From the NCBI GenBank assembly GCA_963664115.2, contig CAXWPJ010000012.1, positions 160,001-224,000 on the forward strand: a DNA stretch of 64,000 nucleotides, in the 5' to 3' direction. The number at the start of each line of letters is the position of its first letter. Position 1 is the first letter of the stretch. The notes beneath the pieces are model-generated. The model had not been told where the DNA came from and did not search any database. It worked only from the letters and a program-made list of their open reading frames with translations. Positions 1 through 64,000 of this stretch are shown in pieces. This DNA comes from Terriglobia bacterium. Lineage in GTDB: Bacteria; Acidobacteriota; Terriglobia; 20CM-2-55-15. The position numbers were made by a program, and so were the translations under genes.

Positions 1-1198
1 CCGAAACCACGGGGGAATGCAAGCAAGGGATGGACGTGGCCTACGACGGGACGTGGGGATATCACCCGCTGATGATCTCGCTGGCCAACACCGCCGAACC
101 GCTGTATCTGGTCAATCGTAGCGGCAACCGGCCGTCGCATGAAGGAGCCGCGGTCCGGTTCGACCAAGCCATCGCATTGTGCCGGCATGCGGGGTTTCGC
201 CAGATCCTGCTGCGCGGGGACACGGACTTCAGCCAGACCCGGCATCTGGACGGATGGGACGACCAGCAGGTGGGTTTCATATTCGGGATTGACGCGATGG
301 CGAACCTGAAGGCCCGGGCCGATGAACTGGAGCCGCGCCAGTGGAAGCGCCTGGAACGGCCCGCGAAATACGACGTGGCGACCGAACCGCGCCAACGTCC
401 CGACAACGTGAAGGAAGAGATCGTTCGGCAGCGCGGTTTCGACAATATCCGCTTGCAGGGTGAGGATGTGGCCGAGTTTCGGTATCGACCCGGAGCCTGC
501 GATCGGGACTACCGTGTCGTCGTGGTGCGGAAGAATCTGTCGGTGGCCAAAGGAGAGCAGGTGTTGTTTGACGACATCCGGTACTTCTTCTACATTACCA
601 ACCGTTCGGATCCGGCCGACCAGATTGTGATGCGTGCCAATCAACGGTGCAATCAGGAGAATCTCATTGAGCAGTTGAAGAACGGCGTTCAGGCGTTGCG
701 GATGCCGGTCGGAGATCAGACCAGCAACTGGGCCTACATGGTGATCGCGTCACTGGCCTGGACACTGAAAGCGTGGTTTGCATTGCTGCTTCCCGAAACC
801 GGACGTTGGGGCCAAAAATATCAGGCTGAGAAGCAAACCGTGCTGCGCATGGAGTTCAAAACCTTCTTGAACGCTTTCATGCTTGTGCCGTGCCAACTCG
901 TGCGCACCGGGCGGCGCATTCTGTTCCGGATCCTGGCCTGGAACCGGTGGTTGCCGGTCTTGTTCCGCGGGGTGGATGTGTTGCGTCAGCCTCTGCGATG
1001 TTGACCCGATCATGACTCTGAGCCCGGGCGATCGAGGTCCCGGTTTCTGTCAACCGTCCAACACCAGCGAGGCTGAACTGAAACAGATTCAACAGAAACT
1101 CGATACCTGGAACAGGCCATCCGGGAACGGGATTCTATGCCTCGAATTCTATCGGCGCGAACTGGGCCTCGGCGGACTGGTTATGCGCTTGTTTTGGG
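1..1198 (+). mobile_element. IS1380-family insertion sequence, 5' end outside the window
   Basis: IS1380-type transposase followed by ~190 nt non-coding, ending CGCTTGTTTTGGG directly against an IS1111 end fragment. Confidence 0.75.
30..1004 (+). CDS. IS1380-family DDE transposase (N-terminus truncated by window edge)
   Basis: Motifs GYHPL..SLANT.EPLYLVNRSGNRPSHE, LLRGDTDF, RCNQENLIEQLK. Confidence 0.88.
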   Translation: MDVAYDGTWGYHPLMISLANTAEPLYLVNRSGNRPSHEGAAVRFDQAIALCRHAGFRQILLRGDTDFSQTRHLDGWDDQQVGFIFGIDAMANLKARADELEPRQWKRLERPAKYDVATEPRQRPDNVKEEIVRQRGFDNIRLQGEDVAEFRYRPGACDRDYRVVVVRKNLSVAKGEQVLFDDIRYFFYITNRSDPADQIVMRANQRCNQENLIEQLKNGVQALRMPVGDQTSNWAYMVIASLAWTLKAWFALLLPETGRWGQKYQAEKQTVLRMEFKTFLNAFMLVPCQLVRTGRRILFRILAWNRWLPVLFRGVDVLRQPLRC

Positions 1199-1222
1199 TC
1201 TAGGGGCGTCCTTTCATACTGC
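1199..1222 (-). mobile_element. Terminal fragment of a second IS110/IS1111 copy, interrupted by IS1380
   Basis: 1198-1239 is identical to 9133-9174, including subterminal IR CCTTTCATA, GAT core and flank TTAACAGGACTTGA. Confidence 0.85.
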
Positions 1223-1243
1223 GATTTAACAGGACTTGAGAAT
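1223..1243 (+). repeat. Right half of recurring palindromic site (GAT-TTAACAGGACT-TGAGAAT)
   Basis: Matches right halves at 1910, 6365 and 9161; continuation TGAGAATCATTTTC shared with 6376-6389. Confidence 0.75.
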
Positions 1244-1258
1244 CATTTTCACCGTCGT

Positions 1259-1657
1259 TTAGGGCACCGGCACCCGTTCAACCGCCAAAGTAAGACGACC
1301 AACAGCACTGACGACTTCCACCGTGCTTCCTCTGGGCACGGGCCCTGTTGGGGCCGTCGCACGCCACAGCTCGCCGCGCACGCGGACGTAACCCTTTGGC
1401 GTGAGGTCGGTGGTGACGACTCCACGGAGGCCCACCATACGCTCAACTCCCGTCCGTGGATCTTCTTCGTATGACTGTCGGAGGAACGGATAGAGAGCAA
1501 GGTCTTTCACAACCCAGCAACCGAGCAGCGTGCCGGCGGCCCAGGCGGGCATTTCCACTCGACGCCACAGCAAAAGCAGCACGCCTACCAGCCCGAGCCA
1601 GCCCGGAATCTGAATGACGATGTATTTCAGAAACGTCCGAGTTGGCGGCCAGTACAT
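1259..1657 (-). CDS. Short NfeD-like membrane protein (TM segments + OB fold) ending in kinase-type tail ERVPVP
   Basis: Hydrophobic N-half; G..GVV..DL.P.GYVRVRGELWRA motif; 1262-1279 identical to kinase tail 9187-9204. Confidence 0.8.
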   Translation of the reverse strand: MYWPPTRTFLKYIVIQIPGWLGLVGVLLLLWRRVEMPAWAAGTLLGCWVVKDLALYPFLRQSYEEDPRTGVERMVGLRGVVTTDLTPKGYVRVRGELWRATAPTGPVPRGSTVEVVSAVGRLTLAVERVPVP

Positions 1658-1892
1658 GACGCCACTATCTCATAGGACGGCACTGAACCGACTCTTTCAA
1701 TCTGGCTTTGAAAATCTCGATAAAGAAACATGAAAGCAAGAGGTCGCGCGACGGCCTGCGGCCGCGACGATTCGTCCTCGGCAACGCCGAATGGTAGAGC
1801 TATTCACTTCCGCAGGATAGGTAAACCCTTGGCGACTTATCGTTAGTAATCCGGCGTTATTTCAGTTCCTAGGCACTTCTCCCCGAAGTTCA

Positions 1893-1920
1893 ACGTCCGA
1901 GAAGATGATTTGTCAGGACT
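1893..1920 (+). repeat. Intact recurring 11-6-11 palindromic site
   Basis: ACGTCCGAGAA-GATGAT-TTGTCAGGACT followed by TGA; arms are imperfect inverted repeats. Confidence 0.8.
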
Positions 1921-1932
1921 TGACCTCCAAAA

Positions 1933-2020
1933 TCAGGGAACTGGCACCCTCTCCTTCAGTTCTTCAAACCAATTCAGGACGATGTTGATTCCGGGGGCGG
2001 GCGGCCTCGCCAGTACCGGT
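1933..2020 (-). pseudogene. C-terminal remnant of a Ser/Thr kinase-beta-propeller gene
   Basis: Minus strand reads TGTGEAARPR (1-nt shift) INIVLNWFEELKERVPVP*. Confidence 0.8.
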
Positions 2021-2085
2021 CTTCCGTCTACCTGGAAATCCTGATTCGGACAAGGGCGGTTTGTCCGCGTCTTTCCATTCCAGTG

Positions 2086-3072
2086 TCAAAATACGGCGAT
2101 GGGGTTCAATGGTGAACCGGTTCCCCCGCGGAACGGGAGCGGTGCGGCCATCAGCAAAAACTCCCATCGATTTCGCTCGGCTGCTGCGTCGCCGAGCGCC
2201 TCCAGATCACAGTTGTCGAACATGTGGATGCCCAGATATAGCAGCGCAAAGTCGTGAACGGCTCCGGGCAGGTTCGACGGCGCAACATACGTTGGATGAT
2301 CGCTTCCCAATAACGCAACATCTCGCTCCTTCAACCACGGAATTACGGACGGGTGGAGACCCGCCGATCGGCCACCCTCGGCTCGGCCGCGAAGCCAAGG
2401 TCCTTCGGCCTCACGTCGAGCCCACACACCGGTACGAATGAACAGCGCGTCACCGGAGGAGACGCGCACGCCGGTCTGCTCTTCCCAGGCTTCCAGATCT
2501 TCCACGTAGATTGGAGTACCCGGCTCCAGATACGGAACGCCCTTGACCCTCGGAATGTCTATCAGGACGCCACGGGTCAGGATCCCGTTCTTGAGGTTGT
2601 GGATCGAGTTCTGCTCGTGTCCAGTTTCGAGGACGGTGTCCGCGTCAGGAGTGTACCCGTTGTAGAAAGTCCCGTTCTCGTTCACATGCGCCAGGGCGTC
2701 GAGGTGCGTGTGCGCGATGCCATGGTAACTGACCCCAAACCGATCTGCGCTGATCCGGAGCATCTCGTGTTCATACGGATTGGGATTGTCGATGGCCTGA
2801 ACGGTATCCGCATCACCAGCCAGGGAAACGGAAAATCCTTCTTCAACCAGGGCCACCGCCTCCAGCCGCTTCTCTGGCGTGATCAGGTTCAGGGCTCCGA
2901 TCTCATCGTCCACTCCCCAACGCCCCCAGTTCGACAACTCCGTCTTCCACTGTTCGTACTGGGCTGTGGTCACATCCCTGTCGCCCTCCTGAAGTGGTTC
3001 GAGGGCGGGTCGAGACAACGCGATAGTCGCGCTCATCGCTACTATGAAAAACCCGGCGAGCAATTTTTTCAT
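2086..3072 (-). CDS. Secreted cyclase / kynurenine-formamidase-like family protein
   Basis: Signal peptide MKKLLAGFF; SNWGRWG.DDEIGALNLITP; HTHLDALAH; GGTGSPLNPIA; GGAGG upstream of ATG 3072. Confidence 0.88.
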   Translation of the reverse strand: MKKLLAGFFIVAMSATIALSRPALEPLQEGDRDVTTAQYEQWKTELSNWGRWGVDDEIGALNLITPEKRLEAVALVEEGFSVSLAGDADTVQAIDNPNPYEHEMLRISADRFGVSYHGIAHTHLDALAHVNENGTFYNGYTPDADTVLETGHEQNSIHNLKNGILTRGVLIDIPRVKGVPYLEPGTPIYVEDLEAWEEQTGVRVSSGDALFIRTGVWARREAEGPWLRGRAEGGRSAGLHPSVIPWLKERDVALLGSDHPTYVAPSNLPGAVHDFALLYLGIHMFDNCDLEALGDAAAERNRWEFLLMAAPLPFRGGTGSPLNPIAVF

Positions 3073-3086
3073 GGATCCTCCGCGTT

Positions 3087-3137
3087 TTGGTCGGTGATTC
3101 GATATGGGCTGAGTTCTGTACCTGAACTGAGTGCCAC
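3087..3137 (-). pseudogene. N-terminal remnant of a Ser/Thr kinase gene
   Basis: GTG start reads VALSSGTELSPYRITDQ; 60-nt upstream region is colinear with that of the clear kinase stub at 14452. Confidence 0.65.
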
Positions 3138-3206
3138 AAAACACGCTGTTTGTTTTTTCGAAAATCTCGGTAAATTTAATCACAGGAGGGAATTGGGGAC
3201 AAAGAG

Positions 3207-3246
3207 AATCTCAAGTCCCCAAAAACGTTAGATTCTTATCGGAAGT
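3207..3246 (-). repeat. Recurring site variant, inverted, with 11-nt spacer
   Basis: Minus strand ACTTCCGATAA-GAATCTAACGT-TTTTGGGGACT-TGAGATT. Confidence 0.55.
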
Positions 3247-3558
3247 AACCCGGTGAGAGCAGCGCAGGACAAGTGGTGATGTGTGGCCGGGTTACTTTCG
3301 ATGAGGGCGTTTGAAGAAAGCTGCCCACAGGTCAGGCGTCTACGTAGTTTGACAGCGGTTTCGGGTATCGACAACGTGAAGACAGGCCAAGTGTAAACGA
3401 TATTGTAGGACACCGTGAAATGCCCTGTTTAGAGCAAGTGTCACATTGACGGTTAGGCGACAATACAGGACTTGGACAATCGGCGAGTTTTCATGCCGTC
3501 ATTCTGCTGCGTGCAGAGTCAACCTGACGTTGCCGTTTCAAAGGTCGTCGATAAGATG

Positions 3559-4362
3559 CTACCTGGCGCAGCGGAAGCCGATGTTATGGTGACCGGAGTC
3601 GAACTCACGCGAAAGATTCCGGCCGCGCTCGGTCGACCGGATCTGCCGCGCCGGGGTGTCCTGGCCGCCGCCGCGGGTTCCCCGCACCGGTCCCGGCTCG
3701 AGGCTCTCGCGGCCGTCCGAGGCGTCATAGGGGTAAGGCGCGTAGGCGCTGCTGACCCACTCCCAGACGTTGCCGGCCATGTCCAGGACGCCGTATGGGC
3801 TGGCGCCGTCCGGAAAGCGCCCCACCTGGGCGGTCTCCCTCCAGCCTCCGTCGAACTGCGCTCGCGTCCGGTCGGGAGCCTGACTGCCCCAGGGATACAT
3901 CCGGCCGTCCCTGCCGCGTGCGGCCTTCTCCCATTCCGCCTCCGTGGGAAGGCGCTTGTTGGCCCAGGCGCAGTAGTCTCGGGCCCCGGCCCATGAGACC
4001 TCCAGTACCGGATGGTCTTCGAAACCCGGCTCCACAACCCACGAGTTGCCGCTCCGATCGATGCGCGCATCGGAGTCGTCGTCCTCGTAATAGGTTTCCC
4101 GCCGAGGACCTACCGGTCCCACGGCTTCCAGAAACCTGGCGAACTGGGCCTTCGTTACGGGAGTCCGGTCGATCTCGAAAGTGGCCAGCTCGACAGTATG
4201 CGCGGGTCGCTCTTCGGCCGGACCGGTGTTCGTCCCCATGATGAAAGGCCCGGCCGGAATTGTGACCATTTCAGTCGTCGACTGGCTCTGGGCTTCGCAT
4301 AAGCAACCTGCGATTAGAACGATTGAAGATATCGCTCCAAGCGTATTGAGACTTCTGAACAT
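3559..4362 (-). CDS. Formylglycine-generating enzyme family (FGE-sulfatase/SUMF1 domain) secreted protein
   Basis: IPAGPFIMG, KRLPTEAEWEKAARG, DMAGNVWEW, IGFRCAR; alternative start 4404. Confidence 0.88.
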   Translation of the reverse strand: MFRSLNTLGAISSIVLIAGCLCEAQSQSTTEMVTIPAGPFIMGTNTGPAEERPAHTVELATFEIDRTPVTKAQFARFLEAVGPVGPRRETYYEDDDSDARIDRSGNSWVVEPGFEDHPVLEVSWAGARDYCAWANKRLPTEAEWEKAARGRDGRMYPWGSQAPDRTRAQFDGGWRETAQVGRFPDGASPYGVLDMAGNVWEWVSSAYAPYPYDASDGRESLEPGPVRGTRGGGQDTPARQIRSTERGRNLSREFDSGHHNIGFRCAR

Positions 4363-4881
4363 TGGAAACCTCTTGATTGGCTGGACTGGTTGATGCTGCC
4401 ACATGGCCCCGATTCAATGAGACTACAGGCAGGATTTCAGGTCAATCAAAGAATCACATGGAAGCATAGGCGACTTCACATTCTTGTGGAATTTCTACAG
4501 TCCGATTCAGGCTCACTCGGAGAAGGCTTGTGGGCTTAGTGAAAGGTGTTCGGACAAGCCAGTTCAGAAACCCTCTACGGGCAGGAGGCGCCGCAGCTCT
4601 TCGTCCAGACCGAATCCAGATCGACCGGGGCTATTGTTTTTCCTATGCCCTCTCGGTTTCAACCGGATAAAGTATGTGGCGATGATTTCGATCCGGTTTG
4701 GGCCGTTCTAGGGCCCGAACGGATTGCTTTCTACTCTTGGCCGACTATCGGAAACGGGCGAGACGCGCACGCCGCGGCTCGCGAGGCCAGAGTAGGGCTT
4801 TGGAGGGCCGCGTAGTGCCCGCGGCGGTTCGGGGCGAAGCCCCGTGTAGTTTATTAAGTTCGGCTCACGAGCGAGGTTTGC

Positions 4882-6087
4882 ATGAGAATCAAACGTTCCA
4901 TTCGGTGCGCTGCGGCGTTGCTGCTCGGCATTGTCGCGCTCAGCCACGCTCGGCAGCAACCGCCTATCGGCGTACCGGTACCGCCGTTGGGTGCGGGACC
5001 ATGGGTGTTCGATACGGGCGAGCAGCACAAGATCCGCGTCAGCGTCGTGACCAAGGGGCTCTCACATCCATGGGCCATCGCCTTCATGCCCGGTGACGAG
5101 ATGCTGATCACCGAGCGGGACGGTCGCCTGCGCGTCGTTCGAGCCGGAGTGCTCGACCCACAGGCCATCTCCGGCTTGCCCCAGGTCCGGACCGACGGCA
5201 ACGGGGGTCTCATGGATATTGCCCTCCATCCCCGGTTTGCCGAGAATCGCCTGGTCTACCTCACGTACACCAAACCGGTCAGAAGCGGCATGGGTGCTCC
5301 GGCGCTGGCGCGGGGCCGGCTCGAGGGCGACGAACTCGTCGATGTCCGAGACCTTCTCGTCACTGAGGCGCACGAGGGCAACTCGGGTCTCAACGGCCGC
5401 GTCGTCTTCGGAAGTGACGGCAAGGTCTACATGTCCACAGGCGGCAGGTCCCAAGACGACATTGAGAACCTCGCGCAAGATCCCATGAGCTTGCGCGGCA
5501 AGATCCTGCGCCTTAACGACGATGGCTCCGTACCGGCAGACAACCCGTTCGTGGGCCACGCGGGCTATCGGCCGGAAATTTACAGCCTGGGGCATCGAAA
5601 TACGCTGGGCCTCATCGTCCACCCCGAGACCGGGATGCTCTGGCAACACGAAAACGGCCCCCTCGGCGGCGACGAGATCAACATCATCTTGCCGGGGCGC
5701 GATTACGGATGGCCGCTTCTGAGCTTCGGACGCGATTATTCAGGCCCGCGCATTTCCGAACATCCGACCCGCGAGGGATTAGAGTCGCCGCTCGTCGTGT
5801 GGCTGCCCAGCATCGCGGTCGCCGGCATGGCCGTATACACCGGCGACCAGTTTCCGGCGTGGAGAGGCAACGTGTTCGTCGGTGCGATGCGCGAGGGCCG
5901 CATCCCGGGCACGGGCCACCTGCAGCGCATCGTGTTCAACGACAGGACAGAAGAGCTGCGACGCGAGTCGATGTTGAGGGAGCTCAGGCAACGCATCCGG
6001 GAAGTGCGCGAAGGGCCCGACGGGTTCCTGTACTTGCTCACGGACGAAGACGAAGGCGCGCTCCTGCGTATCGAGCCGGCCCCGTGA
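4882..6087 (+). CDS. PQQ-dependent glucose/sorbosone dehydrogenase family protein
   Basis: Signal peptide; GLSHPWAIAF, GKILRLNDDGS.P.DNPF, EIYSLGHRN, GGDEINII, RIREVREGPDG. Confidence 0.9.
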   Translation: MRIKRSIRCAAALLLGIVALSHARQQPPIGVPVPPLGAGPWVFDTGEQHKIRVSVVTKGLSHPWAIAFMPGDEMLITERDGRLRVVRAGVLDPQAISGLPQVRTDGNGGLMDIALHPRFAENRLVYLTYTKPVRSGMGAPALARGRLEGDELVDVRDLLVTEAHEGNSGLNGRVVFGSDGKVYMSTGGRSQDDIENLAQDPMSLRGKILRLNDDGSVPADNPFVGHAGYRPEIYSLGHRNTLGLIVHPETGMLWQHENGPLGGDEINIILPGRDYGWPLLSFGRDYSGPRISEHPTREGLESPLVVWLPSIAVAGMAVYTGDQFPAWRGNVFVGAMREGRIPGTGHLQRIVFNDRTEELRRESMLRELRQRIREVREGPDGFLYLLTDEDEGALLRIEPAP

Positions 6088-6288
6088 GCGTCCCGGACGG
6101 CCGTCTCACGGGAAGTGGGCGGGTTTGCCGTCACCCATCGTCCTTCGATCACACCCGTAAATAAAACTACATAAGGGACTTAGCGTCAATCTGCAAGGCA
6201 CATCCCTGTCACCCCCTAACCGGAATAGTGGCTTGTACTCAAGGACCCATTCACATTTGGGAAACCTGAAATGTTCCTGGAAACGATT

Positions 6289-6316
6289 ACTCCCGAAAAA
6301 CGCCGTTGTCGGAAGC
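6289..6316. repeat. 11-6-11 palindromic site variant
   Basis: ACTCCCGAAAA-ACGCCG-TTGTCGGAAGC; reverse complement of right arm GCTTCCGACAA resembles ACTTCCGACAA at 16445. Confidence 0.55.
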
Positions 6317-6340
6317 TGAGAAACCCCAGTAATTTGCCCA

Positions 6341-6382
6341 ATTCTCAAGTGACGCGAAGATGATTTCTCAGGACCTGAGAAT
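6341..6382 (+). repeat. Recurring site with extended arms (42 bp)
   Basis: ATTCTCA-AGTGACGCGAA-GATGAT-TTCTCAGGACC-TGAGAAT. Confidence 0.75.
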
Positions 6383-6388
6383 CATTTT

Positions 6389-6534
6389 CGACTGGCCAGA
6401 CACAAACTTAGAGCAGTTCATTGCCAGATGTTGCGGACACGTTCTTTAGCGTCGAGGGAAGCAGTCTTGCCAGCTTGATCTATCTGAATCCACACGCCCT
6501 CAGATCGGACCGGCGATGCTAAGTTGACAGTGCC
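6389..6534 (+). mobile_element. IS6-family 3' remnant (transposase tail + terminal IR)
   Basis: Reads RLARHKLRAVHCQMLRTRS, similar to the C-terminus of the IS6 transposase at 18704-19405; ends AAGTTGACAGTGCC. Confidence 0.7.
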
Positions 6535-6545
6535 TTCCTGACATC

Positions 6546-6980
6546 CTATGGCTGGCGCTGGGCAGCTACGAGTTCCAGGATGGCGATGGCGCCGCGAGCA
6601 GCGAGTTGAAGCGACTCGAGGTCCCCCGCTTCAACACCGTTGACAGCGATGTCGTTGGCTGCCTGGACAAGGATCGCGATCCCTCGGTCAGCATCGCCCA
6701 TGTCGTTGAGAATTCCATTTCCCTCCTGCGCGGCACATGGGTAGCCCGCACTGACGTCGAAATTCGACCCGTTCGGACCCTCGATGCAGTTCACCGCGTG
6801 GTGGAGATGCCTCATCGCACCCTCAACTGCCTCCTGGTCGGCCGACAAGCCTGCGTGCTGAATGGCCGTCGCGATCTGGCTCGCCGCCTTGCCCTGGTCT
6901 TGTTCTGCTGCCGCCATGGGCGCAAGGGCGACCATCACTACAACCATCATTATCACTATGTGTCTGACTGATTTAATCAT
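6546..6980 (-). CDS. Hypothetical secreted helical protein
   Basis: Signal peptide, GGAGG upstream, HLHHAVNCIEGPNG motif with a second Cys. Confidence 0.7.
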   Translation of the reverse strand: MIKSVRHIVIMMVVVMVALAPMAAAEQDQGKAASQIATAIQHAGLSADQEAVEGAMRHLHHAVNCIEGPNGSNFDVSAGYPCAAQEGNGILNDMGDADRGIAILVQAANDIAVNGVEAGDLESLQLAARGAIAILELVAAQRQP

Positions 6981-7268
6981 TTGAGGCCCTCCAGCCTGTG
7001 ATTGAAACGCCCCGGATAGAAAGAATAAGAGGCCCTTTCCTGCTAGAAATGGGGTGAGTCTGTGGCAATTCTTTCGCTCCAGCAAGGGAAATGCAAGGAA
7101 AATACGGTCCGCAGCACGAACTGAAGAACCAAGCATCGGTTGAGGTAACGAAAAGTGATGTCGATGGTGGTCTCCTCAGGGCTGGGAGGCGCCGCGCTGT
7201 GGCACCTCGTTGAGTGACCTAACCCACAAGAATTGGACCGAGAACAGTCCAATCACAAGGAGAGAGAA

Positions 7269-7556
7269 GTGAAGAAATTTGTGCTGCTCCATTACGGATT
7301 CGAGAAGCCCACCCCAGAGATCATGAAGGGATGGGAAACCTGGTTCGAGTCAATCGCCGACAGGACGGTTGATAACGGTGGTTTCAGCGGCGGGCGAGAG
7401 ATCTCCGCCTCTGGGACAAAGGACCTCCCATGGGGAATGGAGTCCATCACTGGCTACACGATTATCCAAGCCGAGAGCCTTGACGAGGCAGAGAAGATCG
7501 CTCAAGACAATCCCTATATCGCGAGCATCCGAGTCTACGAGGTCAGGGGGATGTAG
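7269..7556 (+). CDS. YciI/DGPF-like small protein
   Basis: KKFVLLHYGFE..., ITGYTIIQAESLDEAEKIA..NP....IRVYE; AGGAG upstream of GTG. Confidence 0.75.
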   Translation: MKKFVLLHYGFEKPTPEIMKGWETWFESIADRTVDNGGFSGGREISASGTKDLPWGMESITGYTIIQAESLDEAEKIAQDNPYIASIRVYEVRGM

Positions 7557-7595
7557 CGTGCCTGACTCACAAGGAGGCACCAACCCACTGGCGGG

Positions 7596-7619
7596 ATTCT
7601 CAACGTCCGAGAAGATGAT
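7596..7619 (+). repeat. Left half of recurring site, split by IS1111
   Basis: ATTCTCA-ACGTCCGAGAA-GATGAT; joined to 9161 onward it rebuilds a close copy of 1893-1990. Confidence 0.85.
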
Positions 7620-7799
7620 CTATGAAAGGGGATGTCAAGAGAAACAGCTCCCCGATGGCCGGCCAGACGGACACTTTTGTCGTGACAGCCAGCCCCTCTA
7701 CCGTTATGTGAAGCCCTGGTTCCGGCAATCCGCAGCGAAATCGTACATCTTTAAGACGGTCGATTCAGAAACTGAACAGCATATGGGACGGCATGTGCC

Positions 7800-7985
7800 G
7801 ACCATGGATCTATCTGAGCCTCGAAGGCTATCGCTGTTTCAGGTCGTGCGAGGGGGGATAGAGATTTAAAAGTGTCCTCTGGACGTATCCAGGGACCACA
7901 TCTTGTGCAGATCCTCACCCTCGATCCTCAGTTGTTCCGACTCCGTCTAACGACTCAGTACGGCTCTACCGGTCACGGATCGAAA
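7800..7985 (-). ncRNA. Putative bridge/seek RNA of the IS1111 element (boundaries approximate)
   Basis: Hairpin flanked by target-matching segments (7863-7906) and a hairpin flanked by donor-junction-matching segments (7807-7837). Confidence 0.7.
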
Positions 7986-7989
7986 CGGC

Positions 7990-9054
7990 TTATGTTGTCA
8001 TCCAGCTCAGTTTCTTTGGATCGAACGATTCTCCTTTCTTCCAAAGCGTCAGCACCAGTGCGGCGATCTTACGGGCCAGAGTGACCCGCGCCATTTCCTC
8101 CCGCATCCCACGCATCTGGAGACTCTCCAGATAAATCCGATACGGCTCGCTTTGTTTTCCCGATGCCGCGGCTGAGAAGAACACCGACTTCAATCGCCGG
8201 TTGCAGTTCGCATTCAATCCGCGTGTGGCCACCGGTTTCCTCCGTCGCACCACACGTCCACTCTGCATCTCATACTCCGCGCTCATGTGGGTCACCACAC
8301 CCAGGCCACTGTAGCTCCAGAACTGCGGTGTCGTGCGGAATCGGTACGGCGTGTCCACGATGGCGACGATCTGTGCCGCCCGAACCGGTCCCAGTTGTGG
8401 AATGGTCTCGAGCAGTTTCACCGCCTCATGGTGCCGGCCCTCCACTCGCACCGCTTTTCTGGATTGTTTCCGCAGCAACTGGACCTGGTCCAGTTCCGCA
8501 TACAACCATCGGGCGCGCTGCCTCATCCCCGGCTCGGTCAGCTTCTCCAACCACTGTTCGCGCTGACTCGGCCGATAGACTCCGTCCTTCGGTGTCGGGA
8601 TCCCCCGTCCCCGGTATATCGCTTTGATCCGCGACATCACCCGTTGCGTGTCCAACTGGAACGTGTCATAGGCCTGCACCAGTTGCTTCAATTCTCGCGT
8701 CGCTTCATGGCCGTGATACACCGAGCGCAACAGTCCCACCCGCAACAGCTCGGCCAGCTTCCGCGCATCCGGCTTATCCCCCTTCGACCCTTCTTGCATC
8801 CACTTGTTCTGTCGCGGATCGCACACCACCACCTCGCTCACCCACGGCCGGATCACTTCCGATAACCAGCCCGCTTGCGTGGTCTCCTCCAACCCCACGT
8901 GCATCGGCCCACTCAATCCCTCCAGCAGCCGTGTGATACTCCCCGCCTCGGTTTCCACGATCGTTTCAAACACCAGTTTGCCGCTCCCGTCTCTCACCGC
9001 AACCACCGTCGTTGCCTGGTGCACATCCATACCCATATACTTGTCTTGTTTCAT
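7990..9054 (-). CDS. IS110-family DEDD recombinase/transposase
   Basis: YMGMDVH, VGLEE, KGDKPDARKLA, IPQLGP..A, SYSGL. Confidence 0.92.
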   Translation of the reverse strand: MKQDKYMGMDVHQATTVVAVRDGSGKLVFETIVETEAGSITRLLEGLSGPMHVGLEETTQAGWLSEVIRPWVSEVVVCDPRQNKWMQEGSKGDKPDARKLAELLRVGLLRSVYHGHEATRELKQLVQAYDTFQLDTQRVMSRIKAIYRGRGIPTPKDGVYRPSQREQWLEKLTEPGMRQRARWLYAELDQVQLLRKQSRKAVRVEGRHHEAVKLLETIPQLGPVRAAQIVAIVDTPYRFRTTPQFWSYSGLGVVTHMSAEYEMQSGRVVRRRKPVATRGLNANCNRRLKSVFFSAAASGKQSEPYRIYLESLQMRGMREEMARVTLARKIAALVLTLWKKGESFDPKKLSWMTT

Positions 9055-9160
9055 CTCGAACGCTCCTTTTCTGGGATCAACGCTGTATACGTTGATCAGG
9101 TTGTTGAGTGAGTCTTCTCTCAACAACCCCCAGTCTAGGGGCGTCCTTTCATACTGCGAT

Positions 9161-9174
9161 TTAACAGGACTTGA
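9161..9174 (+). repeat. Right half of recurring site, split by IS1111
   Basis: TTAACAGGACT-TGA, then a kinase tail at the same spacing as 1910-1935. Confidence 0.85.
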
Positions 9175-9183
9175 CCTCGTAAA

Positions 9184-9270
9184 TCAGGGCACCGGCACCC
9201 GTTCTTTCAGTTCTTCAAACCAGTTGAGGACGATGTTGATTCTTGGGCGCTCGGTTTCTTCCAAGTCGGC
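9184..9270 (-). pseudogene. C-terminal remnant of a Ser/Thr kinase-beta-propeller gene
   Basis: Minus strand reads ADLEETERPRINIVLNWFEELKERVPVP*. Confidence 0.8.
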
Positions 9271-9471
9271 CCGCTACTCGGGAGTTGGCACGACGATTCA
9301 GTAAACATTACGGCGTTGGTGGGAAGTAATAGGCTCGATGTCTTGAACGTCGACTACGCCACAATGAATCGCTTGCAGTTGCCGGACTAACGGGCGAGAC
9401 TAAAAACACACGAGCGTCGGCAGACAACCTGGCGTTCTTGCCTGCTTAACAAATCATCGGAGGTAAGTATC

Positions 9472-9954
9472 ATGCGCGGAGCAATGCTGTTTGCGGCCGG
9501 ACTCTTCGTTGGGTTGGCCGTAAGTGTGGGGATGGCGCAAAACGCCAACAGTAATGTCGTGATGATGAATCACGTGGGCATCAACGTGCCGGACATCCCG
9601 GATGCGATGACATACTACACCGAGACAATGGGCTACCGGGAAGCGTTCCGTCTCAACGACGACAACGGGCAGCCGAGGCTGGTCTACATGCACATCAGCG
9701 AAAACACGTTCCTTGAGCTCGGGCAGGCGAACGCGCAACGGCCTGCAGGTTTCAGCCATTATGGGCTGCACGTCGAGAACGTGGCAGACGCCGTCGCACG
9801 GTTCAGAAGGGACGGCGCAACTGTCAGTGATACCCGCACCAGCGATACCAAAGCGATCCTCGCCAACATCACTGATCCGTACATGGGCCGCATCGAATTG
9901 GCCGAACTCCCTCCGGAGTCCCTGCATTACAAGGCCATTCAGAGCTGGAATTGA
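9472..9954 (+). CDS. Secreted VOC/glyoxalase family protein
   Basis: Signal peptide; NHVGINV.D, FLEL, HYGLHVENV, DPYMGRIEL. Confidence 0.85.
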   Translation: MRGAMLFAAGLFVGLAVSVGMAQNANSNVVMMNHVGINVPDIPDAMTYYTETMGYREAFRLNDDNGQPRLVYMHISENTFLELGQANAQRPAGFSHYGLHVENVADAVARFRRDGATVSDTRTSDTKAILANITDPYMGRIELAELPPESLHYKAIQSWN

Positions 9955-9968
9955 GAAGGAGCATAGAC

Positions 9969-11081
9969 ATGAAAGTTTCAGGTTTCGTGAGGTTCTCGTC
10001 GATGGTGGTGATCGCTGCCGTCGGGATTGCCCTGCTGGCAACGAGTGTTCAAACACAGCAGCGGGCAGGCACGGTTGAGACGGACAGAGTTCAACCCGTC
10101 AACAGCGGCGCCAATCCTTATCGCGTCTTCCGGGACTGGGCACAGCTCAATTTAGAGGCGAGACCGTGGGGCGGCTCCAACGGCGTCGCCATCGACCCCG
10201 ATGGCCGGTCCGTGTGGGCCGTCGACCGATGCTCACCCGGGACGACTCCGGGCTGTGTCGACAGCCCAGGGAACCCGGTCCACCATTTCGATGAGTCTGG
10301 AAATGAGATCCTAAGCTTTGGCAGCGGGATGTTCGTCTGGCCGCACGGCATCCATGTCGATCGAGACGGAAATGTGTGGGTTACCGATGCACGAGCCGAG
10401 AGCAACAAGGGAAGCGTCGTGGTCAAGTTCAGTCCCGAAGGCAGAGTCCTCATGACGCTTGGGACGCCGGGTGTGAGCGGAAACCCTCCCGAAGCTCTGA
10501 CTGACCCGACCAGCGTCGTGACCGACCCGGGAAATGGTGACGTGTACGTGGCGGAGAGCCATACGAACGTAACCGATCCCAATCTGGTCGGCCGCATCTC
10601 CGTCTTCGACAGAGACGGGAACTTCCTCAGAGTGATCGGCAAGACCGGAACGGGGCCGGGAGAGTTCCGGACGCCGCATGCGCTCGCGTTCGATTCCCAG
10701 GGCCGGCTCATCGTCGCCGATCGCCACAACCATCGCATCCAGATCCTGACGAAGGACGGTAGGTTCATCCGTGAATACGCCGACTTCGGGCGCGTCAGCG
10801 GGCTGGCCATCGACAGCAACGACGTCATTTACGCGGCCGACTCCGAGTCGAACGAAAGGGTTCACCCAGGCTGGAGGAGGGGAATCCGGATCGGCAGCCT
10901 CCGAGACGGGGAGGTGACCATGTTCATTCCGGCACACCCGACGGATTCTCCGGACGGTGCGATGGGCGAAGGCATCGCGATCGACCCCGAGGGCAATATC
11001 TACACGGCGGAAGCACGATTGAGCGACACGCCGGAAGCACGAGTGAGGGGCGTGACGAAGTACGTCAAGAACGAGAATTGA
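9969..11081 (+). CDS. Secreted NHL-repeat beta-propeller (peptidylglycine amidating lyase-like)
   Basis: WPHGIHVDRDGNVWVTD, GEFRTPHALAFDSQGRLIVADR.NHRIQI. Confidence 0.85.
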   Translation: MKVSGFVRFSSMVVIAAVGIALLATSVQTQQRAGTVETDRVQPVNSGANPYRVFRDWAQLNLEARPWGGSNGVAIDPDGRSVWAVDRCSPGTTPGCVDSPGNPVHHFDESGNEILSFGSGMFVWPHGIHVDRDGNVWVTDARAESNKGSVVVKFSPEGRVLMTLGTPGVSGNPPEALTDPTSVVTDPGNGDVYVAESHTNVTDPNLVGRISVFDRDGNFLRVIGKTGTGPGEFRTPHALAFDSQGRLIVADRHNHRIQILTKDGRFIREYADFGRVSGLAIDSNDVIYAADSESNERVHPGWRRGIRIGSLRDGEVTMFIPAHPTDSPDGAMGEGIAIDPEGNIYTAEARLSDTPEARVRGVTKYVKNEN

Positions 11082-11227
11082 AGCGCGTCAATCATCGCGC
11101 TTCGCTGATCTGAACCGGAGAAGCCCCGCTTCGATCTGCCTGCACAAGGAGTTGCGGTCAATCAGAAGGTCCAGTCCCTGAGATACCGCGGACACGAAAA
11201 AGTGGAATGCCCTAACATGGAGCCCTT

Positions 11228-11251
11228 CAGGCGCGATCCACTTTGGAGCAT
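11228..11251 (-). pseudogene. Very short kinase-like N-terminal stub (MLQSGSRL)
   Basis: Kinase-type start; upstream region homologous to 4463-4530 (shared AGCATAGGCGACT). Confidence 0.4.
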
Positions 11252-11344
11252 AGGCGACTATACGTCCGTGTGGATTGCCTCATCTTCGAATCTGGATACT
11301 TGAGAGTAGTTTAGTAGGCTGTGGGTAGCGAGACTTGATGATCG

Positions 11345-11445
11345 CTACGGGACCGGCACCCGTTCCTTCAGTTCTTCAAACCAGTTCAGGACGATGTTGA
11401 TTTGGGGTCATGCGACCTCGCCGCTATCGGCCTGGTCGGCGGGCC
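11345..11445 (-). pseudogene. C-terminal remnant of a Ser/Thr kinase-beta-propeller gene
   Basis: Minus strand reads PADQADSGEVA*PQINIVLNWFEELKERVPVP*; GACTTGA lies just downstream. Confidence 0.8.
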
Positions 11446-11567
11446 GAAACGGGTTGAGACTCGACACCGCCTCGGTTCACCGCCTCGAATCTACACTGGG
11501 GATGACTCGACGGACTCGGCCTACTTCGCCACAGATCCCAGGAGGGCGACGTCACGGGGCGCACTCA

Positions 11568-11887
11568 AGTTAAATGACCCCCGGCAAAGCCGGGGGCTTA
11601 GTTTTGTTAGCCCCTCAAAAGGGCCGGTCAAGAGCCGCCTGAAGGCGGCGAATTCGCCCACGGTATGTTCAACTGCTCCACAATTCTTCGTCCGTCGGTA
11701 CTTCGGTACGGACACCGCGTGACACTAGCAATCCCATGTCGTGTGCAATAGGCTTTGGCAGTCTTTCGTTACGTCCTCCTTGTTCGAAAGTTGGCGCTTC
11801 CAAGGAGGAGTTCCTTATTTACTGCCGCTTTCGGTCAAACCTCTGCGAGTCGCCCCGGCAGAGCCGGGGCTTTACCTGTTGGAATTA
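11568..11887 (-). mobile_element. Internally deleted IS200/IS605-family element (tnpA pseudogene)
   Basis: Terminal hairpins CCCCGGCAAAGCCGGGG and GCCCCGGCAGAGCCGGGGC; decayed TnpA start KDCQSLLHTTWDC*CHAVSVPKYRR. Confidence 0.75.
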
Positions 11888-11890
11888 GCC

Positions 11891-12760
11891 CTAGCTTCCA
11901 CTGCCATCCGTTGTGCTGCCACCACCAAGGTCACTCACAAAGGACTGGAGCATGGTGGTGAACTCCATGGGGAATATGAACTTGGTGGCGGCACCTTCTC
12001 CGAGTCGCTTCAGCGTCTCAAAGTATTGCAGGCTCATAGTTCGGGCGTCTGCGGTCCGGGCAACCGTGTTGATCTGAGTGAGGGCGTTGCTGAACCCTTC
12101 CGCGTTGAGAATAGCGGCCTGGCGAGTCCCCTCAGCACGGAGCATGGCGGCCTGCCGCTCACCCTCAGCTTTAAGGATGGCCGCCTGCTTTTCCCCCTCG
12201 GCTCGGTTTATTTGGGCCTGGCGTTGTCCTTCCGACTCTGTGATATCGGCCGTCTTGATGGCCTCCGCCGACTTCTCCCTCTCCATGGCGTTCTTCACCC
12301 CGTCGGGTGGGTCGATCTCGTTGATTGCGGCCCCGCGGACCTTGACCCCCCAGCGGCCCGTATTTTCGTCCAGCGCAATCTGGAGCTGACTTTGTATCTG
12401 CTCCCGTTCGCTTAGCGCCGCGGCCAGAGTTATATTGCCAATGATGGACCTGAGCTCTGCCACGGCCAGGTTCCGCACCGCCAGGCGGTGGTTCGCCACC
12501 TCGAGGACCGATTTCTCCGCTTGATCCGGTAGGACGCGGTAATAGAGTACAAAGTCCATGTCCACAACCACGTTGTCCTTGGTGATGTACTGCTGCGTTG
12601 GGACTCGCTCCGGCACCTCCCGGGTATCTACGACCCTACCGGAATGGAAGAAAGGTATGAGGAAATGAAACCCGGCGCCCTTGAGACTCCCCGTGTACTT
12701 TCCCAAGGAAAACACCACCATCTTCTCGTACTGTTTGACGATCACTATGCCTGTTGCCAT
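11891..12760 (-). CDS. SPFH/band-7 (slipin/QmcA-like) protein
   Basis: ITKDNVVV..D, LRSIIG..TL...LSERE, WGVKV, AEGEKQAAIL repeats. Confidence 0.9.
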   Translation of the reverse strand: MATGIVIVKQYEKMVVFSLGKYTGSLKGAGFHFLIPFFHSGRVVDTREVPERVPTQQYITKDNVVVDMDFVLYYRVLPDQAEKSVLEVANHRLAVRNLAVAELRSIIGNITLAAALSEREQIQSQLQIALDENTGRWGVKVRGAAINEIDPPDGVKNAMEREKSAEAIKTADITESEGQRQAQINRAEGEKQAAILKAEGERQAAMLRAEGTRQAAILNAEGFSNALTQINTVARTADARTMSLQYFETLKRLGEGAATKFIFPMEFTTMLQSFVSDLGGGSTTDGSGS

Positions 12761-12855
12761 GGTAGCCTCCTGAATGTCTTGTGCACTGGTAACCTAGTCA
12801 CTCCACTAGTCTTATAGTTACGCCGTACGCCTCTCCATACGGGTTCAACCCGAGA

Positions 12856-14235
12856 CTAGTGAGCTGATTCCAGAGGTTGATCACTCTGCTCTAGCCGGAT
12901 CACGGTGAGAATGATGCCGTTCACCTTCACCACCTCTACCTTTTCTCCAGAGCCTATCTGGTCGCTGCCCTGGGCCACTGCGGTCCAAAGTTGGTTTTCC
13001 AAGCGCACCGTACCCCGGGGTGCAAGATCAGTGGCAACCTCCGCCATTTGGCCCACCAAGCCAGCCACACCTGGATCGAGCGGCCCTCTTCGCGACCGTA
13101 CGATGGTGGTGATCACCCATCCTCCACCACCACTCAGCACCAGCGCCGTGGACACTAGGAACCACGGGCTCACACCTATACGCGGCATTGTGGGTGATGG
13201 CGCACCCGTATGGAAGAAAAGGAAAACCCCTCCCAAGATGAAGCTAACGATGGCCCCAACACCCAGGATACCAAAGCCCGCCACGTAGACCTCCAGCGCC
13301 GCTAGGACCACTGCCATGAGGATGAGCACCACACCCGCCCAGTTGACCGGCAGGTTCCCCAGGGTGACGTAGGAGAGAATCAAGAGGATGAGTCCAGTTA
13401 CTCCCGGCACGATCAAACCTGGATTCAGTAACTCCAAGAAAATGCCCAGACTGCCGAGAGACAGGAGCAAATAGGAAACGTTGGGATCGGAGAGGAAGCG
13501 CAGGAATCGCTCGACCAGGCTCATCTCCATGGTCTGCACCGCCACCCCTTGCGTTTCCAGTACCAGGCGTGGGCCACCAGGGGGCCGTACCGTGGCCTCC
13601 CGGCCGTGGAGCTGGGCCAGGAGGTCATCCAGATCACCAGCCAGAAAATCCACCATGCCGGACTCCACCGCCTCTTCGCCGGTGAAAGACAGTGCCTGAA
13701 GCACGGTGGCCTCCAGCTTCTCCTGATTCCGACCCCGTAGCTCGGCGATGGTCCTCATCTCGGCCGCGGCGTCGTTGGTGACCTTGGACCTGAGGGTCTC
13801 TGGAAGCTCCTCACCGTCACCGCTAACCGGGCTGGCAGCACCGACGTTGGTCCCTGGCGCCATCACAGCGAAAGTGGCGGCAGCAGTGATGAAGGTACCC
13901 GCCGAGGCAGCCCTCGCCCCACGAGGTGCCACGTACACCACCGACGGCAGCTCTGCGTTGAGCAAGTGTTGGGTAATCTTCCGCGTAGAGTCCAGAAGAC
14001 CACCAGGGGTATCCAAGTGAACTATGATCAGGCTGGCACCCTCGGCCTCGGCCCGCTCCACACCCCGGGCAATGAACCCCTCAGTAACGGGGCTGATGAT
14101 GCCATCCACTTCCAGGAGTAGGACGTGGCGCTGCTGCGCGTGGCCAAGATTCAACAATCCTCCGGCCATGGCCACAGCCGACAGCAACCCCACCAGCAGG
14201 TGAGGCTTACCCCTGATCCTTGCTCCACTCAGCAT
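12856..14235 (-). CDS. nfeD: Long NfeD membrane-bound serine protease (ClpP-like + TM + OB)
   Basis: LDTPGGLLDS, AASAGTFI, MAPGTNVGAASPV; adjacent to the SPFH gene. Confidence 0.9.
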   Translation of the reverse strand: MLSGARIRGKPHLLVGLLSAVAMAGGLLNLGHAQQRHVLLLEVDGIISPVTEGFIARGVERAEAEGASLIIVHLDTPGGLLDSTRKITQHLLNAELPSVVYVAPRGARAASAGTFITAAATFAVMAPGTNVGAASPVSGDGEELPETLRSKVTNDAAAEMRTIAELRGRNQEKLEATVLQALSFTGEEAVESGMVDFLAGDLDDLLAQLHGREATVRPPGGPRLVLETQGVAVQTMEMSLVERFLRFLSDPNVSYLLLSLGSLGIFLELLNPGLIVPGVTGLILLILSYVTLGNLPVNWAGVVLILMAVVLAALEVYVAGFGILGVGAIVSFILGGVFLFFHTGAPSPTMPRIGVSPWFLVSTALVLSGGGGWVITTIVRSRRGPLDPGVAGLVGQMAEVATDLAPRGTVRLENQLWTAVAQGSDQIGSGEKVEVVKVNGIILTVIRLEQSDQPLESAH

Positions 14236-14371
14236 GTTCCACGAATCCTGATCCTAGTAGCATCCCTCAACTCCGCCCCAGGCAATGCTCAATCTTGTGA
14301 AGCTCGTTTGAGTCGTTAGCGGCTGAGCGTTTACGACTGCTGGCCTTTGAGAGCTTTGAGTTTTTCCAGGG

Positions 14372-14452
14372 TGCGCGCCACACTTCACCCATTCCACCCT
14401 TACCTAAAAGCGTTGAGATCTCGTAATGACCGAGTTTGGTGCCAGATTCCAT
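14372..14452 (-). pseudogene. N-terminal remnant of a Ser/Thr kinase gene
   Basis: MESGTKLGHYEISTLLGKGGMGEVWRA (glycine-rich loop), then abrupt loss of similarity. Confidence 0.88.
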
Positions 14453-14527
14453 GTTCAAAGTGTGTCGCTGAAAAAACCGAGTAAATCTCGGTAAAAGATA
14501 CTAGAGGAGTGAGTTAGGCGCTATCAA

Positions 14528-14562
14528 ATTCTCAAGTCCCTGCAAATGACCTTGGCGGACAG
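14528..14562 (-). repeat. Recurring site, inverted orientation
   Basis: Minus strand CTGTCCGCCAA-GGTCAT-TTGCAGGGACT-TGAGAAT. Confidence 0.65.
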
Positions 14563-14885
14563 TCAGATAGCCGAGTCTTTCATCCAAATCCGTAAGGATC
14601 TCAATGGAACACAACTGGACCTGGCAGGAGTTGACTGTTCAAAACGAAGCAAACGAAGGTGACGAAGGGAGAGATCTGAGAGAATGAACTAGGAAAGGTG
14701 CAGAGGAAGAAATCAGTGGTCATCAGTCAGGAATTATCAGTCCGAAGGTGAGAAATCGTGTCGGCCGGATTTCTCTAAACCCATAACTATTAACTCTTAA
14801 CATTCCTTACCGCACCTGTTCTTTTAAGATCACAAGTGTCCCTGCCGCTGCAGGACCGCAACCCGTGCGGAACGGAAGTTCACGA

Positions 14886-16133
14886 ATGAGCGCCAAACGT
14901 GTTGTCATTGTCGGTGGTGGAGTGATTGGGACCGCCTGCGCTCATTACCTCAAGAATGCCGGCTTCGACATTACGATTATCGACAGCGGAAGCATCGGCG
15001 GCGGCTGTTCCCATGGCAATTGCGGATACGTCAGCCCCAGCCAAGTCCTTCCACTGACCGAGCCCGCTGCAGTCGGTAAAGCATTCAGGTCGCTTTTTAA
15101 AAAGAACGCACCGCTACGCATCAAACCCCGCTTCGATCCGCAGTTGTGGAGTTGGCTCATAAATTTCGCTCGACGCTGCAATACGCGCGATATGCTGCAA
15201 GCGGCCGAGGCACGTCACGCATTGCTGGCTTCCTCAAGAGAGCTTTACACCGAATTGTTTGAGACAGAAGATGTTCCATGCGAGTGGGAAGAACGCGGCC
15301 TATATTTAGTGTTCAAGACAGCCGCCGCGTTCGAGAAATATGCTGAAACAGACAGGTTGATTCGCGACAACTTCGGCATCGGGGCGACACGTTTCGGTGC
15401 GAGCGAAGTAGTGAAGCGTGAACCTGCCTTGTTGGATGATATCTCGGGCGCGTGGTACTACGAGGGCGACGCGCACCTACGTCCGGACCGGCTGTTGTCG
15501 TCCTGGCGAAAACTGCTTGAGTCGCGCGGGGTGGCGATCATCGAACAGTGTAAGTTCACACATTTCGTCCAGAGCGGTGACCAAGCCGTCGCAATCTCAA
15601 CATCAATGGATAAGCTGGAAGCTGATTGCTTCGTTGTCGCCACCGGTGCCTGGACGCCCCAGTTGAATTTTGAAATCGGCTGCCGGATTCCGGTTCAGCC
15701 TGGCAAAGGCTATTCCATCACGATGCCTCGCCCCGTGCTGTGTCCCGGGACTCCGCTCATTTTTTCTGAAGACAAAGTAGCTGTGACTCCGATGCAATCT
15801 GGATATCGGCTGGGTTCCACGATCGAGTTTGCAGGCTACGATACAACACTCAACCCGACGCGACTCGAGATGCTCAAAGAGTCCGCTAGACACTACCTCC
15901 GCGAACCGTACTCCGAGCCTGTGGAAGAAGAGTGGTACGGTTGGCGACCGATGACCTATGACGGCGTTCCCTTTATCGACCGCAGTCCACGCTTCTCCAA
16001 CGTCTTAATCGCCACCGGCCACAACATGCTCGGCCTCAGCATGGCCACTGCAACGGGCAAGCTGATCGCGGAATGGCTCAGCGACGAAACGCCTCACATT
16101 GATCCGAAGCCATATCGAATTCAGCGGATTTGA
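14886..16133 (+). CDS. FAD-dependent D-amino acid dehydrogenase (DadA-like)
   Basis: VVIVGGGVIG, CSHGNCG, PGKGYSIT, GWRPMTYDG.P, ATGHNMLGLS. Confidence 0.88.
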   Translation: MSAKRVVIVGGGVIGTACAHYLKNAGFDITIIDSGSIGGGCSHGNCGYVSPSQVLPLTEPAAVGKAFRSLFKKNAPLRIKPRFDPQLWSWLINFARRCNTRDMLQAAEARHALLASSRELYTELFETEDVPCEWEERGLYLVFKTAAAFEKYAETDRLIRDNFGIGATRFGASEVVKREPALLDDISGAWYYEGDAHLRPDRLLSSWRKLLESRGVAIIEQCKFTHFVQSGDQAVAISTSMDKLEADCFVVATGAWTPQLNFEIGCRIPVQPGKGYSITMPRPVLCPGTPLIFSEDKVAVTPMQSGYRLGSTIEFAGYDTTLNPTRLEMLKESARHYLREPYSEPVEEEWYGWRPMTYDGVPFIDRSPRFSNVLIATGHNMLGLSMATATGKLIAEWLSDETPHIDPKPYRIQRI

Positions 16134-16444
16134 GTTCGGTGTTCCGCACACTCCAGACGGTACTGTCAACTTGGGCTCGCTGAAGTTGTTACAGGTCGTT
16201 CAGTCAGAACTTCGGCGTGACGTTCCGTCTTCATTACCAATGAACTACGTCCGTTAGATCAGGTGCTGCGGCGATGAAACAAAGCAATGAAGCTGGCACC
16301 CGCAAACGTGACAGTTGCCCCGCATAACCTCACCACTCCACCAACTCCTTCTCCGTAAGCTCCTGGAAGCACCTCGGACACTTCGCAGCCGCTGACAGGA
16401 GGCCACGCCCAATTCTTTGAAGTTTTCAGGAATTACAGATGTCA

Positions 16445-16472
16445 ACTTCCGACAAGATGATTTATCAGACTA
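16445..16472 (+). repeat. Recurring site variant
   Basis: ACTTCCGACAA-GATGAT-TTATCAGACT, same GATGAT spacer. Confidence 0.7.
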
Positions 16473-16641
16473 ACGACAATAAGCCTCAGGCTTTCTAACG
16501 CAAGCTGTTTAGAGGCTCCCTGGGAGTTGTGCAATCTACCGATTAATGAGCGCTGATTTGAGGTCTATTTAGAAGCTGACGGTCGCTGTAAGCCTTTTGA
16601 AAGGATCTTGTGACGAGTACAACGTAAGCAGAAATGATGTC

Positions 16642-16926
16642 TCAATTCGGCCGCGTTGAATCTGACCAAATTGTGGGAGGCATTCCGGGTAACGGCTTGG
16701 GGTCTTGCGCTTCTTGTTGTTTAGGTTCCAATGGCAGATAGATGGTTTCACCAGTTGTCTTCGGTCTCCCTTTCCCTTCTTCCAAGGTCTTCGGTCTCCC
16801 TTTCCCTTCTAGCTTCTCCTCCAATGCCCTCCAACACTGCAGGCAAATATCATGTTCTCGATTCTCGATCTCTTTTTGCACGCATTCCCGGATTTCTCCG
16901 CAGAGATCACACTTGTAGACAATCAT
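16642..16926 (-). CDS. Small hypothetical protein with two CxxC pairs
   Basis: YKCDLC...ICLQCW; internal 30-nt-period duplication (EGKGRPKT x2). Confidence 0.6.
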   Translation of the reverse strand: MIVYKCDLCGEIRECVQKEIENREHDICLQCWRALEEKLEGKGRPKTLEEGKGRPKTTGETIYLPLEPKQQEAQDPKPLPGMPPTIWSDSTRPN

Positions 16927-16928
16927 AC

Positions 16929-17366
16929 TCACCTTCGCCTGAAGCGCCTATGACCGCTGATGAAGTTCCTTGGGCTTCGGAACCTCCGACCAGGCGTGAC
17001 GAATCCTGGTCCACGTGTAACCACCCCTCCACGAACAATTACCGTGGGAAAGGTATGGGCAACCACGTGCAGGTGTGAAAACCCAAACGTGTGAAGCTGC
17101 CTATGGATGAAAGGGTCCGAGAATGGCGTCACCAGGCCGGTGTTCAGAAACACTCTCGGAGTTGTCACGATTACCGGCACTTGAGTTGAAAAGCCGGAAC
17201 CTGAAGGAACGTGGCCGAAAGGACGCAGGGGGTTTGTCATGGGAGCGACAGGATTCGACATCGGAGCAATGCCGGTGATGAAACCCGCCCGTTGCGCTTG
17301 AGCTGCGGAGTCAGTGAAGAAGAGGAAAAGGGTAATTACGGCGAAAACTATTACGACTTTTCGCAT
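16929..17366 (-). CDS. Hypothetical exported protein with Arg-rich C-terminus
   Basis: GGAGG RBS; signal peptide ending AQA; coupled to next ORF. Confidence 0.55.
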   Translation of the reverse strand: MRKVVIVFAVITLFLFFTDSAAQAQRAGFITGIAPMSNPVAPMTNPLRPFGHVPSGSGFSTQVPVIVTTPRVFLNTGLVTPFSDPFIHRQLHTFGFSHLHVVAHTFPTVIVRGGVVTRGPGFVTPGRRFRSPRNFISGHRRFRRR

Positions 17367-17532
17367 AATCCACCTCCACCTGAAACTGTGCGCCTGACCG
17401 TCACGTATTTCAATAAAAATGGCGCTATGGCTGGTCCACTCGGCACAAATTCTTCTTGGAGGCTAGCATCGAGTTGGTTGGGATTCTTACGCTTCTTTTA
17501 ATTCAAACAGGTCTGTCATTGCTGGCCTGCAA

Positions 17533-17751
17533 TTAATGTGAAATTTGTTCGAGGCGGTTGAGGATGCTGGCCTTCTGTTCGTCGGTCAGATTGAGGTTGT
17601 ATTTTTTGTCACACAGGATGCAGCGGAAAGGGACATTTCCGACATCTACGAACCATCGCCATTGAAGATCCGTGTACTGAGGGCTCGGCCTGCCATTGCA
17701 GTCGTCTTTCGGGCAATCACCGATCGACAGCGGTATTCTCGTTTCATCCAT
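17533..17751 (-). CDS. Small Cys-containing hypothetical protein
   Basis: CPKDDC...CILC; starts 2 nt after the upstream ORF stop. Confidence 0.4.
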   Translation of the reverse strand: MDETRIPLSIGDCPKDDCNGRPSPQYTDLQWRWFVDVGNVPFRCILCDKKYNLNLTDEQKASILNRLEQISH

Positions 17752-17753
17752 CT

Positions 17754-18104
17754 TCAGGCTACCCCATTCTCTTGAGCCTGATGGATAGAACAGAGGCTGC
17801 CCTGTAGTTCGACCCATCGTTTCGGATCGTCTACGTTGGATCCGCCAGGCACGGCAGCTTGGCATCGCCGCCCTCGTTTAGTGGTGCCGGCACAACGAAC
17901 CGAAAAATTAGATTCCCAGGCCTGAAAGTCGTTCTTTGAGGCGCCGTAATGTTTCGCCAGGACCGCATCAGGATCGCGGTCATAAGCGACCACCTGGGAC
18001 CATGAAAGGGTAATGTACTCGCATCCGGCCGGGTGCGGATGCCAGCAGTCGAAACCGACGTTGAGTTCCGCAAGCTGCTTCAGTGATTGTGCGAGATCCG
18101 ACAT
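17754..18104 (-). CDS. Hypothetical protein of mobile-element origin
   Basis: ATG ORF with CAGTTKRGRRC...CSIH putative zinc-binding motif. Confidence 0.5.
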   Translation of the reverse strand: MSDLAQSLKQLAELNVGFDCWHPHPAGCEYITLSWSQVVAYDRDPDAVLAKHYGASKNDFQAWESNFSVRCAGTTKRGRRCQAAVPGGSNVDDPKRWVELQGSLCSIHQAQENGVA

Positions 18105-18647
18105 GCCTTCGATTATATAGAACGTAAAGCACCGGGAAATCCGTTCGTGCTATCTATATAGGTAAGTCGCTTCTTAAGGGATCCCGACCGAAACGTGATG
18201 GCGCGAGTTTCCGCCTGATTAAGCTCAGGGATGGTGAAACACTGCGGGAGAAGAGGGTCACCGGCACAGCGAAGGCTCAGCGCGAACTAGCGGCCTTGCG
18301 ATCGATGCTGGCGAAGGACGAGATTGAAGAAGACGTCGAATGGATCATCGAGCCATGCTCGGCCGTGGGGAGACGCCGGCTCATCTCTGGTTTCGACCGG
18401 CAATAGCGACTGGGCGCATTCAAACGATGAAATCTACGGGAAATGAGTCCAAGGGAAGGCAGAAAAAAGCGACTGGGTCAACCGGAGCAGCAATTCACAT
18501 CCCCAATGGTTGGTTGCAAAAAGCCCACAGCCGGTTAATGGCCAATCCTCAGATCTGAGATTCTTTCTTCAATGTCTCGACGGCCTAGGTTCCGTATGGA
18601 GACATCGTGCCGATAACCGACTCCGTTGCGACCAGATCGACCCAATC

Positions 18648-19442
18648 GGTATTGTCAACTTACGGTGCGAAGGTCAAACTTGTGCCGAATGAGTGCAGTT
18701 CGATCAGGCTGCCGTGATCGCTTCCCAAGTCGCAAAAGAACGTGACCGCAGCATCCTGTGGTGAACCGCTTTTAGTCTGTGCCTGGACAACCGGAAAAGA
18801 TTCAGAACGACGCCATGCACCGAAAGGAAGAGTTGAGCTTGTCGTGGCGACTTGAACCGTCGCATCTGTCGTTCGCGTTGTCGGGTCGGTTGGTGTGAGA
18901 CTTCGGCTCGATTGTTCGCGTACTGTTCGGTGTCATGATTCACCGAAGGCATGATCGTCCGGAGTGCCGCACTGTAACTCTTCAACTTGTCTGTGACCAG
19001 GCGGAACGGAACCTTTCCTTGCCCCTTCAAGAGCTTGCGAAAGAACCGCTCCGCTGCATGACGGTTGCGTCGCGACTGGACGAGGATGTCGATCACGTCG
19101 CCGTCTTGATCCACGGCACGCCACAAATACTGCCGCTGACCATTGATGGTCACGAACACTTCGTCCAGAAACCATGTATCTCCGAGGCGACCTTGTCGTC
19201 GTCTGAGACGCCTGACATATTCGAGACCGAACCGAGCGCACCACCGGCGGATCGTTTCGTAGGACACTACGATTCCTCGTTCGGCAAGAAGATCCTCAAC
19301 ATTCCGGAGGCTGAGGCCGAATTTGTAGTAGAGCCAGACGGCATGACTGATGATTTCGCGTGGGTAACGGTGCCCGTAATAGAGGGATCGCGTGGATTTC
19401 ATCACGCAAGTCTGCCAGTAACGGGCTCAAGTTGACAGTCAG
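18648..19442 (-). mobile_element. IS6-family element
   Basis: IRs GGTATTGTCAACTT and AAGTTGACAGT flank the transposase. Confidence 0.85.
18704..19405 (-). CDS. IS6-family DDE transposase
   Basis: GHRYPREII..AVWLY..F.LS.R, WFLDEVFV, YLWRAVDQDG, NNRAEVSHQPTR. Confidence 0.93.
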   Translation of the reverse strand: MMKSTRSLYYGHRYPREIISHAVWLYYKFGLSLRNVEDLLAERGIVVSYETIRRWCARFGLEYVRRLRRRQGRLGDTWFLDEVFVTINGQRQYLWRAVDQDGDVIDILVQSRRNRHAAERFFRKLLKGQGKVPFRLVTDKLKSYSAALRTIMPSVNHDTEQYANNRAEVSHQPTRQRERQMRRFKSPRQAQLFLSVHGVVLNLFRLSRHRLKAVHHRMLRSRSFATWEAITAA

Positions 19443-19563
19443 TACGGTCTACGAATGGGCGAGGTTTGGTAGGCACAGGAAAGAAGAAACCGTGCATCCG
19501 GTTCGACCCCGTAGAGATCAAATGCTGGTTGGATGAGAGGAAGGTCCACGGGCGAATAAGTAG
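19441..19563 (+). pseudogene. Excisionase/HTH remnant truncated by IS6
   Basis: STVYEWAR... then, shifted, PCIRFDPVEIKCWLDERKV. Confidence 0.55.
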
Positions 19564-19629
19564 AGTGCCCACCTTATCAGATTGATCGATAACGCTTATT
19601 AGTATATAACTTCTATTAGGATATATCGC

Positions 19630-19875
19630 ATGACTCAGAGCAGAACAATCGGCAAGAGTTCAGCCAGACGAATCAAGGGCATCAGGAAACAGTTAGGCAT
19701 GAGTCAGGCACAGTTGGCCAACGCTCTCAGCGTGAACAAGAACACAGTTTCACGATGGGAGCGTGGGGATCTGGTGCCACCAAAGCTGGCTGAACTCGCG
19801 GCCAAGTATCTGCTCGTCACTGCGATCAACAAGGAGCAAGCAAAACATGGGCAAACCAAAGGGAAGAAAAGTTGA
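19630..19875 (+). CDS. XRE-family HTH protein
   Basis: IKGIRKQLGMSQAQLANALSVNKNTVSRWERG. Confidence 0.85.
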   Translation: MTQSRTIGKSSARRIKGIRKQLGMSQAQLANALSVNKNTVSRWERGDLVPPKLAELAAKYLLVTAINKEQAKHGQTKGKKS

Positions 19876-20889
19876 CAGTCCAGCGTTCGGGCTCCTCGAT
19901 TCGATTTGCCGACCGTAATGGGCGAATCTGCCGGGAGAGCACAGGCACAACACAGAAGAAGCTCGCCCAAGCAATCCTCGACAAGACGGACCAGTTGCGG
20001 CCACTTGGATGTTAAGAAGGTTTCTAAAATGTTTTATGAACCTGCACCCAGTATTGGGGCACCTACGGGAACATCTCCGCATGAAGGGCCTCTCCATGAT
20101 CGAAGTTTCATCGGCAATGCCCTGAAAGACATCATGCGATTTCTGAATACCCGGATCGAGCGAGACGAACTGAGCCCGGCGACGAGAAACCGTCATCTCG
20201 TCATGCTACGAGCCTTGTTCAATCGAGCAATCAAGTGGGGGCTGTTGGGAACCAATCCAACGGCGGGAATTGGACGATTGAGAGAAACGGGAGCACGTAC
20301 ACGGTTTCTCGATCAGGACGAGATCAAGGTGTTGTTGGAAGCCGCAAACGATCGATTCCATCCCATCCTGATAACAGCCCTGCACACGGGCATGAGACGT
20401 GGAGAAATTCTCCGACTTCAGTGGCCCGACGTAGACCTCAAAAATCGGACGATTACGATTCAGGAATCGAAGAGCGGAAAGAAACGCATGATCCCAATCG
20501 ACGGCACACTGTGCACAACACTACTGGCGCTCCCTTCCCGCTTTCAGAAGGGCTACGTCTTCCCTTCCCCGCGCAAGGAAAACGCTCCGTACACCGATAT
20601 CAACCATACGTTTCGACGGATCGCCGACAAGGCCAATATTGAAAATGTGCGCTTCCACGACCTGCGCCATACGTTTGCCAGTCATCTGGTCATGAATGGT
20701 GTGGACATTAGAACCGTTCAGGAATTGCTGGGTCATGCCAACGTAACAATGACGATGCGCTACTCTCACCTCTCGCCTGTCCATCGGACACGGGCCGTAC
20801 AAATCCTCGATACAGCCCTCCGAACTGACACAAAAACTGACACAGTGGAAAATCAGACGCAGGCGGGTTCCGCTAACTCATTGAAATAA
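19847..20889 (+). pseudogene. Tyrosine integrase, frameshifted N-terminus, intact catalytic domain (open frame from ATG 20134)
   Basis: TGMRRGE, HDLRHTFAS, LLGH...MTMRYSH; N-terminal IRFADRNGRICRESTGTTQKKLAQAIL lies in another frame. Confidence 0.8.
20823..20844 (+). repeat. Tandem 10-mer, candidate integrase arm-type sites
   Basis: AACTGACACA at 20823 and 20835, ~50 nt from the tRNA 3' end. Confidence 0.5.
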
Positions 20890-20892
20890 CAA

Positions 20893-20965
20893 TGGGACCG
20901 ACCGGACTTGAACCGATGACTTCCTGCGTGTGAAGCAGGCGCTCTTCCAACTGAGCTACGATCCC
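20893..20965 (-). tRNA. tRNA-Val (anticodon CAC)
   Basis: GGGATCGTAGCTCAGTTGGAAGAGCG-CCTGC-TTCACAC-GCAGG-AAGTC-ATCGG-TTCAAGT-CCGGT-CGGTCCCA cloverleaf. Confidence 0.95.
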
Positions 20966-21172
20966 GCAATCGACGTAACAGCGCCTATTTTATCAGTTTG
21001 ACGCTTCGTTGGGCCGTGTGGAGCTGTGTGTTTTTCGTCTGCTTTCCTGGCACCGTAGCCATCCTGAACAACTCCTGCCCGGTCTTGCCTGTAGCTGTTC
21101 CCGGACTTCCAGTGTTTTGAAGGCAGGCTTAGGACCGGCACTGAAGCGGCTGGCTAAACGCCGACACAGAAT

Positions 21173-21328
21173 TCATTCGGCGGTCTTTATCGTTTTCTTC
21201 TTCTTTTTCGGAGGTTCTGGTGGGGGTGCCAGCGCCTCCGCCCGTAGTTCCCGAAGCAGAACTCTCTTGCGAAGTTTTTCTTTCCGTTGGCGATTGTGGC
21301 GCGATTTATCACCGTTCAACTGCGACAT
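21173..21328 (-). CDS. Small basic protein (51 aa), not in the ORF track
   Basis: MSQLNGDKSRHNRQRKEKLRKRVLLRELRAEALAPPPEPPKKKKKTIKTAE*; GAGG upstream. Confidence 0.6.
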   Translation of the reverse strand: MSQLNGDKSRHNRQRKEKLRKRVLLRELRAEALAPPPEPPKKKKKTIKTAE

Positions 21329-21662
21329 TGCTTGGCCTCACGTGGTTGCGTCAAATTATAGATTGCAGCGACTTCTAAAAGTATCCCGGTTTTCGAGAGT
21401 GGCGGTTTCAGGAGACTCGAAGCTGCGCCAATCTCGTGAAAGAACTCCTCTATTGTACGCAATTTTACGATTTCGGATCACGAACGGCATACGCGTGGCA
21501 AAGGACGGGTTGGACTGGCAACGAGGATGACGGGCCTTGTGGTGCGTGCTTTGTGGCTTGCGATTCGAACGCAGCGTGGTAGTAATTGAGCGCGCCTGGC
21601 CACCGTCCGGCTAGACTGTTCCTGTCACCCGGCATGTCGACGACACAGCATGAAAGATCAAT

Positions 21663-22598
21663 ATGAGCGCTGAGCTCTACGTCAAGCAGGATCCCCACCC
21701 GGCGCCACTCGTTTTCCAGATGCCGGAAGGAGCGATTGATGCCCACATGCACGTGATCGGGCCGTTCGACCGGTTTCCCCTGTCGCCGAAGTCGAAGTAT
21801 CAGCCGTTTGCTGCACCCTGGGCGGAACAAAAAGAAATTCTCATCCAACAGATGGGTTTCTGGGGTTTCGTCGTGGTGGGGGCGACCTGCCACGGCACCG
21901 ACAACGGTGTTGTTGTCGACGCACTGGAACACATGGCCGGGAGGGCGGCGGGCGTGGTTGCCGTTACGGAAGATGTGTCGCCAGAGGAACTCAGGCGCAT
22001 GCACGAAGCCGGGGTACGCGGCGTGCGCTTCGCTTTTCTGCCGCACATCACGAGCGAAGCGCCCGGGCCGGACGTGATCCGCCGCATCGCGGAAAGGATC
22101 GCACCGCTGGGTTGGCACACCGATCTCTATTTTCTTCCGGACACCTTTGACGTCATGGAACCCTTGATTCGGTCGCTGCCCACACCCGTCATTATTGATC
22201 ACATGGGACGACCCGATGTGAATGTGCCGGTCGAAGAAAATGATTATTTCAAACGCCTGCTCGACCTGGGTGGGAGCCGGGACGGGATTTTCTGGAAACT
22301 GACTTCTCCGGACCGGCACACGCGGTCCGCGCGCCCCGAAGACTGGACCCCCGCCCTGGGGTTCGCACACGAGTTGCTGAAGCACTTTCCGGGAAACGTC
22401 ATCAGCGGTACCGACCGGCCGCGCCCGAATATGAACACGGTGATCCTTACCCCCAGAGGGGACCCGCCGAACAAGATGCCCAATGATGGCGACATTGCCA
22501 ACCACTGGATCTGGCCCGTGGCGCACAATGATCCCGGCATATTGGAGAGAATCATGGTGGTCAATCCGCGCAAGCTTTACGATTTCAGGGAGCCCTGA
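21663..22598 (+). CDS. Amidohydrolase, 2-pyrone-4,6-dicarboxylate lactonase (LigI)-like
   Basis: DAHMHVIGP..RFP, ATCHGTDN, GVRGVRF, IIDHMGRPDV, GTD.P.PNM. Confidence 0.8.
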   Translation: MSAELYVKQDPHPAPLVFQMPEGAIDAHMHVIGPFDRFPLSPKSKYQPFAAPWAEQKEILIQQMGFWGFVVVGATCHGTDNGVVVDALEHMAGRAAGVVAVTEDVSPEELRRMHEAGVRGVRFAFLPHITSEAPGPDVIRRIAERIAPLGWHTDLYFLPDTFDVMEPLIRSLPTPVIIDHMGRPDVNVPVEENDYFKRLLDLGGSRDGIFWKLTSPDRHTRSARPEDWTPALGFAHELLKHFPGNVISGTDRPRPNMNTVILTPRGDPPNKMPNDGDIANHWIWPVAHNDPGILERIMVVNPRKLYDFREP

Positions 22599-23116
22599 TG
22601 CCGCATTTGAGACTGGAAGTACCGGAAGAATGGATGGGGGACGATTTCATCGAGGCCACAGGCTTCGATGCGAGAAAACTACTGGATCACCTTGTTGAAG
22701 TCGTGGTCGGTCTCCGTATGGAGAAAAACCCCGCCGAAGAACCTCCGCAGGAAGGGCTTGCTGTGCCGGACGAAGCCAATGCAGGGGAATCGGTTCCAAT
22801 GATCAACAAGCGCAATCTCAAGCACGCTCTGATCCCTGTGCATCACTCAGGCGTCGGAGGAGACCGCTCCAGGGGGTTCCTTCACCTCACCCTTGCGGCC
22901 GGCAATGACCAACCCGGTCGCACGGCTCCGGTTCGCAGACGCGCAGCCCGAACCCTCGGCGATGCGATCGACAGCTTTGTGGGCGATCTGCCGGCATTGG
23001 AGTCGGCAACAGTTCACGTTGTGGACATCGACCGCGAACGGGGCTATTCCACGACTGCCGAACGGAAGAAGAAGCGCGAGGAGTCGCCATCAGTTGCCGG
23101 ATCAGCGCGCGGATGA
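22598..23116 (+). CDS. Hypothetical protein, possible tautomerase/CHMI fold
   Basis: Starts MPHLRLE (Pro-1); FLHLTL..G...GRT; overlaps the upstream stop. Confidence 0.55.
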   Translation: MPHLRLEVPEEWMGDDFIEATGFDARKLLDHLVEVVVGLRMEKNPAEEPPQEGLAVPDEANAGESVPMINKRNLKHALIPVHHSGVGGDRSRGFLHLTLAAGNDQPGRTAPVRRRAARTLGDAIDSFVGDLPALESATVHVVDIDRERGYSTTAERKKKREESPSVAGSARG

Positions 23117-23130
23117 CTTCTGATTCACAA

Positions 23131-23167
23131 AAAGCCTTCCGACAGGGAGGCCCTGCCGGAAGGCTTT
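23131..23167. terminator. Hairpin terminator between convergent genes
   Basis: AAAGCCTTCCG...CGGAAGGCTTT. Confidence 0.65.
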
Positions 23168-23194
23168 CTATTGTATTGTTCCAGGGCGGCTGAC

Positions 23195-24094
23195 TTACGC
23201 CGCTACCTGGGTAGCTGCTTCGGATTCAATCATCCGACGTGCAAAACGGATAAAGACCAAGGCCGTCACCGGCATGATCGCTGCGTAGATCAAGGCCGCG
23301 ACTGCGAGATCCGGATTCTGGAGGATGTTAAACGTGATCGCAAATGCCAGAGCCAGGTTCTGGACACCCACCTCGTAAGTGATCGTCACGATCTGGGGAG
23401 CGGGCAGCTTAAACAACTTGCCCAGTCCAAAACCTAATCCCATCGTCAGCAAGTTCATCGTGAGGACCATCACCCCCAAGGTCGTGAACTCGGCCACGAT
23501 GGTTTCCCAACTTGTAATCACACCGAAAGCCAACACGACGTAGAGGAGATAAAGGACCATTTTCCGGATGGGTTCCTCGGCTTGCTTTGCGCGCTCCGAC
23601 CACTTGTGTCGAATGAGCATACCTGCAGCAATTGGGAACAGCGTCAGTGTCGCCAAATTCAAGAGCATGCCCAACACCGGTAATTCGATTTCTGCCGCGG
23701 TCATAAATGTCCGAAGCGCCAGCGCAATCATGAACGGAATCGTGAACACGGTAATGACGCTTGTAACCGCAGCCAGTGTGACGCACAGCGGGACGTCCCC
23801 TCGCGCCGCAAAGGTGTAGGCATTGGACGTCACCCCACTGGGGCATACCGCCAGAATGACCAGGCCAACTGCGACCATCGGCGCCGGGTCAAAGAGCCAC
23901 GCCAGGGCGAAGGCCGTGACCGGCAGTCCGATCAATTGAGCCACGAGTCCAATCCCCGCGGCCTTCGGAAATATAATCACCCGTTTGAAGTCGGCTAAAG
24001 TTAACGATAGGCCTAATCCCAGCATGACGAGACGGAGCACCCAGGGCACCGCCGTAGCGTTGATGAACTGAACCTGATCGGCCAGAAATTCCAT
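23195..24094 (-). CDS. Bile acid:sodium symporter (BASS) family transporter
   Basis: MLGLGLSLT..DF, CPSGVTSN, EVGVQN. Confidence 0.9.
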   Translation of the reverse strand: MEFLADQVQFINATAVPWVLRLVMLGLGLSLTLADFKRVIIFPKAAGIGLVAQLIGLPVTAFALAWLFDPAPMVAVGLVILAVCPSGVTSNAYTFAARGDVPLCVTLAAVTSVITVFTIPFMIALALRTFMTAAEIELPVLGMLLNLATLTLFPIAAGMLIRHKWSERAKQAEEPIRKMVLYLLYVVLAFGVITSWETIVAEFTTLGVMVLTMNLLTMGLGFGLGKLFKLPAPQIVTITYEVGVQNLALAFAITFNILQNPDLAVAALIYAAIMPVTALVFIRFARRMIESEAATQVAA

Positions 24095-24315
24095 AGTCTT
24101 AATTAACTCCCCGAAAAGAAGCGGACGTGCTCACAGACTGTAATTTGCGCTCGTTTCCCCACGGACACAGCCAGCGCCAAAAATCGAATCACTCAGTTCC
24201 GGGCCGTAGACCGGAGTTGCAGCAATTTAAAACCACGTGAAGTCTATTAAATTGGAGGAGTTAAGGTCAATCAAAGCCTTAAAAACGGAACCAAGTTCAT
24301 CAAAGGGCGTCGACC

Positions 24316-26760
24316 GTGGCAGAATGGATTCCTCAAGTTATGTCCCTCGAAAGCCCATTCAAAAAAGGACCGGAGGCGCTGACATGGAACCGGGATTCCG
24401 TTCTGCGGGACTATCGCGTCGGCATCCGAAGCCGCCACTGCAGTGTCCTGGGACGCAAGGAAGTGTTTTCAGGAAAAGCGAAGTTTGGAATCTTTGGTGA
24501 CGGGAAGGAAGTTGCCCAGATGGCCATGGCTTACGCTTTCAAAAAGGGTGATTTCCGGGCGGGCTACTATCGGGACCAGACGTTCATGTTTGCCTTGAAT
24601 CTCCTGACTCCCCAACAGTTCTTTGCCCAACTCTACGCCCATGCGGATCTCGCGGCGGAGCCCGCTTTCGGCGGCCGATCGATGGCTGGTCACTTTGCCA
24701 CCCGGCTATTGAATGACAAGGGAAAGTTCGAACCTCAGGTGGATCGTTATAACTCGTCCGCCGATCTCTCTCCCACAGGCGCCCAGATGCCCCGGCTTGT
24801 GGGACTCGCCTATGCATCCAAACTTTATAGGGAAGTGGACAGCCTGAAGGAATTAGGAGCATCTTTCTCCAACAACGGTGACGAAGTCGCTTTCGGAACC
24901 ATCGGAAACGCCAGCTGCGCCGAGGGCGTGTTCTGGGAAGCGGTCAATGCAGTGGGCGTTCTCCAGGTCCCGATGTTGCTGTCGATCTGGGATGACGGTT
25001 TCGGAATTTCCGTCCCCAACTCTTTTCAGATGACGAAAGGAGATATCGGCCGGATACTGGAAGGCTTTCGCCGTCGGCCGGGCGGACGGCCAGGGCTCGA
25101 CATCTATGTGGCCAAAGGATGGGACTACCCTGAACTTTGTGCCACCTATCTGGAAGCGTCCGCACGTATCCGGGAAGACCATGCACCCGAAATTATTCAT
25201 GTCACTGAGCTGACGCAACCGCTGGGCCATTCCACCTCGGGAAACCATGAGCGCTACAAGTCGCAGCAACGGCTTGAGTGGGAGAAGGAACACGACTGCC
25301 TGCCCAAGATGCGTGAATGGATTCTGCAAAAGGGCTTCGCTGATTCAGAGGAGTTGGACGCACTCGAAGAAGTGGAGAACCAGAACGTCCTGGCCGCACG
25401 CGACAAGGCGTGGTTGGAATACCGAACCCCAATCGAAAATGAGCGACAGTTGGTCCTGTCGATGACGCAGACACTCGAAACAACATCCGGGAAAAAGGAA
25501 AAGATAGCCGGTCTGAGGCGATCGCTCGAGAGCAAGACCATTCCCCTGCGGAGGGACATTATGGCGTCCGTCATGGAAACTCTTCTCACCGTGAAAGACG
25601 AAGATTTAGACACCGTGGCATTGCGGAAATGGAAGCGGGAGCAGGACAGTGTGAACCAGCGGCGTTACAGTTCAGATCTTTATAGCGAAACGTCTGAATC
25701 CGCGCTAACGGTCCCGATAGTACCGGCCCGGTATTCAGGCGATCCGGCTGTTGTCAAAGGCTTCGAAATTATGCAGGCCTCTATGGACGCCGCTTTTTCA
25801 CGATATCCAAACCTGATCGCACTCGGAGAAGATGTAGGCCTCCTCGGAGGCGTCAACCAGGGTTGGGCGCACCTCCAGGAAAAATACGGTACGGAAAGAA
25901 TTACAGACACCGGAATCCGCGAGGCCACTATTGTCGGACAGGCGATTGGAATGGCCTTGAGGGGCCTTCGCCCCATCGCGGAAATTCAATATCTGGACTA
26001 CATCCTGTACGCGCTCCAGATTATCTCCGACGATCTGGCGTCGCTACGATGGCGCACGCGAGGCGGGCAGAAAGCGCCAGTCATCATCAAGACACGAGGC
26101 CATCGGCTCGAGGGTATTTGGCATTCGGGCTCGCCCATGGCGGGGATCATCAACCTCGTTCGGGGCATCTACGTTTGTGTCCCCAGAAACTCTGTCCAGG
26201 CTGCAGGGTTTTACAACACGATTCTCCGTTCCGATGACGCGGCCCTGGTTGTCGAAGTTCTGAACGGCTATCGCAGAAAAGAAGCGATGCCGGAAAATAT
26301 CAGCGACTTCACACTCCCGCTGGGTGTGCCCGAGATTTTGCGGGAAGGCGGGGACGTTACCGTAGTCACCTATGGCGCATGTTGTCCGATCGCCGAAGCG
26401 GCGGCGACTCTACTCGCAACTGTCGGTATCGAGGTCGAGATCATCGACGTGCGCACGTTGCTCCCGTTCGACCTCGATGGAGTCATCGTCAATTCACTGA
26501 AGAAAACCAATCGAATTCTTTTCCTGGACGAGGACTGTCCGGGAGGCGCAACTGCATACATGATGCAGGAAGTGCTTGAGCGCCAAGCGGGCTATGAGTG
26601 CCTCGACAGCCCGCCCAGAACACTGACCGCCCAGGCCCATCGTCCCGCCTATGGTTCCGATGGAGACTATTTTTCCAAACCCAATCGAGAACAGATCGTC
26701 GAGGCGGTCTACGAGCTGATGCGCAGCCACGATCCTGTAAAATTTCCCCCGTTCGTCTGA
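24316..26760 (+). CDS. Fused 2-oxoacid dehydrogenase E1 alpha/beta (branched-chain type)
   Basis: GKAKFGIFGDGKE, GYYRDQT, GHSTSG.HERYK, DTGIREATIVG, RPAYGSDGDYFSKP. Confidence 0.88.
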   Translation: MAEWIPQVMSLESPFKKGPEALTWNRDSVLRDYRVGIRSRHCSVLGRKEVFSGKAKFGIFGDGKEVAQMAMAYAFKKGDFRAGYYRDQTFMFALNLLTPQQFFAQLYAHADLAAEPAFGGRSMAGHFATRLLNDKGKFEPQVDRYNSSADLSPTGAQMPRLVGLAYASKLYREVDSLKELGASFSNNGDEVAFGTIGNASCAEGVFWEAVNAVGVLQVPMLLSIWDDGFGISVPNSFQMTKGDIGRILEGFRRRPGGRPGLDIYVAKGWDYPELCATYLEASARIREDHAPEIIHVTELTQPLGHSTSGNHERYKSQQRLEWEKEHDCLPKMREWILQKGFADSEELDALEEVENQNVLAARDKAWLEYRTPIENERQLVLSMTQTLETTSGKKEKIAGLRRSLESKTIPLRRDIMASVMETLLTVKDEDLDTVALRKWKREQDSVNQRRYSSDLYSETSESALTVPIVPARYSGDPAVVKGFEIMQASMDAAFSRYPNLIALGEDVGLLGGVNQGWAHLQEKYGTERITDTGIREATIVGQAIGMALRGLRPIAEIQYLDYILYALQIISDDLASLRWRTRGGQKAPVIIKTRGHRLEGIWHSGSPMAGIINLVRGIYVCVPRNSVQAAGFYNTILRSDDAALVVEVLNGYRRKEAMPENISDFTLPLGVPEILREGGDVTVVTYGACCPIAEAAATLLATVGIEVEIIDVRTLLPFDLDGVIVNSLKKTNRILFLDEDCPGGATAYMMQEVLERQAGYECLDSPPRTLTAQAHRPAYGSDGDYFSKPNREQIVEAVYELMRSHDPVKFPPFV

Positions 26761-26875
26761 CTGTCTTTTTTTAGATTGGTGTAGTATCCGGACGCGTGGG
26801 CCTCTATTCAGTCGAGTCAAAGGATTAGCAGGTCACAAAAAAACACCGAGTCAGGTATCAAGGCAGGAAATCCGA

Positions 26876-28159
26876 GTGAGCCAATCAGAAGCCGCTATCC
26901 CAACACAAATGCACTGGTACTCGACCATTACGCGATACCAATGGAAAATCTTGCTTGCAGCAAAGCTCGGTTGGATGTTGGACGCGATGGATTTCATGCT
27001 GTACGCGATAGCGGTCAGCGAACTCGCAGCCTACTTCGGGTTCAGCGACGCCACTGCGGGCATCCTGGGGACCGTCGCTCTCGCGACCTCCGCCCTCGGA
27101 GGCATCACTTTCGGTTTCGTCGCAGACCGCGTGGGCCGGACGCGCGCACTGATGTTCACGATCCTCATCTTCTCGCTGGCGTCACTCGGGACCGCGACTT
27201 CCCAATCTTTACTCCAGCTGTTGCTGTGGCGCGCCTTGCTCGGAATCGGCATGGGTGGCGAATGGGCTACAGGCGCGGTGCTCATCAGCGAGACGTGGCC
27301 ACCAGCCCATCGCAATAAAGCAATCAGCATCATGCAGACGGGTTGGGCACTGGGGTACCTCCTGGCCGCGGTTCTCGGGGCCATCATACTGGGCTCGGCC
27401 TGGCTGGGTGCCGATTCGTGGCGGCTGTTGTTTGCCCTGGGAGCGGCTCCGGCCTTGCTGGTGCTGTGGGTGCGTCGCAGCGTTGAAGAGCCGGCTGTCT
27501 GGACCGAACAGCGTGCCACTCCCCGGAGCCAGCGCCCAAACCAGTTCGCCGTGATATTCGGTCGAGACCTCATTGGCCGGACGCTGTTGATTATCCTGCT
27601 CAGCTCCACAGTCCAGTTCGCTTACTGGGGCGTGTTCTTCTGGCTGCCGGCTTTTCTCGCCAGACCCATCGCAGACGGGGGCGCCGGTATGGGCATTGTC
27701 GGCTCACTCGGGTGGATCATTCCCGTGCAGGTCGGGGCGTACTTTGGATACCTCACCTTCGGATTTATCGCAGACAAGATCGGACGGCGGCGCACCTTCG
27801 TCATGTTCATGCTCGCGGCGGCGGTTCTGGTTCCGGTCTACGGACAGATGGCGCGCAGCCCGCTGATCCTCTTGCTGCTTAGCCCTCTTCTGGGCTACGT
27901 CGGCCACGGTTACCTTTCAATGTTCGGCAGCTTCATCTCCGAACTGTTCCCGACATCGGTGCGTGCGACCGGCCAGGGAACCAGTTTCAGCATCGGCCGT
28001 CTGATCGGCGGTCTGGCACCCTTCGTCATTGGTTATCTCGGGGCCTTGCCGGGAGTCGGTATCGGCCTGGCGCTCGGCATCACCTCGGGATTCTTTTTGT
28101 TGGCAGCTCTTTTGGTTTTCACGCTTCCCGACAGGAGCGGCCAGCCGCTCGAAGCTTAA
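26876..28159 (+). CDS. MFS transporter (aromatic acid/carboxylate type)
   Basis: GWMLDAMD, G.VADRVGR, GIGMGGEW, ELFPTSVRATG. Confidence 0.9.
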   Translation: MSQSEAAIPTQMHWYSTITRYQWKILLAAKLGWMLDAMDFMLYAIAVSELAAYFGFSDATAGILGTVALATSALGGITFGFVADRVGRTRALMFTILIFSLASLGTATSQSLLQLLLWRALLGIGMGGEWATGAVLISETWPPAHRNKAISIMQTGWALGYLLAAVLGAIILGSAWLGADSWRLLFALGAAPALLVLWVRRSVEEPAVWTEQRATPRSQRPNQFAVIFGRDLIGRTLLIILLSSTVQFAYWGVFFWLPAFLARPIADGGAGMGIVGSLGWIIPVQVGAYFGYLTFGFIADKIGRRRTFVMFMLAAAVLVPVYGQMARSPLILLLLSPLLGYVGHGYLSMFGSFISELFPTSVRATGQGTSFSIGRLIGGLAPFVIGYLGALPGVGIGLALGITSGFFLLAALLVFTLPDRSGQPLEA

Positions 28160-28303
28160 TTACGAAGACGGTGGCAGAAGAAGATCTGCCAGGTGTTTCC
28201 CAATACGGAATTTCGGGGACAACATTTGGTTGACAGTGCAAATGCACGGCTCGATGATGACGGTTATGAACAAACGGATCATGGCGGCAGGTCAATCATA
28301 CCG

Positions 28304-30115
28304 ATGACACGCGCTAAGCTTTCGAGAGCTGCAATTTTCCCGCTCCTGTGCCTCGCTCCATTGTTAGGTGAGGCGGCTGGTGCCGATCTGGACCTGCCGA
28401 CGCCACCCGCGCATTACGCAAGTTTCGACGCTGACCTGGCCGGCATCCGTCTGCTGAACACATTGCTGCCGGAAATGGATGTCGAATCTCAGCGGATGGT
28501 TCAGCAGTTCCTGAGTCCCCGCCCAGCTGGGACTATGCCTGCCCTACCCCGTTCTGACGCCTTGACCTTGCTGCGTTCACTCAACCTCGAACCGTTCCGC
28601 AGCGAGGTTCTGGAATTGCTGATACACCATTCCAGTGTTCTCGACGTTGTCCCTGATGGCGCATCCGACTGGATTCCCGTCGTCCACGATTCACTCTTGT
28701 TTTTCCTGGATGGATTGGGCGAGGAACGGCTTTTCGAACGGATTCTGAACTTGACCTACATGCCCGCAGGTACGGGTCGGGGGGACCGCTTACTCAAGTT
28801 CACGGACAGAACAGCCTCCCTGCAGAAGATCGGCCAGATTCTGGCTCGCAACCCGAACCTGTCTCCCGACCTCCGCTTGTCTCTCCAGACGCTCGAGAAC
28901 GGCATCGCCACTTCAGACGCCGATGAGATTACCGAATTCATTAAGGAGGACATCGGTCAGGAAGCTCTCGATACGTTTCAGGTCCGATTCGCTGAAGGTA
29001 TCCTGGCTGAGGCCAGCGTCGGAGCGGTCATGCGTGCCACCCTCGTACAGACAGCAGAAGACGGAGAAGAAGATATCGTTTTCAAGGTCGTCAAGCCCTA
29101 TGTCCTGGAGTCTCTGCCGCGTGAACTCGAAATACTCGATCAACTCTCCCTGTTCTTCGAGGAAAACAGCGGTGCCTACGGCCTCGGTGACATTCCGCTC
29201 TCCGACACCTTTCGGGATGTCAAGACGGCGCTTTCGAGTGAAATCCGCATTGTGGACGAGCAGCGCAACCTGGTCCTGGCTGAAACCTACTACGCCGATG
29301 ACGACACGATTCGGGTACCTCACCTGTATTCGCTTTCGACACCGAACGTTACAGCGATGGAGTTTGTGGTTGGAGACAAAATCACGGATGCGCATCTGGG
29401 CCAGCCGGCCGCACGGCAGAAGATGGCCGAGCGTCTGAGCGACGTTCTCACCATCGATGTCATTTTTTCCCCGGCGGAAGAAGCCATATTCCACGGCGAT
29501 CCTCACGCCGGCAATGTCTTCCATGTTTCTGAAGACGCATCGGATCCGTACCAGATCGCCCTGTTGGATTGGGGACTCTACGGCAGTTTTCCTCGCGCGC
29601 AGCGTGAACAACTCGTCCAACTGGTGCTCGGCGTCCATCTCGGAAACACCAAGCGCATAGAAAATAATGTGGGGGCGCTGATTGAGGAATGGCCACCGGC
29701 CTCGGCCGCAGAATACGACACGATCAGAGAAATCGTGGGCGAAGTGGTGCGGCAGAAGTCCACGATATTCCCCACCCTTCAGAACCTCATCGTTCGTCTG
29801 GCCACGGCCGGATTTCAAACCCGCTTCAACATCGCGCTCTTCATCAAGTCACAAATAACCATTGCGGGAATGCTGCTGGAACTGGATCCCGAATTTGATC
29901 AGGATGACTATATGCTTGATCGGGCAACCGGTTTGGTCTGGAAGGAATTTCCCAGGCACTTGCTCAACGTCGTTTGGTTTCCCGCATGGAATTCGCACAA
30001 TTACCGAAGCATGCTTTCCAACGAGGACATCCGGGACATGTGGACCCGACAGGTCGGCAGATTCTTCAAGAGAGTCGGTGGCGGCCTGGCCCGGGTTGTG
30101 ACTGCTCCCTTCTGA
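28304..30115 (+). CDS. ABC1/UbiB-family atypical kinase with N-terminal signal-like peptide
   Basis: QKIGQIL, ASVGAV, VFKV, FHGDPHAGN, LLDWG. Confidence 0.8.
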   Translation: MTRAKLSRAAIFPLLCLAPLLGEAAGADLDLPTPPAHYASFDADLAGIRLLNTLLPEMDVESQRMVQQFLSPRPAGTMPALPRSDALTLLRSLNLEPFRSEVLELLIHHSSVLDVVPDGASDWIPVVHDSLLFFLDGLGEERLFERILNLTYMPAGTGRGDRLLKFTDRTASLQKIGQILARNPNLSPDLRLSLQTLENGIATSDADEITEFIKEDIGQEALDTFQVRFAEGILAEASVGAVMRATLVQTAEDGEEDIVFKVVKPYVLESLPRELEILDQLSLFFEENSGAYGLGDIPLSDTFRDVKTALSSEIRIVDEQRNLVLAETYYADDDTIRVPHLYSLSTPNVTAMEFVVGDKITDAHLGQPAARQKMAERLSDVLTIDVIFSPAEEAIFHGDPHAGNVFHVSEDASDPYQIALLDWGLYGSFPRAQREQLVQLVLGVHLGNTKRIENNVGALIEEWPPASAAEYDTIREIVGEVVRQKSTIFPTLQNLIVRLATAGFQTRFNIALFIKSQITIAGMLLELDPEFDQDDYMLDRATGLVWKEFPRHLLNVVWFPAWNSHNYRSMLSNEDIRDMWTRQVGRFFKRVGGGLARVVTAPF

Positions 30116-30164
30116 GCTCTTTCGTTTCCGGCGGGTGTCTTTTCAAGCGGTGCCTGGTGAATTG

Positions 30165-31559
30165 CTACCGCTTCATGGACATGAACAAGTTGTTCAGGGA
30201 CTCGGCGAGCGTGGGATGAGCGAAGACGCCATCGCGGATCGCGGTATAGCTTACACCTCCCAACATCGCCATCTGCAGCAGGGACATCACTTCGCCGCCC
30301 TCGATTCCGAGAATGGCGCACCCTAGGATGCGGTCCGTGTCGGCATCGACAATCGCTTTCATAAATCCCCGCGTTTCGTCCATCTCGATGGCACGCGCGA
30401 CATGGGTCATCGGCAGCTTTGCGACACGAATATTGCGTCCTTCCCTGCGGGCTTCGGTTTCGGTGAGACCGACCCTGCCAAGCTGAGGGTCAATGAATAC
30501 AGCATAGGGCACCAGCCGGCCTTCGGTCGTGGCCGAACCACCTTTGAGCAAGTTCGTTTCGACGATGCGGTAGTCATCGTATGAAATGTGGGTAAATGCG
30601 GGTCCGCCTTTTACATCGCCCAGGGCGTAAACGCCTTGGGCGCTCGACTCGAGTCGTTCGTTGACCTTGACGAATCCTCGCCCATCGGTTTCGATACCTG
30701 CGGACGCCAGATTGAGGCGGTCACTGTTCGGCACACGGCCGGCCGCAGCGAGGAGGTGGGAACCGGATTTGATGCGATCACCTTCCCTGGTCCGCACGGC
30801 CAAGTCAATCTGTCCATCAGCACGTCGCGACACGGCAATTGCCTCGGTGTCGAGCAGGACCTCTATCCCCTCTCCGCGAAGTATCGTTGCGATTTCCCCG
30901 GAAACGTCCGGATCTTCGCGATTCAGCAGCTGCGTGCCACGTTGAATAATGGTGACCTCGCTGCCGAAGCGGCGAAACATCTGTCCAAATTCCAATCCGA
31001 TATAACCGCCTCCGAGCACGAGGAGATGCTCGGGAACCGCGTCGAGTTCCATGATCGAAGCGTTGTCCAATATCGTCACGTCCGGAGTGTCGATGTTGGG
31101 GGGAATCGCAGGACGAGTGCCGGTGTTGATAAAAATCTTAGCGGCGTTCAATATCCGTGTCTGACCCTCCAGAGTCGTCACTTCAACAGCATGGGGACCC
31201 TGGAAGCGCGCCTCTCCGCGTAGCAGTTCCAATCCTCGGGTGCGATCCAGACCCTTCTCACTACCCACTCGAAAACTTGTCACGACATCCTGCTTCCGCT
31301 GGCGCACCCGAGCGAGGTCAACCGTTACGGGACCGGAAATGATGCCGTAGTCCGGGCCACGACGGGCGAGGTGTGCGATTCGGGCGCTCGCGACCATCGT
31401 CTTCGTAGGCGTACAGCCAACGTTGATGCACGAACCACCAACCGCATCCCGTTCGACTACGGCGGTCTTCCATCCGGCCTTCGCCAGACTGACGGCCAAT
31501 GGCTTCCCGGCCTGGCCCGTACCGATGATCACCGCATCGTGTGTATCGTTGTTGGACAT
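30165..31559 (-). CDS. Pyridine nucleotide-disulfide oxidoreductase (RclA/MerA-like family)
   Basis: [34 protein letters not shown]; no C-terminal Cys pair. Confidence 0.88.
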
Positions 31560-31665
31560 CTTGCCTCACGCCGGCCAGCGGCCAGCCTCTAAAATGATGG
31601 TGTCTTTTGACTGCTCTGTGTTCTGCCGGTGATCTGCCATCTCGGTGAGCTGAGCTTTCGAATCG

Positions 31666-32478
31666 CTACCAGTATTTTTCGACGTGGATCTGGCCCGGCT
31701 CCTTCTTTTTATGTTCCCGGAATCCGTCCCTTTCCAAAATCTTCACCACGTCCTCGATCATGGCGGGATTGCCACAGACATAGACGTCCGTGTCTTGGGG
31801 AGACGGATTGAAGCCCCAGGCGTCTGTTAGCTGGGTGCTTCCCCAGAGGTCCTGAACATAGCCGGCCGTACCACTCCAGGGAGCGACTTCTACCTTGGGA
31901 CGGCTGATGATGGGCATGTAGGTAAAGTTGGGGCAAATCCTGTCCAAGGTCATCAGCTCACTTCTGTAACCCAGATCGTAGGAATGACGCACACCGTGTA
32001 GGACAGCGAACTTTCTCTCGCCCCCGCAGGTGAACTCGGTTCGAAGCATACTGAGGTATGGAGCGAGTCCGGTGCCCGTAGAGATGAGTACAAGGTGCTT
32101 GTCGGCGGGCGTGTCCTGGAGCGTGAACGCACCGGTGACCTTCGGCGACAACCACAGTCGATCTCCGATCGACAGCGCGAACAATCGAGGAGTGAGGGCG
32201 CCGTCAGGAACCAGAACGACGTAGAACTCCATGTATTCTTTCCCAAGCGGCGACGAAGCGACCGAGAACGCACGTTTGATCAGCTTGTCCTTATTGGCAA
32301 TTTTCTCCTCAGGTTCACTCGCCTCAAAACGTGGAGCGCTGCCGGGAAGTCCCAAGACCGCGAACTGTCCCGGCGTAAAATCAGACAATTCCCAGCCCTC
32401 GGGTACGATGCGCATAATTGCTAGCCCCGGAGCAACCTCAATATTTTGTATCAGGATGGCATTCAGGTCGTTACTCAT
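31666..32478 (-). CDS. fpr: Ferredoxin-NADP+ reductase
   Basis: RAFSVAS, GALTPRL, TGTGLAPY.SM, VYVCGNPAMI, EKYW. Confidence 0.88.
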   Translation of the reverse strand: MSNDLNAILIQNIEVAPGLAIMRIVPEGWELSDFTPGQFAVLGLPGSAPRFEASEPEEKIANKDKLIKRAFSVASSPLGKEYMEFYVVLVPDGALTPRLFALSIGDRLWLSPKVTGAFTLQDTPADKHLVLISTGTGLAPYLSMLRTEFTCGGERKFAVLHGVRHSYDLGYRSELMTLDRICPNFTYMPIISRPKVEVAPWSGTAGYVQDLWGSTQLTDAWGFNPSPQDTDVYVCGNPAMIEDVVKILERDGFREHKKKEPGQIHVEKYW

Positions 32479-32847
32479 ACTGTATCCCTTCTCTAACTGT
32501 CGCCACGTGAACTCTCAGTGCAGTCATACCCATCAAGGTCATCCTATCGCAGCCGTTGGATAAGTGGGGCACAAAGACCTCAAGCCCGGTATTCACAATC
32601 GCGAAAATTACAAAGGCGGCCTCAATTATGGCCCTTGGGCGCAAATAGGTTTTCAGATCCCTCCGGAAAGCGGATCTTTTTGTGTCACCGCAAAAGCTTC
32701 GAGGATAAGAAGAACTTCATAAGAATCAAGAAACGGAACGGATCGGGACAGAGCTGGGAACCGGATCACCCGTGGAACGCGACAGCGATGCTCATCTGAA
32801 TGAACGACTGAGCGAAACCTTTTATCGAGAAGTTCTAAGCGATAACG

Positions 32848-34020
32848 CTAGATCTCCATCGGCAGCTTCGAAAAACCCCGGAAGTTGGGCGTTGTCACCC
32901 GTCTGGCGTGGGCGGTGTCCACCTCCCAGCGCCGACTGGCCTTGATCAGCTCTCCAAAAAGCAACTGGGCCATCATTCGGCCCAGCGGCGCGCCCACGCA
33001 GAAATGGACGCCCATCCCCATCGCCAGATGCCGTTGCTTCGGGCGGTGAATGTCGAGTACATCGGGATCCTTGAAGTTACGCTCATCACGATTCGCAGCT
33101 CCGATGTGAAGCAAGACCTGTGCGTTTTCGGCAATGGTCTTACCGTGCAGCCGGACATCGTGCGTGGGGCTGCGAACAAAACCCTGGGCCGGGGCGTCCC
33201 AGCGCATCGCCTCTTCCACAAACTGCGGTATCAATTCGGGGTCCCTCCGGAGCTGGGCCCAGACCCCGGGATGGACGGCCAAGGCGTGGCTTAGGTTCGT
33301 GAACAGGTTGTTCACCGATTCGAATCCCGCTGTCAGAAACGTCATCGTCGTCATGACGACTTGCTCCAGAGCCAGTTTGCTCCCGTTCTCTTCGGCCATG
33401 AGCATCGCGCTGAGAAGATCGTCTGCCGGCGCCGGGCTGCGCTTCTCGGCGAGCGCATGGACATACTCGCGAAGATTTCGCATCGCAACCATCTGTTTGG
33501 TTTCGATTCCTTCGGGTGCTCTTTCCGAAAGAAAAAAGTCGTCCAGCCATCGGCGTAAGCGGATGAAGTCCGTTTCCGGAACGCCGAACATCCCGCCCAG
33601 CACGGCCGCATTGAAAGGCGCTGAGATGTCGGCAACGAATTCGAACGACGCTTTCTCACGGGCGTCGGCCACCAAGCGCGCGACCAGGGCGGCGATTCTC
33701 GGACGCATCTCTTCGACCGTGCGCGTCGTGAAGGCCTGATCCACAAGACCGCGGGCAGTTTCGTGCGCGGGAGGATCAGTCGTCCCCAAGGTAAGGCCAA
33801 TACGTTCGGGCCTGTCGTGCAACAGGTTGCCCCGACGGGCGGAAGACCATGTCTTCCAATTCCTGAACGCGGCTGCGACGTCATCAAACCGGGTGATCAC
33901 CCAAATGTCTTCTGTTGTGGAGTAGTGCGCCGGATCCTCGTCCCGCAACCATTTATAACTGGGATAGGGATCGTCGGCTGCGACGAGAAGCGCTGTGTAA
34001 TCAAAGGGCCCGGTCACCAC
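32848..34020 (-). CDS. Cytochrome P450
   Basis: AGFES, EEAMRW, ANRDE..F.DPD, G.GVHFCVG heme Cys. Confidence 0.92.
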   Translation of the reverse strand: MVTGPFDYTALLVAADDPYPSYKWLRDEDPAHYSTTEDIWVITRFDDVAAAFRNWKTWSSARRGNLLHDRPERIGLTLGTTDPPAHETARGLVDQAFTTRTVEEMRPRIAALVARLVADAREKASFEFVADISAPFNAAVLGGMFGVPETDFIRLRRWLDDFFLSERAPEGIETKQMVAMRNLREYVHALAEKRSPAPADDLLSAMLMAEENGSKLALEQVVMTTMTFLTAGFESVNNLFTNLSHALAVHPGVWAQLRRDPELIPQFVEEAMRWDAPAQGFVRSPTHDVRLHGKTIAENAQVLLHIGAANRDERNFKDPDVLDIHRPKQRHLAMGMGVHFCVGAPLGRMMAQLLFGELIKASRRWEVDTAHARRVTTPNFRGFSKLPMEI

Positions 34021-34055
34021 CGTTCTGCCACCTCAGTGGAGAGCTTTTCGATTTC

Positions 34056-34637
34056 CTAACTCCGAGAATAGTCCGGAGCGTTGCCCTCGATCCACTTGAT
34101 GTTGCAACCCGCACTCGGCCTCTGGTCCTCCGGCACCGGACGTCCTTCGAGAACTGCGTCCGCTGCGGCCCGTAGATCAGCGCCGCTGACTGGGATCTCG
34201 TTGCCCGGCCGGCTTCCATCGAATCGGCCTCTGTAGACGAGCCTCCGATTGCGGTCGAAGAGGAAAAAGTCCGGCGTGCATGCGGCTTGATAGGCCTTGG
34301 CCACCGTCTGAGTTTCGTCGAAAAGATAGGGAAATACGTAGCCCGCGTCCTGTGCTTCTTCTTGCATATGGGGCAAATCGTCTTCGGGAAAAGCAACCGT
34401 ATCGTTAGAGCTGATCCCTACGATGGCAAGGTCGGTGTCCTCGTAATCGCGGGCGAACTGTGCAAGGCCAGCACGGATGTGTTTGACGAACGGACAATGA
34501 TTACAGATGAACATGACAAGAAGTCCCGTCCGATCCGAGAAGTCAGCGGAAGAGACCCGTTCACCATCAATGGAGGGCAGACTGAACGGCGGCACTTCCC
34601 GACCCAGGGGAAGCATCGTGGACGGTGTTAAACCCAT
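34056..34637 (-). CDS. Thioredoxin-like (AhpC/TSA redoxin) protein
   Basis: FICNHCPFV, FPYLFDETQ.VAKAY.AACTPDF, GCNIKW. Confidence 0.9.
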   Translation of the reverse strand: MGLTPSTMLPLGREVPPFSLPSIDGERVSSADFSDRTGLLVMFICNHCPFVKHIRAGLAQFARDYEDTDLAIVGISSNDTVAFPEDDLPHMQEEAQDAGYVFPYLFDETQTVAKAYQAACTPDFFLFDRNRRLVYRGRFDGSRPGNEIPVSGADLRAAADAVLEGRPVPEDQRPSAGCNIKWIEGNAPDYSRS

Positions 34638-34719
34638 ATCGCGTGACCTCTCACCGGTTGTGCTCTCCTGTACTGGTTGTGTCTGATCAGAGTGTGCGTC
34701 GTGTGCGGAAGATCGGGGT

Positions 34720-35619
34720 TTATGGTAATCCGCTGCGAACGACCTCTCGGATCGTAGCCACACGCAGCGGATAGGTTCCGATGACTTTGACGGCGCGTCT
34801 TCCACCCTTAAGCTGGGAAATCGCCTCTCCGACTCTGTCGCTCTCCATCGTACCGATAAAATCTACATGATATATCGACTCGGAATCGGTCCCGCGAACA
34901 GGACGGGAAAGCACGTTGGTCAGCGGAATTCCGCACTCGATGAACGGCCGGAGTACTCCCCAGTCTCGCCGCTCCGAATGCGGCACCTGGAAACAAATAC
35001 TGGTCTTCCGTGAATCGCTCGCGGGTCTCTCGACCCCCGGATTGTCTGGAGCGCACATGAGCAGGAAGCGTGTGTAGTTTTCGGGATGGTCCTGAATTCC
35101 TGAGCGCAAAACCTCTCCACCGTATACTTCTGCACTACGTGCGCTCCCGATTGCGCCCGTATGAGGGGTCTTCTCACGGACGACCAGTTCGACCGCCCCC
35201 GCCGTGTCGAAAGCAGCTACGGGTTCCATTTTCAGCTGAGTTTTCAAAGACTGCTCGCATTGGGCCAATGCGATCGGATGGGAGAGGACCCGTCGAACGT
35301 CTTCGATCGGCATCCCTTTCGGAACAATCAGGCAATGCGAAATCGTCTGCACCGTCTCGTCGATGATGATCAGATCGTTCTGGGCAAGCAGATCGTATGT
35401 TTCGTCGATCGGGCCAACGAGTGTGTTCTCAACCGGAATGACCGCGTAAGGGGCCTGGCCCCGAGCGACACTGTCGAACACGTCCTGAAGCGTCTTTAAA
35501 CCGAGGAGCCGGGAATCCCTGGATACAAAATCGAAAGTGGCATCCTCGCTGAACGCACCGGGTTGCCCCTGGTATGCGACGTCGTATTCGGCTGTTCCCA
35601 TCGATTTAGCCAACGGCAT
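34720..35619 (-). CDS. pheA: Prephenate dehydratase
   Basis: VAYQGQPGAFSE, PVEN, SHPIALAQC, IQD...NYTRF; divergent ACT domain. Confidence 0.88.
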   Translation of the reverse strand: MPLAKSMGTAEYDVAYQGQPGAFSEDATFDFVSRDSRLLGLKTLQDVFDSVARGQAPYAVIPVENTLVGPIDETYDLLAQNDLIIIDETVQTISHCLIVPKGMPIEDVRRVLSHPIALAQCEQSLKTQLKMEPVAAFDTAGAVELVVREKTPHTGAIGSARSAEVYGGEVLRSGIQDHPENYTRFLLMCAPDNPGVERPASDSRKTSICFQVPHSERRDWGVLRPFIECGIPLTNVLSRPVRGTDSESIYHVDFIGTMESDRVGEAISQLKGGRRAVKVIGTYPLRVATIREVVRSGLP

Positions 35620-35678
35620 ATGGACTCGCCTACCTTTCCTCTCCTGTGTTTCCCCGCTCCATATTATCTGGCAAAAGG

Positions 35679-35753
35679 GGGTCAGAGCCCTATTTACCCA
35701 ATTAATAACCGGAATAAATGTAGATCATAATTGGGGATATAGGGCTCTGACCC
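35679..35753. repeat. REP-like long inverted repeat
   Basis: GGGTCAGAGCCCTAT...ATAGGGCTCTGACCC with inner CCCAATTA/TAATTGGG. Confidence 0.7.
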
Positions 35754-35755
35754 TA

Positions 35756-37030
35756 TTAAACCAGGTGGCGGAGCAGGTCGGGGTTGTCGTTCAGATACTC
35801 TCCGAAGAAGCCACGGTCTTTCATTCGTCGGATCAAGGGTTCCAGGTCTTCCTTGTTTCTCAACTCGACGCCGACTACCGCCGGGCCTCTCTCCCGATCC
35901 GTCTTCTTCGAGTAGGCGAAGTGCGTGATGTCGTCGCCCGGCCCCAGGACATCAACAACGAACTGACGCAGCGCTCCGGAACGCTGCGGAAAACGCACGA
36001 TGAAATAGTGCTTCACGCCCTCGTATATCAGCGCACGCTCCCGAATCTCTTCGATTCTCCGAAAGTCGTTATTGCCGCCACTGATGAGACAGGCCACGGT
36101 CTTTCCTTTTATGCGATCCCTAAAATCTTCAAGTGCGGCAACAGCCAAAGCTCCGGCGGGCTCGACGATGATTCCGTTTTCGTTATATAGCCTCAGTATA
36201 GTGGCGCATAACCGCCCTTCAGGAACGGTTACAACGTCGTCGAGAACCTCTCTGCAGATCTGGAAGCTCAACTCCCCCACCCGCTGAACGGCCGCTCCAT
36301 CGGTGAAAACGTCGATCGTTTTGAGCCGGACCGGATGACCCGCGCGAAACGCCTCGACCATTGAGGGCGCGCCTTCGGGCTGAACGCCGATGATCTGAGT
36401 ATTTGGAGACTTCGCTTTAACCCAACTTCCTACGCCGGCGGCCAATCCACCGCCGCCCACGGGTAAAAACATGATGTCGATCGCGTCACCGGCGGCTTCA
36501 AGCATCTCGATCCCCACCGTTCCCTGGCCTTCGATGACGACAGGATCGTCAAAGGGGTGCACGTAGATGGAACCGTCGGCCTCCGTCCGGCGAACAGCTT
36601 CCCGTTCAGCATCGTCAAAGACGTCACCAACCATCTCGATGTCGACTCCCGGTCCGCCAAGCGCACGCACACGTTCAGTCTTCTGACTGGGTGTAGTCAG
36701 CGGCATATATATTGTTGCGTGAATTCCCAGTTTCCTGGCGACGTAAGCGACGCCCTGGGCATGGTTACCCGCACTTGCGCATGAAACGCCTTTGAGAAGT
36801 TCCTCGTCCGAACAACTGCGGATCTTGTTGTAGGCGCCTCTAATTTTGTAGGAACGGACCAGCTGCAGATCTTCTCGCTTGAGCAGGATGTTGGCTTCGT
36901 AATCTTCGGAGAGGTTCCGGTCGCGTTCCATGGGAGTACGGACAACGACGTTTTTCACGCGCTTCGCAGCCCTCCCAATGGCGTCCGGTTTCGGACGCCA
37001 TGTCAGATCGGGAGGTTCTTGATGTTTCAC
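35756..37030 (-). CDS. ilvA: Threonine dehydratase (short form)
   Basis: KREDLQ.VRSYKIRGA, ASAGNHAQG, PVGGGGL, FPQRSGAL. Confidence 0.95.
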   Translation of the reverse strand: MKHQEPPDLTWRPKPDAIGRAAKRVKNVVVRTPMERDRNLSEDYEANILLKREDLQLVRSYKIRGAYNKIRSCSDEELLKGVSCASAGNHAQGVAYVARKLGIHATIYMPLTTPSQKTERVRALGGPGVDIEMVGDVFDDAEREAVRRTEADGSIYVHPFDDPVVIEGQGTVGIEMLEAAGDAIDIMFLPVGGGGLAAGVGSWVKAKSPNTQIIGVQPEGAPSMVEAFRAGHPVRLKTIDVFTDGAAVQRVGELSFQICREVLDDVVTVPEGRLCATILRLYNENGIIVEPAGALAVAALEDFRDRIKGKTVACLISGGNNDFRRIEEIRERALIYEGVKHYFIVRFPQRSGALRQFVVDVLGPGDDITHFAYSKKTDRERGPAVVGVELRNKEDLEPLIRRMKDRGFFGEYLNDNPDLLRHLV

Positions 37031-38136
37031 TTGGTTGCGTGCGCTTCCTTCGCGGCGGCCGCTCCCGTAGTTTCCTTCACCGGACGGTCCGTCTTGGATT
37101 CGGCCCGCAACTGCCGGACCTGCTTCCCGGTACGCCAGATCTCTTCACTCCCCAACGCGTCCAACTCCGCTTCGAGCCGCTCCCGATAATCGTCCTTGCT
37201 GCACGTTTCGATGACAATTCGGGCTTCCTCGCCCGAGCGCACGCTCTCGTAAAGCTCCTCATACACCGGTGTCACGGCTTCACGAAACTTATGACGCCAG
37301 TCCAAGGCTCCGCGTTGGGCTGTCGTCGAACAATTGGCATACATCCAGTCCATTCCGTTTTCGGCCACAAGCGGCATCAAACTTTGAGTCAATTCTTCAA
37401 CGGTCTCGTTGAAGGCTTCTGAAGGAGAGTGGCCGTTCTTTCGGAGTACGTTAAACTGCGCCTCGAACACTCCAGCAATCGCGCCCATCAATACGCCGCG
37501 CTCTCCGGTCAAATCCGAATAGACTTCCTTGCGGAAATCGGTCTCGAAGAGGTAGCCGGAACCGACGCCGATGCCGAGAGATATGACGCGCTCCATCGCA
37601 CGCCCGGTTGCATCCTGGAAAACGGCGTAGCTGGAGTTCAGCCCCTTCCCGGCGACAAACAGCCGACGCAACGATGTCCCCGAACCTTTAGGGGCGATCA
37701 GAACCACATCGATGTCATCGGGAGGAATGACATGGGTCTGATCCTTGAACGTCACCGCAAATCCGTGGGAAAAATAAAGACACTTGCCCGCGGTAAGATG
37801 CGGATTCACCTTGTCCCATTGGGCAATCTGGCCGGCATCGGAGAGGAGATACTGGATAATCGTTCCGCGCGCGGCCGCTTCTTCGATCTCAAAAAGGCTC
37901 TCGCCTTCGACCCACCCGTCCTGAACGGCTTTGTCCCACGTACGCGAGGCTTTCCTCTGCCCCACGATAACGTTGAATCCATTGTCCTTCAGATTGAGCG
38001 CCTGTCCGGGTCCCTGGACCCCGTACCCCAGGACCGCAATGGTTTCATCCTTCAAACTTTCGCGAGACTTGTCCAAAGACCACTCTTCTCGTGTGGTCAC
38101 GTTCTCCTCAACGTCACCGAATCGTATCTTTGCCAT
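37027..38136 (-). CDS. ilvC: Ketol-acid reductoisomerase
   Basis: LGYGVQGPGQALNL, FSHGF, APKGSG, SDLTGERG, CSTTAQRG. Confidence 0.95.
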   Translation of the reverse strand: MAKIRFGDVEENVTTREEWSLDKSRESLKDETIAVLGYGVQGPGQALNLKDNGFNVIVGQRKASRTWDKAVQDGWVEGESLFEIEEAAARGTIIQYLLSDAGQIAQWDKVNPHLTAGKCLYFSHGFAVTFKDQTHVIPPDDIDVVLIAPKGSGTSLRRLFVAGKGLNSSYAVFQDATGRAMERVISLGIGVGSGYLFETDFRKEVYSDLTGERGVLMGAIAGVFEAQFNVLRKNGHSPSEAFNETVEELTQSLMPLVAENGMDWMYANCSTTAQRGALDWRHKFREAVTPVYEELYESVRSGEEARIVIETCSKDDYRERLEAELDALGSEEIWRTGKQVRQLRAESKTDRPVKETTGAAAAKEAHATK

Positions 38137-38142
38137 ACTGCT

Positions 38143-38670
38143 TTAACCTCCGTTTTTCGCGTCTGCTGACGCATCGATTTGGGCAAGTGAGGGCTTCGTG
38201 ACGGTTATGCTTCCTGACCTCACGAATTCCATTACCCCGAAAGGCTCCAAACTGCCGGACAACTCTTCGATCTCGTCCTGTGATCCGGTCTTTTCCACAA
38301 CGACATAGCCCGAACCCGCTATGAGGATCCGCGCACGGCTCGTCCGTACAATTTTTCCAAGAGAATTTCCAACTGCCCCCGCGTCCAGGGACAGCTTGAA
38401 CAGGGCCACCTGCCGTGCATGGGTTTCAACGTCGCGGTGGAAGCTCACCTCGAGCACACCGACAGCCGCGCCGATCTGCTTGACGGCCCGGCGAACCCGG
38501 TCCGGGATTGATCGAACGACGACAGTATGCTGGTACAACTTGGATGCATCACCGTTCGTACAGGTGAAGCTTTCAATCTTCACGCGATGACGCCCCAGGC
38601 ACGCCACTAAACGCAACAGAGAAGCCGAGTCGTTCTCCGTGAGCACCGAAACTGTAAATTGCGGGTCCAC
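38143..38670 (-). CDS. ilvN: Acetolactate synthase small subunit
   Basis: ACT domain, VVEKTG..DEI, EFVRSG; lies between ilvB and ilvC. Confidence 0.85.
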   Translation of the reverse strand: MDPQFTVSVLTENDSASLLRLVACLGRHRVKIESFTCTNGDASKLYQHTVVVRSIPDRVRRAVKQIGAAVGVLEVSFHRDVETHARQVALFKLSLDAGAVGNSLGKIVRTSRARILIAGSGYVVVEKTGSQDEIEELSGSLEPFGVMEFVRSGSITVTKPSLAQIDASADAKNGG

Positions 38671-38689
38671 TGGTTTCCTCTAAAAAAGC

Positions 38690-40471
38690 TTATTCCAGTC
38701 GGATTTCAGAACAGGCGGCACCGGAAGGGACCATCGGGAACACGTTGTCCTCCCGTTCCACCGCCACTTCCAGCAGAAAAGACGACTCCGACCCCAGCAT
38801 CGCATCAATCGCCTCACCGAGTTGTTCTCTTTGACTCACCCGCTTCCCTTCCATACCGTATGCCGCTGCAACGGCCACGAAGTCCGGATTCATCAATTCG
38901 GTCGCTGAGTAACGGCGCGAAAAGAACAACTGTTGCCATTGACGCACCATTCCCAGGTACTCGTTGTTCAGGATCATCATCTTGACGGGAATCTTCGCCT
39001 GGAAGATCGTCCCCAACTCCTGGAGCGTCATCTGGAACCCACCGTCACCAATAATGGCAACAATCAGACGGTCCTGCCGTGCAACAGCTGCGCCAATCGC
39101 TGCCGGCAGGGCAAACCCCATCGTCCCGAGGCCACCGGAGGTTATGGTTCCGCTGCCTTCATCGAACTTGTAATAGCGGGCTGCAGCCATCTGGTGTTGT
39201 CCTACGTCGGTGACGATAATGGCTTTTCCTTCGCTGCGCTCGGACAACTGATGGATGACTTCCGCCATCCGAAGTCCGGGAGAGTCGGGATGAATGTCTT
39301 TTTGAATGACCCGGTCGAGTTCGATTGCGTCGCACTCCCGAAACTCGGCAAGCCACTCCTCGTGAGAGGCCGGTCCGACCGCTTCGGCGAGTGCCCGAAG
39401 AGCGTCCTTGGCATCGGCAACGATCGCAACATCGGTCTTGACGTTCTTGTCGATCTCGGACCGGTCGATATCGATATGGATGACCTTTGCCTGGGTCGCA
39501 TACTTGGAAAGGTCACCGGTCACGCGATCATCAAACCGCATTCCGACTGCGATCAAGAGATCGCACTCGTTGGTCTTGACGTTCGGCCCGTAGTTTCCAT
39601 GCATGCCCAACATGCCGGTATGTAACCGATGACGGCTGGGCAACGCCGACAGTCCCAGAAGTGTGCACGCGAACGGGAGCCCTGCCTTTTCGACCAAGGC
39701 CTTCAATTCGGCCTGTGCCCCGGAAAGCAGGACGCCCTGTCCCACCAGAACAAACGGTCTTCGTGACTGGTCGATCAACCGGGCCCCGGCCCGAACACTT
39801 GCAGGTTCCAATGTGGGCCGCGGCCGGTAACCCCGGACATCATCGACCCTCACCGGACGGTAGTCGAGGGTACCGATCTGAGCATCCTTTGTGATATCGA
39901 CCAACACGGGTCCGGGTCGTCCCGACCGTGCGATATAGAGGGCCTTGGCAATCACTTCGGGGATCTCTTCAGGCCGCGTGATCTGGTAGTTCCACTTTGT
40001 CAGCGGCGCGCTCACCGATATGATGTCCGTCTCCTGAAACGCGTCCGAACCGAGCATCTTTGAGGGTACTTGACCGGTGATACAGACCACAGCGGTGCTG
40101 TCCATCTTCGCGTCTGCAATTCCGGTGATCAGGTTCGTCGCTCCGGGGCCGGATGTGGCAATACATACGCCCGGTCGTCCCGAGGCGCGCGCATAGCCCT
40201 GGGCGGCATGGATCGATCCCTGTTCGTGACGGACAAGAATGTGTCGAATCTGATGGTCGTACTCGAAAAGGGCATCGTATACGGGCATGATCGCGCCACC
40301 CGGGTATCCGAAAACCGTACGGACACCCTCCTGCAACAACGACAGCACGACCGCTTCCGATCCCGACACTGTCTGTGGCGGTTGGACGATAGCTTCCGGC
40401 GCTATCGTTCCAGCATTGTTCGCGCTTCGGGCTTCCTCTTCCCTGTTTAAAGTTGTCTTGCTTTGCGACAT
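38690..40471 (-). CDS. ilvB: Acetolactate synthase large subunit
   Basis: FGYPGGAIMP, RHEQG, TSGPGATN, GDGGFQM, LNN.YLGMVRQWQ. Confidence 0.95.
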   Translation of the reverse strand: MSQSKTTLNREEEARSANNAGTIAPEAIVQPPQTVSGSEAVVLSLLQEGVRTVFGYPGGAIMPVYDALFEYDHQIRHILVRHEQGSIHAAQGYARASGRPGVCIATSGPGATNLITGIADAKMDSTAVVCITGQVPSKMLGSDAFQETDIISVSAPLTKWNYQITRPEEIPEVIAKALYIARSGRPGPVLVDITKDAQIGTLDYRPVRVDDVRGYRPRPTLEPASVRAGARLIDQSRRPFVLVGQGVLLSGAQAELKALVEKAGLPFACTLLGLSALPSRHRLHTGMLGMHGNYGPNVKTNECDLLIAVGMRFDDRVTGDLSKYATQAKVIHIDIDRSEIDKNVKTDVAIVADAKDALRALAEAVGPASHEEWLAEFRECDAIELDRVIQKDIHPDSPGLRMAEVIHQLSERSEGKAIIVTDVGQHQMAAARYYKFDEGSGTITSGGLGTMGFALPAAIGAAVARQDRLIVAIIGDGGFQMTLQELGTIFQAKIPVKMMILNNEYLGMVRQWQQLFFSRRYSATELMNPDFVAVAAAYGMEGKRVSQREQLGEAIDAMLGSESSFLLEVAVEREDNVFPMVPSGAACSEIRLE

Positions 40472-40472
40472 C

Positions 40473-42188
40473 TCACGCTCCGTCTGTCGTACAGCCTTCT
40501 GACGCGGGTGATACGGACCGGGCGTATTTGTAGAGGGCGCCCGAGCTTACACGTAAGGGCGGCGCGGACCACCCGGCCCGGCGCGCGTCTATCTCATCGG
40601 AATCCACGTCCAGATCGATCGTGTTCTGGACGGCATCGATCCGTATGCGATCGCCATCCTTACAGAACGCAATGAGTCCGCCATCCTGAGCTTCCGGAGT
40701 GATATGGCCCACGACAAATCCGTGTGTTCCACCGGAAAAACGGCCATCCGTAATCAACGCGACGTCCTTACCCAGGCCGGCCCCCATGATCATCGAGCTC
40801 GGGGTCAGCATCTCCGGCATCCCGGGTCCGCCTCGGGGCCCCTCATAGCGAATCACTACAACGTCGCCTGCTTTGACGTCCCCGGCGGCAATACTCGCGT
40901 TCGCTTTCTCCTCGCTGTCAAATACCCTGGCCGGGCCTTCGAAAGTCTCACCTTCCTTGCCGGTGATTTTTGCTACCGCACCCTTGCTGGCAAGGTTTCC
41001 GTAAAGAATCCTCAAATGGCCCCGCGCGCTGATCGGATCGTCCGGGTTGCGGACGATATTCTGGCCACTCTGGAGGGGAGGTAAATCGGCCACGTTCTCC
41101 CCAAGCGTTGCCCCGGTAACGGTCATGCAGTCACCATGCAGCAGTCCCCGTTCCAAAAGCATCTTGATGACGGCCGGCGTTCCACCGATGGCATGGAGGT
41201 CTTCCATCAAATAGGGGCCACTCGGCCGGAAATCCGCCAGGAGCGGTACCCTGCTGCTGATTTCCTGAAAATCATCGACCGTGAGATCGACCTGTAGCGT
41301 TCTGGCAATGGCCAAAAGATGGAGGACAGCGTTAGTCGATCCACCCAGAACAATCGTCAGCGTAATGGCATTCTCAAAGGACTTGCGCGTCAAAATATCC
41401 CGCGGCCGCAAGTTAGTTTCCAAAAGCGATCGGAGTGCCGGCCCCGCGCTGTGGCACTCTCTAACCTTCTCTTTGCTCTCGGCGGGATTGGAAGAACTGT
41501 AGGGCAGGCTCATCCCCATGACCTCGATCGCACAGGCCATCGTATTGGCCGTAAACATCCCCCCGCAGGCACCCGCGCCGGGACAGCTCTGACGGACGAC
41601 TTTCTGAAACCTTTCCAAAGAAATCTTCCCGGCAATGTGCTGGCCCAGTGCCTCAAAAGATGAAATCACATCCAGCTTGTCTCCGTTGAGATGTCCGGGA
41701 GCAATGGTCCCTCCATAAATCATGAGCGCAGGACGGTTGAGACGTGCCATCGCGATCATCGCTCCCGGCATGTTCTTGTCACAGCCCATGATCGTTATCA
41801 GGCCATCATAGTGCTGGGCTGAAGCGATCGTCTCGATGGAGTCCGCGATCAAGTCTCTCGACGGCAACGAATACCGCATTCCGAAGGTCCCCATCGAAAT
41901 ACCATCGCTGACACCGATGGTATTGGAAACAAAGCCCACCAGATCAGATGACCGCACGCCCGCTTTGACCTCCCCGGCCAGGCTGTTCAAGTGCATGTTG
42001 CAGGGATTACCTTCATATCCCGTGCTGATGATCCCGACCTGAGCCAGGTTGAGGTCCGATTCCGACAAACCGGCCCCGAACAACATCGCCCGGGCCGCAG
42101 GACGGTCATAGGCCTGGGTCACATGCTTGCTGATCCGGTTCAGCTCTTTCGAATCCTTGGTCTCTTTTGTTTCCGTGTTTTCCTTCAT
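40473..42188 (-). CDS. ilvD: Dihydroxy-acid dehydratase
   Basis: [34 protein letters not shown]. Confidence 0.95.
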
Positions 42189-42235
42189 TCGCTTTTAACT
42201 ATCGAACAAAGACTTCCCTCGCCGGGAAACTTCTC

Positions 42236-43312
42236 CTAACTTGCTTTCGATGCCGCGAGCGATCCCACAATAAACTCACCCATTTCGGAGGTCGAAACCG
42301 CCCGCCCATCTCCGTCGGAGAGAAGATCGGCCGTTCGCTTACCCTCGGCGAGGGCACGGTCCACACCCGCACGGATGGCGGTGGCTTCGGCGGAAAGCTT
42401 GAACGTCAGTTCAAGCATCATGGCGACCGAAAGAATGGCTCCAATCGGGTTGGCGATCCCTTTTCCAGCGATGTCGGGTGCCGTACCGTGCACGGGTTCA
42501 TACAAACCGATCGTTGCTCCGATGCTGGCAGACGGCAACATGCCCAGGCTCCCGGCCAGAACCGAAGCTTCGTCGCTCAAAATATCTCCGAACATGTTGT
42601 TCGTCAGGATGACGTCGAACTGGCGCGGATTGGCAATCAGTTGCATCGCGCAGTTGTCGACCAGCATGCTGTTGAATTCGACGTCGGCATATTCGCGCGC
42701 AACGTCGGTCGCGACGCGGCGCCACAGAACGGACGACTCCAGGACATTCGATTTATCAATCGAGACCACCTTCTTGCGGCGTTCCCGCGCGATCTCGAAC
42801 GCCGTCTTGGCAATCCGGCGAACCTCTTCTTCGGTGTACACCTCGGTGTTGTGTGCGATCCCGTGATCCAGACCTCGCGGCAGTCCGAAATAAATGCCAC
42901 CCAACAACTCGCGCACAACCACAAGATCCACACCGCGGATGTGTTCCGGTCGAAACGGAGATTGATCCAGGATCGCGTCGGACACCGCAACGGGACGAAT
43001 GTTGGCGTAGTTTCCGAGGAGCTTGCGAAGCTCCAGCAGGCCTTTCGCGGGATCAGGAACGGTGGGATCGGCCGGCTGCGCGGCGAATCCGACGGCTCCG
43101 AGGAGAACGGCATCGACCTGGGTTACCAGTGCGCGTGTTGGCTCCGGCAGCGACTCGCCCGTGCTTTCTATAGCCCCAGCTCCCATCGCGCCTTCGATAA
43201 ATTCAAATCGGTGCCCGTAAGCCTCTCCGATTGCTTCCAGCACACGCCGTGCTTCATCAAGAACCTCCGGTCCGACGCCGTCTCCGGGCAGAAATGCGAT
43301 GCGCCCTTCCAT
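42236..43312 (-). CDS. leuB: 3-isopropylmalate dehydrogenase
   Basis: LPGDGVGPEV, NMFGDILSDEAS, EPVHGTAPDIAGKGIANP. Confidence 0.95.
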   Translation of the reverse strand: MEGRIAFLPGDGVGPEVLDEARRVLEAIGEAYGHRFEFIEGAMGAGAIESTGESLPEPTRALVTQVDAVLLGAVGFAAQPADPTVPDPAKGLLELRKLLGNYANIRPVAVSDAILDQSPFRPEHIRGVDLVVVRELLGGIYFGLPRGLDHGIAHNTEVYTEEEVRRIAKTAFEIARERRKKVVSIDKSNVLESSVLWRRVATDVAREYADVEFNSMLVDNCAMQLIANPRQFDVILTNNMFGDILSDEASVLAGSLGMLPSASIGATIGLYEPVHGTAPDIAGKGIANPIGAILSVAMMLELTFKLSAEATAIRAGVDRALAEGKRTADLLSDGDGRAVSTSEMGEFIVGSLAASKAS

Positions 43313-43317
43313 ATTTC

Positions 43318-44856
43318 CTATTCTCCCGCCGCCTTGTTGTGGCTGCTCATCGCTGTCCACAAGGCCTTGTTAATCGCATCCAGGTAAGCCCGCGTGGCCG
43401 CGATGTTCAAATCGGTACTGGCCGCACGGCCGGATATCGTCTTACCTTCGACTTCAACCTGCATGAAAACCTCCCCGACGGCTTCGCTGCCTCCGGTGAC
43501 GGATTTCGCCGAAAATCCCAGCAGCTTTGCTTTACAACCGGTGATCTGATTGACCACGCGAACGGTGGCATCGACGGGGCCGTCTCCGGTTGCGGAATCG
43601 GTGTACATGACACCCTCCTTCTCGAGACTCAATGTCACCGTCGATACGGCGTCAGACTGGCCGACGACATGGAAATGCTTCAGGGCAAACGCCGTCGGCA
43701 CGTTGGTCAGTCCATCGTTGATGATGACCATCAAATCCTCGTCGTAGATGGTCTTCTTCCGGTCAGCCAACTTCGTAAACAGCATGTAGGCCCGTGCCAG
43801 ATCCGCTTCACTGAGCTGGTACCCCATCTCGCGGTAGCGCGCAGCCAGCCCGTGGCGTCCGGAGTGTTTCCCGAGCACGATCTGGTTCTGTGGGACACCC
43901 ACAGACTCCGGTGTCATGATTTCGTAGGTCAGGGTTTCTTTCAGCACACCGTCCTGATGAATACCCGCCTCGTGCGCAAAGGCGTTTTTGCCGACGATGG
44001 CCTTGTTCGCCTGGACCTCCATTCCAGTCAAACTCGACAGGACCTGACTCGTTCTGTAGATCTCCTGTGTGTTGATCCCGGTTTCCAGATCGAGCAAACT
44101 CTTATGGACCTCGATGGCCATGACGATTTCCTCGAGTGAGGCGTTGCCGGCACGCTCCCCGATCCCGTTGATTGCACACTCGACCTGCCGGGCGCCGTTC
44201 TGCACTCCCGCAAGGGAGTTGGCCACGGCCACACCCAGATCGTTGTGACAGTGGGTGCTGATGGTGACGTTCTCGATGCCCTTAACGTTTCGCAGACCGT
44301 GGATCAACTCTCCGTACTCTGAGGGCAGGCAATAGCCCACTGTGTCGGGAATGTTGACGACCGATGCACCGGCCTCGATAGCCGCTTCAATCACGGCATA
44401 GAGGTACTCCGGATCGGAGCGGCCTGCATCTTCGGCGGAAAACTCGACGTCGTCACACAATGAACGTGCCAGTTCGACGGACTGCACCACCATTTCCAGA
44501 GCCTCTTCCCGTGTCTTGAGCAGCTTGTATTTTAAATGGATGTCGCTCGTGGCTAGAAAAGTGTGGATCCGCGGTCGGGCAGCACCTTCAAGCGCCTCCC
44601 AACAGCGACGGATGTCGCCCGACGACGCCCGGGCAAGGCCCGCGATGGAGGTTTCCCTCACTTCAGCAGCAATACGCTTGACGGCCTCAAAATCTCCATC
44701 CGATGCAATTGGGAAACCCGCCTCGACGACGTCCACCTGCAATCGCTCCAGTTGACGCGCCAGCCGGAGCTTGTCCTCAATGTTCATGCTGAAACCGGGA
44801 GCCTGCTCCCCGTCTCTCAGCGTCGTGTCGAAAATCGCAATCCGATTCATGGCCAT
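43318..44856 (-). CDS. leuA: 2-isopropylmalate synthase
   Basis: [35 protein letters not shown]. Confidence 0.95.
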
Positions 44857-44985
44857 TCCTTAGCTTTAGGTCGATAGGCCCTCGATCCGGCTTTGAGCCG
44901 ATGGGCCGTCGATCCGGGCTAACGACAGTGCGACGTCCGGCATCCTCGAAGCTCGGAACGCCAGCATCGTATGCCGTTATTCTCT

Positions 44986-45621
44986 TTAACTCCTGAGTTC
45001 CCGTAACTCCTCGGTTCCAAGAACACCGTGGATAAATAAATTCTGAAACTCACTCACGACTTCGGCCGGTTTGACCGATCCTGAAGGTTTGTACCACTGG
45101 TAAGTCCAGTTCAACATCCCAAGCAAGGCCAGCGCGGCCACCTTGGGATCCGCAGCTTTGCAATTCGATTTTTGCATCACCTCACTGACGAGTTCGGTGA
45201 CGAGCCGGACGTATTGCTTCTTCCGGCGGTTGATCTTGGCCTGATGCGGCCTCGAAAGACCCTGGCATTCGTGCAAGAGCCCGGTTACCGCCAGCTTTCG
45301 CCCCTCCAGAATCAGCTTCAGGTGCAATTCGATCATCTTCTTCAGGCGGCGCACCGGGTCCGCTATAGCTTCCAACGGATCGACCACGTATGCCTCGGTC
45401 ATGTCCATTCCGTAGTCGAGGATGGTAAAGAGCAGGCTTTCCTTGCTGGGGATGTGGTGATACAAACCGGCCTTGGTCAGACCGACAGCCTCGGCGATAT
45501 CATTCATCGAAGTGTTGTCGTAACCCTTTCGGTGAAAAACTTCCGCCGCGATCTCGTATACTTTGTCCCGTGGTGCGGTTGATTTCTGCTTCAGTTTTGA
45601 AGTTCCGTTTCGATTTGCCAT
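44986..45621 (-). CDS. TetR-family regulator (KstR2/PaaR-like C-terminus)
   Basis: F..KGYDNTSM.DIAEAVGLTKAGLYHH..SKE; LGMLNWTYQWYKPSG. Confidence 0.9.
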   Translation of the reverse strand: MANRNGTSKLKQKSTAPRDKVYEIAAEVFHRKGYDNTSMNDIAEAVGLTKAGLYHHIPSKESLLFTILDYGMDMTEAYVVDPLEAIADPVRRLKKMIELHLKLILEGRKLAVTGLLHECQGLSRPHQAKINRRKKQYVRLVTELVSEVMQKSNCKAADPKVAALALLGMLNWTYQWYKPSGSVKPAEVVSEFQNLFIHGVLGTEELRELRS

Positions 45622-45622
45622 A

Positions 45623-45644
45623 ACCTACCGACCGATCGGTAGGT
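45623..45644. promoter_or_regulatory. Palindromic operator in the tetR/leuC divergent gap
   Basis: ACCTACCGA-CCGA-TCGGTAGGT perfect 9-bp arms; abuts the tetR start and TATAAT at 45644. Confidence 0.8.
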
Positions 45645-45688
45645 ATAATATCAGGATGCCACTCGAAAGTGCAATATAATTCACTGAC

Positions 45689-47107
45689 ATGACGCGCCCG
45701 AAAGCTAAGACGCTATACGACAAAATATGGGATAACCACGTTGTTGTGGAAGGCGACCGAACGCCCACAATCCTTTATATCGATCTACATTTGATCCATG
45801 AAGTTACTTCTCCTCAAGCATTTACAGGAATTCGCGATCGAGGACTCAAAGTCCGCCGACCGGATCGGACGCTGGCGACCGCAGACCACGTCACTCCGAC
45901 CATCAGCAAGAATATCGCCGATGCGGGCGAGCTGGCCGTTCAACAACTCCGGAGCCTGGAGCAGAGTTGTGCGGACTTCGGAGTGCGCCTCTACACCATC
46001 GGCGACAGCCGGCGCGGCATCGTCCACGTTATCGGTCCAGAGCTGGGGCTGACCCAACCCGGCCTGACGCTGGTTTGCGGCGACAGCCACACCTCGACGC
46101 ACGGCGCCTTTGGAACCCTGGCCTTTGGCATCGGGACCACCGAAGTCGAACATGTGCTCGCGTCTCAATGCCTGCTCGAAAGCAAGGTCGGCAACTTCGA
46201 GGTGGAATTTCAGGGCCAGCTTCAACCCGGCGTCAGCAGCAAGGACATGATCCTCGGGTTGATCTCAAAAATCGGCATCGGAGGCGGCACGGGTCACGTC
46301 ATTGAGTACACGGGTTCGGCGATTCGGAGTCTCGGGATGGAAGCCCGGATGACGATTTGCAACATGTCGATCGAGGGTGGTGCGCGCGCCGGACTCGTCG
46401 CGCCCGATGACACGACATTCGAGTACATGTCCGGGCGAGAGTTTGCGCCCAAGGCAGAGGATTGGGACCGCGCCATCGGAAAATGGCGACAGTTACCCAG
46501 TGATCCGGAAGCGTTCTACGACAAGGCTGTGACGATTGATGCATCGACGCTGGAGCCGATGATCAGCTTCGGTACGAACCCATCTATGTGTGCACCCATC
46601 CGGGAAGAGATACCGAGCCCTGGGGACTTGGATAACCCCGTAGAACGGGATCAACTTGAAGCGGCACTGAGGTACATGGACCTAGTGGCCGGAGAACCGT
46701 TGATCGGGCAGAAGGTGGATGTAGTCTTCATCGGAAGCTGCACGAACTCAAGAATCTCCGACATGCGGGAAGCCGCGAGGATTCTCAAAGGCCGAAAGGT
46801 GAGCGAAGGTGTCCGCGCACTGATCGTTCCCGGATCGGAACAGGTCCGCACCCAGGCCGAGAGCGAAGGGTTGGACCGCATATTCGAAGAAGCCGGCGCC
46901 CAGTGGCGTCAGCCCGGATGCAGCATGTGCCTGGCAATGAACGGGGATCAGCTGCGGCCGGGGGAACGCTCGGTGAGCACAAGCAATCGAAACTTTGAGG
47001 GGCGGCAGGGACAGGGCGGTCGGACCATGCTGGGTTCTCCGCTGACCGCAGCAGCGTCGGCCGTAGCCGGCAAGGTCGCGGACCCGAGAGAGTTCCTGTC
47101 CGATTAG
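45689..47107 (+). CDS. leuC: 3-isopropylmalate dehydratase large subunit
   Basis: [48 protein letters not shown]. Confidence 0.96.
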
Positions 47108-47129
47108 GAAATCGAGTAAGGTTCCGAAG

Positions 47130-47705
47130 ATGAAGAAATTCGAAAAATTCGTTTCGCACGCAGCGTGTCTTCCTCTGAAGGACATCGACACCGACCAAAT
47201 CATTCCCGCTCGATACCTGAGAACCACGAACAAGGAGGGTCTGGGAGATCACCTGTTTCATGACTGGCGATATGACGGCCAAGGTCAGCCACGAGAGGGT
47301 TTCCTACTGAACAATCCCGACGCAAACGACGCACGGCTGCTGATCACCGGCATGAACTTCGGCTGCGGAAGCTCCAGAGAGCACGCGGTCTGGGCCCTCA
47401 TGGACCATGGGATCTACGCCTTGATCGCGCCCGGATTCGCAGACATCTTTCACAAGAATTCCCTAAGGAACGGGCTGCTGCCGATCACAGTGGATGCGCA
47501 GACCCACGAATCCTGCCTGAAGGCTGCGGCAAGTGGTACCAACTTCACTGTGGACCTGCGGAGCAACACGGTCACTGCCGATTCCCTTACCTTCAGCTTT
47601 GAAATCGACCCCTTCGCGCGCAACTGCCTGTTACAGGGCATCGACGACCTGGAGTTCATCCTGCAGCATGAGGACGACATAGCGGCGTTTGAAGCCAGAA
47701 ACTAG
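47130..47705 (+). CDS. leuD: 3-isopropylmalate dehydratase small subunit
   Basis: DIDTDQIIPARYL, NFGCGSSREHA, FADIF..N...NGLLP. Confidence 0.96.
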   Translation: MKKFEKFVSHAACLPLKDIDTDQIIPARYLRTTNKEGLGDHLFHDWRYDGQGQPREGFLLNNPDANDARLLITGMNFGCGSSREHAVWALMDHGIYALIAPGFADIFHKNSLRNGLLPITVDAQTHESCLKAAASGTNFTVDLRSNTVTADSLTFSFEIDPFARNCLLQGIDDLEFILQHEDDIAAFEARN

Positions 47706-47715
47706 GCGGGGATTT

Positions 47716-47808
47716 TTAACACGAAGGGCACGAAGGAAAATCAATTTCTAAAGAAATTCATTTCTTTTCTTCGTTAACTTGGTTTTCCTTCGTGCCCTTC
47801 GTGTTGAA
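47716..47808. repeat. REP-like inverted repeat (CACGAAG family), copy 1
   Basis: AACACGAAGGGCACGAAGGAAAA...TTTTCCTTCGTGCCCTTCGTGTT between convergent leuD and proA. Confidence 0.75.
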
Positions 47809-47811
47809 GTC

Positions 47812-49137
47812 TTAGTGGTCTCGCCTTTGGTGCAAAAACGGCTTTGCGTTCTCGCCGACGTACTCAGCCACCACCTGTCCCTCTCCACGTAGCACATACT
47901 TGTAGATGGTAAGGCCTTCGAGTCCGACGGGGCCGCGGGCGTGTATTTTGAGGGTGCTGGTCCCGACTTCGGCGCCAAGTCCGAAGCGGAATCCATCGGC
48001 AAACCGCGTGGAGGCGTTCGCCACGACCGTCGCCGAATCCACTTTCCGGAGGAAGGTCTCCCGGGCTTCGACATCCTCGGTCATGATTCCGTCGGTATGA
48101 TGGGAACCGAAACGATTGATGTGAGAAACCGCCGCTTCAAGTCCATCCACAACCTTTAAGGAAAGCGTCAGGTCTCCATACTCCGTCGTCCAGTCTTCCT
48201 CTGTTACTGCCTCGGCCTGGGGCAAAACCTCGCGGGTGAGAGCGCAAGCCCTGAGCTGAATGTTCGATTCTGAGGCAGCCCGGCCAAAGGCAGGTAGAAA
48301 CGCCTCAGCGATCTTTGCGTCTACTAACAACGTTTCAAGAGCGTTGCACACCGCGGGATACTGGGCCTTGGCATCAATGGCGACGGCAACGGCCGTATTC
48401 ATGTCGGCCTGATCGTGAACGTAGATATGACAGATACCTTCGGCATGCCCGAGGACAGGAATCTGAGTCGAATTCATAATCTGGCGAACCAGTTCATTCG
48501 AGCCACGCGGAATAACCAGGTCGACCCATTCCGGATAGGACAGCAGTTCCTGAAAATCTTCCCTCGTATCTACCAACTGGGCCCACCCGGACGGCAGTTC
48601 CGGAATCTGCTCTTCCAACTTCGCAACAATTGACATGAACGCATGATTGGAGTTAAGCGCCTCGCGACCGCCTTTTAAGACCACAGTGTTCCCGCTCTTG
48701 AGAGCCAGCGACAGGATCTGAGGGATCACGTCGGGCCGGGATTCAAAGACCATGGCAATGACTCCGAGGGGAACGGACACTTTTTCCAATTCGAGCCCCG
48801 TATCCAGTGTCGTGTGCTCCAGCACCTGGCCTATTGGATCCGGAAGGGCCGCGACGTCACGGATTCCGGCAACGACCTGCGCCAGCTTTCCCGGGTCGAG
48901 CTGAAGCCTCTTGTAGAGACTGTCTTTTATCTTTCCCTCGGAAGCCTCAAGATCCTTGAGGTTCTCAGCCAGCAAGAACGCTCCGGATTCCTCCGTCAGT
49001 CGTGCGAAGGTCTCCAACGCCTTATTGCGTATCTCTTCGTTGAGAGTGCTGATCTTGTAAAAGGCGTTCTTGGATTTCTTGAGAAGCGCCTCGGTATCGA
49101 TCTTCTCCCCTTGCATGGATTCGATGCGGGCAGTCAT
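47812..49137 (-). CDS. proA: Gamma-glutamyl phosphate reductase
   Basis: VPLGVI...FESRP, IPRGS, CNALETLL, NASTRFADG..FGLGAE. Confidence 0.95.
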   Translation of the reverse strand: MTARIESMQGEKIDTEALLKKSKNAFYKISTLNEEIRNKALETFARLTEESGAFLLAENLKDLEASEGKIKDSLYKRLQLDPGKLAQVVAGIRDVAALPDPIGQVLEHTTLDTGLELEKVSVPLGVIAMVFESRPDVIPQILSLALKSGNTVVLKGGREALNSNHAFMSIVAKLEEQIPELPSGWAQLVDTREDFQELLSYPEWVDLVIPRGSNELVRQIMNSTQIPVLGHAEGICHIYVHDQADMNTAVAVAIDAKAQYPAVCNALETLLVDAKIAEAFLPAFGRAASESNIQLRACALTREVLPQAEAVTEEDWTTEYGDLTLSLKVVDGLEAAVSHINRFGSHHTDGIMTEDVEARETFLRKVDSATVVANASTRFADGFRFGLGAEVGTSTLKIHARGPVGLEGLTIYKYVLRGEGQVVAEYVGENAKPFLHQRRDH

Positions 49138-50264
49138 CCGTTCTCTCCGAAAATCACCAGGTGATCCCTGTGAATGATTTCCTGATGGTCCATTTTCCCA
49201 ATTTTCTCAGAGATTTCCCGGCTATGACAGCCCTGAATTTCCCCGACCTGGTGAGAAGAGAAGTAAACGATGCCCCGGCCGATCTCCCGGCCCTGCTCGG
49301 TTTCGACGCTGACGACCTCGTTTGCGCCAAACGAGCCACGGACACCGGTCACCCCGCTGGGCAGCAGACTGGCCTTTTTATTGATCAAGGCTTCAACTGC
49401 TCCGCGGTTGATCTGGATCACGCCGCCATAACCAGAAGAATGACCGATCCAGAGCTGTCTGTCCTTCAGTTTCAATTTAGGCCTCACGAGCGTGCCCGCG
49501 CATTGCAGAATGGCCTCTTTCTTGAGCCCGGAAGCGATCACAGTGCTGACGCCGCCGAGAGATGCCAACCGGGCTGCCTCGATCTTCGAGCTGACGCCGC
49601 CCCGCCCATAGGCGGACTGTCCTTTCAGGTCTAATTTCTTCAGGTCGTCGAAATCATCCAGTTCTGCTATGGGTTTCGCGCTGGGATTCTTCTTCGGATG
49701 ACCGTCGTAGATGCCATCAACGTCGGTGAGGATAAGAAGCAGGTCCGCGCCCAGTTTGGAAGCCACCAGCGCAGATAGCAGATCGTTGTCGCCAAAGCTG
49801 TGAGTCCGCGCGTCCTCCTTGAGTTCCATCGTCGATACGGAATCGTTTTCGTTCACGACAGGAATCACATTGTAAGAGAGCAGCCTTTCGAAGGTTTCGC
49901 GAAGGTTGAGGTACCGTCGCCGGTCGGAAAAATCGTCGGCGGTCACAAGCAGTTGCGCCGTCATCAAGCCGTGACGGGCAAAATAGCGCTGGTACCGTTG
50001 CATCAACAATCCCTGGCCCACCGCCGCACACGCCTGTTTCGACGAAACATCCGACAGCTTTGCTATCCCGAGTGAGATCCGGCCCAGTCCGACGGCACCC
50101 GAAGACACCAGAATAACCTTCTTCCCCTCTTCCTGAACCAGATGGGCGCATTGAGACACAAGCTTCCCCAGTCGGGAGGCCACAACCCGGCCGTCTGCCT
50201 GGGTCAGAAGACCCGTTCCCAGCTTGATAACTACCCGCCGGGCTTGTTGCATCTCTTTACGCAT
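49134..50264 (-). CDS. proB: Glutamate 5-kinase
   Basis: VVIKLGT, VSSGAV, AVGQ, VNENDSV, FGDND; PUA domain. Confidence 0.95.
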   Translation of the reverse strand: MRKEMQQARRVVIKLGTGLLTQADGRVVASRLGKLVSQCAHLVQEEGKKVILVSSGAVGLGRISLGIAKLSDVSSKQACAAVGQGLLMQRYQRYFARHGLMTAQLLVTADDFSDRRRYLNLRETFERLLSYNVIPVVNENDSVSTMELKEDARTHSFGDNDLLSALVASKLGADLLLILTDVDGIYDGHPKKNPSAKPIAELDDFDDLKKLDLKGQSAYGRGGVSSKIEAARLASLGGVSTVIASGLKKEAILQCAGTLVRPKLKLKDRQLWIGHSSGYGGVIQINRGAVEALINKKASLLPSGVTGVRGSFGANEVVSVETEQGREIGRGIVYFSSHQVGEIQGCHSREISEKIGKMDHQEIIHRDHLVIFGENG

Positions 50265-50663
50265 GGTCTATCGGCTAATCTCAGGACCGGTCATCGCCCG
50301 GACGAGAATCCGAACAAACGCCGAACAAGTAAATATAACACCCGATGGCCTTTATTAACGGCCCCGACGAACGGAACCGGCCAGAACACTCCTTCATGCA
50401 GCGGCTGACTTGTGTCACGCGCCCGAGGGTTCATCCCTCGCTTCGAACAGGGTTCCGCTGCGATACGTCACGGTGTGCCAGGGTGGCTGAAGAGACAATC
50501 CAGTGGGAGTGAATAGTTGGCGCGATTTCTATAATCCGGCAAATCACTCCGAAACGAGCTCACATGCCTTGGGTGGCGAGCCCCACGGTCGAGGCATGGC
50601 AGAGGAAGACAAACTGTCCTGAAATGATGCTGTTAGCTGAGATAAAGTCGTTCGCATGACCTC

Positions 50664-51632
50664 ATGCTACAATCGGCCAAACCCATGAGAAGTACAGCCC
50701 AGAACGCCCAGGAGAAGACCTTTGAGCTGAGCAGAACGATCGGCAAGGTAATCAAGGGGAAGCGGGGGACGATTGAATTGGCCGTTGTGGCACTCCTGGC
50801 CGAAGGGCATTTGCTGATCGAAGATGTCCCGGGCGTGGGCAAGACGACCCTGGGCCACACGATGGCGATGGCTCTGGGATCGAAGTTTCACCGGCTCCAG
50901 TTCACCAGTGATCTTCTTCCGTCCGATGTACTGGGTGTGTCGATCTATAACCCGAACGGGCACGAGTTCGAGTTTAAGCGAGGCCCGATCTTCGCCAACA
51001 TTGTCCTGGCAGACGAAATCAATCGGACGACTCCGAAGACTCAGAGCGCCTTGCTCGAAGCGATGAACGAGAATCAGGTGACGATCGATAACGTCACACA
51101 CCCATTACCCCGCCCGTTCATGGTTCTCGCCACCCAAAACCCAGTCGAACATCACGGGACCTATCCTCTTCCGGAATCACAGTTGGATCGCTTTCTGATG
51201 AAGATCGAGATCGGCTACCCGGACGCGTCCGCCGAAAAGGAAATTCTGGAACGTTACAGCAACGGGAACAACAGCCGTGCTCTGGAAGCGGTGCTCAATC
51301 CGGCAGAGGTTATCGAACTCCAGAACGAATGTCGCAGAGTTCACGTCGGAGATGCCCTCGTCGATTACATGATCGAGATCGTCAACCAGACCCGCACTCA
51401 TGGCGAAATCGAACTGGGCGTCAGCCCGCGGGGGACCGCCGCGCTGTTCCGCGCAGCGCAGGCCCTCGCCATGGTTCAAGGCCGCGATTACGTGCTACCG
51501 GACGACGTGAAAACCCTGATTCCAAACGTTTTTGGACACCGACTGGTCTTGGCGCGCTCGAGTACGGGGCACCAACAAGGCGCGACAGCTCTCCTGGAAG
51601 AGATCCTCGACCGGGTCCCCGTACCGGCCTGA
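50664..51632 (+). CDS. MoxR-family AAA+ ATPase
   Basis: EDVPGVGKT, QFTSDLLPSD, LADEINR, ATQNP, SPRG. Confidence 0.93.
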   Translation: MLQSAKPMRSTAQNAQEKTFELSRTIGKVIKGKRGTIELAVVALLAEGHLLIEDVPGVGKTTLGHTMAMALGSKFHRLQFTSDLLPSDVLGVSIYNPNGHEFEFKRGPIFANIVLADEINRTTPKTQSALLEAMNENQVTIDNVTHPLPRPFMVLATQNPVEHHGTYPLPESQLDRFLMKIEIGYPDASAEKEILERYSNGNNSRALEAVLNPAEVIELQNECRRVHVGDALVDYMIEIVNQTRTHGEIELGVSPRGTAALFRAAQALAMVQGRDYVLPDDVKTLIPNVFGHRLVLARSSTGHQQGATALLEEILDRVPVPA

Positions 51633-51649
51633 CATCTCCCCTATTTAAT

Positions 51650-52963
51650 ATGGCGAGAACACCCAGGATGTCGCCAACGCCAATAGGCGAACGCCTGCGG
51701 AAACTTGCCCGGGAATTTCGCTCCGAGCATCAACGCCACAGCCTGATGGCACGGCATTTTCTGAAATCAATGGTGCTGCTCGGGATCGCGATGCTGGCCG
51801 CGCTCTATTCCAACAGCTCGGCGCGCGACGGACAGATTGTTTCCGCCGGCATCGGGGCCTTCATTGCCTTGTCGATAGCCATATGGGTCGGTGTGCGTTT
51901 TGTGCCGCGCCTTGCAGCCGGAGTCGACTGGGACTGGTTGCCATTTTTCACACAATACCGTTTGACTCGCGACGGTTGGATTTACATTACGGCCACCGTG
52001 GTCGTCCTCTCGGCTGCGATCAATACGAGCAACAACTTGCTCTACATGATCCTTTCGGCATTGTTGGCGGTCATGCTTCTCTCCGGGTTTCTTTCGGGCC
52101 TCAACTTTCGTGTCGTTAGAGTAACGGCACGACTGCCGGAATATTGCTTCGCCATGCAACCTTTTCAGATGACGGTAGCGGTCAAGAACCCGAAGCGGGT
52201 CTTCCCGACGTTTTCGCTCGGCGTCAGCGCAGTCGAGACGAGTCCGTTTGATTTCGCTCCCTCCTACGTTCCATTGGTCCAGACCCGCGACCAGGACACT
52301 CGAACCGTCGAAGCTCTTATCTCCAGCAGGGGCCGGCACAGTCTCACCGAAGTTCATCTCAAGTCGCGATATCCTTTCGGTTTCATAGTCAAAGGACGCC
52401 CCTTCCGGGTCGATGCCAGCTGTATTGCGTTCCCCGAGATCCTGCCTAGTGAAAAACTCGATGTTGCCATCCACGACATCATGGGCAAATCGGAACGCTT
52501 TGAACGGGGACTGGGGATGGATCTGTACATGATCCGCGACTACGTATCTTCCGACAGCGCACGGCACGTTGACTGGAAAGCATCGGCAAAAACCTCTGCG
52601 CTAAAGACACGCGAATTTGCTACCGAAGAAAGCCGAAGCGTGCTGTTGCTCTTCGACCGGTATGGGCAGGCCGGAGACGAAGAGCACTTCGAAAGGCTTG
52701 TTTCCCAAGCAGCGTCTCTGGCCCTGTATCTTTCCGAACATGGTGCGGAAGTCTCATTGATATCCGACGATTGGAGCTCGCCCCCAGGACAATCCAACAA
52801 CCTGCTACAATCAATTCTTCGCCATCTGGCATTGGTCGAAATGACACCGGGTGCCGAGTTGGTTGGCTCTGATGGGAGCGAGGCCGTCGTATTTTCTCTG
52901 CGGAGCCCGTCCAATACACACACGCAATGGAACGCTACTTCCAAATCTCATTCCATGCGCTGA
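51650..52963 (+). CDS. DUF58 domain membrane protein
   Basis: AAINTSNNLLY, SRYPFG, IRDY...DSARHVDWKASAK; start uncertain. Confidence 0.85.
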   Translation: MARTPRMSPTPIGERLRKLAREFRSEHQRHSLMARHFLKSMVLLGIAMLAALYSNSSARDGQIVSAGIGAFIALSIAIWVGVRFVPRLAAGVDWDWLPFFTQYRLTRDGWIYITATVVVLSAAINTSNNLLYMILSALLAVMLLSGFLSGLNFRVVRVTARLPEYCFAMQPFQMTVAVKNPKRVFPTFSLGVSAVETSPFDFAPSYVPLVQTRDQDTRTVEALISSRGRHSLTEVHLKSRYPFGFIVKGRPFRVDASCIAFPEILPSEKLDVAIHDIMGKSERFERGLGMDLYMIRDYVSSDSARHVDWKASAKTSALKTREFATEESRSVLLLFDRYGQAGDEEHFERLVSQAASLALYLSEHGAEVSLISDDWSSPPGQSNNLLQSILRHLALVEMTPGAELVGSDGSEAVVFSLRSPSNTHTQWNATSKSHSMR

Positions 52964-55035
52964 TTCTCACAGCGTTCATAGCGCTGGTGGAAACCGGCCG
53001 GATCGACATCGCGTCGATCGTCCTGTTCCTCGTCTTCTTCGGAGTGACGACACGTCGAGTTCTCAAGGGACAGCCTCCCCTGCTCACCGCGCGCGGCGCC
53101 TTTTTTCTCTCGCTCGGCTACATATTCTTCTTCGTCCTGGATAGCCTGATTCTCTCCGGGTCCTTCATCAGCGCGATCATTCACATGGTCCTCTTTCTGG
53201 AAATTGCGAAGCTGGCCCAGACGAAAGAAGACAAAGACTATCTGTACCTGATTCTCCTCGCCTTCCTGCAGGTGCTCGCGGCTTCCTCACTGACCATCGA
53301 TATATCTTTCGTCTTCACATTATTCTTCTTCCTGGTTGCGCTGGTTTCAACGCTGATGAGCTTTGACATCTATCGTTCCCAGAGAGAAACATCGAACTCC
53401 GAACGCATTCCGATCGATAGACCGCTGGGCGGTATGAGTGTGTGGGCGACGGCCTGGATCGTCATCATCGGTATCGCACTGTTCTTCGCCATGCCACGGA
53501 TCGGAACAGGATATTTCAGTCGCGCAGCGACCCAGGCTCTGCTGCTCTCCGGTTTTACCGACACCGTGGAATTAGGAGAAATCGGGGAGGTCAAACTGAG
53601 CTCGGCTCTGGTGATGCGGACGCGTATCCTCAGCGGCCCTCCGTCGGCAGCACCGAAATGGCGAGGTCTCGCCCTGGATACCTTTGACGGACACACCTGG
53701 TCCAAGGCGCGCCGACGGCGTCAGGGCATTCGGAGATCAAGGGCCGGGGACAACAATGACTATCCAATCCAACCGATGTCGGGCACCGGAGAGGCCCTTC
53801 GGGTCGAAGTCTTCCTGGAACCTCTGGCCACACCCACGCTGTTTGGCCCCCACGTCATCCGATCCATCTCCGGAGAATTCCGCGGTCTCGAACGCGACAA
53901 CGCCGATGGTGTTTATCAGAGGGTTCGCGCGGCACGGAGAACGCAATATGAGGTTCTTTCCGAAATACCATTGAGAAACCCTCCCTCCGACACCACCGAG
54001 GGCACGGACCTACTGCCTGACAACGCGGACATTTACCTTCAGCTGCCTCCGGATCTGGATCCGAGGATCGTCGACCTGGCAGAGATGGTTGCCATGGGTG
54101 GGGACACTGTGGTTGAGAAGGCTTCTCTGATCGAAACCTACCTGCGGACCAATCACGCCTACTCTCTCCAACTGACCTGGGATCCGGGTGCGCAACCGCT
54201 GAGCACCTTTCTGTTCGAAGCCCGGTCCGGGCACTGCGAATACTTCGCTTCTTCGATGGCCATCATGCTTAGAGTTCTGGGCATCCCTACGCGTATGGTC
54301 AACGGGTTCCTGACAGGCGAGTACAACTCGATCGGAGACTCCTACATCGTCCGGCAGTACGACGCGCACAGTTGGGTCGAGGTCTACCTGCCCGGACAGG
54401 GGTGGATGGAGTTCGACCCGACGCCTCCAGATCCCAACCGGAACGAGCCCGGCATGCTGACCCTCATCTCGCACTATTTGGATGCGGCCGAACTGTTCTG
54501 GAACGCCTACATCCTGACCTACGACTCCGGAACGCAGCTTCAGTTTTTCCAAAGCGCGCAGGACACGGTTCGAACGCTGCAGAGCTCCCTTCGTAACCGG
54601 TCCGACTCGTGGGCCGGCTGGAGCCAGGCCCTGTCGGATCGAATTTCCGCACGGATACGGGACGTCGTCGAGACACGCTGGTTCTGGTCTCTGGTGCTGG
54701 GGGTCGCAATCCTGGGACTCGTAGTAAAGTACCGATCATCGATCCGCACGCAATTGAAAATCTGGAATCTGCGTTTGGGCAGGGGAGATGCCGACAGGGA
54801 CGTCGTGACCCGACTATTCTACCGGGCAACTGCATTGGCGGCGCCCCGGGGCCGCACCCGTCTGCCCCACCAGACGTGGCGGGAGTGGATGGGGGAAATT
54901 CCCGACGAGAGCCGCAAACACCGGGTCGCGGTGGCGCTCGGCATCTTCGAGAAGGCCCGCTACAGCAGCTCTCCCGTCACCCCTGAAGATTACGTAAACC
55001 TGGAACAGACAATCCAGCAACTCAAGCGTGCGTGA
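52927..55035 (+). CDS. Transglutaminase-like membrane protein (TgpA-like)
   Basis: GHCEYFAS, R.VNGF, DAHSWVEVY, W.EFDPTP. Confidence 0.9.
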   Translation: MERYFQISFHALILTAFIALVETGRIDIASIVLFLVFFGVTTRRVLKGQPPLLTARGAFFLSLGYIFFFVLDSLILSGSFISAIIHMVLFLEIAKLAQTKEDKDYLYLILLAFLQVLAASSLTIDISFVFTLFFFLVALVSTLMSFDIYRSQRETSNSERIPIDRPLGGMSVWATAWIVIIGIALFFAMPRIGTGYFSRAATQALLLSGFTDTVELGEIGEVKLSSALVMRTRILSGPPSAAPKWRGLALDTFDGHTWSKARRRRQGIRRSRAGDNNDYPIQPMSGTGEALRVEVFLEPLATPTLFGPHVIRSISGEFRGLERDNADGVYQRVRAARRTQYEVLSEIPLRNPPSDTTEGTDLLPDNADIYLQLPPDLDPRIVDLAEMVAMGGDTVVEKASLIETYLRTNHAYSLQLTWDPGAQPLSTFLFEARSGHCEYFASSMAIMLRVLGIPTRMVNGFLTGEYNSIGDSYIVRQYDAHSWVEVYLPGQGWMEFDPTPPDPNRNEPGMLTLISHYLDAAELFWNAYILTYDSGTQLQFFQSAQDTVRTLQSSLRNRSDSWAGWSQALSDRISARIRDVVETRWFWSLVLGVAILGLVVKYRSSIRTQLKIWNLRLGRGDADRDVVTRLFYRATALAAPRGRTRLPHQTWREWMGEIPDESRKHRVAVALGIFEKARYSSSPVTPEDYVNLEQTIQQLKRA

Positions 55036-55050
55036 GGGAGTCGCCTTCCA

Positions 55051-56424
55051 ATGTCACAAATAACCCTTAACAAGACGACGCGAGTCGGTTTCGTCAGCCT
55101 GGGCTGCCCCAAGAACCTGGTTGACAGCGAAGTCATGCTCGGGTTGCTGTCTGAGCAGGGCTATGAGCTCACCACGGATAAGGAATCGGCCGACGTGATC
55201 GTCGTCAACACCTGCGGCTTCATCGACAGCGCGAAGGAAGAATCCGTGGATACGATTCTTGAAATGGCTCGCTTGAAGGAAGAGGGGCGTTGCAAGAAGC
55301 TTGTCGTCGCGGGGTGCCTGGCCCAGAGATACCGGGAGGAAATACAGAAAGAGATTCCTGAAATCGATTTCGTCTTCGGTCCCGACGATCTGGGAAGCAT
55401 TCTCGAGGCAGTACAAACCGCCGGCAACGATCCTGTTCCGGCAGTCTCGATCGATGCGCTCTACACTTCGCGCGAAGTACCGACGATTCCAAGAATTCTG
55501 ACGACGCCGGCTCACATGGCGTACCTGAAGATTTCTGAGGGTTGCGATCACACCTGTGCCTTCTGTGCCATTCCTGGCTTCAGAGGACGCTTTAGAAGCC
55601 GTTCTGTCGAAGATCTGGTCGCCGAAGCCCGGCGGCTGGAGGCCAGCGGCGTCCGGGAAATAGTTATCGTGTCCCAGGACACGCTGGCTTACGGTAAGGA
55701 CCTCGGCATGACAGCCGGCATACTGGCTTTGCTTGAAAGCCTCCTCGCAGTTGACGGGCTCGCCTGGATACGACTGCTCTACTGCTATCCCAATCTGCTC
55801 TCGGAATCGATGATCCGGCTGATCGGAAGCGAGAAGAGATTGTGCAATTACTTCGATATTCCATACCAGCACGCAAGCCCCCGAGTGCTTGAGAGAATGC
55901 GGAGAGGAAGCGGACGTGTGGGCTTCGAGGCACAGGTCGAACAGATACGGGAACTCGTCCCGGGGGCCGGATTGAGAACGTCCTTTATAGTGGGCTTCCC
56001 GGGTGAGACGGAATCGGATTTCCTGGAACTTGTTCAGTTTGTCGATAGCGTGCGCTTCGACAACCTCGGGGTCTTCCTGTACTCGGACGAAGAAGGCACG
56101 TTGGCTGAGAGTCTCGATTGCAAGGTTCCGCGCGATCTGGCCGTCGAAAGACGCGACGTTTTGATGGAGAAACAGGCTGACATCTCACGAAGTCAACTAA
56201 GGAAACTCATCGGTCGCAGGGTACCTGTTCTTCTCGAGGGTGTCTCGTCCGAATCGGACCTCTTGCTCGAAGGACGCATGGAAACACAAGCGCCGGAGAT
56301 CGACGGAAAGATCTTGATCAATGACACGGCCGAGCAACAGCCCGAAAGCGGTCGGTTTTACCTCACAGAAATCACGGACAGCATGGAGTACGACCTTCTG
56401 GGTCGAATTGTTGCCAATATATAG
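55051..56424 (+). CDS. rimO: Ribosomal protein S12 methylthiotransferase
   Basis: [37 protein letters not shown]. Confidence 0.95.
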
Positions 56425-56446
56425 CGTTAGACGGTCCATAGCCACG

Positions 56447-56635
56447 ATGCCGGCCCAGTGCCCCACATGTGGAAAGAAAACAGCTTACCGAAAGAATCCC
56501 TTTCGTCCGTTCTGTTCAGAACGATGCAAGTTGATCGACCTGGGGAAATGGGCTTCGGAAGCCTACCGCCTGCCGTCTGAAGAAAGCGCACCTGGAGATT
56601 CCGGCAATTCCGATGGAAACGTCGAAGACGACTGA
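56447..56635 (+). CDS. yacG: DNA gyrase inhibitor YacG
   Basis: CPTC...[16 protein letters not shown]. Confidence 0.9.
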
Positions 56636-57140
56636 ACCGGCCCTGTCAACCGAAGCGCGAACCCCGCTGGATGGTATCGCTGTCGCAATCGCAACCGCAG
56701 GTGGTGCGGGATTCGCACCCAAGGCGCCCGGCACGATGGGATCTCTTGTCGGTGTCGGGCTGTTCGGGCTCATCACTTACTCCGGTTGGTATAGCATCTA
56801 TTGGCCGCTGTTGGCCGCCATCCTGGCCGCAGGAGTCTGGTCGGCCGGTCACGTGGAGCGGATATACGGCCATGACGCTTCGAAAATAGTCATCGACGAA
56901 GTCATTGGGCAAATGATCACGATAGGGTTCGTCAGGAGTTCAGGAACTTCCGCGATCGCGATAGATGTGATTCTCGGCTTTTTGCTTTTCCGGTTTTTCG
57001 ATATCCTTAAGCCCTTTCCGCTACGTCGGCTGGAGCGGCTGCCAGGTGGTCTTGGAGTGGTGGCGGATGATGTTGGCGCCGGGATATACGGTTTGATATT
57101 TTTGATATTTCTAAAGCTCCTGATAGCGAGAATCGCATGA
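56613..57140 (+). CDS. pgpA: Phosphatidylglycerophosphatase A
   Basis: APGTMGS, D...[23 protein letters not shown]. Confidence 0.92.
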
Positions 57141-58162
57141 GCGAAATTACCATCAAACGTGTGCTACCCCAGGCAGCTCTACCTGGAGGCGAAGTGATGA
57201 TCGAGTACGGAGGCGTCGATCTTCAGGGAGAGCGCCGACCCGAAGTGCACTTCGGCGACTACGCAGCACAGGTCACGATCGCATCAGACGAGCTCATCGT
57301 AGCGAAGGTCCCGGAGTCTTCGTCTGAGACCGGAACTTCAGAGTTATCCATCGCTGACAACGGCGATTCGAGCCCCCCGTTCCCGTATGAGGTGGGCAAG
57401 CGCCTGGCAACCAACCTACACCCCGTCGCCAATCCCGCAGTCGACAGCGAAGGCAATATTTACGCAACGTACAGCGGCCGCAGAGGCCAGAAAACCCCGG
57501 TCTCGATTTACAAAATCACTCCCAGCGGCGCGGTCACGCCACACACAGTTGAGATCATAAATGCCACGGGACTGGCTTTCGGGTCGGAGGGAGACCTCTT
57601 TGTGTCGAGCCGGCACGAGGGAAATGTTTACAAAGTCGATTCCAGCGGAAAGGCGGAACTCTATATCGAAGGCATGGGAATTGCCACGGGCTTGGCTTTC
57701 GACAGAAAGAGCAATCTCTACGTCGGTGACAGAAGCGGTAGCGTCTTCAAGATCAGTCCGAGCCGCGAGATCTTCGTCTTTGCGACGCTGGAGCCCAGTA
57801 TGGCTGCATACCATATCGCTTACGGCCTGGACGATTATCTATATCTCACCGGCCCGACAACCTCGAGCTTCGACTCGATCCATAGGATCTCTCCTACAGG
57901 TGAAGTCGAAAAGTTCTTTACGGGACTGGGTAGACCGCAAGGGATGGCCTTCGATATTGAAGGCAACCTCTACGTCGTCGCCTCCTACAGAGGACGACGC
58001 GGAATACTTCGCTTCACCGGTACGAGCCGGACACCCGAACTTTTCGTCTCGGGTATGGGACTGGTCGGCCTGGCGTTTGACTACGCCGAGAACATGGTCA
58101 TAGCGGACACCTCCTCCGTCTACAGGGTCCGCGCCGGAACCATGGGAAGACCCCTTCCCTAA
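57137..58162 (+). CDS. IPT/TIG-like domain + SMP-30/gluconolactonase-like beta-propeller
   Basis: Repeated TGLAFD..GNLYV units after an Ig-like N-terminus. Confidence 0.75.
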   Translation: MSEITIKRVLPQAALPGGEVMIEYGGVDLQGERRPEVHFGDYAAQVTIASDELIVAKVPESSSETGTSELSIADNGDSSPPFPYEVGKRLATNLHPVANPAVDSEGNIYATYSGRRGQKTPVSIYKITPSGAVTPHTVEIINATGLAFGSEGDLFVSSRHEGNVYKVDSSGKAELYIEGMGIATGLAFDRKSNLYVGDRSGSVFKISPSREIFVFATLEPSMAAYHIAYGLDDYLYLTGPTTSSFDSIHRISPTGEVEKFFTGLGRPQGMAFDIEGNLYVVASYRGRRGILRFTGTSRTPELFVSGMGLVGLAFDYAENMVIADTSSVYRVRAGTMGRPLP

Positions 58163-58199
58163 TAGTGATCTGTACCTCCTTTTTCCTCTGGTTCTTTCT

Positions 58200-59441
58200 A
58201 TGTTGACAGCAGAAATCATTGCGATCGGTTCGGAGCTGCTGACTCCCCGATTCAAGGATACGAATTCCGTCTTTCTGACCCAACAACTCAACCGGATGGG
58301 AATTTCGGTCGCGATGCGCACAATCGCCGGAGATCATGAAGACAAGCTCGAACACGCCCTGAAATCAGCGATGGATCGCACACCAATCGTTATCACGATA
58401 GGCGGCCTGGGCCCGACTGAAGACGACATCACCCGGAAAGCCGTTGCCCAGGTGACACGTCGTCAGTTGGTCTTAGACGATGTCGTGCTGGAGAAACTTA
58501 AGGCACGGTTCGCAAAAAGATCCATGCCGATGCCCGCAAATAACGCACGTCAGGCCCTGGTCCCGGCGGGCGCCGAAGTATTGGACAACCCGAACGGCAC
58601 TGCGCCCGGGCTGTGGCTCTCAAACGAAAAAAACACACTTATTCTGCTTCCTGGACCCCCTCGGGAGCTTGAACCGATGTTCGAAAGAAGTTGTTGTCCG
58701 CGGCTGATAAAGATGGCCGGCTCGCTTGCACTGTCGGTCCGTACCTACCGAACAACGGGACTTCCGGAGTCTACGCTCGACGCCCGAATCGCACCAATCT
58801 ACACCAAGTACAGGAATCCGGAAACGACAGTGCTATCGAAACCGGGGCAGGTCGATATCCATCTGATTGCACGCGCCAAGACCGTCGCAGAAGCCGATCG
58901 ATTGGTTGACGAACTCGGAAATCAAATCGACCAGGAACTTGGGGATTTCGTGTTTGCCCGCTCCGATCAGGAACTGGAAGAAATAGTCGGGATGTACCTG
59001 GTGCTGAAGGGCGCCACGATCGCTGTTGCGGAGTCCTGCACCGGAGGAATGATGGCCGAGCGCTTGACATCGGTTCCAGGCAGCTCCCGGTATTTCACCT
59101 CCGGAATTGTGACCTACAGCAACGAGTCCAAGATCGCGTTGGTGGGTATTCCGCCTCTGGTACTGGAAATGGAAGGGGCGGTAAGCAAGGAAGTCTCTGT
59201 CGGACTCGCCGAGAGCGTTCGAGAGAAGATAGGTTCGACGATCGGCGTAGGCATTACAGGCATTGCGGGTCCCGATGGGGGCACACCGGAAAAACCGGTC
59301 GGCACCGTACATGTGGCCGTGTCGGGACCCGAAGGTACCACACACCTTCAATTCGTATTTCCAGGCGCGCGCGACAGAGTCCGTTGGCAATCGTCTCAGG
59401 CCGCATTGGACATGGTGCGACGGTATCTTGAAACCCTCTGA
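58200..59441 (+). CDS. cinA: Competence/damage-inducible protein (MoCF-like + NMN deamidase)
   Basis: AIGSELL, GGLGPTEDDIT, AESCTGG, GITGIAGPDGG. Confidence 0.95.
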   Translation: MLTAEIIAIGSELLTPRFKDTNSVFLTQQLNRMGISVAMRTIAGDHEDKLEHALKSAMDRTPIVITIGGLGPTEDDITRKAVAQVTRRQLVLDDVVLEKLKARFAKRSMPMPANNARQALVPAGAEVLDNPNGTAPGLWLSNEKNTLILLPGPPRELEPMFERSCCPRLIKMAGSLALSVRTYRTTGLPESTLDARIAPIYTKYRNPETTVLSKPGQVDIHLIARAKTVAEADRLVDELGNQIDQELGDFVFARSDQELEEIVGMYLVLKGATIAVAESCTGGMMAERLTSVPGSSRYFTSGIVTYSNESKIALVGIPPLVLEMEGAVSKEVSVGLAESVREKIGSTIGVGITGIAGPDGGTPEKPVGTVHVAVSGPEGTTHLQFVFPGARDRVRWQSSQAALDMVRRYLETL

Positions 59442-59443
59442 GC

Positions 59444-59992
59444 ATGCGTCTGTTCGTCGCAATAGATCTGCCAGCCCTCGTCGTACGGTCCTTGTCCGAA
59501 ATCCGAGGCGAGCTCGAACCTCACACGAGCAAGCTCCGATGGGTTCGTCCCGAATCGATACATCTGACCTTGAAGTTCCTTGGAGAGGTATCACCACCAC
59601 GGTTGGGTGCCATCGAGGACAGCCTTGCGAGGATCCGGGGAGCCGCTTTCAAAGTTTCAATTTCCGGTGTAGGCTTCTTCCCGAATAACCGGGCGCCGCG
59701 GGTGTTGTGGGCGGGTGTTGCATCAGAAGCTCTGGGACACCTGGCGGGGGAAGTGGACGCGCAGATGATAGCCCTGGATGTTCCTCCGCAGCGTCGAAAA
59801 TTCACGCCCCATCTGACCTTGGCCCGAAGCCGGGGCGATGGACGCATGAATCCCGACCTGGTTCAAGCGGTAGAACGGTTTCGAAACAGCGATTTCGGAG
59901 AATTCACGGCGAACCGATTCCACCTGTACGAAAGCCGGCTCGATCCGTCCGGAGCAATCTACAAGAAACTGGGAGCTTACCCTCTGGAATAG
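59444..59992 (+). CDS. thpR: RNA 2',3'-cyclic phosphodiesterase
   Basis: MRLFVAI, two HLTL motifs, PRVLWAG. Confidence 0.92.
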   Translation: MRLFVAIDLPALVVRSLSEIRGELEPHTSKLRWVRPESIHLTLKFLGEVSPPRLGAIEDSLARIRGAAFKVSISGVGFFPNNRAPRVLWAGVASEALGHLAGEVDAQMIALDVPPQRRKFTPHLTLARSRGDGRMNPDLVQAVERFRNSDFGEFTANRFHLYESRLDPSGAIYKKLGAYPLE

Positions 59993-59993
59993 C

Positions 59994-60995
59994 ATGAGCG
60001 CTTCAATCGCAGTGATCGGTGCCGGAGGATGGGGTACGGCCCTATCCATTGCGATGGCACGGGTCCATAAACGGGTTCGACTCTGGGTCTACGAACCCGA
60101 GCTCGTTGAAGCCATTCGTCGCGATCGCAGAAATCCGATTTATCTGCCCGGCAGCCCTATTCCCGAGACGGTGCAACCGAGCGCGTCCATCGCAGAGACC
60201 ATCGAAAATGCGGATGTTGTCATCAGCGCCGTACCTTCCCATGTCTGCCGCAGTGTCTACGAACAAATCCTGCCGTTTGCCCAGCCGGACATGCTTTTCG
60301 TGACGGCAACCAAGGGCATCGAGAATGGCTCGCTGATGCGCATGTCGGAGGTTATCGAAAACGTGATCTCTCCGAAGTTCTCCCCCAAGATCGCTGCTAT
60401 TTCAGGGCCCACTTTCGCACTCGAAGTCGCCCGCGGAGAACCGACCGCGCTGGTCGTCGCTAGCCCGGACGAAGAATTGAGACTGCATTTACAGCAGGAA
60501 CTGTCGGCACCCCATTTTCGGCTCTATACGAACCCGGATATCGTCGGCGTCGAGATCGGAGCTTCCGTCAAGAACATCATCGCAATCGCCGCGGGTGTCG
60601 TGTCGGGTTTGAAGCTCGGGCACAACGCCACCGCAGCACTGATTACGCGGGGACTTGCCGAAATCATGAGACTCGCCGAGGCTTGTGGGGGAGAGCCAAA
60701 CACCCTGGCGGGACTGGCCGGCCTGGGCGATCTGGTCCTGACATGCACGGGACATCTCAGCCGTAACCGCCAGGTGGGAGTCGCTCTGGGCGAGGGCAGA
60801 AAGCGTGATGAGATCATTTCGAGCATGCGGATGGTCGCCGAAGGCATAAAGACAAGTGAGTCGACTGTGGCTCTGGCGGAGAAACTTTCGGTAGAGATGC
60901 CGATCGCCCGGGAGATTTATGCTGTCCTCTATGAAGATAAGGCTCCTCAGGACGCGATCAACGAACTCATGGTGCGGGAATTGAAAGAGGAATAG
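59994..60995 (+). CDS. gpsA: NAD(P)H-dependent glycerol-3-phosphate dehydrogenase
   Basis: GAGGWGTAL, TKGIE, SGPTFA, KNIIAIAAG, GLGDL.LTC...SRN. Confidence 0.95.
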   Translation: MSASIAVIGAGGWGTALSIAMARVHKRVRLWVYEPELVEAIRRDRRNPIYLPGSPIPETVQPSASIAETIENADVVISAVPSHVCRSVYEQILPFAQPDMLFVTATKGIENGSLMRMSEVIENVISPKFSPKIAAISGPTFALEVARGEPTALVVASPDEELRLHLQQELSAPHFRLYTNPDIVGVEIGASVKNIIAIAAGVVSGLKLGHNATAALITRGLAEIMRLAEACGGEPNTLAGLAGLGDLVLTCTGHLSRNRQVGVALGEGRKRDEIISSMRMVAEGIKTSESTVALAEKLSVEMPIAREIYAVLYEDKAPQDAINELMVRELKEE

Positions 60996-61006
60996 TTTCC
61001 GAGGCT

Positions 61007-61966
61007 ATGGAATTCATCACTCTCTTTGGAACGCCGAAACCTAAGGACCCCAGCGTCGTCGAGAAGATTCAGAATGCCGTCTCGCGTACGAAACATGAAT
61101 TTACCGGGCGACTCGAGGAGCTGGTCGAAGGTAAGAAGGAAATCGATTCCGAACTACTGGAAGATCTCGAAGCCATCATGATCGGGGCTGACATCGGGGC
61201 CGGAACGACGGCCGGAATTCTGGACGCAATCCGGGATCAGGTATCGCGGGAGACGCTGAAAGATCCCATCGAACTGCGAGCAGCATTGAAGAAGGAGCTC
61301 AGAAAGACCCTCGAAATAGAGACCCGGGCATACGCCGAGGTAGCCCCGGGCAACCCATTCGTCATTCTCGTCGTTGGAGTGAATGGAGTCGGTAAGACGA
61401 CGACCATCGCGAAACTCGCGCGCCGCTATGTGGCCGATGACAAGAAGGTCATGCTCTGCGCCGCTGACACGTTCCGGGCCGCAGCTATCGAGCAACTCGA
61501 AATCTGGGCTGAGCGCGTCGGCGTTCCGCTTGTGAAGCAGAAACCGGGTGCAGATCCCTCAGCTGTACTATTCGATACCCTCCGGTCGGCGAAAGCGCGC
61601 GGTGTCGACTATGTGATTGTCGACACCGCAGGCCGCCTGCACACCAAAAACAACCTGATGGCGGAACTGGAGAAAATGACTCGCATCGCGGCGCGCGAAG
61701 TCCCGGACGCACCACACGAAGTCCTGCTGGTCCTGGACGCAACAACGGGTCAGAATGGGCTCATTCAAGCTCGGGAATTCACCAAGACGGCCGATTTGAC
61801 AGGTCTGGTACTGACGAAGTTGGATGGCACAGCCAAGGGAGGCGTCGTGACATCGATCGTCAAAGAACTGGGGATTCCGATTCGGTTCATCGGCACAGGC
61901 GAAAAGATTGACGACCTCATCGAGTTTTCTGCCGACGATTTTGTCGATTCCCTCTTCGCGGCGTGA
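61007..61966 (+). CDS. ftsY: Signal recognition particle receptor
   Basis: [32 protein letters not shown]. Confidence 0.96.
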
Positions 61967-62006
61967 AGACAGTCCACAGATCGACACACATTCATCACAT
62001 CAGTTT

Positions 62007-62086
62007 TTCAACACGAAGACACGAAGGAAACGAAGTGGACCTATGTCTTCTGGACAAATAGTTTTCTTGGTGATGTTCGTGTTGAA
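62007..62086. repeat. REP-like inverted repeat (CACGAAG family), copy 2
   Basis: TTCAACACGAAGACACGAAGGAAAC...GTTTTCTTGGTGATGTTCGTGTTGAA. Confidence 0.65.
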
Positions 62087-62125
62087 GATCGATATCTACG
62101 GTATTGTCAAATTGATCAGGATTTT

Positions 62126-63187
62126 GTGGTGAACGACGAAAAGTATATGCAGCGGGCGTTGGAGTTGGCCGAGCGGGGACGAGGGCTCACAAGTCCCGGG
62201 GCTATGGTGGGTGCCGTTGTCGTCAATGACGAGAAAATTGTCGGCGAGGGTTTCTATACTTGGGACGGTGTAGACCACGCCGAAAAGCAGGCGATGGCTG
62301 TCGCCGGCGACCGGGCACGCGGGGCAACTCTGTATGTGAGCCTGGAGCCCTGCGCACACCAGGGGCGAACCCCGCCCTGCGCCGAAGCCATTGTGGGCGC
62401 CGGAATCTCCCGGGTTGTCATCGCCATGGAAGATCCGAACCCGCAGGTTGATGGGCACGGAATCGCCCGACTCAAGCAAGCCGGCATCGAGGTCGAGTGC
62501 GGGCATTGCGGGAAGGAGGCACACGCGATCAACGAGGCGTTCGTCCATTCCACCCGAAGCGACCGGCCGTTTGGCGTTCTCAAGATCGCAATGTCACTGG
62601 ATGGGAAAATTGCGACGGGCAGTGGCGAGTCGCGATGGATCACGTCTGAAGAATCCCGCCACCGCGTTCAACTCCTGCGGCACCGAGCAGACGCGCTGCT
62701 GACCGGTAGCGGAACAGTGCTCACCGACGATCCCCTGTTGACGGACCGTAGTGGCATCAAACGGCGCCGACCTCTCATCCGTGCTGTCATCGATCGACGC
62801 GGGCGACTGGACTCACACCTCCAGATTTTTTCCACGCCTGGGGTTCTCGTGTACACGCAGGTGCCGCATCTGGAGCTCCCCGCATCTCACGAAGTCGTGT
62901 CTGGAACGACAGGCCTGCAGGACGTGGCCCGCGATCTGGCTGTTCGTGATGTGCAGACATTAATGCTGGAGTGCGGCCCTGATCTGGCATTCGATGCGCT
63001 CAGAAGCGGCATCATTGATAAAATAGTAACTTTCGTTGCCCCCCGGGTTCTCGGCGGACGGGAAATACCGGCTTTCGGGTCCGATGGAGTCGACCGTCTG
63101 GCCGACGCCGTAGAACTTAGAAACTGGCAGTTTGAAGGCATAGGTCCGGACTTGATGATTACAGCTTATGTTCACAGGGATCATTGA
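62126..63187 (+). CDS. ribD: Riboflavin biosynthesis deaminase/reductase
   Basis: HAE, LEPCAHQGRTPPC, SLDGKIA, SRWIT. Confidence 0.95.
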   Translation: MVNDEKYMQRALELAERGRGLTSPGAMVGAVVVNDEKIVGEGFYTWDGVDHAEKQAMAVAGDRARGATLYVSLEPCAHQGRTPPCAEAIVGAGISRVVIAMEDPNPQVDGHGIARLKQAGIEVECGHCGKEAHAINEAFVHSTRSDRPFGVLKIAMSLDGKIATGSGESRWITSEESRHRVQLLRHRADALLTGSGTVLTDDPLLTDRSGIKRRRPLIRAVIDRRGRLDSHLQIFSTPGVLVYTQVPHLELPASHEVVSGTTGLQDVARDLAVRDVQTLMLECGPDLAFDALRSGIIDKIVTFVAPRVLGGREIPAFGSDGVDRLADAVELRNWQFEGIGPDLMITAYVHRDH

Positions 63188-63782
63188 AGAGGTGGGTGAA
63201 ATCGTGGGTGTAAGCGACACCGGCGACTTCCGGCGTGTCGTCATTCGGGCGCCTGGAGTGATTTCGGATATCGAAGCGGGATCCAGCGTCGCCACCGATG
63301 GTGTCTGCATTACGGCTCGCGAAGTGGAGGGCGATACCTTCACCGCGGACCTGTCACGCGAGACACTTGATCGCACAACGCTCAAACACGCCACCGCGGG
63401 CACCCAGGTCAATCTTGAACGCTCGATGGTTGTGGATGGACGATTCGGCGGCCATATCGTTCAAGGTCATGTCGACGGCGTCGGCAAGATCGATAGCTTT
63501 GACCGGGCAGGCAACGAGTGGATTCTCCGGATCAAGTATGATTCGATCGATTCGGCGCCACTGGTTGGGAAAGGATCTGTAGCAGTGAACGGAATCAGCC
63601 TGACCGTGGCCACTCTGGAAGAGCAAACGTTCACGATCGCGATCATTCCCTTCACTCTGGAGAATACGAACCTGCAACATAGAAAACCGGGAGATGAGGT
63701 TAACGTCGAATTTGATGTACTGGCCAAGTACGTTGAAAAGCTTGTCGGCGGTTATCTGAAACACATCGAGGGAGCAAAGTAA
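63168..63782 (+). CDS. ribE: Riboflavin synthase (alpha chain; ribC in E. coli nomenclature)
   Basis: [25 protein letters not shown]. Confidence 0.93.
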
Positions 63783-63786
63783 ATAG

Positions 63787-64000
63787 ATGACGTTTGCCGA
63801 TGTAGACGAAGCGATCGCAGCAATCAACAACGGTCGAATGATCATCATCGTGGATGACGAAGATCGGGAGAACGAAGGGGATCTGATGATCGCCGCCGAA
63901 AAGGTGACACCGGAAGCGATCAATTTCATGGCGACGCATGGACGCGGCTTGATCTGTCTCCCGATGGCGGGAGACAGGCTCGACACGCTCCATATTCCCT
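63787..64000 (+). CDS. ribB: DHBP synthase (RibB or RibBA), 3' truncated by window edge
   Basis: [28 protein letters not shown]...GRGLIC. Confidence 0.9.

Follow-up and report, generated by a model that had tools for sequence, protein, structure and literature searches.

Integrons (IntI, attI, attC) consist of tandem, co-oriented small gene modules and a repeated palindromic site that is targeted by IS110/IS1111 elements. Their attC site has an RYYYAAC/GTTRRRY core and is selected as a single-strand hairpin. Similarly, REP/REPIN-RAYT systems involve a high-copy short palindrome that is targeted by IS110-type elements. Insertion of IS1111 elements at both attC and REP sites is described in PMC11187229. 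Neisseria strains possess NIME/dRS3 arrays, made up of short palindromic repeats that number in the hundreds and were proposed as substrates of exchanges with incoming DNA and as phage recombinase targets, as well as minimal mobile elements, in which small sets of genes replace one another at a locus with conserved flanks (PMC1797815). Furthermore, orphan arrays that result from homology-facilitated illegitimate recombination are described for Vibrio T6SS immunity genes, Rhs, and MafB (PMC5361080 and PMC1797815). Lastly, the pdif/xrs modules of Acinetobacter plasmids carry accessory genes between inverted pairs of two-armed sites with different 6-bp centres (bioRxiv 10.1101/2024.04.09.588662).

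The window, i.e., the whole stretch of 64,000 nucleotides analyzed, originates from a Terriglobia genome (G000) and was compared with four congeners (G001 - G004) and a genome of a neighbouring genus (G007). Its first 14,565 positions carry an array of accessory genes bordered by kinase gene ends and copies of a 34-bp palindromic site. With integrons, this array shares tandem, co-oriented small modules, a palindromic site between them, and IS110/IS1111 targeting. Unlike integrons, it has no linked IntI, its site lacks the AAC/GTT core and covariation, and its modules often have their own promoter and occur in either orientation; a real integron is present elsewhere in G000. As in REP/REPIN systems, the palindrome is of high copy number, sometimes forms an inverted doublet about 25 bp apart, and is an IS110-type target, but it is confined to arrays, tied to kinase ends, and without covariation, and RAYT genes are not flanked by it. 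Compared with the Neisseria elements (PMC1797815), whole genes lie between the arms instead of the short non-coding spacers of dRS3 arrays, the arms are the ends of a paralogous signalling gene, and the modules move among many loci, whereas minimal mobile elements are syntenic single loci. Alternative small gene sets beside the same conserved flank, as in minimal mobile elements, were nevertheless found at two core edges common to G000 and G002, which have the same site or site plus head and different cargo. The likeness to the T6SS, Rhs, and MafB arrays lies in a conserved gene part that anchors, another end that joins illegitimately, and remnants that accumulate in co-oriented arrays. Those arrays carry cargo of one functional class (toxin tips, immunity) at few fixed loci, whereas here the cargo is a mixture of unrelated metabolic and membrane genes, the arms comprise a 34-bp site in addition to the two gene ends, and the number of clusters is 34. 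Unlike arms, a 6-bp centre, and inverted pairs with different centres are shared with pdif/xrs. In contrast, the present site is chromosomal, occurs in about 170 copies, and shows crossovers outside the centre too, and its arms do not resemble the host dif (ATAA-N6-TTAT) as pdif/xrs arms do, except for 8 of 11 bases on one arm. No description of this kinase-end cargo system was found in the literature search.

Kinase ends and unrelated cargo genes

A sequence-only reading had proposed that serine/threonine kinase genes act as shells, whose head and tail are kept and whose body is replaced by cargo. Indeed, three minus-strand copies of the kinase tail INIVLNWFEELKERVPVP* were retrieved, with their ends at 1933, 9184, and 11345, together with a short version, ERVPVP*, at 1259. 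The latter forms the last, in-frame codons of a short NfeD gene (1259..1657, minus strand). To its left, an IS1380-family element (1..1200, plus strand; NF033539, 200 bits, over cut-off) lies inside the end of an IS110-family element, and an IS110 end cuts a type-A site at its spacer, leaving a half site with the proximal (P) arm (1225..1239, minus strand). The short NfeD module (1223-1923) is duplicated at G000:C2:317264-317964 with 99.3% identity. The motif that had been noticed alone near 1712 is a kinase upstream (post-promoter) remnant (1709..1727, minus strand), matched at 18 of 19 bases and scoring above all of 200 random 80-mers (0/200 as high). It is followed by a complete type-A site (1890..1923, minus strand; PWM 53 bits), composed of a P arm, the spacer ATCATC, and a distal (D) arm, and by the first tail stub (1933..1989, minus strand). 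Next come a PF04199 'putative cyclase' gene (2086..3071, minus strand) and a kinase-type promoter with head (3090..3242, minus strand; local score 60); the promoter of the head reported at 3137 is present, but the head itself is degenerate. A gene with an FGE-sulfatase domain (3559..4404, minus strand) occupies the kinase start position. Indeed, the head-type region reported in front of it (4467) turned out to be a kinase-type promoter (4416..4503, minus strand; score 86) that runs straight into the FGE ATG and forms the junction of the FGE and GSDH modules.

The GSDH (PQQ-type dehydrogenase) gene (4882..6087, plus strand) is followed by a type-A site with a degenerate D arm (6345..6378, minus strand) and a module (6379..7595) with a gene without Pfam match (6546-7136, minus strand) and a YCII gene (7233-7556, plus strand). 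An IS110/IS1111-type element (about 7631-9157), whose transposase gene spans 7990-9126, interrupts the spacer of another type-A site (7596..9174, minus strand; halves 7596-7630 and 9158-9174). This site is followed by the second tail stub (9184..9240, minus strand) and VOC/glyoxalase and NHL genes (9472..11081, plus strand). The peptide MLQSGSRL (11251), taken earlier for a kinase start, does not hold as such: the DNA (11238..11263, minus strand) resembles a non-coding motif about 50 bp upstream of kinase ATGs, and as a possible remnant of this motif it is not significant alone (best match 13 bp, score 26, inside a random range with maximum 29). The third tail stub (11345..11401, minus strand) has no type-A site. 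It is followed by an IS200-type remnant (11566..11888; G001 DNA matches at loci carrying Y1_Tnp), SPFH (Band_7) and full NfeD genes (11891..14235, minus strand), and a promoter with a true kinase head of about 27 codons (14372..14531, minus strand), as had been stated for 14452. Directly upstream of this promoter lies an inverted type-B site (14532..14565, plus strand), a weak copy of 18.5 bits. Pfam matches (PF04199, FGE-sulfatase, GSDH, glyoxalase/VOC, NHL, Band_7, and NfeD) thus bear out unrelated cargo between the kinase ends, whereas all these sites, the half and the split copy included, had been overlooked. An Rfam scan of positions 1-22000 found only the tRNA.

The pattern of kept kinase ends, missing bodies, and intervening cargo extends over the whole genome, which contains 144 kinase tails and 138 promoter/head remnants in 34 clusters (11% of G000), with only four of 132 scored tails ending a full-length kinase and 118 lying outside any long reading frame. 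Tail matches by chance are excluded, since the DNA-level pattern gave 115 matches and its reversed version none. Full-length family members contain Pkinase and PD40 domains, in line with the family assigned earlier, but the TolB-propeller match is below the NCBIfam cut-off. Heads and tails are co-oriented in a ratio of about 1:1, and for 63 heads the next element is a tail on the same strand, versus 33 expected by strand shuffling (maximum 47 in 1000). Order shuffling yields a modest excess (63 versus 53.8; p = 0.016), a tail directly after a tail is frequent (45 cases), and stub lengths are dispersed (tails mainly 30-110 bp, heads 30 to more than 270 bp). Head-tail pairing is loose. Hence, kept ends, lost bodies, and unrelated cargo stand, but strict shells of head, cargo, and tail are not supported, given the weak alternation, the tail-after-tail runs, and the fact that the cleanest mobile units run from site to site. 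A repeated junction (tail - site - promoter - head) is a better description. Tail stubs without a full type-A site nearby also occur at loci of G004, G007, G013, G017, and G021, and tandem kinase arrays are still largely intact in G007.

The two-armed site and candidate enzymes

The 34-bp site (consensus GA[G/T/C]AA-N6-TT[C/G][T/G]C) occurs in 172 copies in G000, compared with none for a reversed control, and in 82 and 34 copies in G002 and G003, respectively. Two spacer classes share the arms in opposite orientation: type A comes after tails, type B is inverted ahead of kinase promoters, and the spacer is nearly invariant inside each class. It has been considered whether a dimeric regulator controls the kinase genes by binding the palindrome as its operator, through which cargo joins a common regulon. 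Indeed, 26 of 28 type-B sites lie directly upstream of a kinase-type promoter, a site or half site immediately precedes 79 of 138 promoter elements, and the FGE gene takes the position of a kinase start. In addition, hairpin covariation is absent (pair 12-23 forms 57 Watson-Crick pairs versus 58 in shuffled data), and folding energy shows no strand preference. Yet no kinase-type promoter was detected behind 101 of 139 type-A sites, the gene for such a regulator was not identified, and the spacer is steadier than parts of the arms. An operator is possible, albeit on the doubtful side; it concerns the role of the site only and is compatible with exchange of modules by homologous recombination.

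Alternatively, the modules could belong to a dedicated site-directed cassette system, in which an unlinked recombinase or nickase binds both unlike arms and starts the exchange, the kinase ends riding along. Candidate enzymes would possibly be XerC/D, provided that their site requirements are relaxed, or an enzyme of a resident IS110 or IS30 element. Such a system is unlikely, as is its extension by analogy with Acinetobacter pdif modules, by which the spacer classes might be incompatible partners. It would fit the unlike arms set 6 bp apart (P-6-D in 146 of the 162 G000 arm pairs), the two classes of opposite orientation, the site-to-site duplicates, the unrelated DNA that reaches the exact first base of several type-A sites, and the insertion of two IS110-type elements and one IS30-type element in copies of the site. 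Similarly, the D arm shares 8 of 11 bases with the XerC-side arm of the dif of G000; the site itself is not dif, which is present in a single copy at the GC-skew switch (and was found in five of five relatives), and only this one arm is alike. On the other hand, linkage is unbroken at the spacer, informative duplicates differ in arms expected to travel, left breakpoints are spread, the spacer is only 3 bp long in eight G000 sites, most sites lack the inner ATAA/TTAT motif, and tail stubs exist without a site. As to empty-target or circle forms, three D-D arm pairs were found in G000, one of which is really a misread P-D pair, and one doubtful P-P pair in G002.

No recombinase linked to the repeats was found, nor was a recombinase gene prominent near isolated sites, where reading frames were inspected by eye. 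A tyrosine integrase (G000:C5:52189-53154) that is bracketed by an inverted pair of B sites was not found in G002 or G003 despite their sites, and six identical 306-amino-acid integrases are linked to IS91. The sole TIGR02249 match over cut-off (IntI; G000:C9:714608-715549) is separated by about 190 kb from the closest site cluster of its contig and has its own distant cassette-like genes. RAYT as the enzyme was rejected too, as none of ten congener Y1 loci examined carries the site; in G000, a variant site precedes one RAYT-like gene by about 260 bp, behind a tRNA-like remnant. Guidance to the site by the non-coding IS110 end gave matches of 7 and 6 bases, not above shuffles (0.14 and 0.51). 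As regards a composite transposon or mobile insertion cassette, B and A sites do form inverted ends, but these do not enclose a transposase, and the ends of the modules are variable. A conjecture, tentative and on the whole improbable, is that a site domesticated from kinase-family junctions, a dedicated unlinked enzyme, and two incompatible spacer types make up a chromosome-wide cassette system. In that case, the about 170 sites in 34 clusters would form a network through which species exchange cassettes, functionally equivalent to a superintegron but lacking IntI and attC, and the enzyme would offer a new recombination tool.

Modules shared among congeneric species

The cargo modules of the window have counterparts in four congeneric species, with 86-98% identity at the DNA level and beside other neighbours. 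The cyclase module with its tail recurs in G001, G002, and G004, the GSDH module in the same three genomes (94-96%), module 6379..7595 in G002 (97%), VOC plus tail at G000:C11 and in G001 and G002, and the SPFH-NfeD module in another array of G004 (89%). Homology often breaks inside the tail, site, or promoter: identity of the cyclase and VOC modules fades within the tail, the DNA past the stop varying by genome, and that of FGE/GSDH breaks in the promoter-upstream motif. Of 370 ends of congener-shared segments, 120 lie at most 40 bp from a tail, site, or head, features that make up 4.4% of the fetched DNA. Likewise, 42 of 123 ends of low-copy duplications within G000 lie at these features, which there make up 1.3% of the genome. 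The excess is about 7-fold and 27-fold, respectively. Identity of modules to G002 and G001 (median 93.8%, up to 98%; the median being raised by the filter of at least 85% identity) compares with 80-87% and 74-86%, respectively, for syntenic non-array blocks.

Ordinary decay, with deletions in tandem kinase arrays, neutral hotspots in which insertion sequences and horizontally transferred DNA of the usual kind accumulated, and repeats merely homogenised by gene conversion without carrying cargo, would account for the IS-rich arrays, the many tails outside long frames, the varied stub lengths, and the loose pairing. It is quite unlikely, as the same cargo-plus-stub joint is present in four species with different neighbours, duplicates of 99.3% identity begin and end at the site, and breakpoints are in excess at the repeats. 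Misassembly at paralogous kinase repeats is extremely improbable as the source of the mosaics, although Logan contigs end at repeats, no listed piece covers the whole array, and long near-identical G000 duplications lie at contig ends. Logan contigs from four studies bridge several cargo-stub joins with 0-5 differences, among them those within 1232-1876, 2583-3941, and 12865-14405, and identical joints occur in assemblies of other species. Also, all 12 metagenome matches carry the site and seven of them a stub as well. The near-identical arrangement in four studies points to slow shuffling or closely related samples; a variant module in other sequencing runs ends at an intact site, unlike the degenerate copy at 6345..6378. 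No match was found in the viral contigs searched.

Regarding the position of the crossovers, linkage of variable positions (219 sites) decays within about 8-10 bp on either side, the spacer being no special break. Left breakpoints do not pile up, with 27 of 244 within 9 bp of the site edge. Among 244 type-A junctions, 22 pairs share the upstream side only, 33 the downstream side only, and six both, all six being duplications within G000. Site-to-site modules duplicated at 99.3% within G000 differ within arms that a spacer crossover would have taken along. Hence, strand exchange within the centre, as in pdif/xrs modules, is not apparent from these indirect data, a signal that later gene conversion could blur. 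No single-copy conserved genes flank both sides of the units; the flanks are multi-copy repeats, shared on both sides in three of 93 head-to-tail units. Only one of these three opposes a kinase to cargo, as the earlier reading would expect, and this case is paralogous, with flanks that are partly insertion sequences. At the left core flank of the window array, three congeners without the array have a different neighbouring block.

Probable exchange between kinase-derived repeats

Dispersed kinase-PD40 junction remnants border small cargo modules, and it is, on balance, somewhat probable that these modules are moved, copied, or exchanged among loci and among related species by homologous recombination in those short repeats. 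The kinase leftovers are thus likely crossover points of an integron-like gene-swapping network for which no integrase was found. The repeats, their clustering and co-orientation, the cross-species modules with different neighbours, and the breakpoints in tail, site, or promoter are direct observations, whereas exchange, although likely, is deduced by comparison. Scattered crossovers, the lack of hairpin covariation, and the lack of a linked recombinase place short-homology exchange above a site-specific system and above decay. Against it counts that same-flank replacement occurs in one of 93 units. Also, with 60-100 bp and an identity of about 85-90%, the arms offer little length for exchange of the RecA type. 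Further, the type-A sites without recognised tail (64 of 138), several of which adjoin unrelated DNA exactly at their first base, and the near-invariant spacers suit a site-directed enzyme.

Under homologous exchange, the repeats would descend from the stretches between neighbouring genes in ancestral tandem arrays of kinases, of the kind that G007 still has. New cargo may join illegitimately and one-sidedly within a kinase gene, leaving stubs of all lengths, and may then travel via crossovers in the flanking repeats. Some cargo, such as the FGE gene, probably borrows the kinase promoter. The palindrome, the best-conserved arm part, would be a candidate protein-binding site that may stimulate exchange rather than a single crossover point.

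In this way, an expanded signalling gene family would provide plug-in sockets, promoters supplied, for unrelated accessory genes. About a tenth of G000 is organised as kinase-end modules, drawing on a pool common to congeneric species. Cassette finders based on IntI/attC or a dif consensus would overlook this system, and annotation would call it pseudogene debris, whereas the site and stub sequences are a direct handle for retrieving the accessory genes that these uncultured bacteria have in their pool. The system also allows testing the old Neisseria dRS3 proposal that short palindromic repeats promote gene exchange.

Incoming DNA would probably arrive via transformation or IS-rich mobile DNA. 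As to competence genes, comEC was not found in G000 (97% complete) and is present in all four congeners, and dprA in four of five genomes. Parts of the FGE gene and of module 6356-7015 are represented among metatranscriptome contigs, but this is not counted as expression, as RNA libraries can contain DNA. Lastly, these bacteria were seen in sponge metagenome runs.

Kinase ends and cargo in the window and across the genome

Full-length proteins of the family (about 900 amino acids) combine Pkinase and PD40 domains. The sequence-only reading had placed leftover C-terminal ends of such genes (tails) on the minus strand at 1933, 9184, and 11345, with a short copy at 1259, and had matched them with leftover N-terminal ends (heads) around unrelated cargo genes. 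All four tails were present at these positions, the head at 14452 is a real kinase head, the upstream motif at 1709-1727 is a significant kinase upstream remnant, and the cargo gene identities were upheld by Pfam. At 3137, promoter and head were confirmed, but the head is degenerate. The head-type region at 4467 represents a kinase-type promoter running into the start of the FGE-sulfatase gene, and the supposed head at 11251 is a non-coding upstream motif at most, its 13-bp match being no better than random. The stretch was found in 20 runs, three of which were labelled sponge metagenome. Several joints between cargo and stubs (tail or head remnants) were bridged by contigs from four studies, with 0-5 differences; none of these contigs spanned the whole array, the bridging covering individual joints and not the order across repeats. 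It is highly improbable that the mosaics result from misassembly. Long near-identical duplications of the source genome (G000:C2:1-12000 versus C2:155000-167000, C5:1-11221 versus the end of contig C9, and blocks of C6 versus C11), several of them at contig ends or arrays, are segmental duplications or assembly overlaps.

In the source genome (4.89 Mb, 12 contigs), two tail peptide patterns gave 109 and 139 matches, and 48 coding heads were retrieved; with promoter DNA counted, there were 138 promoter/head elements and 144 tails, grouped into 34 clusters with a total span of 543 kb. The upstream open frame was shorter than 100 amino acids at 118 of the 132 scored tails and at least 800 amino acids long at four. 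In 63 cases, the next element after a head was a tail on the same strand, versus a mean of 33 under strand shuffling and 53.8 with the order shuffled inside runs (p = 0.016); as the count is far above the former and modestly above the latter, co-orientation is strong and head-tail pairing loose. The tail pattern occurred in 14 of 41 genomes (none with a reversed control), namely with 115 copies in the source genome and 41, 102, 23, and 57 in the congeneric species G001 to G004; five genomes belonging to two other genera had 4-20, and four more had 1-2. The neighbouring-genus genome G007 kept many full-length kinases, part of them in tandem, which we read as the ancestral state. In a metagenome (L142:1-963), a kinase head continues in frame into a long ORF for an unrelated secreted protein, possibly a fusion of head and cargo.

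The 34-bp two-armed site

The sequence-only reading had overlooked a 34-bp element downstream of the tails, made up of a proximal arm, a spacer, and a distal arm (TCAAGTCCTGANAA - 6 bp - TTNNCGGACNTTGA). A weight matrix retrieved 172 copies in the source genome, against zero once the genome was reversed. Of the 138 type-A copies (spacer ATCATC), 74 come after a recognised tail; of the 26 type-B copies (spacer ACGAC[A/C]), 21 are directed, in inverted orientation, towards a head or promoter. Genome-wide, 88 type-A sites lie on the G-rich (leading-like) strand versus 50 on the other. The site pattern was found in six of 41 genomes (G000, 123 copies; G001, 10; G002, 82; G003, 34; G007, 1; G017, 1), G004 having no copies and a variant instead. 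Twelve metagenome contigs carried the site, seven of them with a stub; the viral contigs searched had no copies. Tail stubs also occur in genomes and loci devoid of the full site. Hairpin covariation was not seen across the site copies.

The site may be an operator, because a promoter follows 26 of 28 B sites, although none was detected behind 101 of the 139 A sites. The site is distinct from dif: the chromosomal dif (G000:C2:108119-108145) exists as a single copy at the GC-skew switch and was kept in all five relatives searched.

Shared modules and the position of the proposed exchanges

Window cargo recurred in G001 to G004 with 86-98% identity, at unrelated positions and with different neighbours. 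The joint of the cyclase module to its tail was kept in four genomes, identity dropping within the tail and the post-stop DNA differing; its 5' end has another head variant in G004 and no head in G001. The VOC gene kept its tail in three genomes, the tail being missing in G004; in G002 the unit is complete, running site B, head, VOC, tail, site A. Comparison of the source genome with approximately 976 kb of congener DNA (684 kb of G002, the rest of G001, G003, and G004), a targeted sample picked around sites and shared cargo, yielded 193 common low-copy segments; 120 of their 370 ends were at most 40 bp from a tail, site, or head, features that make up 4.4% of the compared DNA. Feature-bounded segments had a median identity of 93.8% to G002 and G001, a value raised by the 85% identity filter; syntenic non-array blocks were 80-87% (G002) and 74-86% (G001) identical. 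Within the source genome, low-copy duplications had 123 ends, of which 42 fell at features occupying 1.3% of the genome; the short-NfeD module of the window is duplicated from site to site (701 bp, 99.3%), and a 1.3-kb module has three copies. A predicted ECF-sigma-like gene also moves with a kinase tail (L044:7846-9399 of G002 versus G000:C12:17073-18703; 97.7% identity), and a variant of the module at 6356-7084 (12-20 differences), with an intact site A at its end and another neighbour, appeared in several runs, three of them metatranscriptomes.

At two core edges common to the source genome and G002, both genomes have the same site or site-plus-head and then continue into different cargo. 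The left core flank of the array has no array in G001, G002, and G004 and is followed by a block found on another contig of the source genome, indicating that the array lies at a rearrangement point as well. An apparently 5'-truncated phage-type integrase gene adjoining tRNA-Val(cac), with IS6-type and HTH genes alongside (19906-20965), probably bounds the variable region on the right. The proposed replacement of a kinase body by cargo between the same two flanks was encountered in one of 93 units (in G007), with IS DNA within the flanks. Plain decay of kinase genes with IS filling is an improbable origin of the arrays, and for this genus the comparison with congeners speaks against it.

Among 244 type-A junctions, 22 pairs shared upstream DNA only, 33 downstream DNA only, and six both. 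Divergence sets in at the core of the tail, within arm positions 9-12, or past the distal arm. Left breakpoints are scattered across about 80 bp, and stubs differ widely in length. The two-arm and two-spacer anatomy and the site-to-site duplicates are the strongest points for a site-directed enzyme acting on the 34-bp site, which we consider unlikely: linkage between variable positions decays over about 8-10 bp and shows no discontinuity at the spacer, and a crossover in the spacer would have taken along the arms in which the 99.3% duplicates differ.

Repeats, clusters, shared and shuffled modules, and breakpoints inside the repeats are demonstrated by these data. We slightly favour a combined mechanism, whereby the junction of tandem kinase genes would have become a portable homology arm, cargo would be caught through a one-sided illegitimate join, and captured cargo would then be swapped by short-tract homologous recombination, at times acquiring a kinase promoter.

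Relation to known systems and candidate enzymes

The system is real and large, is apparently undescribed so far, and is a previously unknown variant of repeat-anchored gene exchange; that it is a site-specific cassette system of a new kind is rather unlikely. No prior description was found in the literature searched (main texts, few subscription journals). The system lacks defining properties of integrons, pdif modules, and REP/RAYT systems. In its working it resembles the NIME arrays and the minimal mobile elements of Neisseria (PMC1797815) and arrays from homology-facilitated illegitimate recombination (PMC5361080). The layout of the site resembles that of pdif modules (bioRxiv 10.1101/2024.04.09.588662), while the outcome and the targeting by IS elements resemble those of integron arrays (PMC11187229).

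Two IS110-type elements and one IS30-type element are inserted into the site. The IS110 type of the window has a proximal arm in front of each of its eight left ends, and its transposase gene is followed by a long non-coding end with sub-terminal inverted repeats of the IS1111 type (7631-7989); compared with both site strands, this end gave 7- and 6-base matches, no better than shuffles. The second IS110-type element inserts into type-A and type-B sites alike, at the proximal arm's inner end (G000:C5:49338-47874 and about ten other places). At no fewer than two loci (window 1180-1240; G000:C9:937988), an IS1380-family element has entered the IS110 left end at the same position, giving an IS in an IS in a site.

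No candidate enzyme gene that tracks the site was found. A 321-aa tyrosine recombinase gene (G000:C5:51831-53538; L015, L019) is flanked by two inverted type-B sites and two divergent kinase heads; its relatives occur in 10 of 41 genomes and were not found in G002 and G003. The gene comEC was not found in the source genome and is present in four congeners; no dprA turned up in G002. A predicted abortive-infection-type gene pair (G000:C10:489900-493300) lies between two RAYT-like genes that are near-identical; a variant site and a tRNA-like remnant precede the group. Apart from the kinase-end arrays, the source genome contains a classical integron (G000:C9:708000-716000; L012), with an IntI above the TIGR02249 cut-off and several small upstream genes whose ends resemble attC-bearing cassettes.

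What the first reader, a model, noticed from the sequence alone, without database searches (positions are those of the whole stretch)
1893..16472. Recurring 11-6-11 palindromic sites delimit the modules (dif/pdif-like geometry, non-canonical arms)
Seen in sequence, plus orientation: ACGTCCGAGAA-GATGAT-TTGTCAGGACT (1893); the same site split by an IS (7603/9161); a right half (1226); AGTGACGCGAA-GATGAT-TTCTCAGGACC with outer arms ATTCTCA/TGAGAAT (6341); ACTTCCGACAA-GATGAT-TTATCAGACT (16445). Inverted copies occur at 14528 and 3207, and a variant at 6289. Plus copies sit just past kinase tails and inverted copies just upstream of kinase heads, so the GGACT-TGA arm faces the shell at both ends. 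Established: 11-6-11 is the XerC/D dif layout, Acinetobacter dif modules are bounded by inversely oriented pdif sites, and ACTTCCGA(C/T)AA resembles the B. subtilis dif left arm ACTTCCTAGAA. The canonical XerD arm TTATGT(T/A)AA is absent. Inference: a tyrosine recombinase shuffles these modules, and the shared GATGAT spacer would make the sites compatible.
Basis: partly seen in the sequence, partly recalled or inferred. Interest (0 to 1): 0.85.

Follow-up and report, generated by a model that had tools for sequence, protein, structure and literature searches.

The report
Lox-like gene cassette arrays in Acidobacteria
About 190 copies of a short palindrome that closely resembles the lox sites used in genetic engineering border accessory-gene cassettes in this acidobacterial genome; cassettes have swapped neighbours exactly at these sites, likely through a Cre-like enzyme that has not been found.

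Summary
The sites are real. They belong to a family of 190 in the genome (0 in shuffles), in 41 clusters. Conservation spans 34-40 bp (13-8-13), not 11-6-11. The arms match the VCre target VloxP at 22 of 26 positions, but the host's own single dif, found elsewhere, at only 12 of 26.

There are two spacer classes. A (GATGAT, 142 sites) follows kinase-gene tails and forms direct-repeat arrays. B (TGTCGT/GGTCGT) precedes a kinase promoter and head. The classes never cross (70/0/0/23).

Neighbours change at the site: 33 of 46 site pairs share only one flank, and 29 of 148 duplication ends fall at sites against 1.5 expected. Window modules recur at 94-98% identity, scattered, in sister species. Four IS types insert at the spacer.

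Best reading: a cassette system recombined at lox-type sites. The enzyme is unidentified: no VCre-like gene is in this assembly, and only XerC/XerD are shared by all site-rich genomes, so host Xer remains a rival. Nine paper searches found no description. The scan noted this kind of system before in other genomes (e1-9892977, e1-6535848).

The parts
1198..1225 (.). Remnant end of the IS1111-type element (same 42-nt stretch as 9133-9174), cut off on the left next to a DDE_Tnp_1_4 transposase gene (3-1004)
1226..1242 (+). Right arm of an A site whose left half is lost
1259..1657 (-). Cargo: NfeD-like C-terminal protein; the module 1233-1886 recurs site-to-site at C2:317301-317954 (99.7%) with other neighbours
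1887..1926 (+). Full A site (spacer GATGAT)
1933..1989 (-). Kinase tail stub (..INIVLNWFEELKERVPVP stop)
2086..3072 (-). Cargo: cyclase-family gene; 1890-3044 recurs in G002 (96%) behind an intact site with another left flank
3207..3246 (-). Degenerate inverted site: right arm only scores, left-arm-like 11-mer is out of register
3559..6087 (.). Cargo: FGE-sulfatase-domain gene (-) and glucose/sorbosone dehydrogenase gene (+)
6283..6322 (-). Degenerate B-type site, 59 bp from the next A site (the back-to-back B/A pair seen genome-wide)
6342..6381 (+). Full A site
6382..7596 (.). Cargo module (137-aa unknown protein, YCII protein); 6360-7617 recurs spacer-to-spacer in G002 (97%), where both ends carry IS30-like insertions
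7597..7619 (+). Left arm and spacer of an A site split by an IS
7620..9160 (-). IS1111-type IS110-family element (transposase 7990-9054); all 7 long copies in the genome start at an A-site spacer
9161..9177 (+). Right arm of the split A site; G002 has an intact site before the same module
9184..9273 (-). Kinase tail stub
9472..11081 (+). Cargo: glyoxalase-family and NHL-repeat genes
11340..11420 (-). Kinase tail stub without an intact site
11891..14235 (-). Cargo: NfeD and SPFH/band-7 gene pair (89% copy in G004)
14373..14528 (-). Kinase head stub (MESGTKLGHYEI..GKGGMGEVW) with its conserved ~75-bp promoter-like leader
14529..14568 (-). B-type site (spacer GGTCAT), inverted relative to the A sites
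14865..16133 (+). Cargo: FAD-dependent oxidoreductase (DAO family)
16439..16478 (+). Degenerate A site, last of this array

Best explanation
The palindromes are a genome-wide family of 34-40-bp lox-type sites that bound accessory-gene cassettes, and they are likely cut and rejoined by a single Cre/VCre-type tyrosine recombinase supplied from outside this assembly (inferred; enzyme not found). Shown: two spacer classes; an ancestral unit B site-promoter-Ser/Thr kinase-PD40 gene-inverted A site; arrays of A sites in direct orientation around 1-2 genes; neighbours exchanged at the site; IS elements that home to the spacer. Inferred: both arms bind one protein (shared half-site TCAA-N-K-Y-C-Y-G-A-N-AA). 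Crossover needs matching spacers, so A x A reactions excise and insert circles and build direct-repeat arrays. A/B pairs would be heterospecific ends that block inversion and allow cassette exchange. Cargo cassettes would arise when most of a kinase cassette is lost or replaced, leaving the tail and head stubs. The enzyme would sit on a plasmid or phage-plasmid missed by binning, or be lost, which would explain why about 140 same-spacer sites persist.
For: Consensus arms match natural Vlox at 11/13 and 11/13 (14/17 and 14/17), including its one asymmetry; the arm-only matrix scores Vlox 41 bits, host dif -24, median site 50 (VloxP printed in PMC5964202 Table 1; natural copy beside VCre in L085). 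The outer TCAA/TTGA positions, outside an 11-bp Xer arm, are among the most conserved. Cre-clade genes of other Acidobacteriota have similar arms beside them (L126, L127, L143). Flank swaps: 33 of 46 pairs among 157 strong sites (pairs are not independent). Duplication ends at sites: 29 of 148 against 1.5 expected. Spacer class against right flank: A/tail 70, A/promoter 0, B/tail 0, B/promoter 23. Direct orientation 107 to 7. Window modules lie scattered in G001/G002/G004 at 89-98%; two begin at an intact G002 site with a different left flank. IS ends abutting a site arm: 7 of 8, 6 of 8, 16 of 20, 2 of 2.
Against: No VCre-like gene in G000, G001 or G004. The Cre-clade gene of G002/G003 has its own, different flanking sites and no cassette site within the ~20-40 kb read. 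XerC and XerD are the only tyrosine recombinases I found shared by G000-G003. The left arm also fits Terriglobia dif XerC arms, so part of the Vlox likeness is generic. The Vlox comparison was made after the fact against one recalled site. No circle or inversion junction was seen; the runs laid are contigs only. Linkage across the site did not place crossovers in the spacer. Many module ends are not at sites: 23 of 449 cross-species match ends were at a site in both genomes (sites cover ~2% of those loci).
Confidence: 0.5

Rival explanations
1. The sites are non-canonical Xer sites used by the host's XerC/XerD, as in Acinetobacter dif modules: XerC on the left arm, XerD weakly on the right, possibly with an activator, which would keep the arrays stable.
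For: XerC and XerD are intact and are the only shared tyrosine recombinases found. The left arm matches the host dif at 8/11 and the dif left arm of some other Terriglobia at 10/11. Inverted A/B pairs with unlike spacers recall C/D-D/C modules (PMC12907356, passages). TLC phage attP recombines through XerCD despite a non-canonical XerD arm when XafT is present (PMC9226527, passages). Related right arms occur in several genera of the family.
Against: The right arm matches the host XerD arm at 5/11 yet is tightly conserved to a different sequence, not degenerate. Conservation extends symmetrically beyond 11 bp. The XerD recognition-helix region is alike in site-rich and site-poor genomes. A sites are in direct, not alternating, orientation. 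The true dif is separate and single-copy in 20 of 61 genomes searched.
Confidence: 0.25
2. The enzyme is the arm-less tyrosine recombinase at C5:52192-53154, a Terriglobia family, acting on all arrays.
For: It lies between two inverted B sites, has its catalytic motifs, and is the best genome hit of a Cre-family profile. 7 of 37 family loci have a dif/lox-like palindrome within ~300 bp against 1 of 32 other recombinase genes.
Against: That contrast is p=0.06, and p=0.11 without G000; over whole loci the palindrome density is no higher (4.5 against 5.3 and 2.7 per 100 kb). It was not found in G002 (88 sites) or G003 (42 sites) and is broken in G001. It forms its own clade outside Cre/VCre. It occurs in many genomes in which the site was not found.
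Confidence: 0.1
3. The palindrome is a protein operator or boundary mark of the kinase gene family, and modules are reshuffled by ordinary homologous recombination and IS activity at these repeats (genome decay, no dedicated system).
For: Site plus tail gives about 100 bp of homology; most kinases are stubs; IS elements are abundant and in G002 define both ends of one shared module; each arm is itself a small palindrome; many kinases in G004 and G007 lack sites.
Against: The spacer sequence is conserved and class-specific. In 33 pairs similarity stops within 15 nt of the site, often with no shared tail. 82 of 152 A-class sites have no tail. A sites sit at gene 3' ends, an unusual operator position.
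Confidence: 0.1
4. The sites are REP-like or attC-like single-strand hairpins moved by a HUH (RAYT) transposase or the integron integrase.
For: The best-matching site folds into a bulged hairpin (z -5.7); back-to-back pairs at 58-59 or 148 bp occur; RAYT-like genes and an IntI exist; IS1111 elements are known to target attC and REP (PMC11187229, passages).
Against: The variable stem positions do not covary (52 of 125 paired, about 55 expected from the base counts). The 1887 site does not fold (z -0.5). RAYT-like genes are not flanked by site pairs. The IntI is far from any array and no attC-like motif was found beside it.
Confidence: 0.05

Closest known systems
VCre/VloxP (Vibrio plasmid p0908; Cre/loxP class; PMC3082901, PMC5964202)
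   Same: 13-8-13 geometry, 22 of 26 arm positions, the same single asymmetry between arms, asymmetric spacer.
   Different: About 190 chromosomal copies instead of one site per plasmid; two spacer classes; no cognate enzyme found in the genome; bounds gene cassettes rather than resolving plasmid dimers.
Acinetobacter pdif/dif modules and chromosomal dif-module islands (XerC/XerD; PMC12907356)
   Same: Short palindromic sites flank 1-2 accessory genes, form multi-module islands, are shared between species, and attract site-targeting IS.
   Different: No XerD-type arm; longer arms; mostly direct repeats with one spacer instead of alternating C/D and D/C sites; kinase-gene stubs at the ends; about 190 sites against about ten.
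Integron cassette arrays (IntI, attC, CALIN)
   Same: Direct-repeat sites between short gene cassettes, arrays without a neighbouring integrase, IS1111-type elements homing to the site.
   Different: 34-40-bp sequence-conserved site without attC R boxes or stem covariation; cargo in both orientations (54 to 31); the IntI present is unlinked.

Membership tests
Xer dif / pdif module | 28-bp 11-6-11 site with a XerC-type arm | tested here: met
   Left arm 8/11 to the host dif and 10/11 to dif of some other Terriglobia
Xer dif / pdif module | Conserved XerD arm like the host dif | tested here: not met
   5/11 to the host XerD arm; conserved to another sequence
Xer dif / pdif module | Sites alternate C/D and D/C around modules | tested here: not met
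   A-type neighbours 107 direct, 7 inverted; B sites are 27 of 190
Xer dif / pdif module | Recombined by host XerC and XerD | not testable with these tools
   Genes intact; needs a binding or recombination assay
Cre/lox-type system (VCre/VloxP) | 13-8-13 near-palindromic site with asymmetric spacer | tested here: met
   definition in PMC3082901 passages
Cre/lox-type system (VCre/VloxP) | Cre-clade recombinase gene close to its site | tested here: not met
   None in G000 (assembly 97% complete, plasmids may be missing); the G002/G003 gene has other sites
Cre/lox-type system (VCre/VloxP) | Recombination needs identical spacers | tested here: inconclusive
   A and B classes never cross-associate, which common descent could also give; linkage test not localising
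Integron / CALIN | attC sites with R boxes and conserved hairpin structure | tested here: not met
   AAC triplet not conserved, site under 57 bp, no stem covariation; attC limits recalled from general knowledge
Integron / CALIN | IntI integrase beside the array | tested here: not met
   IntI at C9:714593 is over 100 kb from any site hit
REP/REPIN with RAYT | RAYT gene flanked by inverted copies of the repeat | tested here: not met
   8 loci read: one site near the G000 gene, one 1.8 kb from a G003 gene, none elsewhere

The most novel reading that the evidence does not exclude
A natural Cre/lox-type gene-capture and shuffling system on a bacterial chromosome. A mobile kinase cassette bounded by heterospecific lox-like sites was domesticated into about 190 sites and half a megabase of interchangeable accessory-gene cassettes, traded between species. 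It would be a third class of cassette array beside integrons and dif modules, with an undescribed recombinase.
Probability: 0.45. Interest if true: 0.9.

Novelty: new variant of a known kind. Interest (0 to 1): 0.78.

Why it matters
Multi-site clusters span 562 kb, about 11% of this genome, and hold its accessory enzymes and secreted proteins. If a site-specific recombinase drives them, this is an unrecognised route of gene acquisition in uncultured Acidobacteriota, comparable in scale to a chromosomal super-integron but on double-stranded lox-type sites. It gives a direct test of how cassettes originate, here apparently from hollowed-out kinase genes. It also offers about 190 natural variants of one site, two natural heterospecific spacers and possibly a new recombinase for genome engineering.

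Tried and rejected
Host dif identity: rejected; a separate single dif lies at C2:108118-108145 and is conserved in relatives.

VCre-like enzyme in G000: none by phmmer, tblastn, two profiles or a motif scan. The Cre-clade gene of G002/G003 was set aside because it has its own sites; its arms still match ours at about 9 of 14 by eye, so it is not excluded.

C5-family link: weak. IS91-associated recombinases: their elements insert into sites and were not found in G003.

Tie of arrays to tRNA genes: 13 of 30 within 15 kb against 11.2 expected, p=0.3. Strand bias with GC skew: 64 of 91, clustered data, not pursued. Hairpin/REP/attC reading: rejected. Linkage test across the spacer: 0 of 64 pairs linked, but within-arm linkage was limited to near neighbours, so it localises nothing. 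Rfam: only the tRNA. Integrase_1 family search rang nowhere, controls included.

Site pattern: no exact match in viral contigs, none in plasmids by blastn, none within 2 mismatches in 400 other Acidobacteriota.

Public runs: all held as contigs; joints at sites had sides under 35 letters and show nothing about circles. Strain-level junctions in a second array remain unexamined.

Literature: nine searches found no description of this site family; subscription journals are mostly not searched. The one supplement searched (PMC10250229, 48,886 characters) gave only primer rows; larger target-site tables may not have been visible.
Full report
Observation. A matrix from five window sites found 207 genome hits above 20 bits against 3 and 0 in shuffled genomes. 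After refinement there are 190 distinct sites above 22 bits and none in two shuffles, in 41 clusters; 30 clusters hold two or more sites and span 562 kb. A few are double-counted in assembly overlaps. The consensus is TTCTCAACGTCCGAGAA-GATGAT-TTCTCAGGACTTGAGAA, and the 34-bp core from TCAA to TTGA carries most of the information. Record titles of relatives read 'Terriglobia bacterium' MAG.

Not the host dif. A canonical dif lies at C2:108118-108145 on a contig whose cumulative GC skew peaks near 80-100 kb. It is single-copy in 20 of 61 genomes searched. XerC and XerD pass their NCBIfam cut-offs. The site family matches this dif at 8/11 on the left and 5/11 on the right.

Lox-type geometry. I recalled VloxP as a look-alike and checked it in PMC5964202 Table 1 (passages) and in a natural copy beside a VCre gene. 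The arms agree at 11/13 and 11/13 and share the one asymmetry. The arm-only matrix scores Vlox 41 bits, the host dif -24, and the median site 50. PMC3082901 (passages) defines the 13-8-13 layout and notes the single mismatch. Caveat: VloxP arms are themselves XerC-arm-like, and the comparison is post hoc.

Two spacer classes and the kinase shell. 142 sites have GATGAT (A); 27 are B-like (TGTCGT/GGTCGT). The right arm of A is followed by the 3' end of a Ser/Thr kinase-PD40 gene in 70 of 152 A-class sites. That of B is followed by a conserved leader before the kinase start in 23 of 27. No A has the leader and no B the tail (kinase domains). Intact kinases in G001, G002 and G003 show B-leader-kinase-inverted A, with the previous A about 19 bp before B. 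In G000 most tails are stubs under 70 nt. A-type neighbours are direct in 107 of 114 cases, median spacing is 2.4 kb, and 43 of 61 short modules hold one or two called genes. Cargo in 150 scanned proteins (of 176 representatives from 14 fetched array regions) is accessory: hydrolases, glyoxalases, acetyltransferases, propeller proteins, DUF6152 and transposases.

Evidence of exchange at the site. Among 157 strong sites, 46 pairs share 150 nt or more of flank; 33 share one side only, 9 both, 4 are intermediate. The window's 1887 site shares its left flank with C2:317261 but not its right. Of 148 ends of low-copy duplications inside islands, 29 lie within 15 nt of a site, 1.5 expected. Window modules recur in G001, G002 and G004 at 89-98% identity but far apart. 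In G002 the cyclase and glyoxalase modules start at intact sites with other left flanks, and 6360-7617 matches spacer to spacer, although IS30-like insertions fix both ends there. Against a clean picture: only 23 of 449 cross-species match ends were at a site in both genomes, so many ends arise otherwise.

IS homing. Four element types insert at the spacer/right-arm junction: IS1111-type 7 of 8 left ends, a second IS110-family element 6 of 8, an IS30-like element 16 of 20, an IS91-recombinase element 2 of 2 (the IS30 label is my reading of HTH_38+rve). IS1111 elements that target attC and REP are described in PMC11187229 (passages), and IS1202-group targeting of Xer sites in 10.1101/2022.12.17.520857 (first quarter and passages).

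Distribution. With the strict pattern: G002 88, G003 42, G001 10, G004 0, sister genus 0-3, and 0 in the other 52 of 61 genomes. With the spacer free: G004 11 (6 with CCGGAT), G026 9, G007 3, G029 3, G017 1, and a few single variants in further genera. None in 400 other Acidobacteriota or viral contigs; 6 metagenome stretches.

The enzyme. G000 has 27 Pfam tyrosine-recombinase matches. VCre finds nothing in G000, G001 or G004 but hits a Cre-clade gene in G002 and G003, and no other of 35 family genomes convincingly. That gene is flanked by its own inverted lox-like sites, not ours. The C5 recombinase between two B sites is absent from G002/G003 by this query, and its link to such palindromes is weak. 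IntI and RAYT-like genes are unlinked. XerC/XerD are the only shared candidates found, their recognition region is unremarkable, and PMC9226527 (passages) shows XerCD can use non-canonical XerD arms with an activator. I put a dedicated Cre/VCre-type enzyme in trans at 0.5, host Xer at 0.25, the C5 family at 0.1, homology and decay at 0.1, hairpin mechanisms at 0.05; site-specific recombination of some tyrosine type is thus about 0.85.

Comparison and novelty. It works like Acinetobacter dif-module islands (PMC12907356, first sixth and passages) and integron arrays, but fails membership tests for both, and it lacks the linked enzyme that defines Cre/lox systems. Nine searches found no account of this family. 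Also seen as passages: PMC3025954, 10.1101/542381, PMC3553980; PMC10250229 as part 2 of 7 and one supplement search. Earlier scan notes describe the same kind of system in other genomes (e1-9892977, e1-6535848) and read a related stretch as decay (e1-776197); they are unchecked notes, were read after my analysis was largely done, and are not counted as support. Verdict: a real, large, apparently undescribed cassette system with lox-type sites and an unidentified recombinase; new variant of a known kind; interest 0.78.

Noticed in passing
L089:1350-2740 (G002), L088 (G003), L119, L120, L140, L141: A 327-aa Cre-clade recombinase gene flanked on both sides by its own inverted lox-like sites, in several unrelated Acidobacteriota: a self-contained mobile Cre-lox unit; at least 120 close relatives in the protein database.
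   Followed up: partly
L126, L127, L143: Cre-clade genes of other Acidobacteriota have near-perfect palindromes with dif-like arms within about 500 bp: candidate new recombinase/site pairs.
   Followed up: no
G000:C2:108118-111541 (L296): A second, degenerate dif copy with the same spacer 3.4 kb from the host dif, with a transposase and small ORFs between: possible remnant of an element integrated at dif.
   Followed up: partly
window 19630-20965: HTH gene and tyrosine integrase (19876-20886) ending next to tRNA-Val (20893-20965): a tRNA-anchored island end; the integrase start looks disrupted.
   Followed up: partly
G000:C2:256772, C2:757231, C12:544093; L310:4955: A second dif-like palindrome family with spacer GCCGAC about 85 bp upstream of some A sites; similar spacers occur beside C5-family recombinases in other genomes.
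   Followed up: partly
G000:C9:714593-715873: Integron integrase above the NCBIfam cut-off with no attC-like motif found in 18 kb by a simple pattern.
   Followed up: partly
L011, L016-L028: DUF6152 small secreted proteins are the commonest cargo, 11 of 150 scanned proteins; this may explain their repeated copies noted earlier in this genome.
   Followed up: no
G000:C2:1-14093, C5:1-11221, C6/C11: Long near-identical duplications (7-16 kb) between contigs or contig ends; assembly overlaps or recent array duplications.
   Followed up: no

What the first reader, a model, noticed from the sequence alone, without database searches (positions are those of the whole stretch)
7603..9171. IS1111 inserted exactly into the recombination-type site, with readable bridge-RNA guides
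Seen in sequence: removing 7620-9160 rebuilds ACGTCCGAGAA-GATGAT-TTAACAGGACT-TGACCTC plus a kinase tail, nearly identical to 1893-1990. The predicted circle junction is ACTGC-GAT-CTATG. The minus-strand non-coding region has ACAAGATG-[hairpin GTCCCTGGA/TCCAGAGGAC]-TTAAATC (7906-7863), matching target AAGATG and the reverse complement of GATTTAA. It then has ACAGCGAT-[hairpin AGCCT/AGGCT]-ATAGATC (7837-7807), matching donor ACTGCGAT (7/8) and the reverse complement of GATCTAT. Established: IS110 bridge RNAs have a target loop then a donor loop in this layout. Both IS-hit sites read GATTTAA, while unhit ones read GATTTGT, GATTTCT or GATTTAT, as the guide predicts. The left target guide register is ambiguous because GAT is tandem. 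Inference: this IS exploits the cassette sites, as IS1111-attC elements exploit integron attC, which independently suggests the site is an abundant functional element.
Basis: partly seen in the sequence, partly recalled or inferred. Interest (0 to 1): 0.85.

Follow-up and report, generated by a model that had tools for sequence, protein, structure and literature searches.

The report
RNA-guided IS targeting kinase-cassette sites
A small jumping gene whose predicted guide RNA spells its landing site sits, in all seven copies, at the same base of a 34-base repeat found about 175 times in this genome; the repeat marks the edges of DNA segments that have been reshuffled, likely by a recombinase not yet identified, and most repeats carry variants that the guide matches poorly.

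Summary
The core observation holds. This is an IS1111-type IS110-family element (7619-9159). All 7 copies in the genome split a 34-bp dif-like palindrome at the same base, and one has an exact empty allele. Both target guides and the right donor guide change with their DNA partners across homologues, which also settles the register: core GA.

Three corrections. (1) GATTTAT sites are hit (4 of 8 junctions). (2) The proposed left donor guide tracks the donor poorly; it pairs with a 3' RNA segment in 37 of 37 homologues. (3) The guide fits a minority variant: occupied sites have 1-2 mismatches, but only 5 of 125 empty ones do.

The site (177 copies) flanks Ser/Thr-kinase modules and coincides with rearrangement breakpoints (35 of 258 ends, null 4.3). 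Its recombinase was not found. Guide-compatible variants are rarer in the 2 genomes holding this guide (17 of 186) than in 3 where it was not found (18 of 44), hinting at escape.

The mechanism is known; the target and RNA fold are new. The scan noted attC/attI-targeting IS110s in other genomes, not this site.

The parts
7619..9159 (-). IS1111-type element, 1541 bp; ends set by homologue junctions and by the 7-bp/3-bp extension rule
   Evidence: rule from PMC11187229 passages
7990..9054 (-). DEDD recombinase, 354 aa; D10, E56/E57, D93, D96, S258 invariant in 25 homologues (S258 inferred to be the catalytic serine)
7622..7629 (.). sub-terminal inverted repeat at the non-coding end (8 bp perfect, 9 with the outer pair)
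   Evidence: sequence; both copies change together in homologues
9145..9152 (.). sub-terminal inverted repeat at the gene-start end
7772..7925 (-). predicted bridge/seek RNA in the downstream non-coding end; ends not mapped
   Evidence: no Rfam match
7899..7907 (-). left target guide, 9 nt, ending on the G of the second GAT; 7 of 9 match to this flank, 8 of 9 to the other six
7863..7869 (-). right target guide, 7 nt
7830..7841 (-). left strand of the donor loop: weak donor match, predicted to pair with 7772-7780
7807..7813 (-). right donor guide, 7 nt; exact donor match in 44 of 47 guide sets
7772..7780 (-). 3' RNA segment predicted to pair with the left donor-loop strand
7633..7638 (-). TTGACA, predicted -35 box of the circle-junction promoter; 17 nt to a CAGTAT -10 box at 9156-9151 once the ends are joined
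   Evidence: sequence; same layout seen by eye in homologues; not tested
7600..7618 (+). left part of the interrupted 34-bp site (type B, spacer GATGAT)
9160..9174 (+). right part of the interrupted site
9184..9240 (-). remnant of a Ser/Thr-kinase 3' end (INIVLNWFEELKERVPVP, stop)
   Evidence: sequence; same tail class
1200..1239 (.). orphan gene-start end of the same IS plus right half-site, cut off by an IS1380 inserted at CTAG
1890..1989 (+). empty type B site with kinase-tail remnant; shares its left flank exactly with a site at C2:317297 that continues into other DNA
6345..6378 (+). empty, diverged type B site
14532..14565 (-). type A site followed by a sigma-70-like promoter motif (read by eye) and a kinase start remnant (ATG at 14452)
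16442..16468 (+). truncated type B site, guide-compatible (2 mismatches) but empty

Best explanation
This is a recently spread IS1111-type insertion sequence whose downstream non-coding end likely makes a guide RNA that is predicted to direct its DEDD recombinase into the centre of a 34-bp dif-like repeat, where all seven copies sit at the same base.

Steps:
(1) Excision to a circle joins the ends and makes a TTGACA-17-CAGTAT promoter (inferred from IS1111 literature; not seen here).
(2) The RNA's first loop pairs with about 8 bases left of the core and 7 bases from the core rightwards (covariation shown; pairing inferred).
(3) Strands are exchanged just after a GA core (position shown by junctions; chemistry inferred from IS621).
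(4) The donor is likely read by the right donor guide plus protein contact with the sub-terminal repeats. The strand where IS621 has its left donor guide is predicted to be tied up in an RNA helix.
(5) Insertion puts 1.5 kb between the two arms and would inactivate the site.

The site is the terminal mark of a family of kinase-derived modules (A site, promoter, kinase, inverted B site). It coincides with rearrangement breakpoints and is most likely the substrate of an unidentified tyrosine recombinase. The guide fits a minority variant, and the IS fills 7 of the 12 whole sites that fit it.
For: - Seven copies, protein 100% identical; six unbroken copies differ at 0-6 of 1538 bases.
- Same insertion base at 7 of 7 and 8 of 8 junctions; exact empty allele C6:45089 of C11:1098.
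- Right target guide, 23 distinct guides and 57 flanks: match at +2..+7 is 1.00, 0.98, 0.89, 0.85, 0.91, 0.59 against permuted 0.71, 0.39, 0.26, 0.30, 0.36, 0.27, each p=0.0005; no signal beyond +7.
- Left target guide: summed match 7.64 against a null maximum of 7.37 (8 guides) and 7.80 against 6.15 (22 guides). Identity is 0.82 in register and 0.26 at the other GAT.
- Right donor guide exact in 44 of 47 guide sets, over five sequence variants.
- Occupied sites have 1-2 mismatches; 5 of 125 distinct empty sites have 2 or fewer, p=2e-6. Of 13 empty near-matches genome-wide, 12 are whole or half sites (half sites judged by eye).
- Order of matches is the IS1111 order of PMC11187229.
- RNA helix: 7 pairs formed in 37 of 37, with both-side changes in 8 and 3 sequences; the lower-energy fold in 25 of 37.
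- Site as breakpoint: 35 of 258 low-copy duplication ends within 60 bp, null mean 4.3, maximum 12; flank switches at the site.
Against: - No RNA, circle or activity was observed.
- The left-guide register was set separately for two clades. With one register the signal was weaker: 5.41 against null mean 3.90, maximum 4.76.
- Homologues are kin, so the p-values overstate.
- The RNA helix was chosen from the same alignment it was counted on, and its changes amount to about two clade-level events. The classic donor-loop stem also shows both-side changes (2 columns, 2 sequences each). One left-strand position (-4) does follow the donor in the GAT clade and the distant group, though not in the large GTT clade.
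- The truncated G002 copy with almost this guide lies at a spacer match that is not a whole site.
- The empty allele could reflect strain mixture in an assembled genome.
- Variable bases of the site do not travel consistently with either flank, which a single fixed crossover in the spacer does not explain.
- No recombinase was tied to the site.
Confidence: 0.85

Rival explanations
1. Same element, but with a full IS621-like donor loop: the left strand is a real but imperfect donor guide, and the 3' helix is only a storage or processing fold.
For: The stem that closes a classic donor loop is 98.8% paired with both-side changes in 2 columns. GC next to the core is invariant in RNA and donor, and position -4 follows the donor in two groups. 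PMC11208160 section 12 proposes donor-binding bases in a multi-loop for IS1111 elements.
Against: Position -3 is A in all 31 guide sets while the donor has T or A. Most GTT-clade elements have A where the donor has G at +1. Mean pairing probability is 0.43 for the 3' helix against 0.08 for the classic stem.
Confidence: 0.3
2. The site is a substrate of the host's XerC/D (a pdif-like module system), so the IS is an RNA-guided dif-module hunter.
For: Two arms round a 6-bp spacer; inverted A/B pair flanking a gene with different spacers; left arm 8 of 11 identical to the left arm of the host's own dif; no dedicated recombinase found.
Against: The right arm shares only 5-6 of 11 bases with the host's other dif arm. 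A canonical dif is present once in 5 of 5 relatives, including G004, where the site was not found.
Confidence: 0.2
3. A and B are terminal inverted repeats of a non-autonomous transposon family that carried a kinase gene, moved by a transposase in trans; the IS then targets a transposon end as IS4321 does.
For: Inverted orientation round the kinase; conserved sequence extends inward only; a sibling in G001 sits at IS6-type ends (4 of its 9 loci hold an IS6-type transposase hit).
Against: B outnumbers A 132 to 27 and stands in direct-repeat arrays. In 11 of 18 groups the same outer flank is joined to different inner DNA, which random-target transposition would not give. Target duplications were not examined.
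Confidence: 0.2
4. The site is only a dispersed repeat or operator; breakpoints arise by homologous recombination in the 34-90 bp of shared sequence, and the IS merely found an abundant target.
For: Variable bases switch at no fixed point; 63 of 132 sites carry a kinase-tail remnant that adds homology; no enzyme identified.
Against: Arms and spacer are strongly conserved over 177 copies while flanks are not; conserved 24-25 and 114 bp spacing of back-to-back A/B pairs; the same site in 7 other genomes of 60 searched.
Confidence: 0.2

Closest known systems
IS1111-group elements with seekRNA: ISEc11, ISKpn4/ISPst6 (attC), ISPa11 (REP), IS4321/IS5075 (Tn21 ends). PMC11187229: passages and section 13 read; IS4321 and IS1111-attC papers seen only as reference titles
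   Same: Downstream non-coding end, sub-terminal repeats, 7/3 extensions, top-strand match before bottom-strand match, one orientation in a repeated target.
   Different: Repeats are 8-9 bp against the usual 11-13. The best listed plasmid relatives are 27-29% identical and carry no element name. The target is neither attC, REP nor a known transposon end.
IS621 / ISCro4 bridge recombinases (PMC11208160 passages and section 12; PMC11208158 and PMC13626964 passages; PDB 8wt6, 9t56)
   Same: DEDD plus serine domains; target loop with a left and a 7-nt right guide; 2-bp core with exchange 3' of it; 7-nt right donor guide.
   Different: Distant proteins (E 3e-5 and 3e-7). The RNA lies downstream and reads the target in the opposite orientation. 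Left guides stop at the first core base. The left donor strand is predicted to be in an RNA helix.
IS1202-family elements next to pdif/dif sites and Acinetobacter dif modules (PMC10132070, 10.1101/2022.12.17.520857, PMC13141974: search listing with start of abstract only)
   Same: An IS that homes on recombination sites; inverted sites flanking cargo.
   Different: IS1202 elements have terminal repeats and land 5 bp beside the site; this one lands inside the spacer by RNA guide. The site is not a close dif copy and its enzyme is unknown.

Membership tests
IS110 family (broad) | PF01548 DEDD domain plus PF02371 domain with catalytic serine | tested here: met
   both over cut-off; invariant D10, E56/57, D93, D96, S258. 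NCBIfam NF033542 scores 122, under its cut-off of 140.
IS1111 group | sub-terminal inverted repeats (7-17 bp per PMC11208160; usually 11-13 per PMC11187229) | tested here: met
   8-9 bp perfect; both copies change together in at least 4 variants; short for the group
IS1111 group | terminal extensions of 7 bp left and 3 bp right | tested here: met
   ends deduced independently from 59 junction pairs give 7 and 3 outside the 8-bp repeat
IS1111 group | long non-coding region downstream of the gene | tested here: met
   371 bp downstream, 105 bp upstream
IS1111 group | top-strand match 5' of bottom-strand match in the RNA | tested here: met
IS1111 group | recombinase falls in the IS1111 clade | not tested
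   no named reference proteins were retrieved; no tree built
IS1111 group | circular intermediate with junction promoter; RNA bound to the recombinase | not testable with these tools
   promoter boxes readable in sequence; contigs cannot show absence of a circle
IS621-type bridge RNA | target loop whose two guides covary with the target | tested here: met
IS621-type bridge RNA | donor loop with both guides matching the donor | tested here: inconclusive
   right guide exact in 44 of 47; left strand tracks an RNA segment better than the donor
IS1111-attC group | target is an integron attC site | tested here: not met
   34 bp, equal arms, 6-bp spacer, no conserved GTT/AAC ends in 177 copies; attC features recalled, no attC model run
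dif/pdif (XerC/D) site, for the target | 11-6-11 layout with a conserved XerD arm | tested here: inconclusive
   layout fits; left arm 8 of 11, right arm 5-6 of 11 against the host dif

The most novel reading that the evidence does not exclude
These bacteria carry an undescribed chromosomal cassette-shuffling system of up to about 175 dif-like sites, born from the ends of a Ser/Thr-kinase module. An RNA-guided IS with a non-IS621 donor loop parasitises it, and the sites have shifted at their two free positions away from the guide: a natural arms race between a bridge RNA and a recombination site.
Probability: 0.25. Interest if true: 0.85.

Novelty: new variant of a known kind. Interest (0 to 1): 0.55.

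Why it matters
RNA-guided targeting of repeated sites by IS1111 elements is established, so the mechanism is not new. Three things add to it.

(1) A large, divergent clade (5763 proteins at E<=1e-30 among 8000 scored) with dozens of natural guide-target pairs gives position-by-position guide rules for an IS1111-type system. It also suggests how the donor is read without a full left donor guide, a question that preprint 10.1101/2025.10.25.684509 raises as open for target-loop-only RNAs (passages).

(2) The target exposes a 177-copy site family at the borders of reshuffled, kinase-derived modules. I found no description in one literature search, which is thin evidence.

(3) The skew of site variants is a testable case of target escape from a bridge RNA; one search listing showed no paper on it.

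Tried and rejected
- One fixed register for the left target guide mixed two clades offset by one base; replaced by a clade-wise register defined by the right donor guide.
- The alternative register at the first GAT: identity 0.26 against 0.82; rejected.
- The tyrosine recombinase between two A sites (C5:52189-53154) as the site's enzyme: not found at E<=1e-40 in G002 or G003, which hold 82 and 39 sites, but found in six genomes with none; rejected. The other 26 tyrosine-recombinase matches were not tested this way; serine and DDE enzymes were not examined.
- The site as the chromosomal dif: a separate canonical dif lies at about C2:108.1 kb, near the skew maximum.
- Circle and expression: contigs of 4 of 21 listed runs showed no end-to-end joint, and the two RNA runs gave only scattered low-depth cover. 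Contigs cannot show absence, so this says nothing either way. Joints there that skip about 1541 bases have only 21-26 bases on the short side and probably come from other empty sites. No further runs were examined.
- Rfam: only a tRNA in 1-22000. The promoter scan found nothing relevant on the linear element.
- Three of 40 distinct RNA sets (L006, L011, L032; near-duplicates or mis-parsed) were left out of alignment A3. Elements under 60% identity were left out of the target permutation tests.
- No supplements were read; Extended Data Fig. 10c of PMC11208160 and the long-seekRNA folds of PMC11187229 could already show the 3' helix.

Full report
The element. The window holds an intact IS110-family gene (7990-9054, minus; PF01548 and PF02371) with 371 bp of non-coding DNA downstream and 105 bp upstream. 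The genome has seven copies with identical protein. Six are unbroken and differ at 0-6 of 1538 bases; the seventh (C9) is split by an IS1380 at a CTAG in its gene-start end. Window 1200-1239 is an orphan end behind an IS1380 at the same CTAG. The best listed plasmid relatives are 27-29% identical, NCBIfam scores it under the family cut-off, and solved IS621/ISCro4 match weakly. The clade is large in metagenomes. The host is probably an acidobacterium: the two nearest named records are so titled and unchecked scan notes say so. A sponge-metagenome run covered the stretch.

Insertion point. All 7 junctions on the non-coding side and all 8 on the other side lie at the same base of one repeat. C6:45089 is an exact empty allele of the C11:1098 insertion. 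Among 59 distinct junction pairs of homologues, the third base of the apparent duplication is T in 58 on one side and variable on the other. The first base is G in all 59 on the gene-start side but T in 5 on the other; one case places the second base with the target. The exchange is therefore after a GA core, and the element is 7619-9159. That leaves 7 and 3 bases outside an 8-bp inverted repeat, as described for IS1111 elements (PMC11187229). Both repeat copies change together in relatives.

Target guides. I collected homologues from 61 related genomes (15 with a match; further copies) and 80 metagenome loci (best 80 of 574). Of 146 parsed 3' ends, 99 were at 60% identity or more. The right target guide follows the flank at +2 to +7 (23 guides, 57 flanks, each p=0.0005) and not beyond. 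The left guide needed a register per clade, defined by the right donor guide. It then gave 7.64 against a null maximum of 7.37 (8 guides) and 7.80 against 6.15 (22 guides, positions -7 to -1 each p<=0.0004). The other GAT register scores 0.26 against 0.82. Kin are not independent, so these p-values overstate. A relic sibling in the same genome has a different guide that matches its own, different flank. The order of the two matches is the one reported for IS1111 seekRNAs.

Choice among site variants. The A at +6 (8 of 8 against 30 of 121) and the C at -6 (6 of 7 against 32 of 121) do discriminate. Occupied sites have 1-2 mismatches to the two guides; only 5 of 125 distinct empty sites do, and most have 3-4. 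So 7 of 12 fitting whole sites are filled and 0 of 120 others. Of 13 empty near-matches in the genome, 5 are whole sites, 7 half sites and 1 unrelated.

Donor loop. The right donor guide equals the donor over 7 bases in 44 of 47 guide sets, through five variants. The left strand does not behave so. Its -3 base is always A against donor T or A, its last AT persists against donor TT, and most GTT-clade elements mismatch at +1. Seven of its bases pair with a segment about 60 nt downstream in 37 of 37 aligned RNAs, with both-side changes in 8 and 3 sequences. This fold is lower in energy in 25 of 37. Against this, I picked the helix from the same alignment, the changes are about two events, the classic stem also covaries, and position -4 partly follows the donor. 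A switch or pseudoknot is possible. PMC11208160 section 12 already notes multi-loop donor regions in IS1111 elements, and a short target-matching RNA sufficed for ISEc11. One search on pseudoknots listed nothing on this helix; figures and supplements were not seen.

The site. A matrix finds 177 copies and none in a shuffled genome: two 14-bp arms round a 6-bp spacer, GATGAT in 132 (type B) and a GTCGT-like spacer in 27 (type A). B sites stand in same-strand arrays (median spacing 2.4 kb among 89 spacings under 15 kb), and 63 of 132 carry a kinase 3' remnant. Five of 7 kinase frames end in this tail; 3 are followed by a whole B site and 2 by an internally deleted one. Sixteen of 27 A sites are followed by a kinase start, most with a promoter-like motif between (read by eye). 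The ancestral unit is thus inferred to be A, promoter, kinase, inverted B. In 11 of 18 groups sharing an upstream flank and 8 of 15 sharing a downstream flank, the other side differs, mostly switching at or just beside the site. Of 258 low-copy duplication ends, 35 lie within 60 bp of a site, against 4.3 expected. The site occurs in 8 of 61 genomes, abundantly only in this genus. It is not the chromosomal dif, though one arm shares 8 of 11 bases with it. One candidate recombinase failed a distribution test. Variable bases do not travel with one flank, which I cannot explain.

Possible escape. The variant that fits the guide makes up 10 of 117 sites in G000 (occupied ones added back) and 7 of 69 in G002, the only two of 35 family genomes in which this guide was found. 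It makes up 15 of 36, 2 of 7 and 1 of 1 in G003, G001 and G029. With two related genomes against three, shared ancestry could explain this, so it is a lead only.

Verdict. A real, recently active IS1111-type RNA-guided element: known mechanism, with an apparently undescribed target family and an atypical predicted donor loop. RNA, circle and catalysis are inferred, and the site's enzyme is unknown. Novelty: new variant of a known kind; interest 0.55.

Noticed in passing
G000:C1:92926, C1:107675, C2:196451, C12:35350, C12:158198, C12:486987, C12:569262, C3:2939: Eight elements headed by a 301-309 aa tyrosine recombinase (six identical; IS91-like by recall) start within about 60 bp of, or inside, an A/B site in at least 7 cases: a second mobile family drawn to the same sites.
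   Followed up: partly
L004, L019, L027, L039-L044 (G001): A sibling element (69-70% identical) with a different guide lands at a motif like the window's IS6-family ends; 4 of 9 loci hold an IS6-type transposase hit.
   Followed up: partly
L007, L045-L048 (G021): A sibling whose guides spell a small palindrome, GTATAG-GCGA-CTATAC-like; the nature of that target is unknown.
   Followed up: no
L066 (G048): A distant relative has inserted into the right-target-guide region of another copy of itself.
   Followed up: no
G000:C2 about 750700 (minus): A half copy of the host's dif (left arm and spacer) lies inside a site array.
   Followed up: no
G000:C9:714590-715873: An integron-integrase-like tyrosine recombinase (label by eye) with no A/B site within 2.5 kb.
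   Followed up: no
G000, 11 places, e.g. C2:90877/90903, C2:319947/320062: Back-to-back A and B sites at fixed 24-25 or 114 bp spacing with conserved linkers: possibly a composite recombination site.
   Followed up: partly
window 19906-20965: A phage-type integrase ending next to a tRNA gene at 20893-20965; likely the border of the island that holds this array.
   Followed up: no
window 7863-8064, run X20: One low-depth RNA-run contig goes back from 8064 to 7863, the 3' edge of the right target guide, with 3 shared bases; a single contig, unexplained.
   Followed up: no
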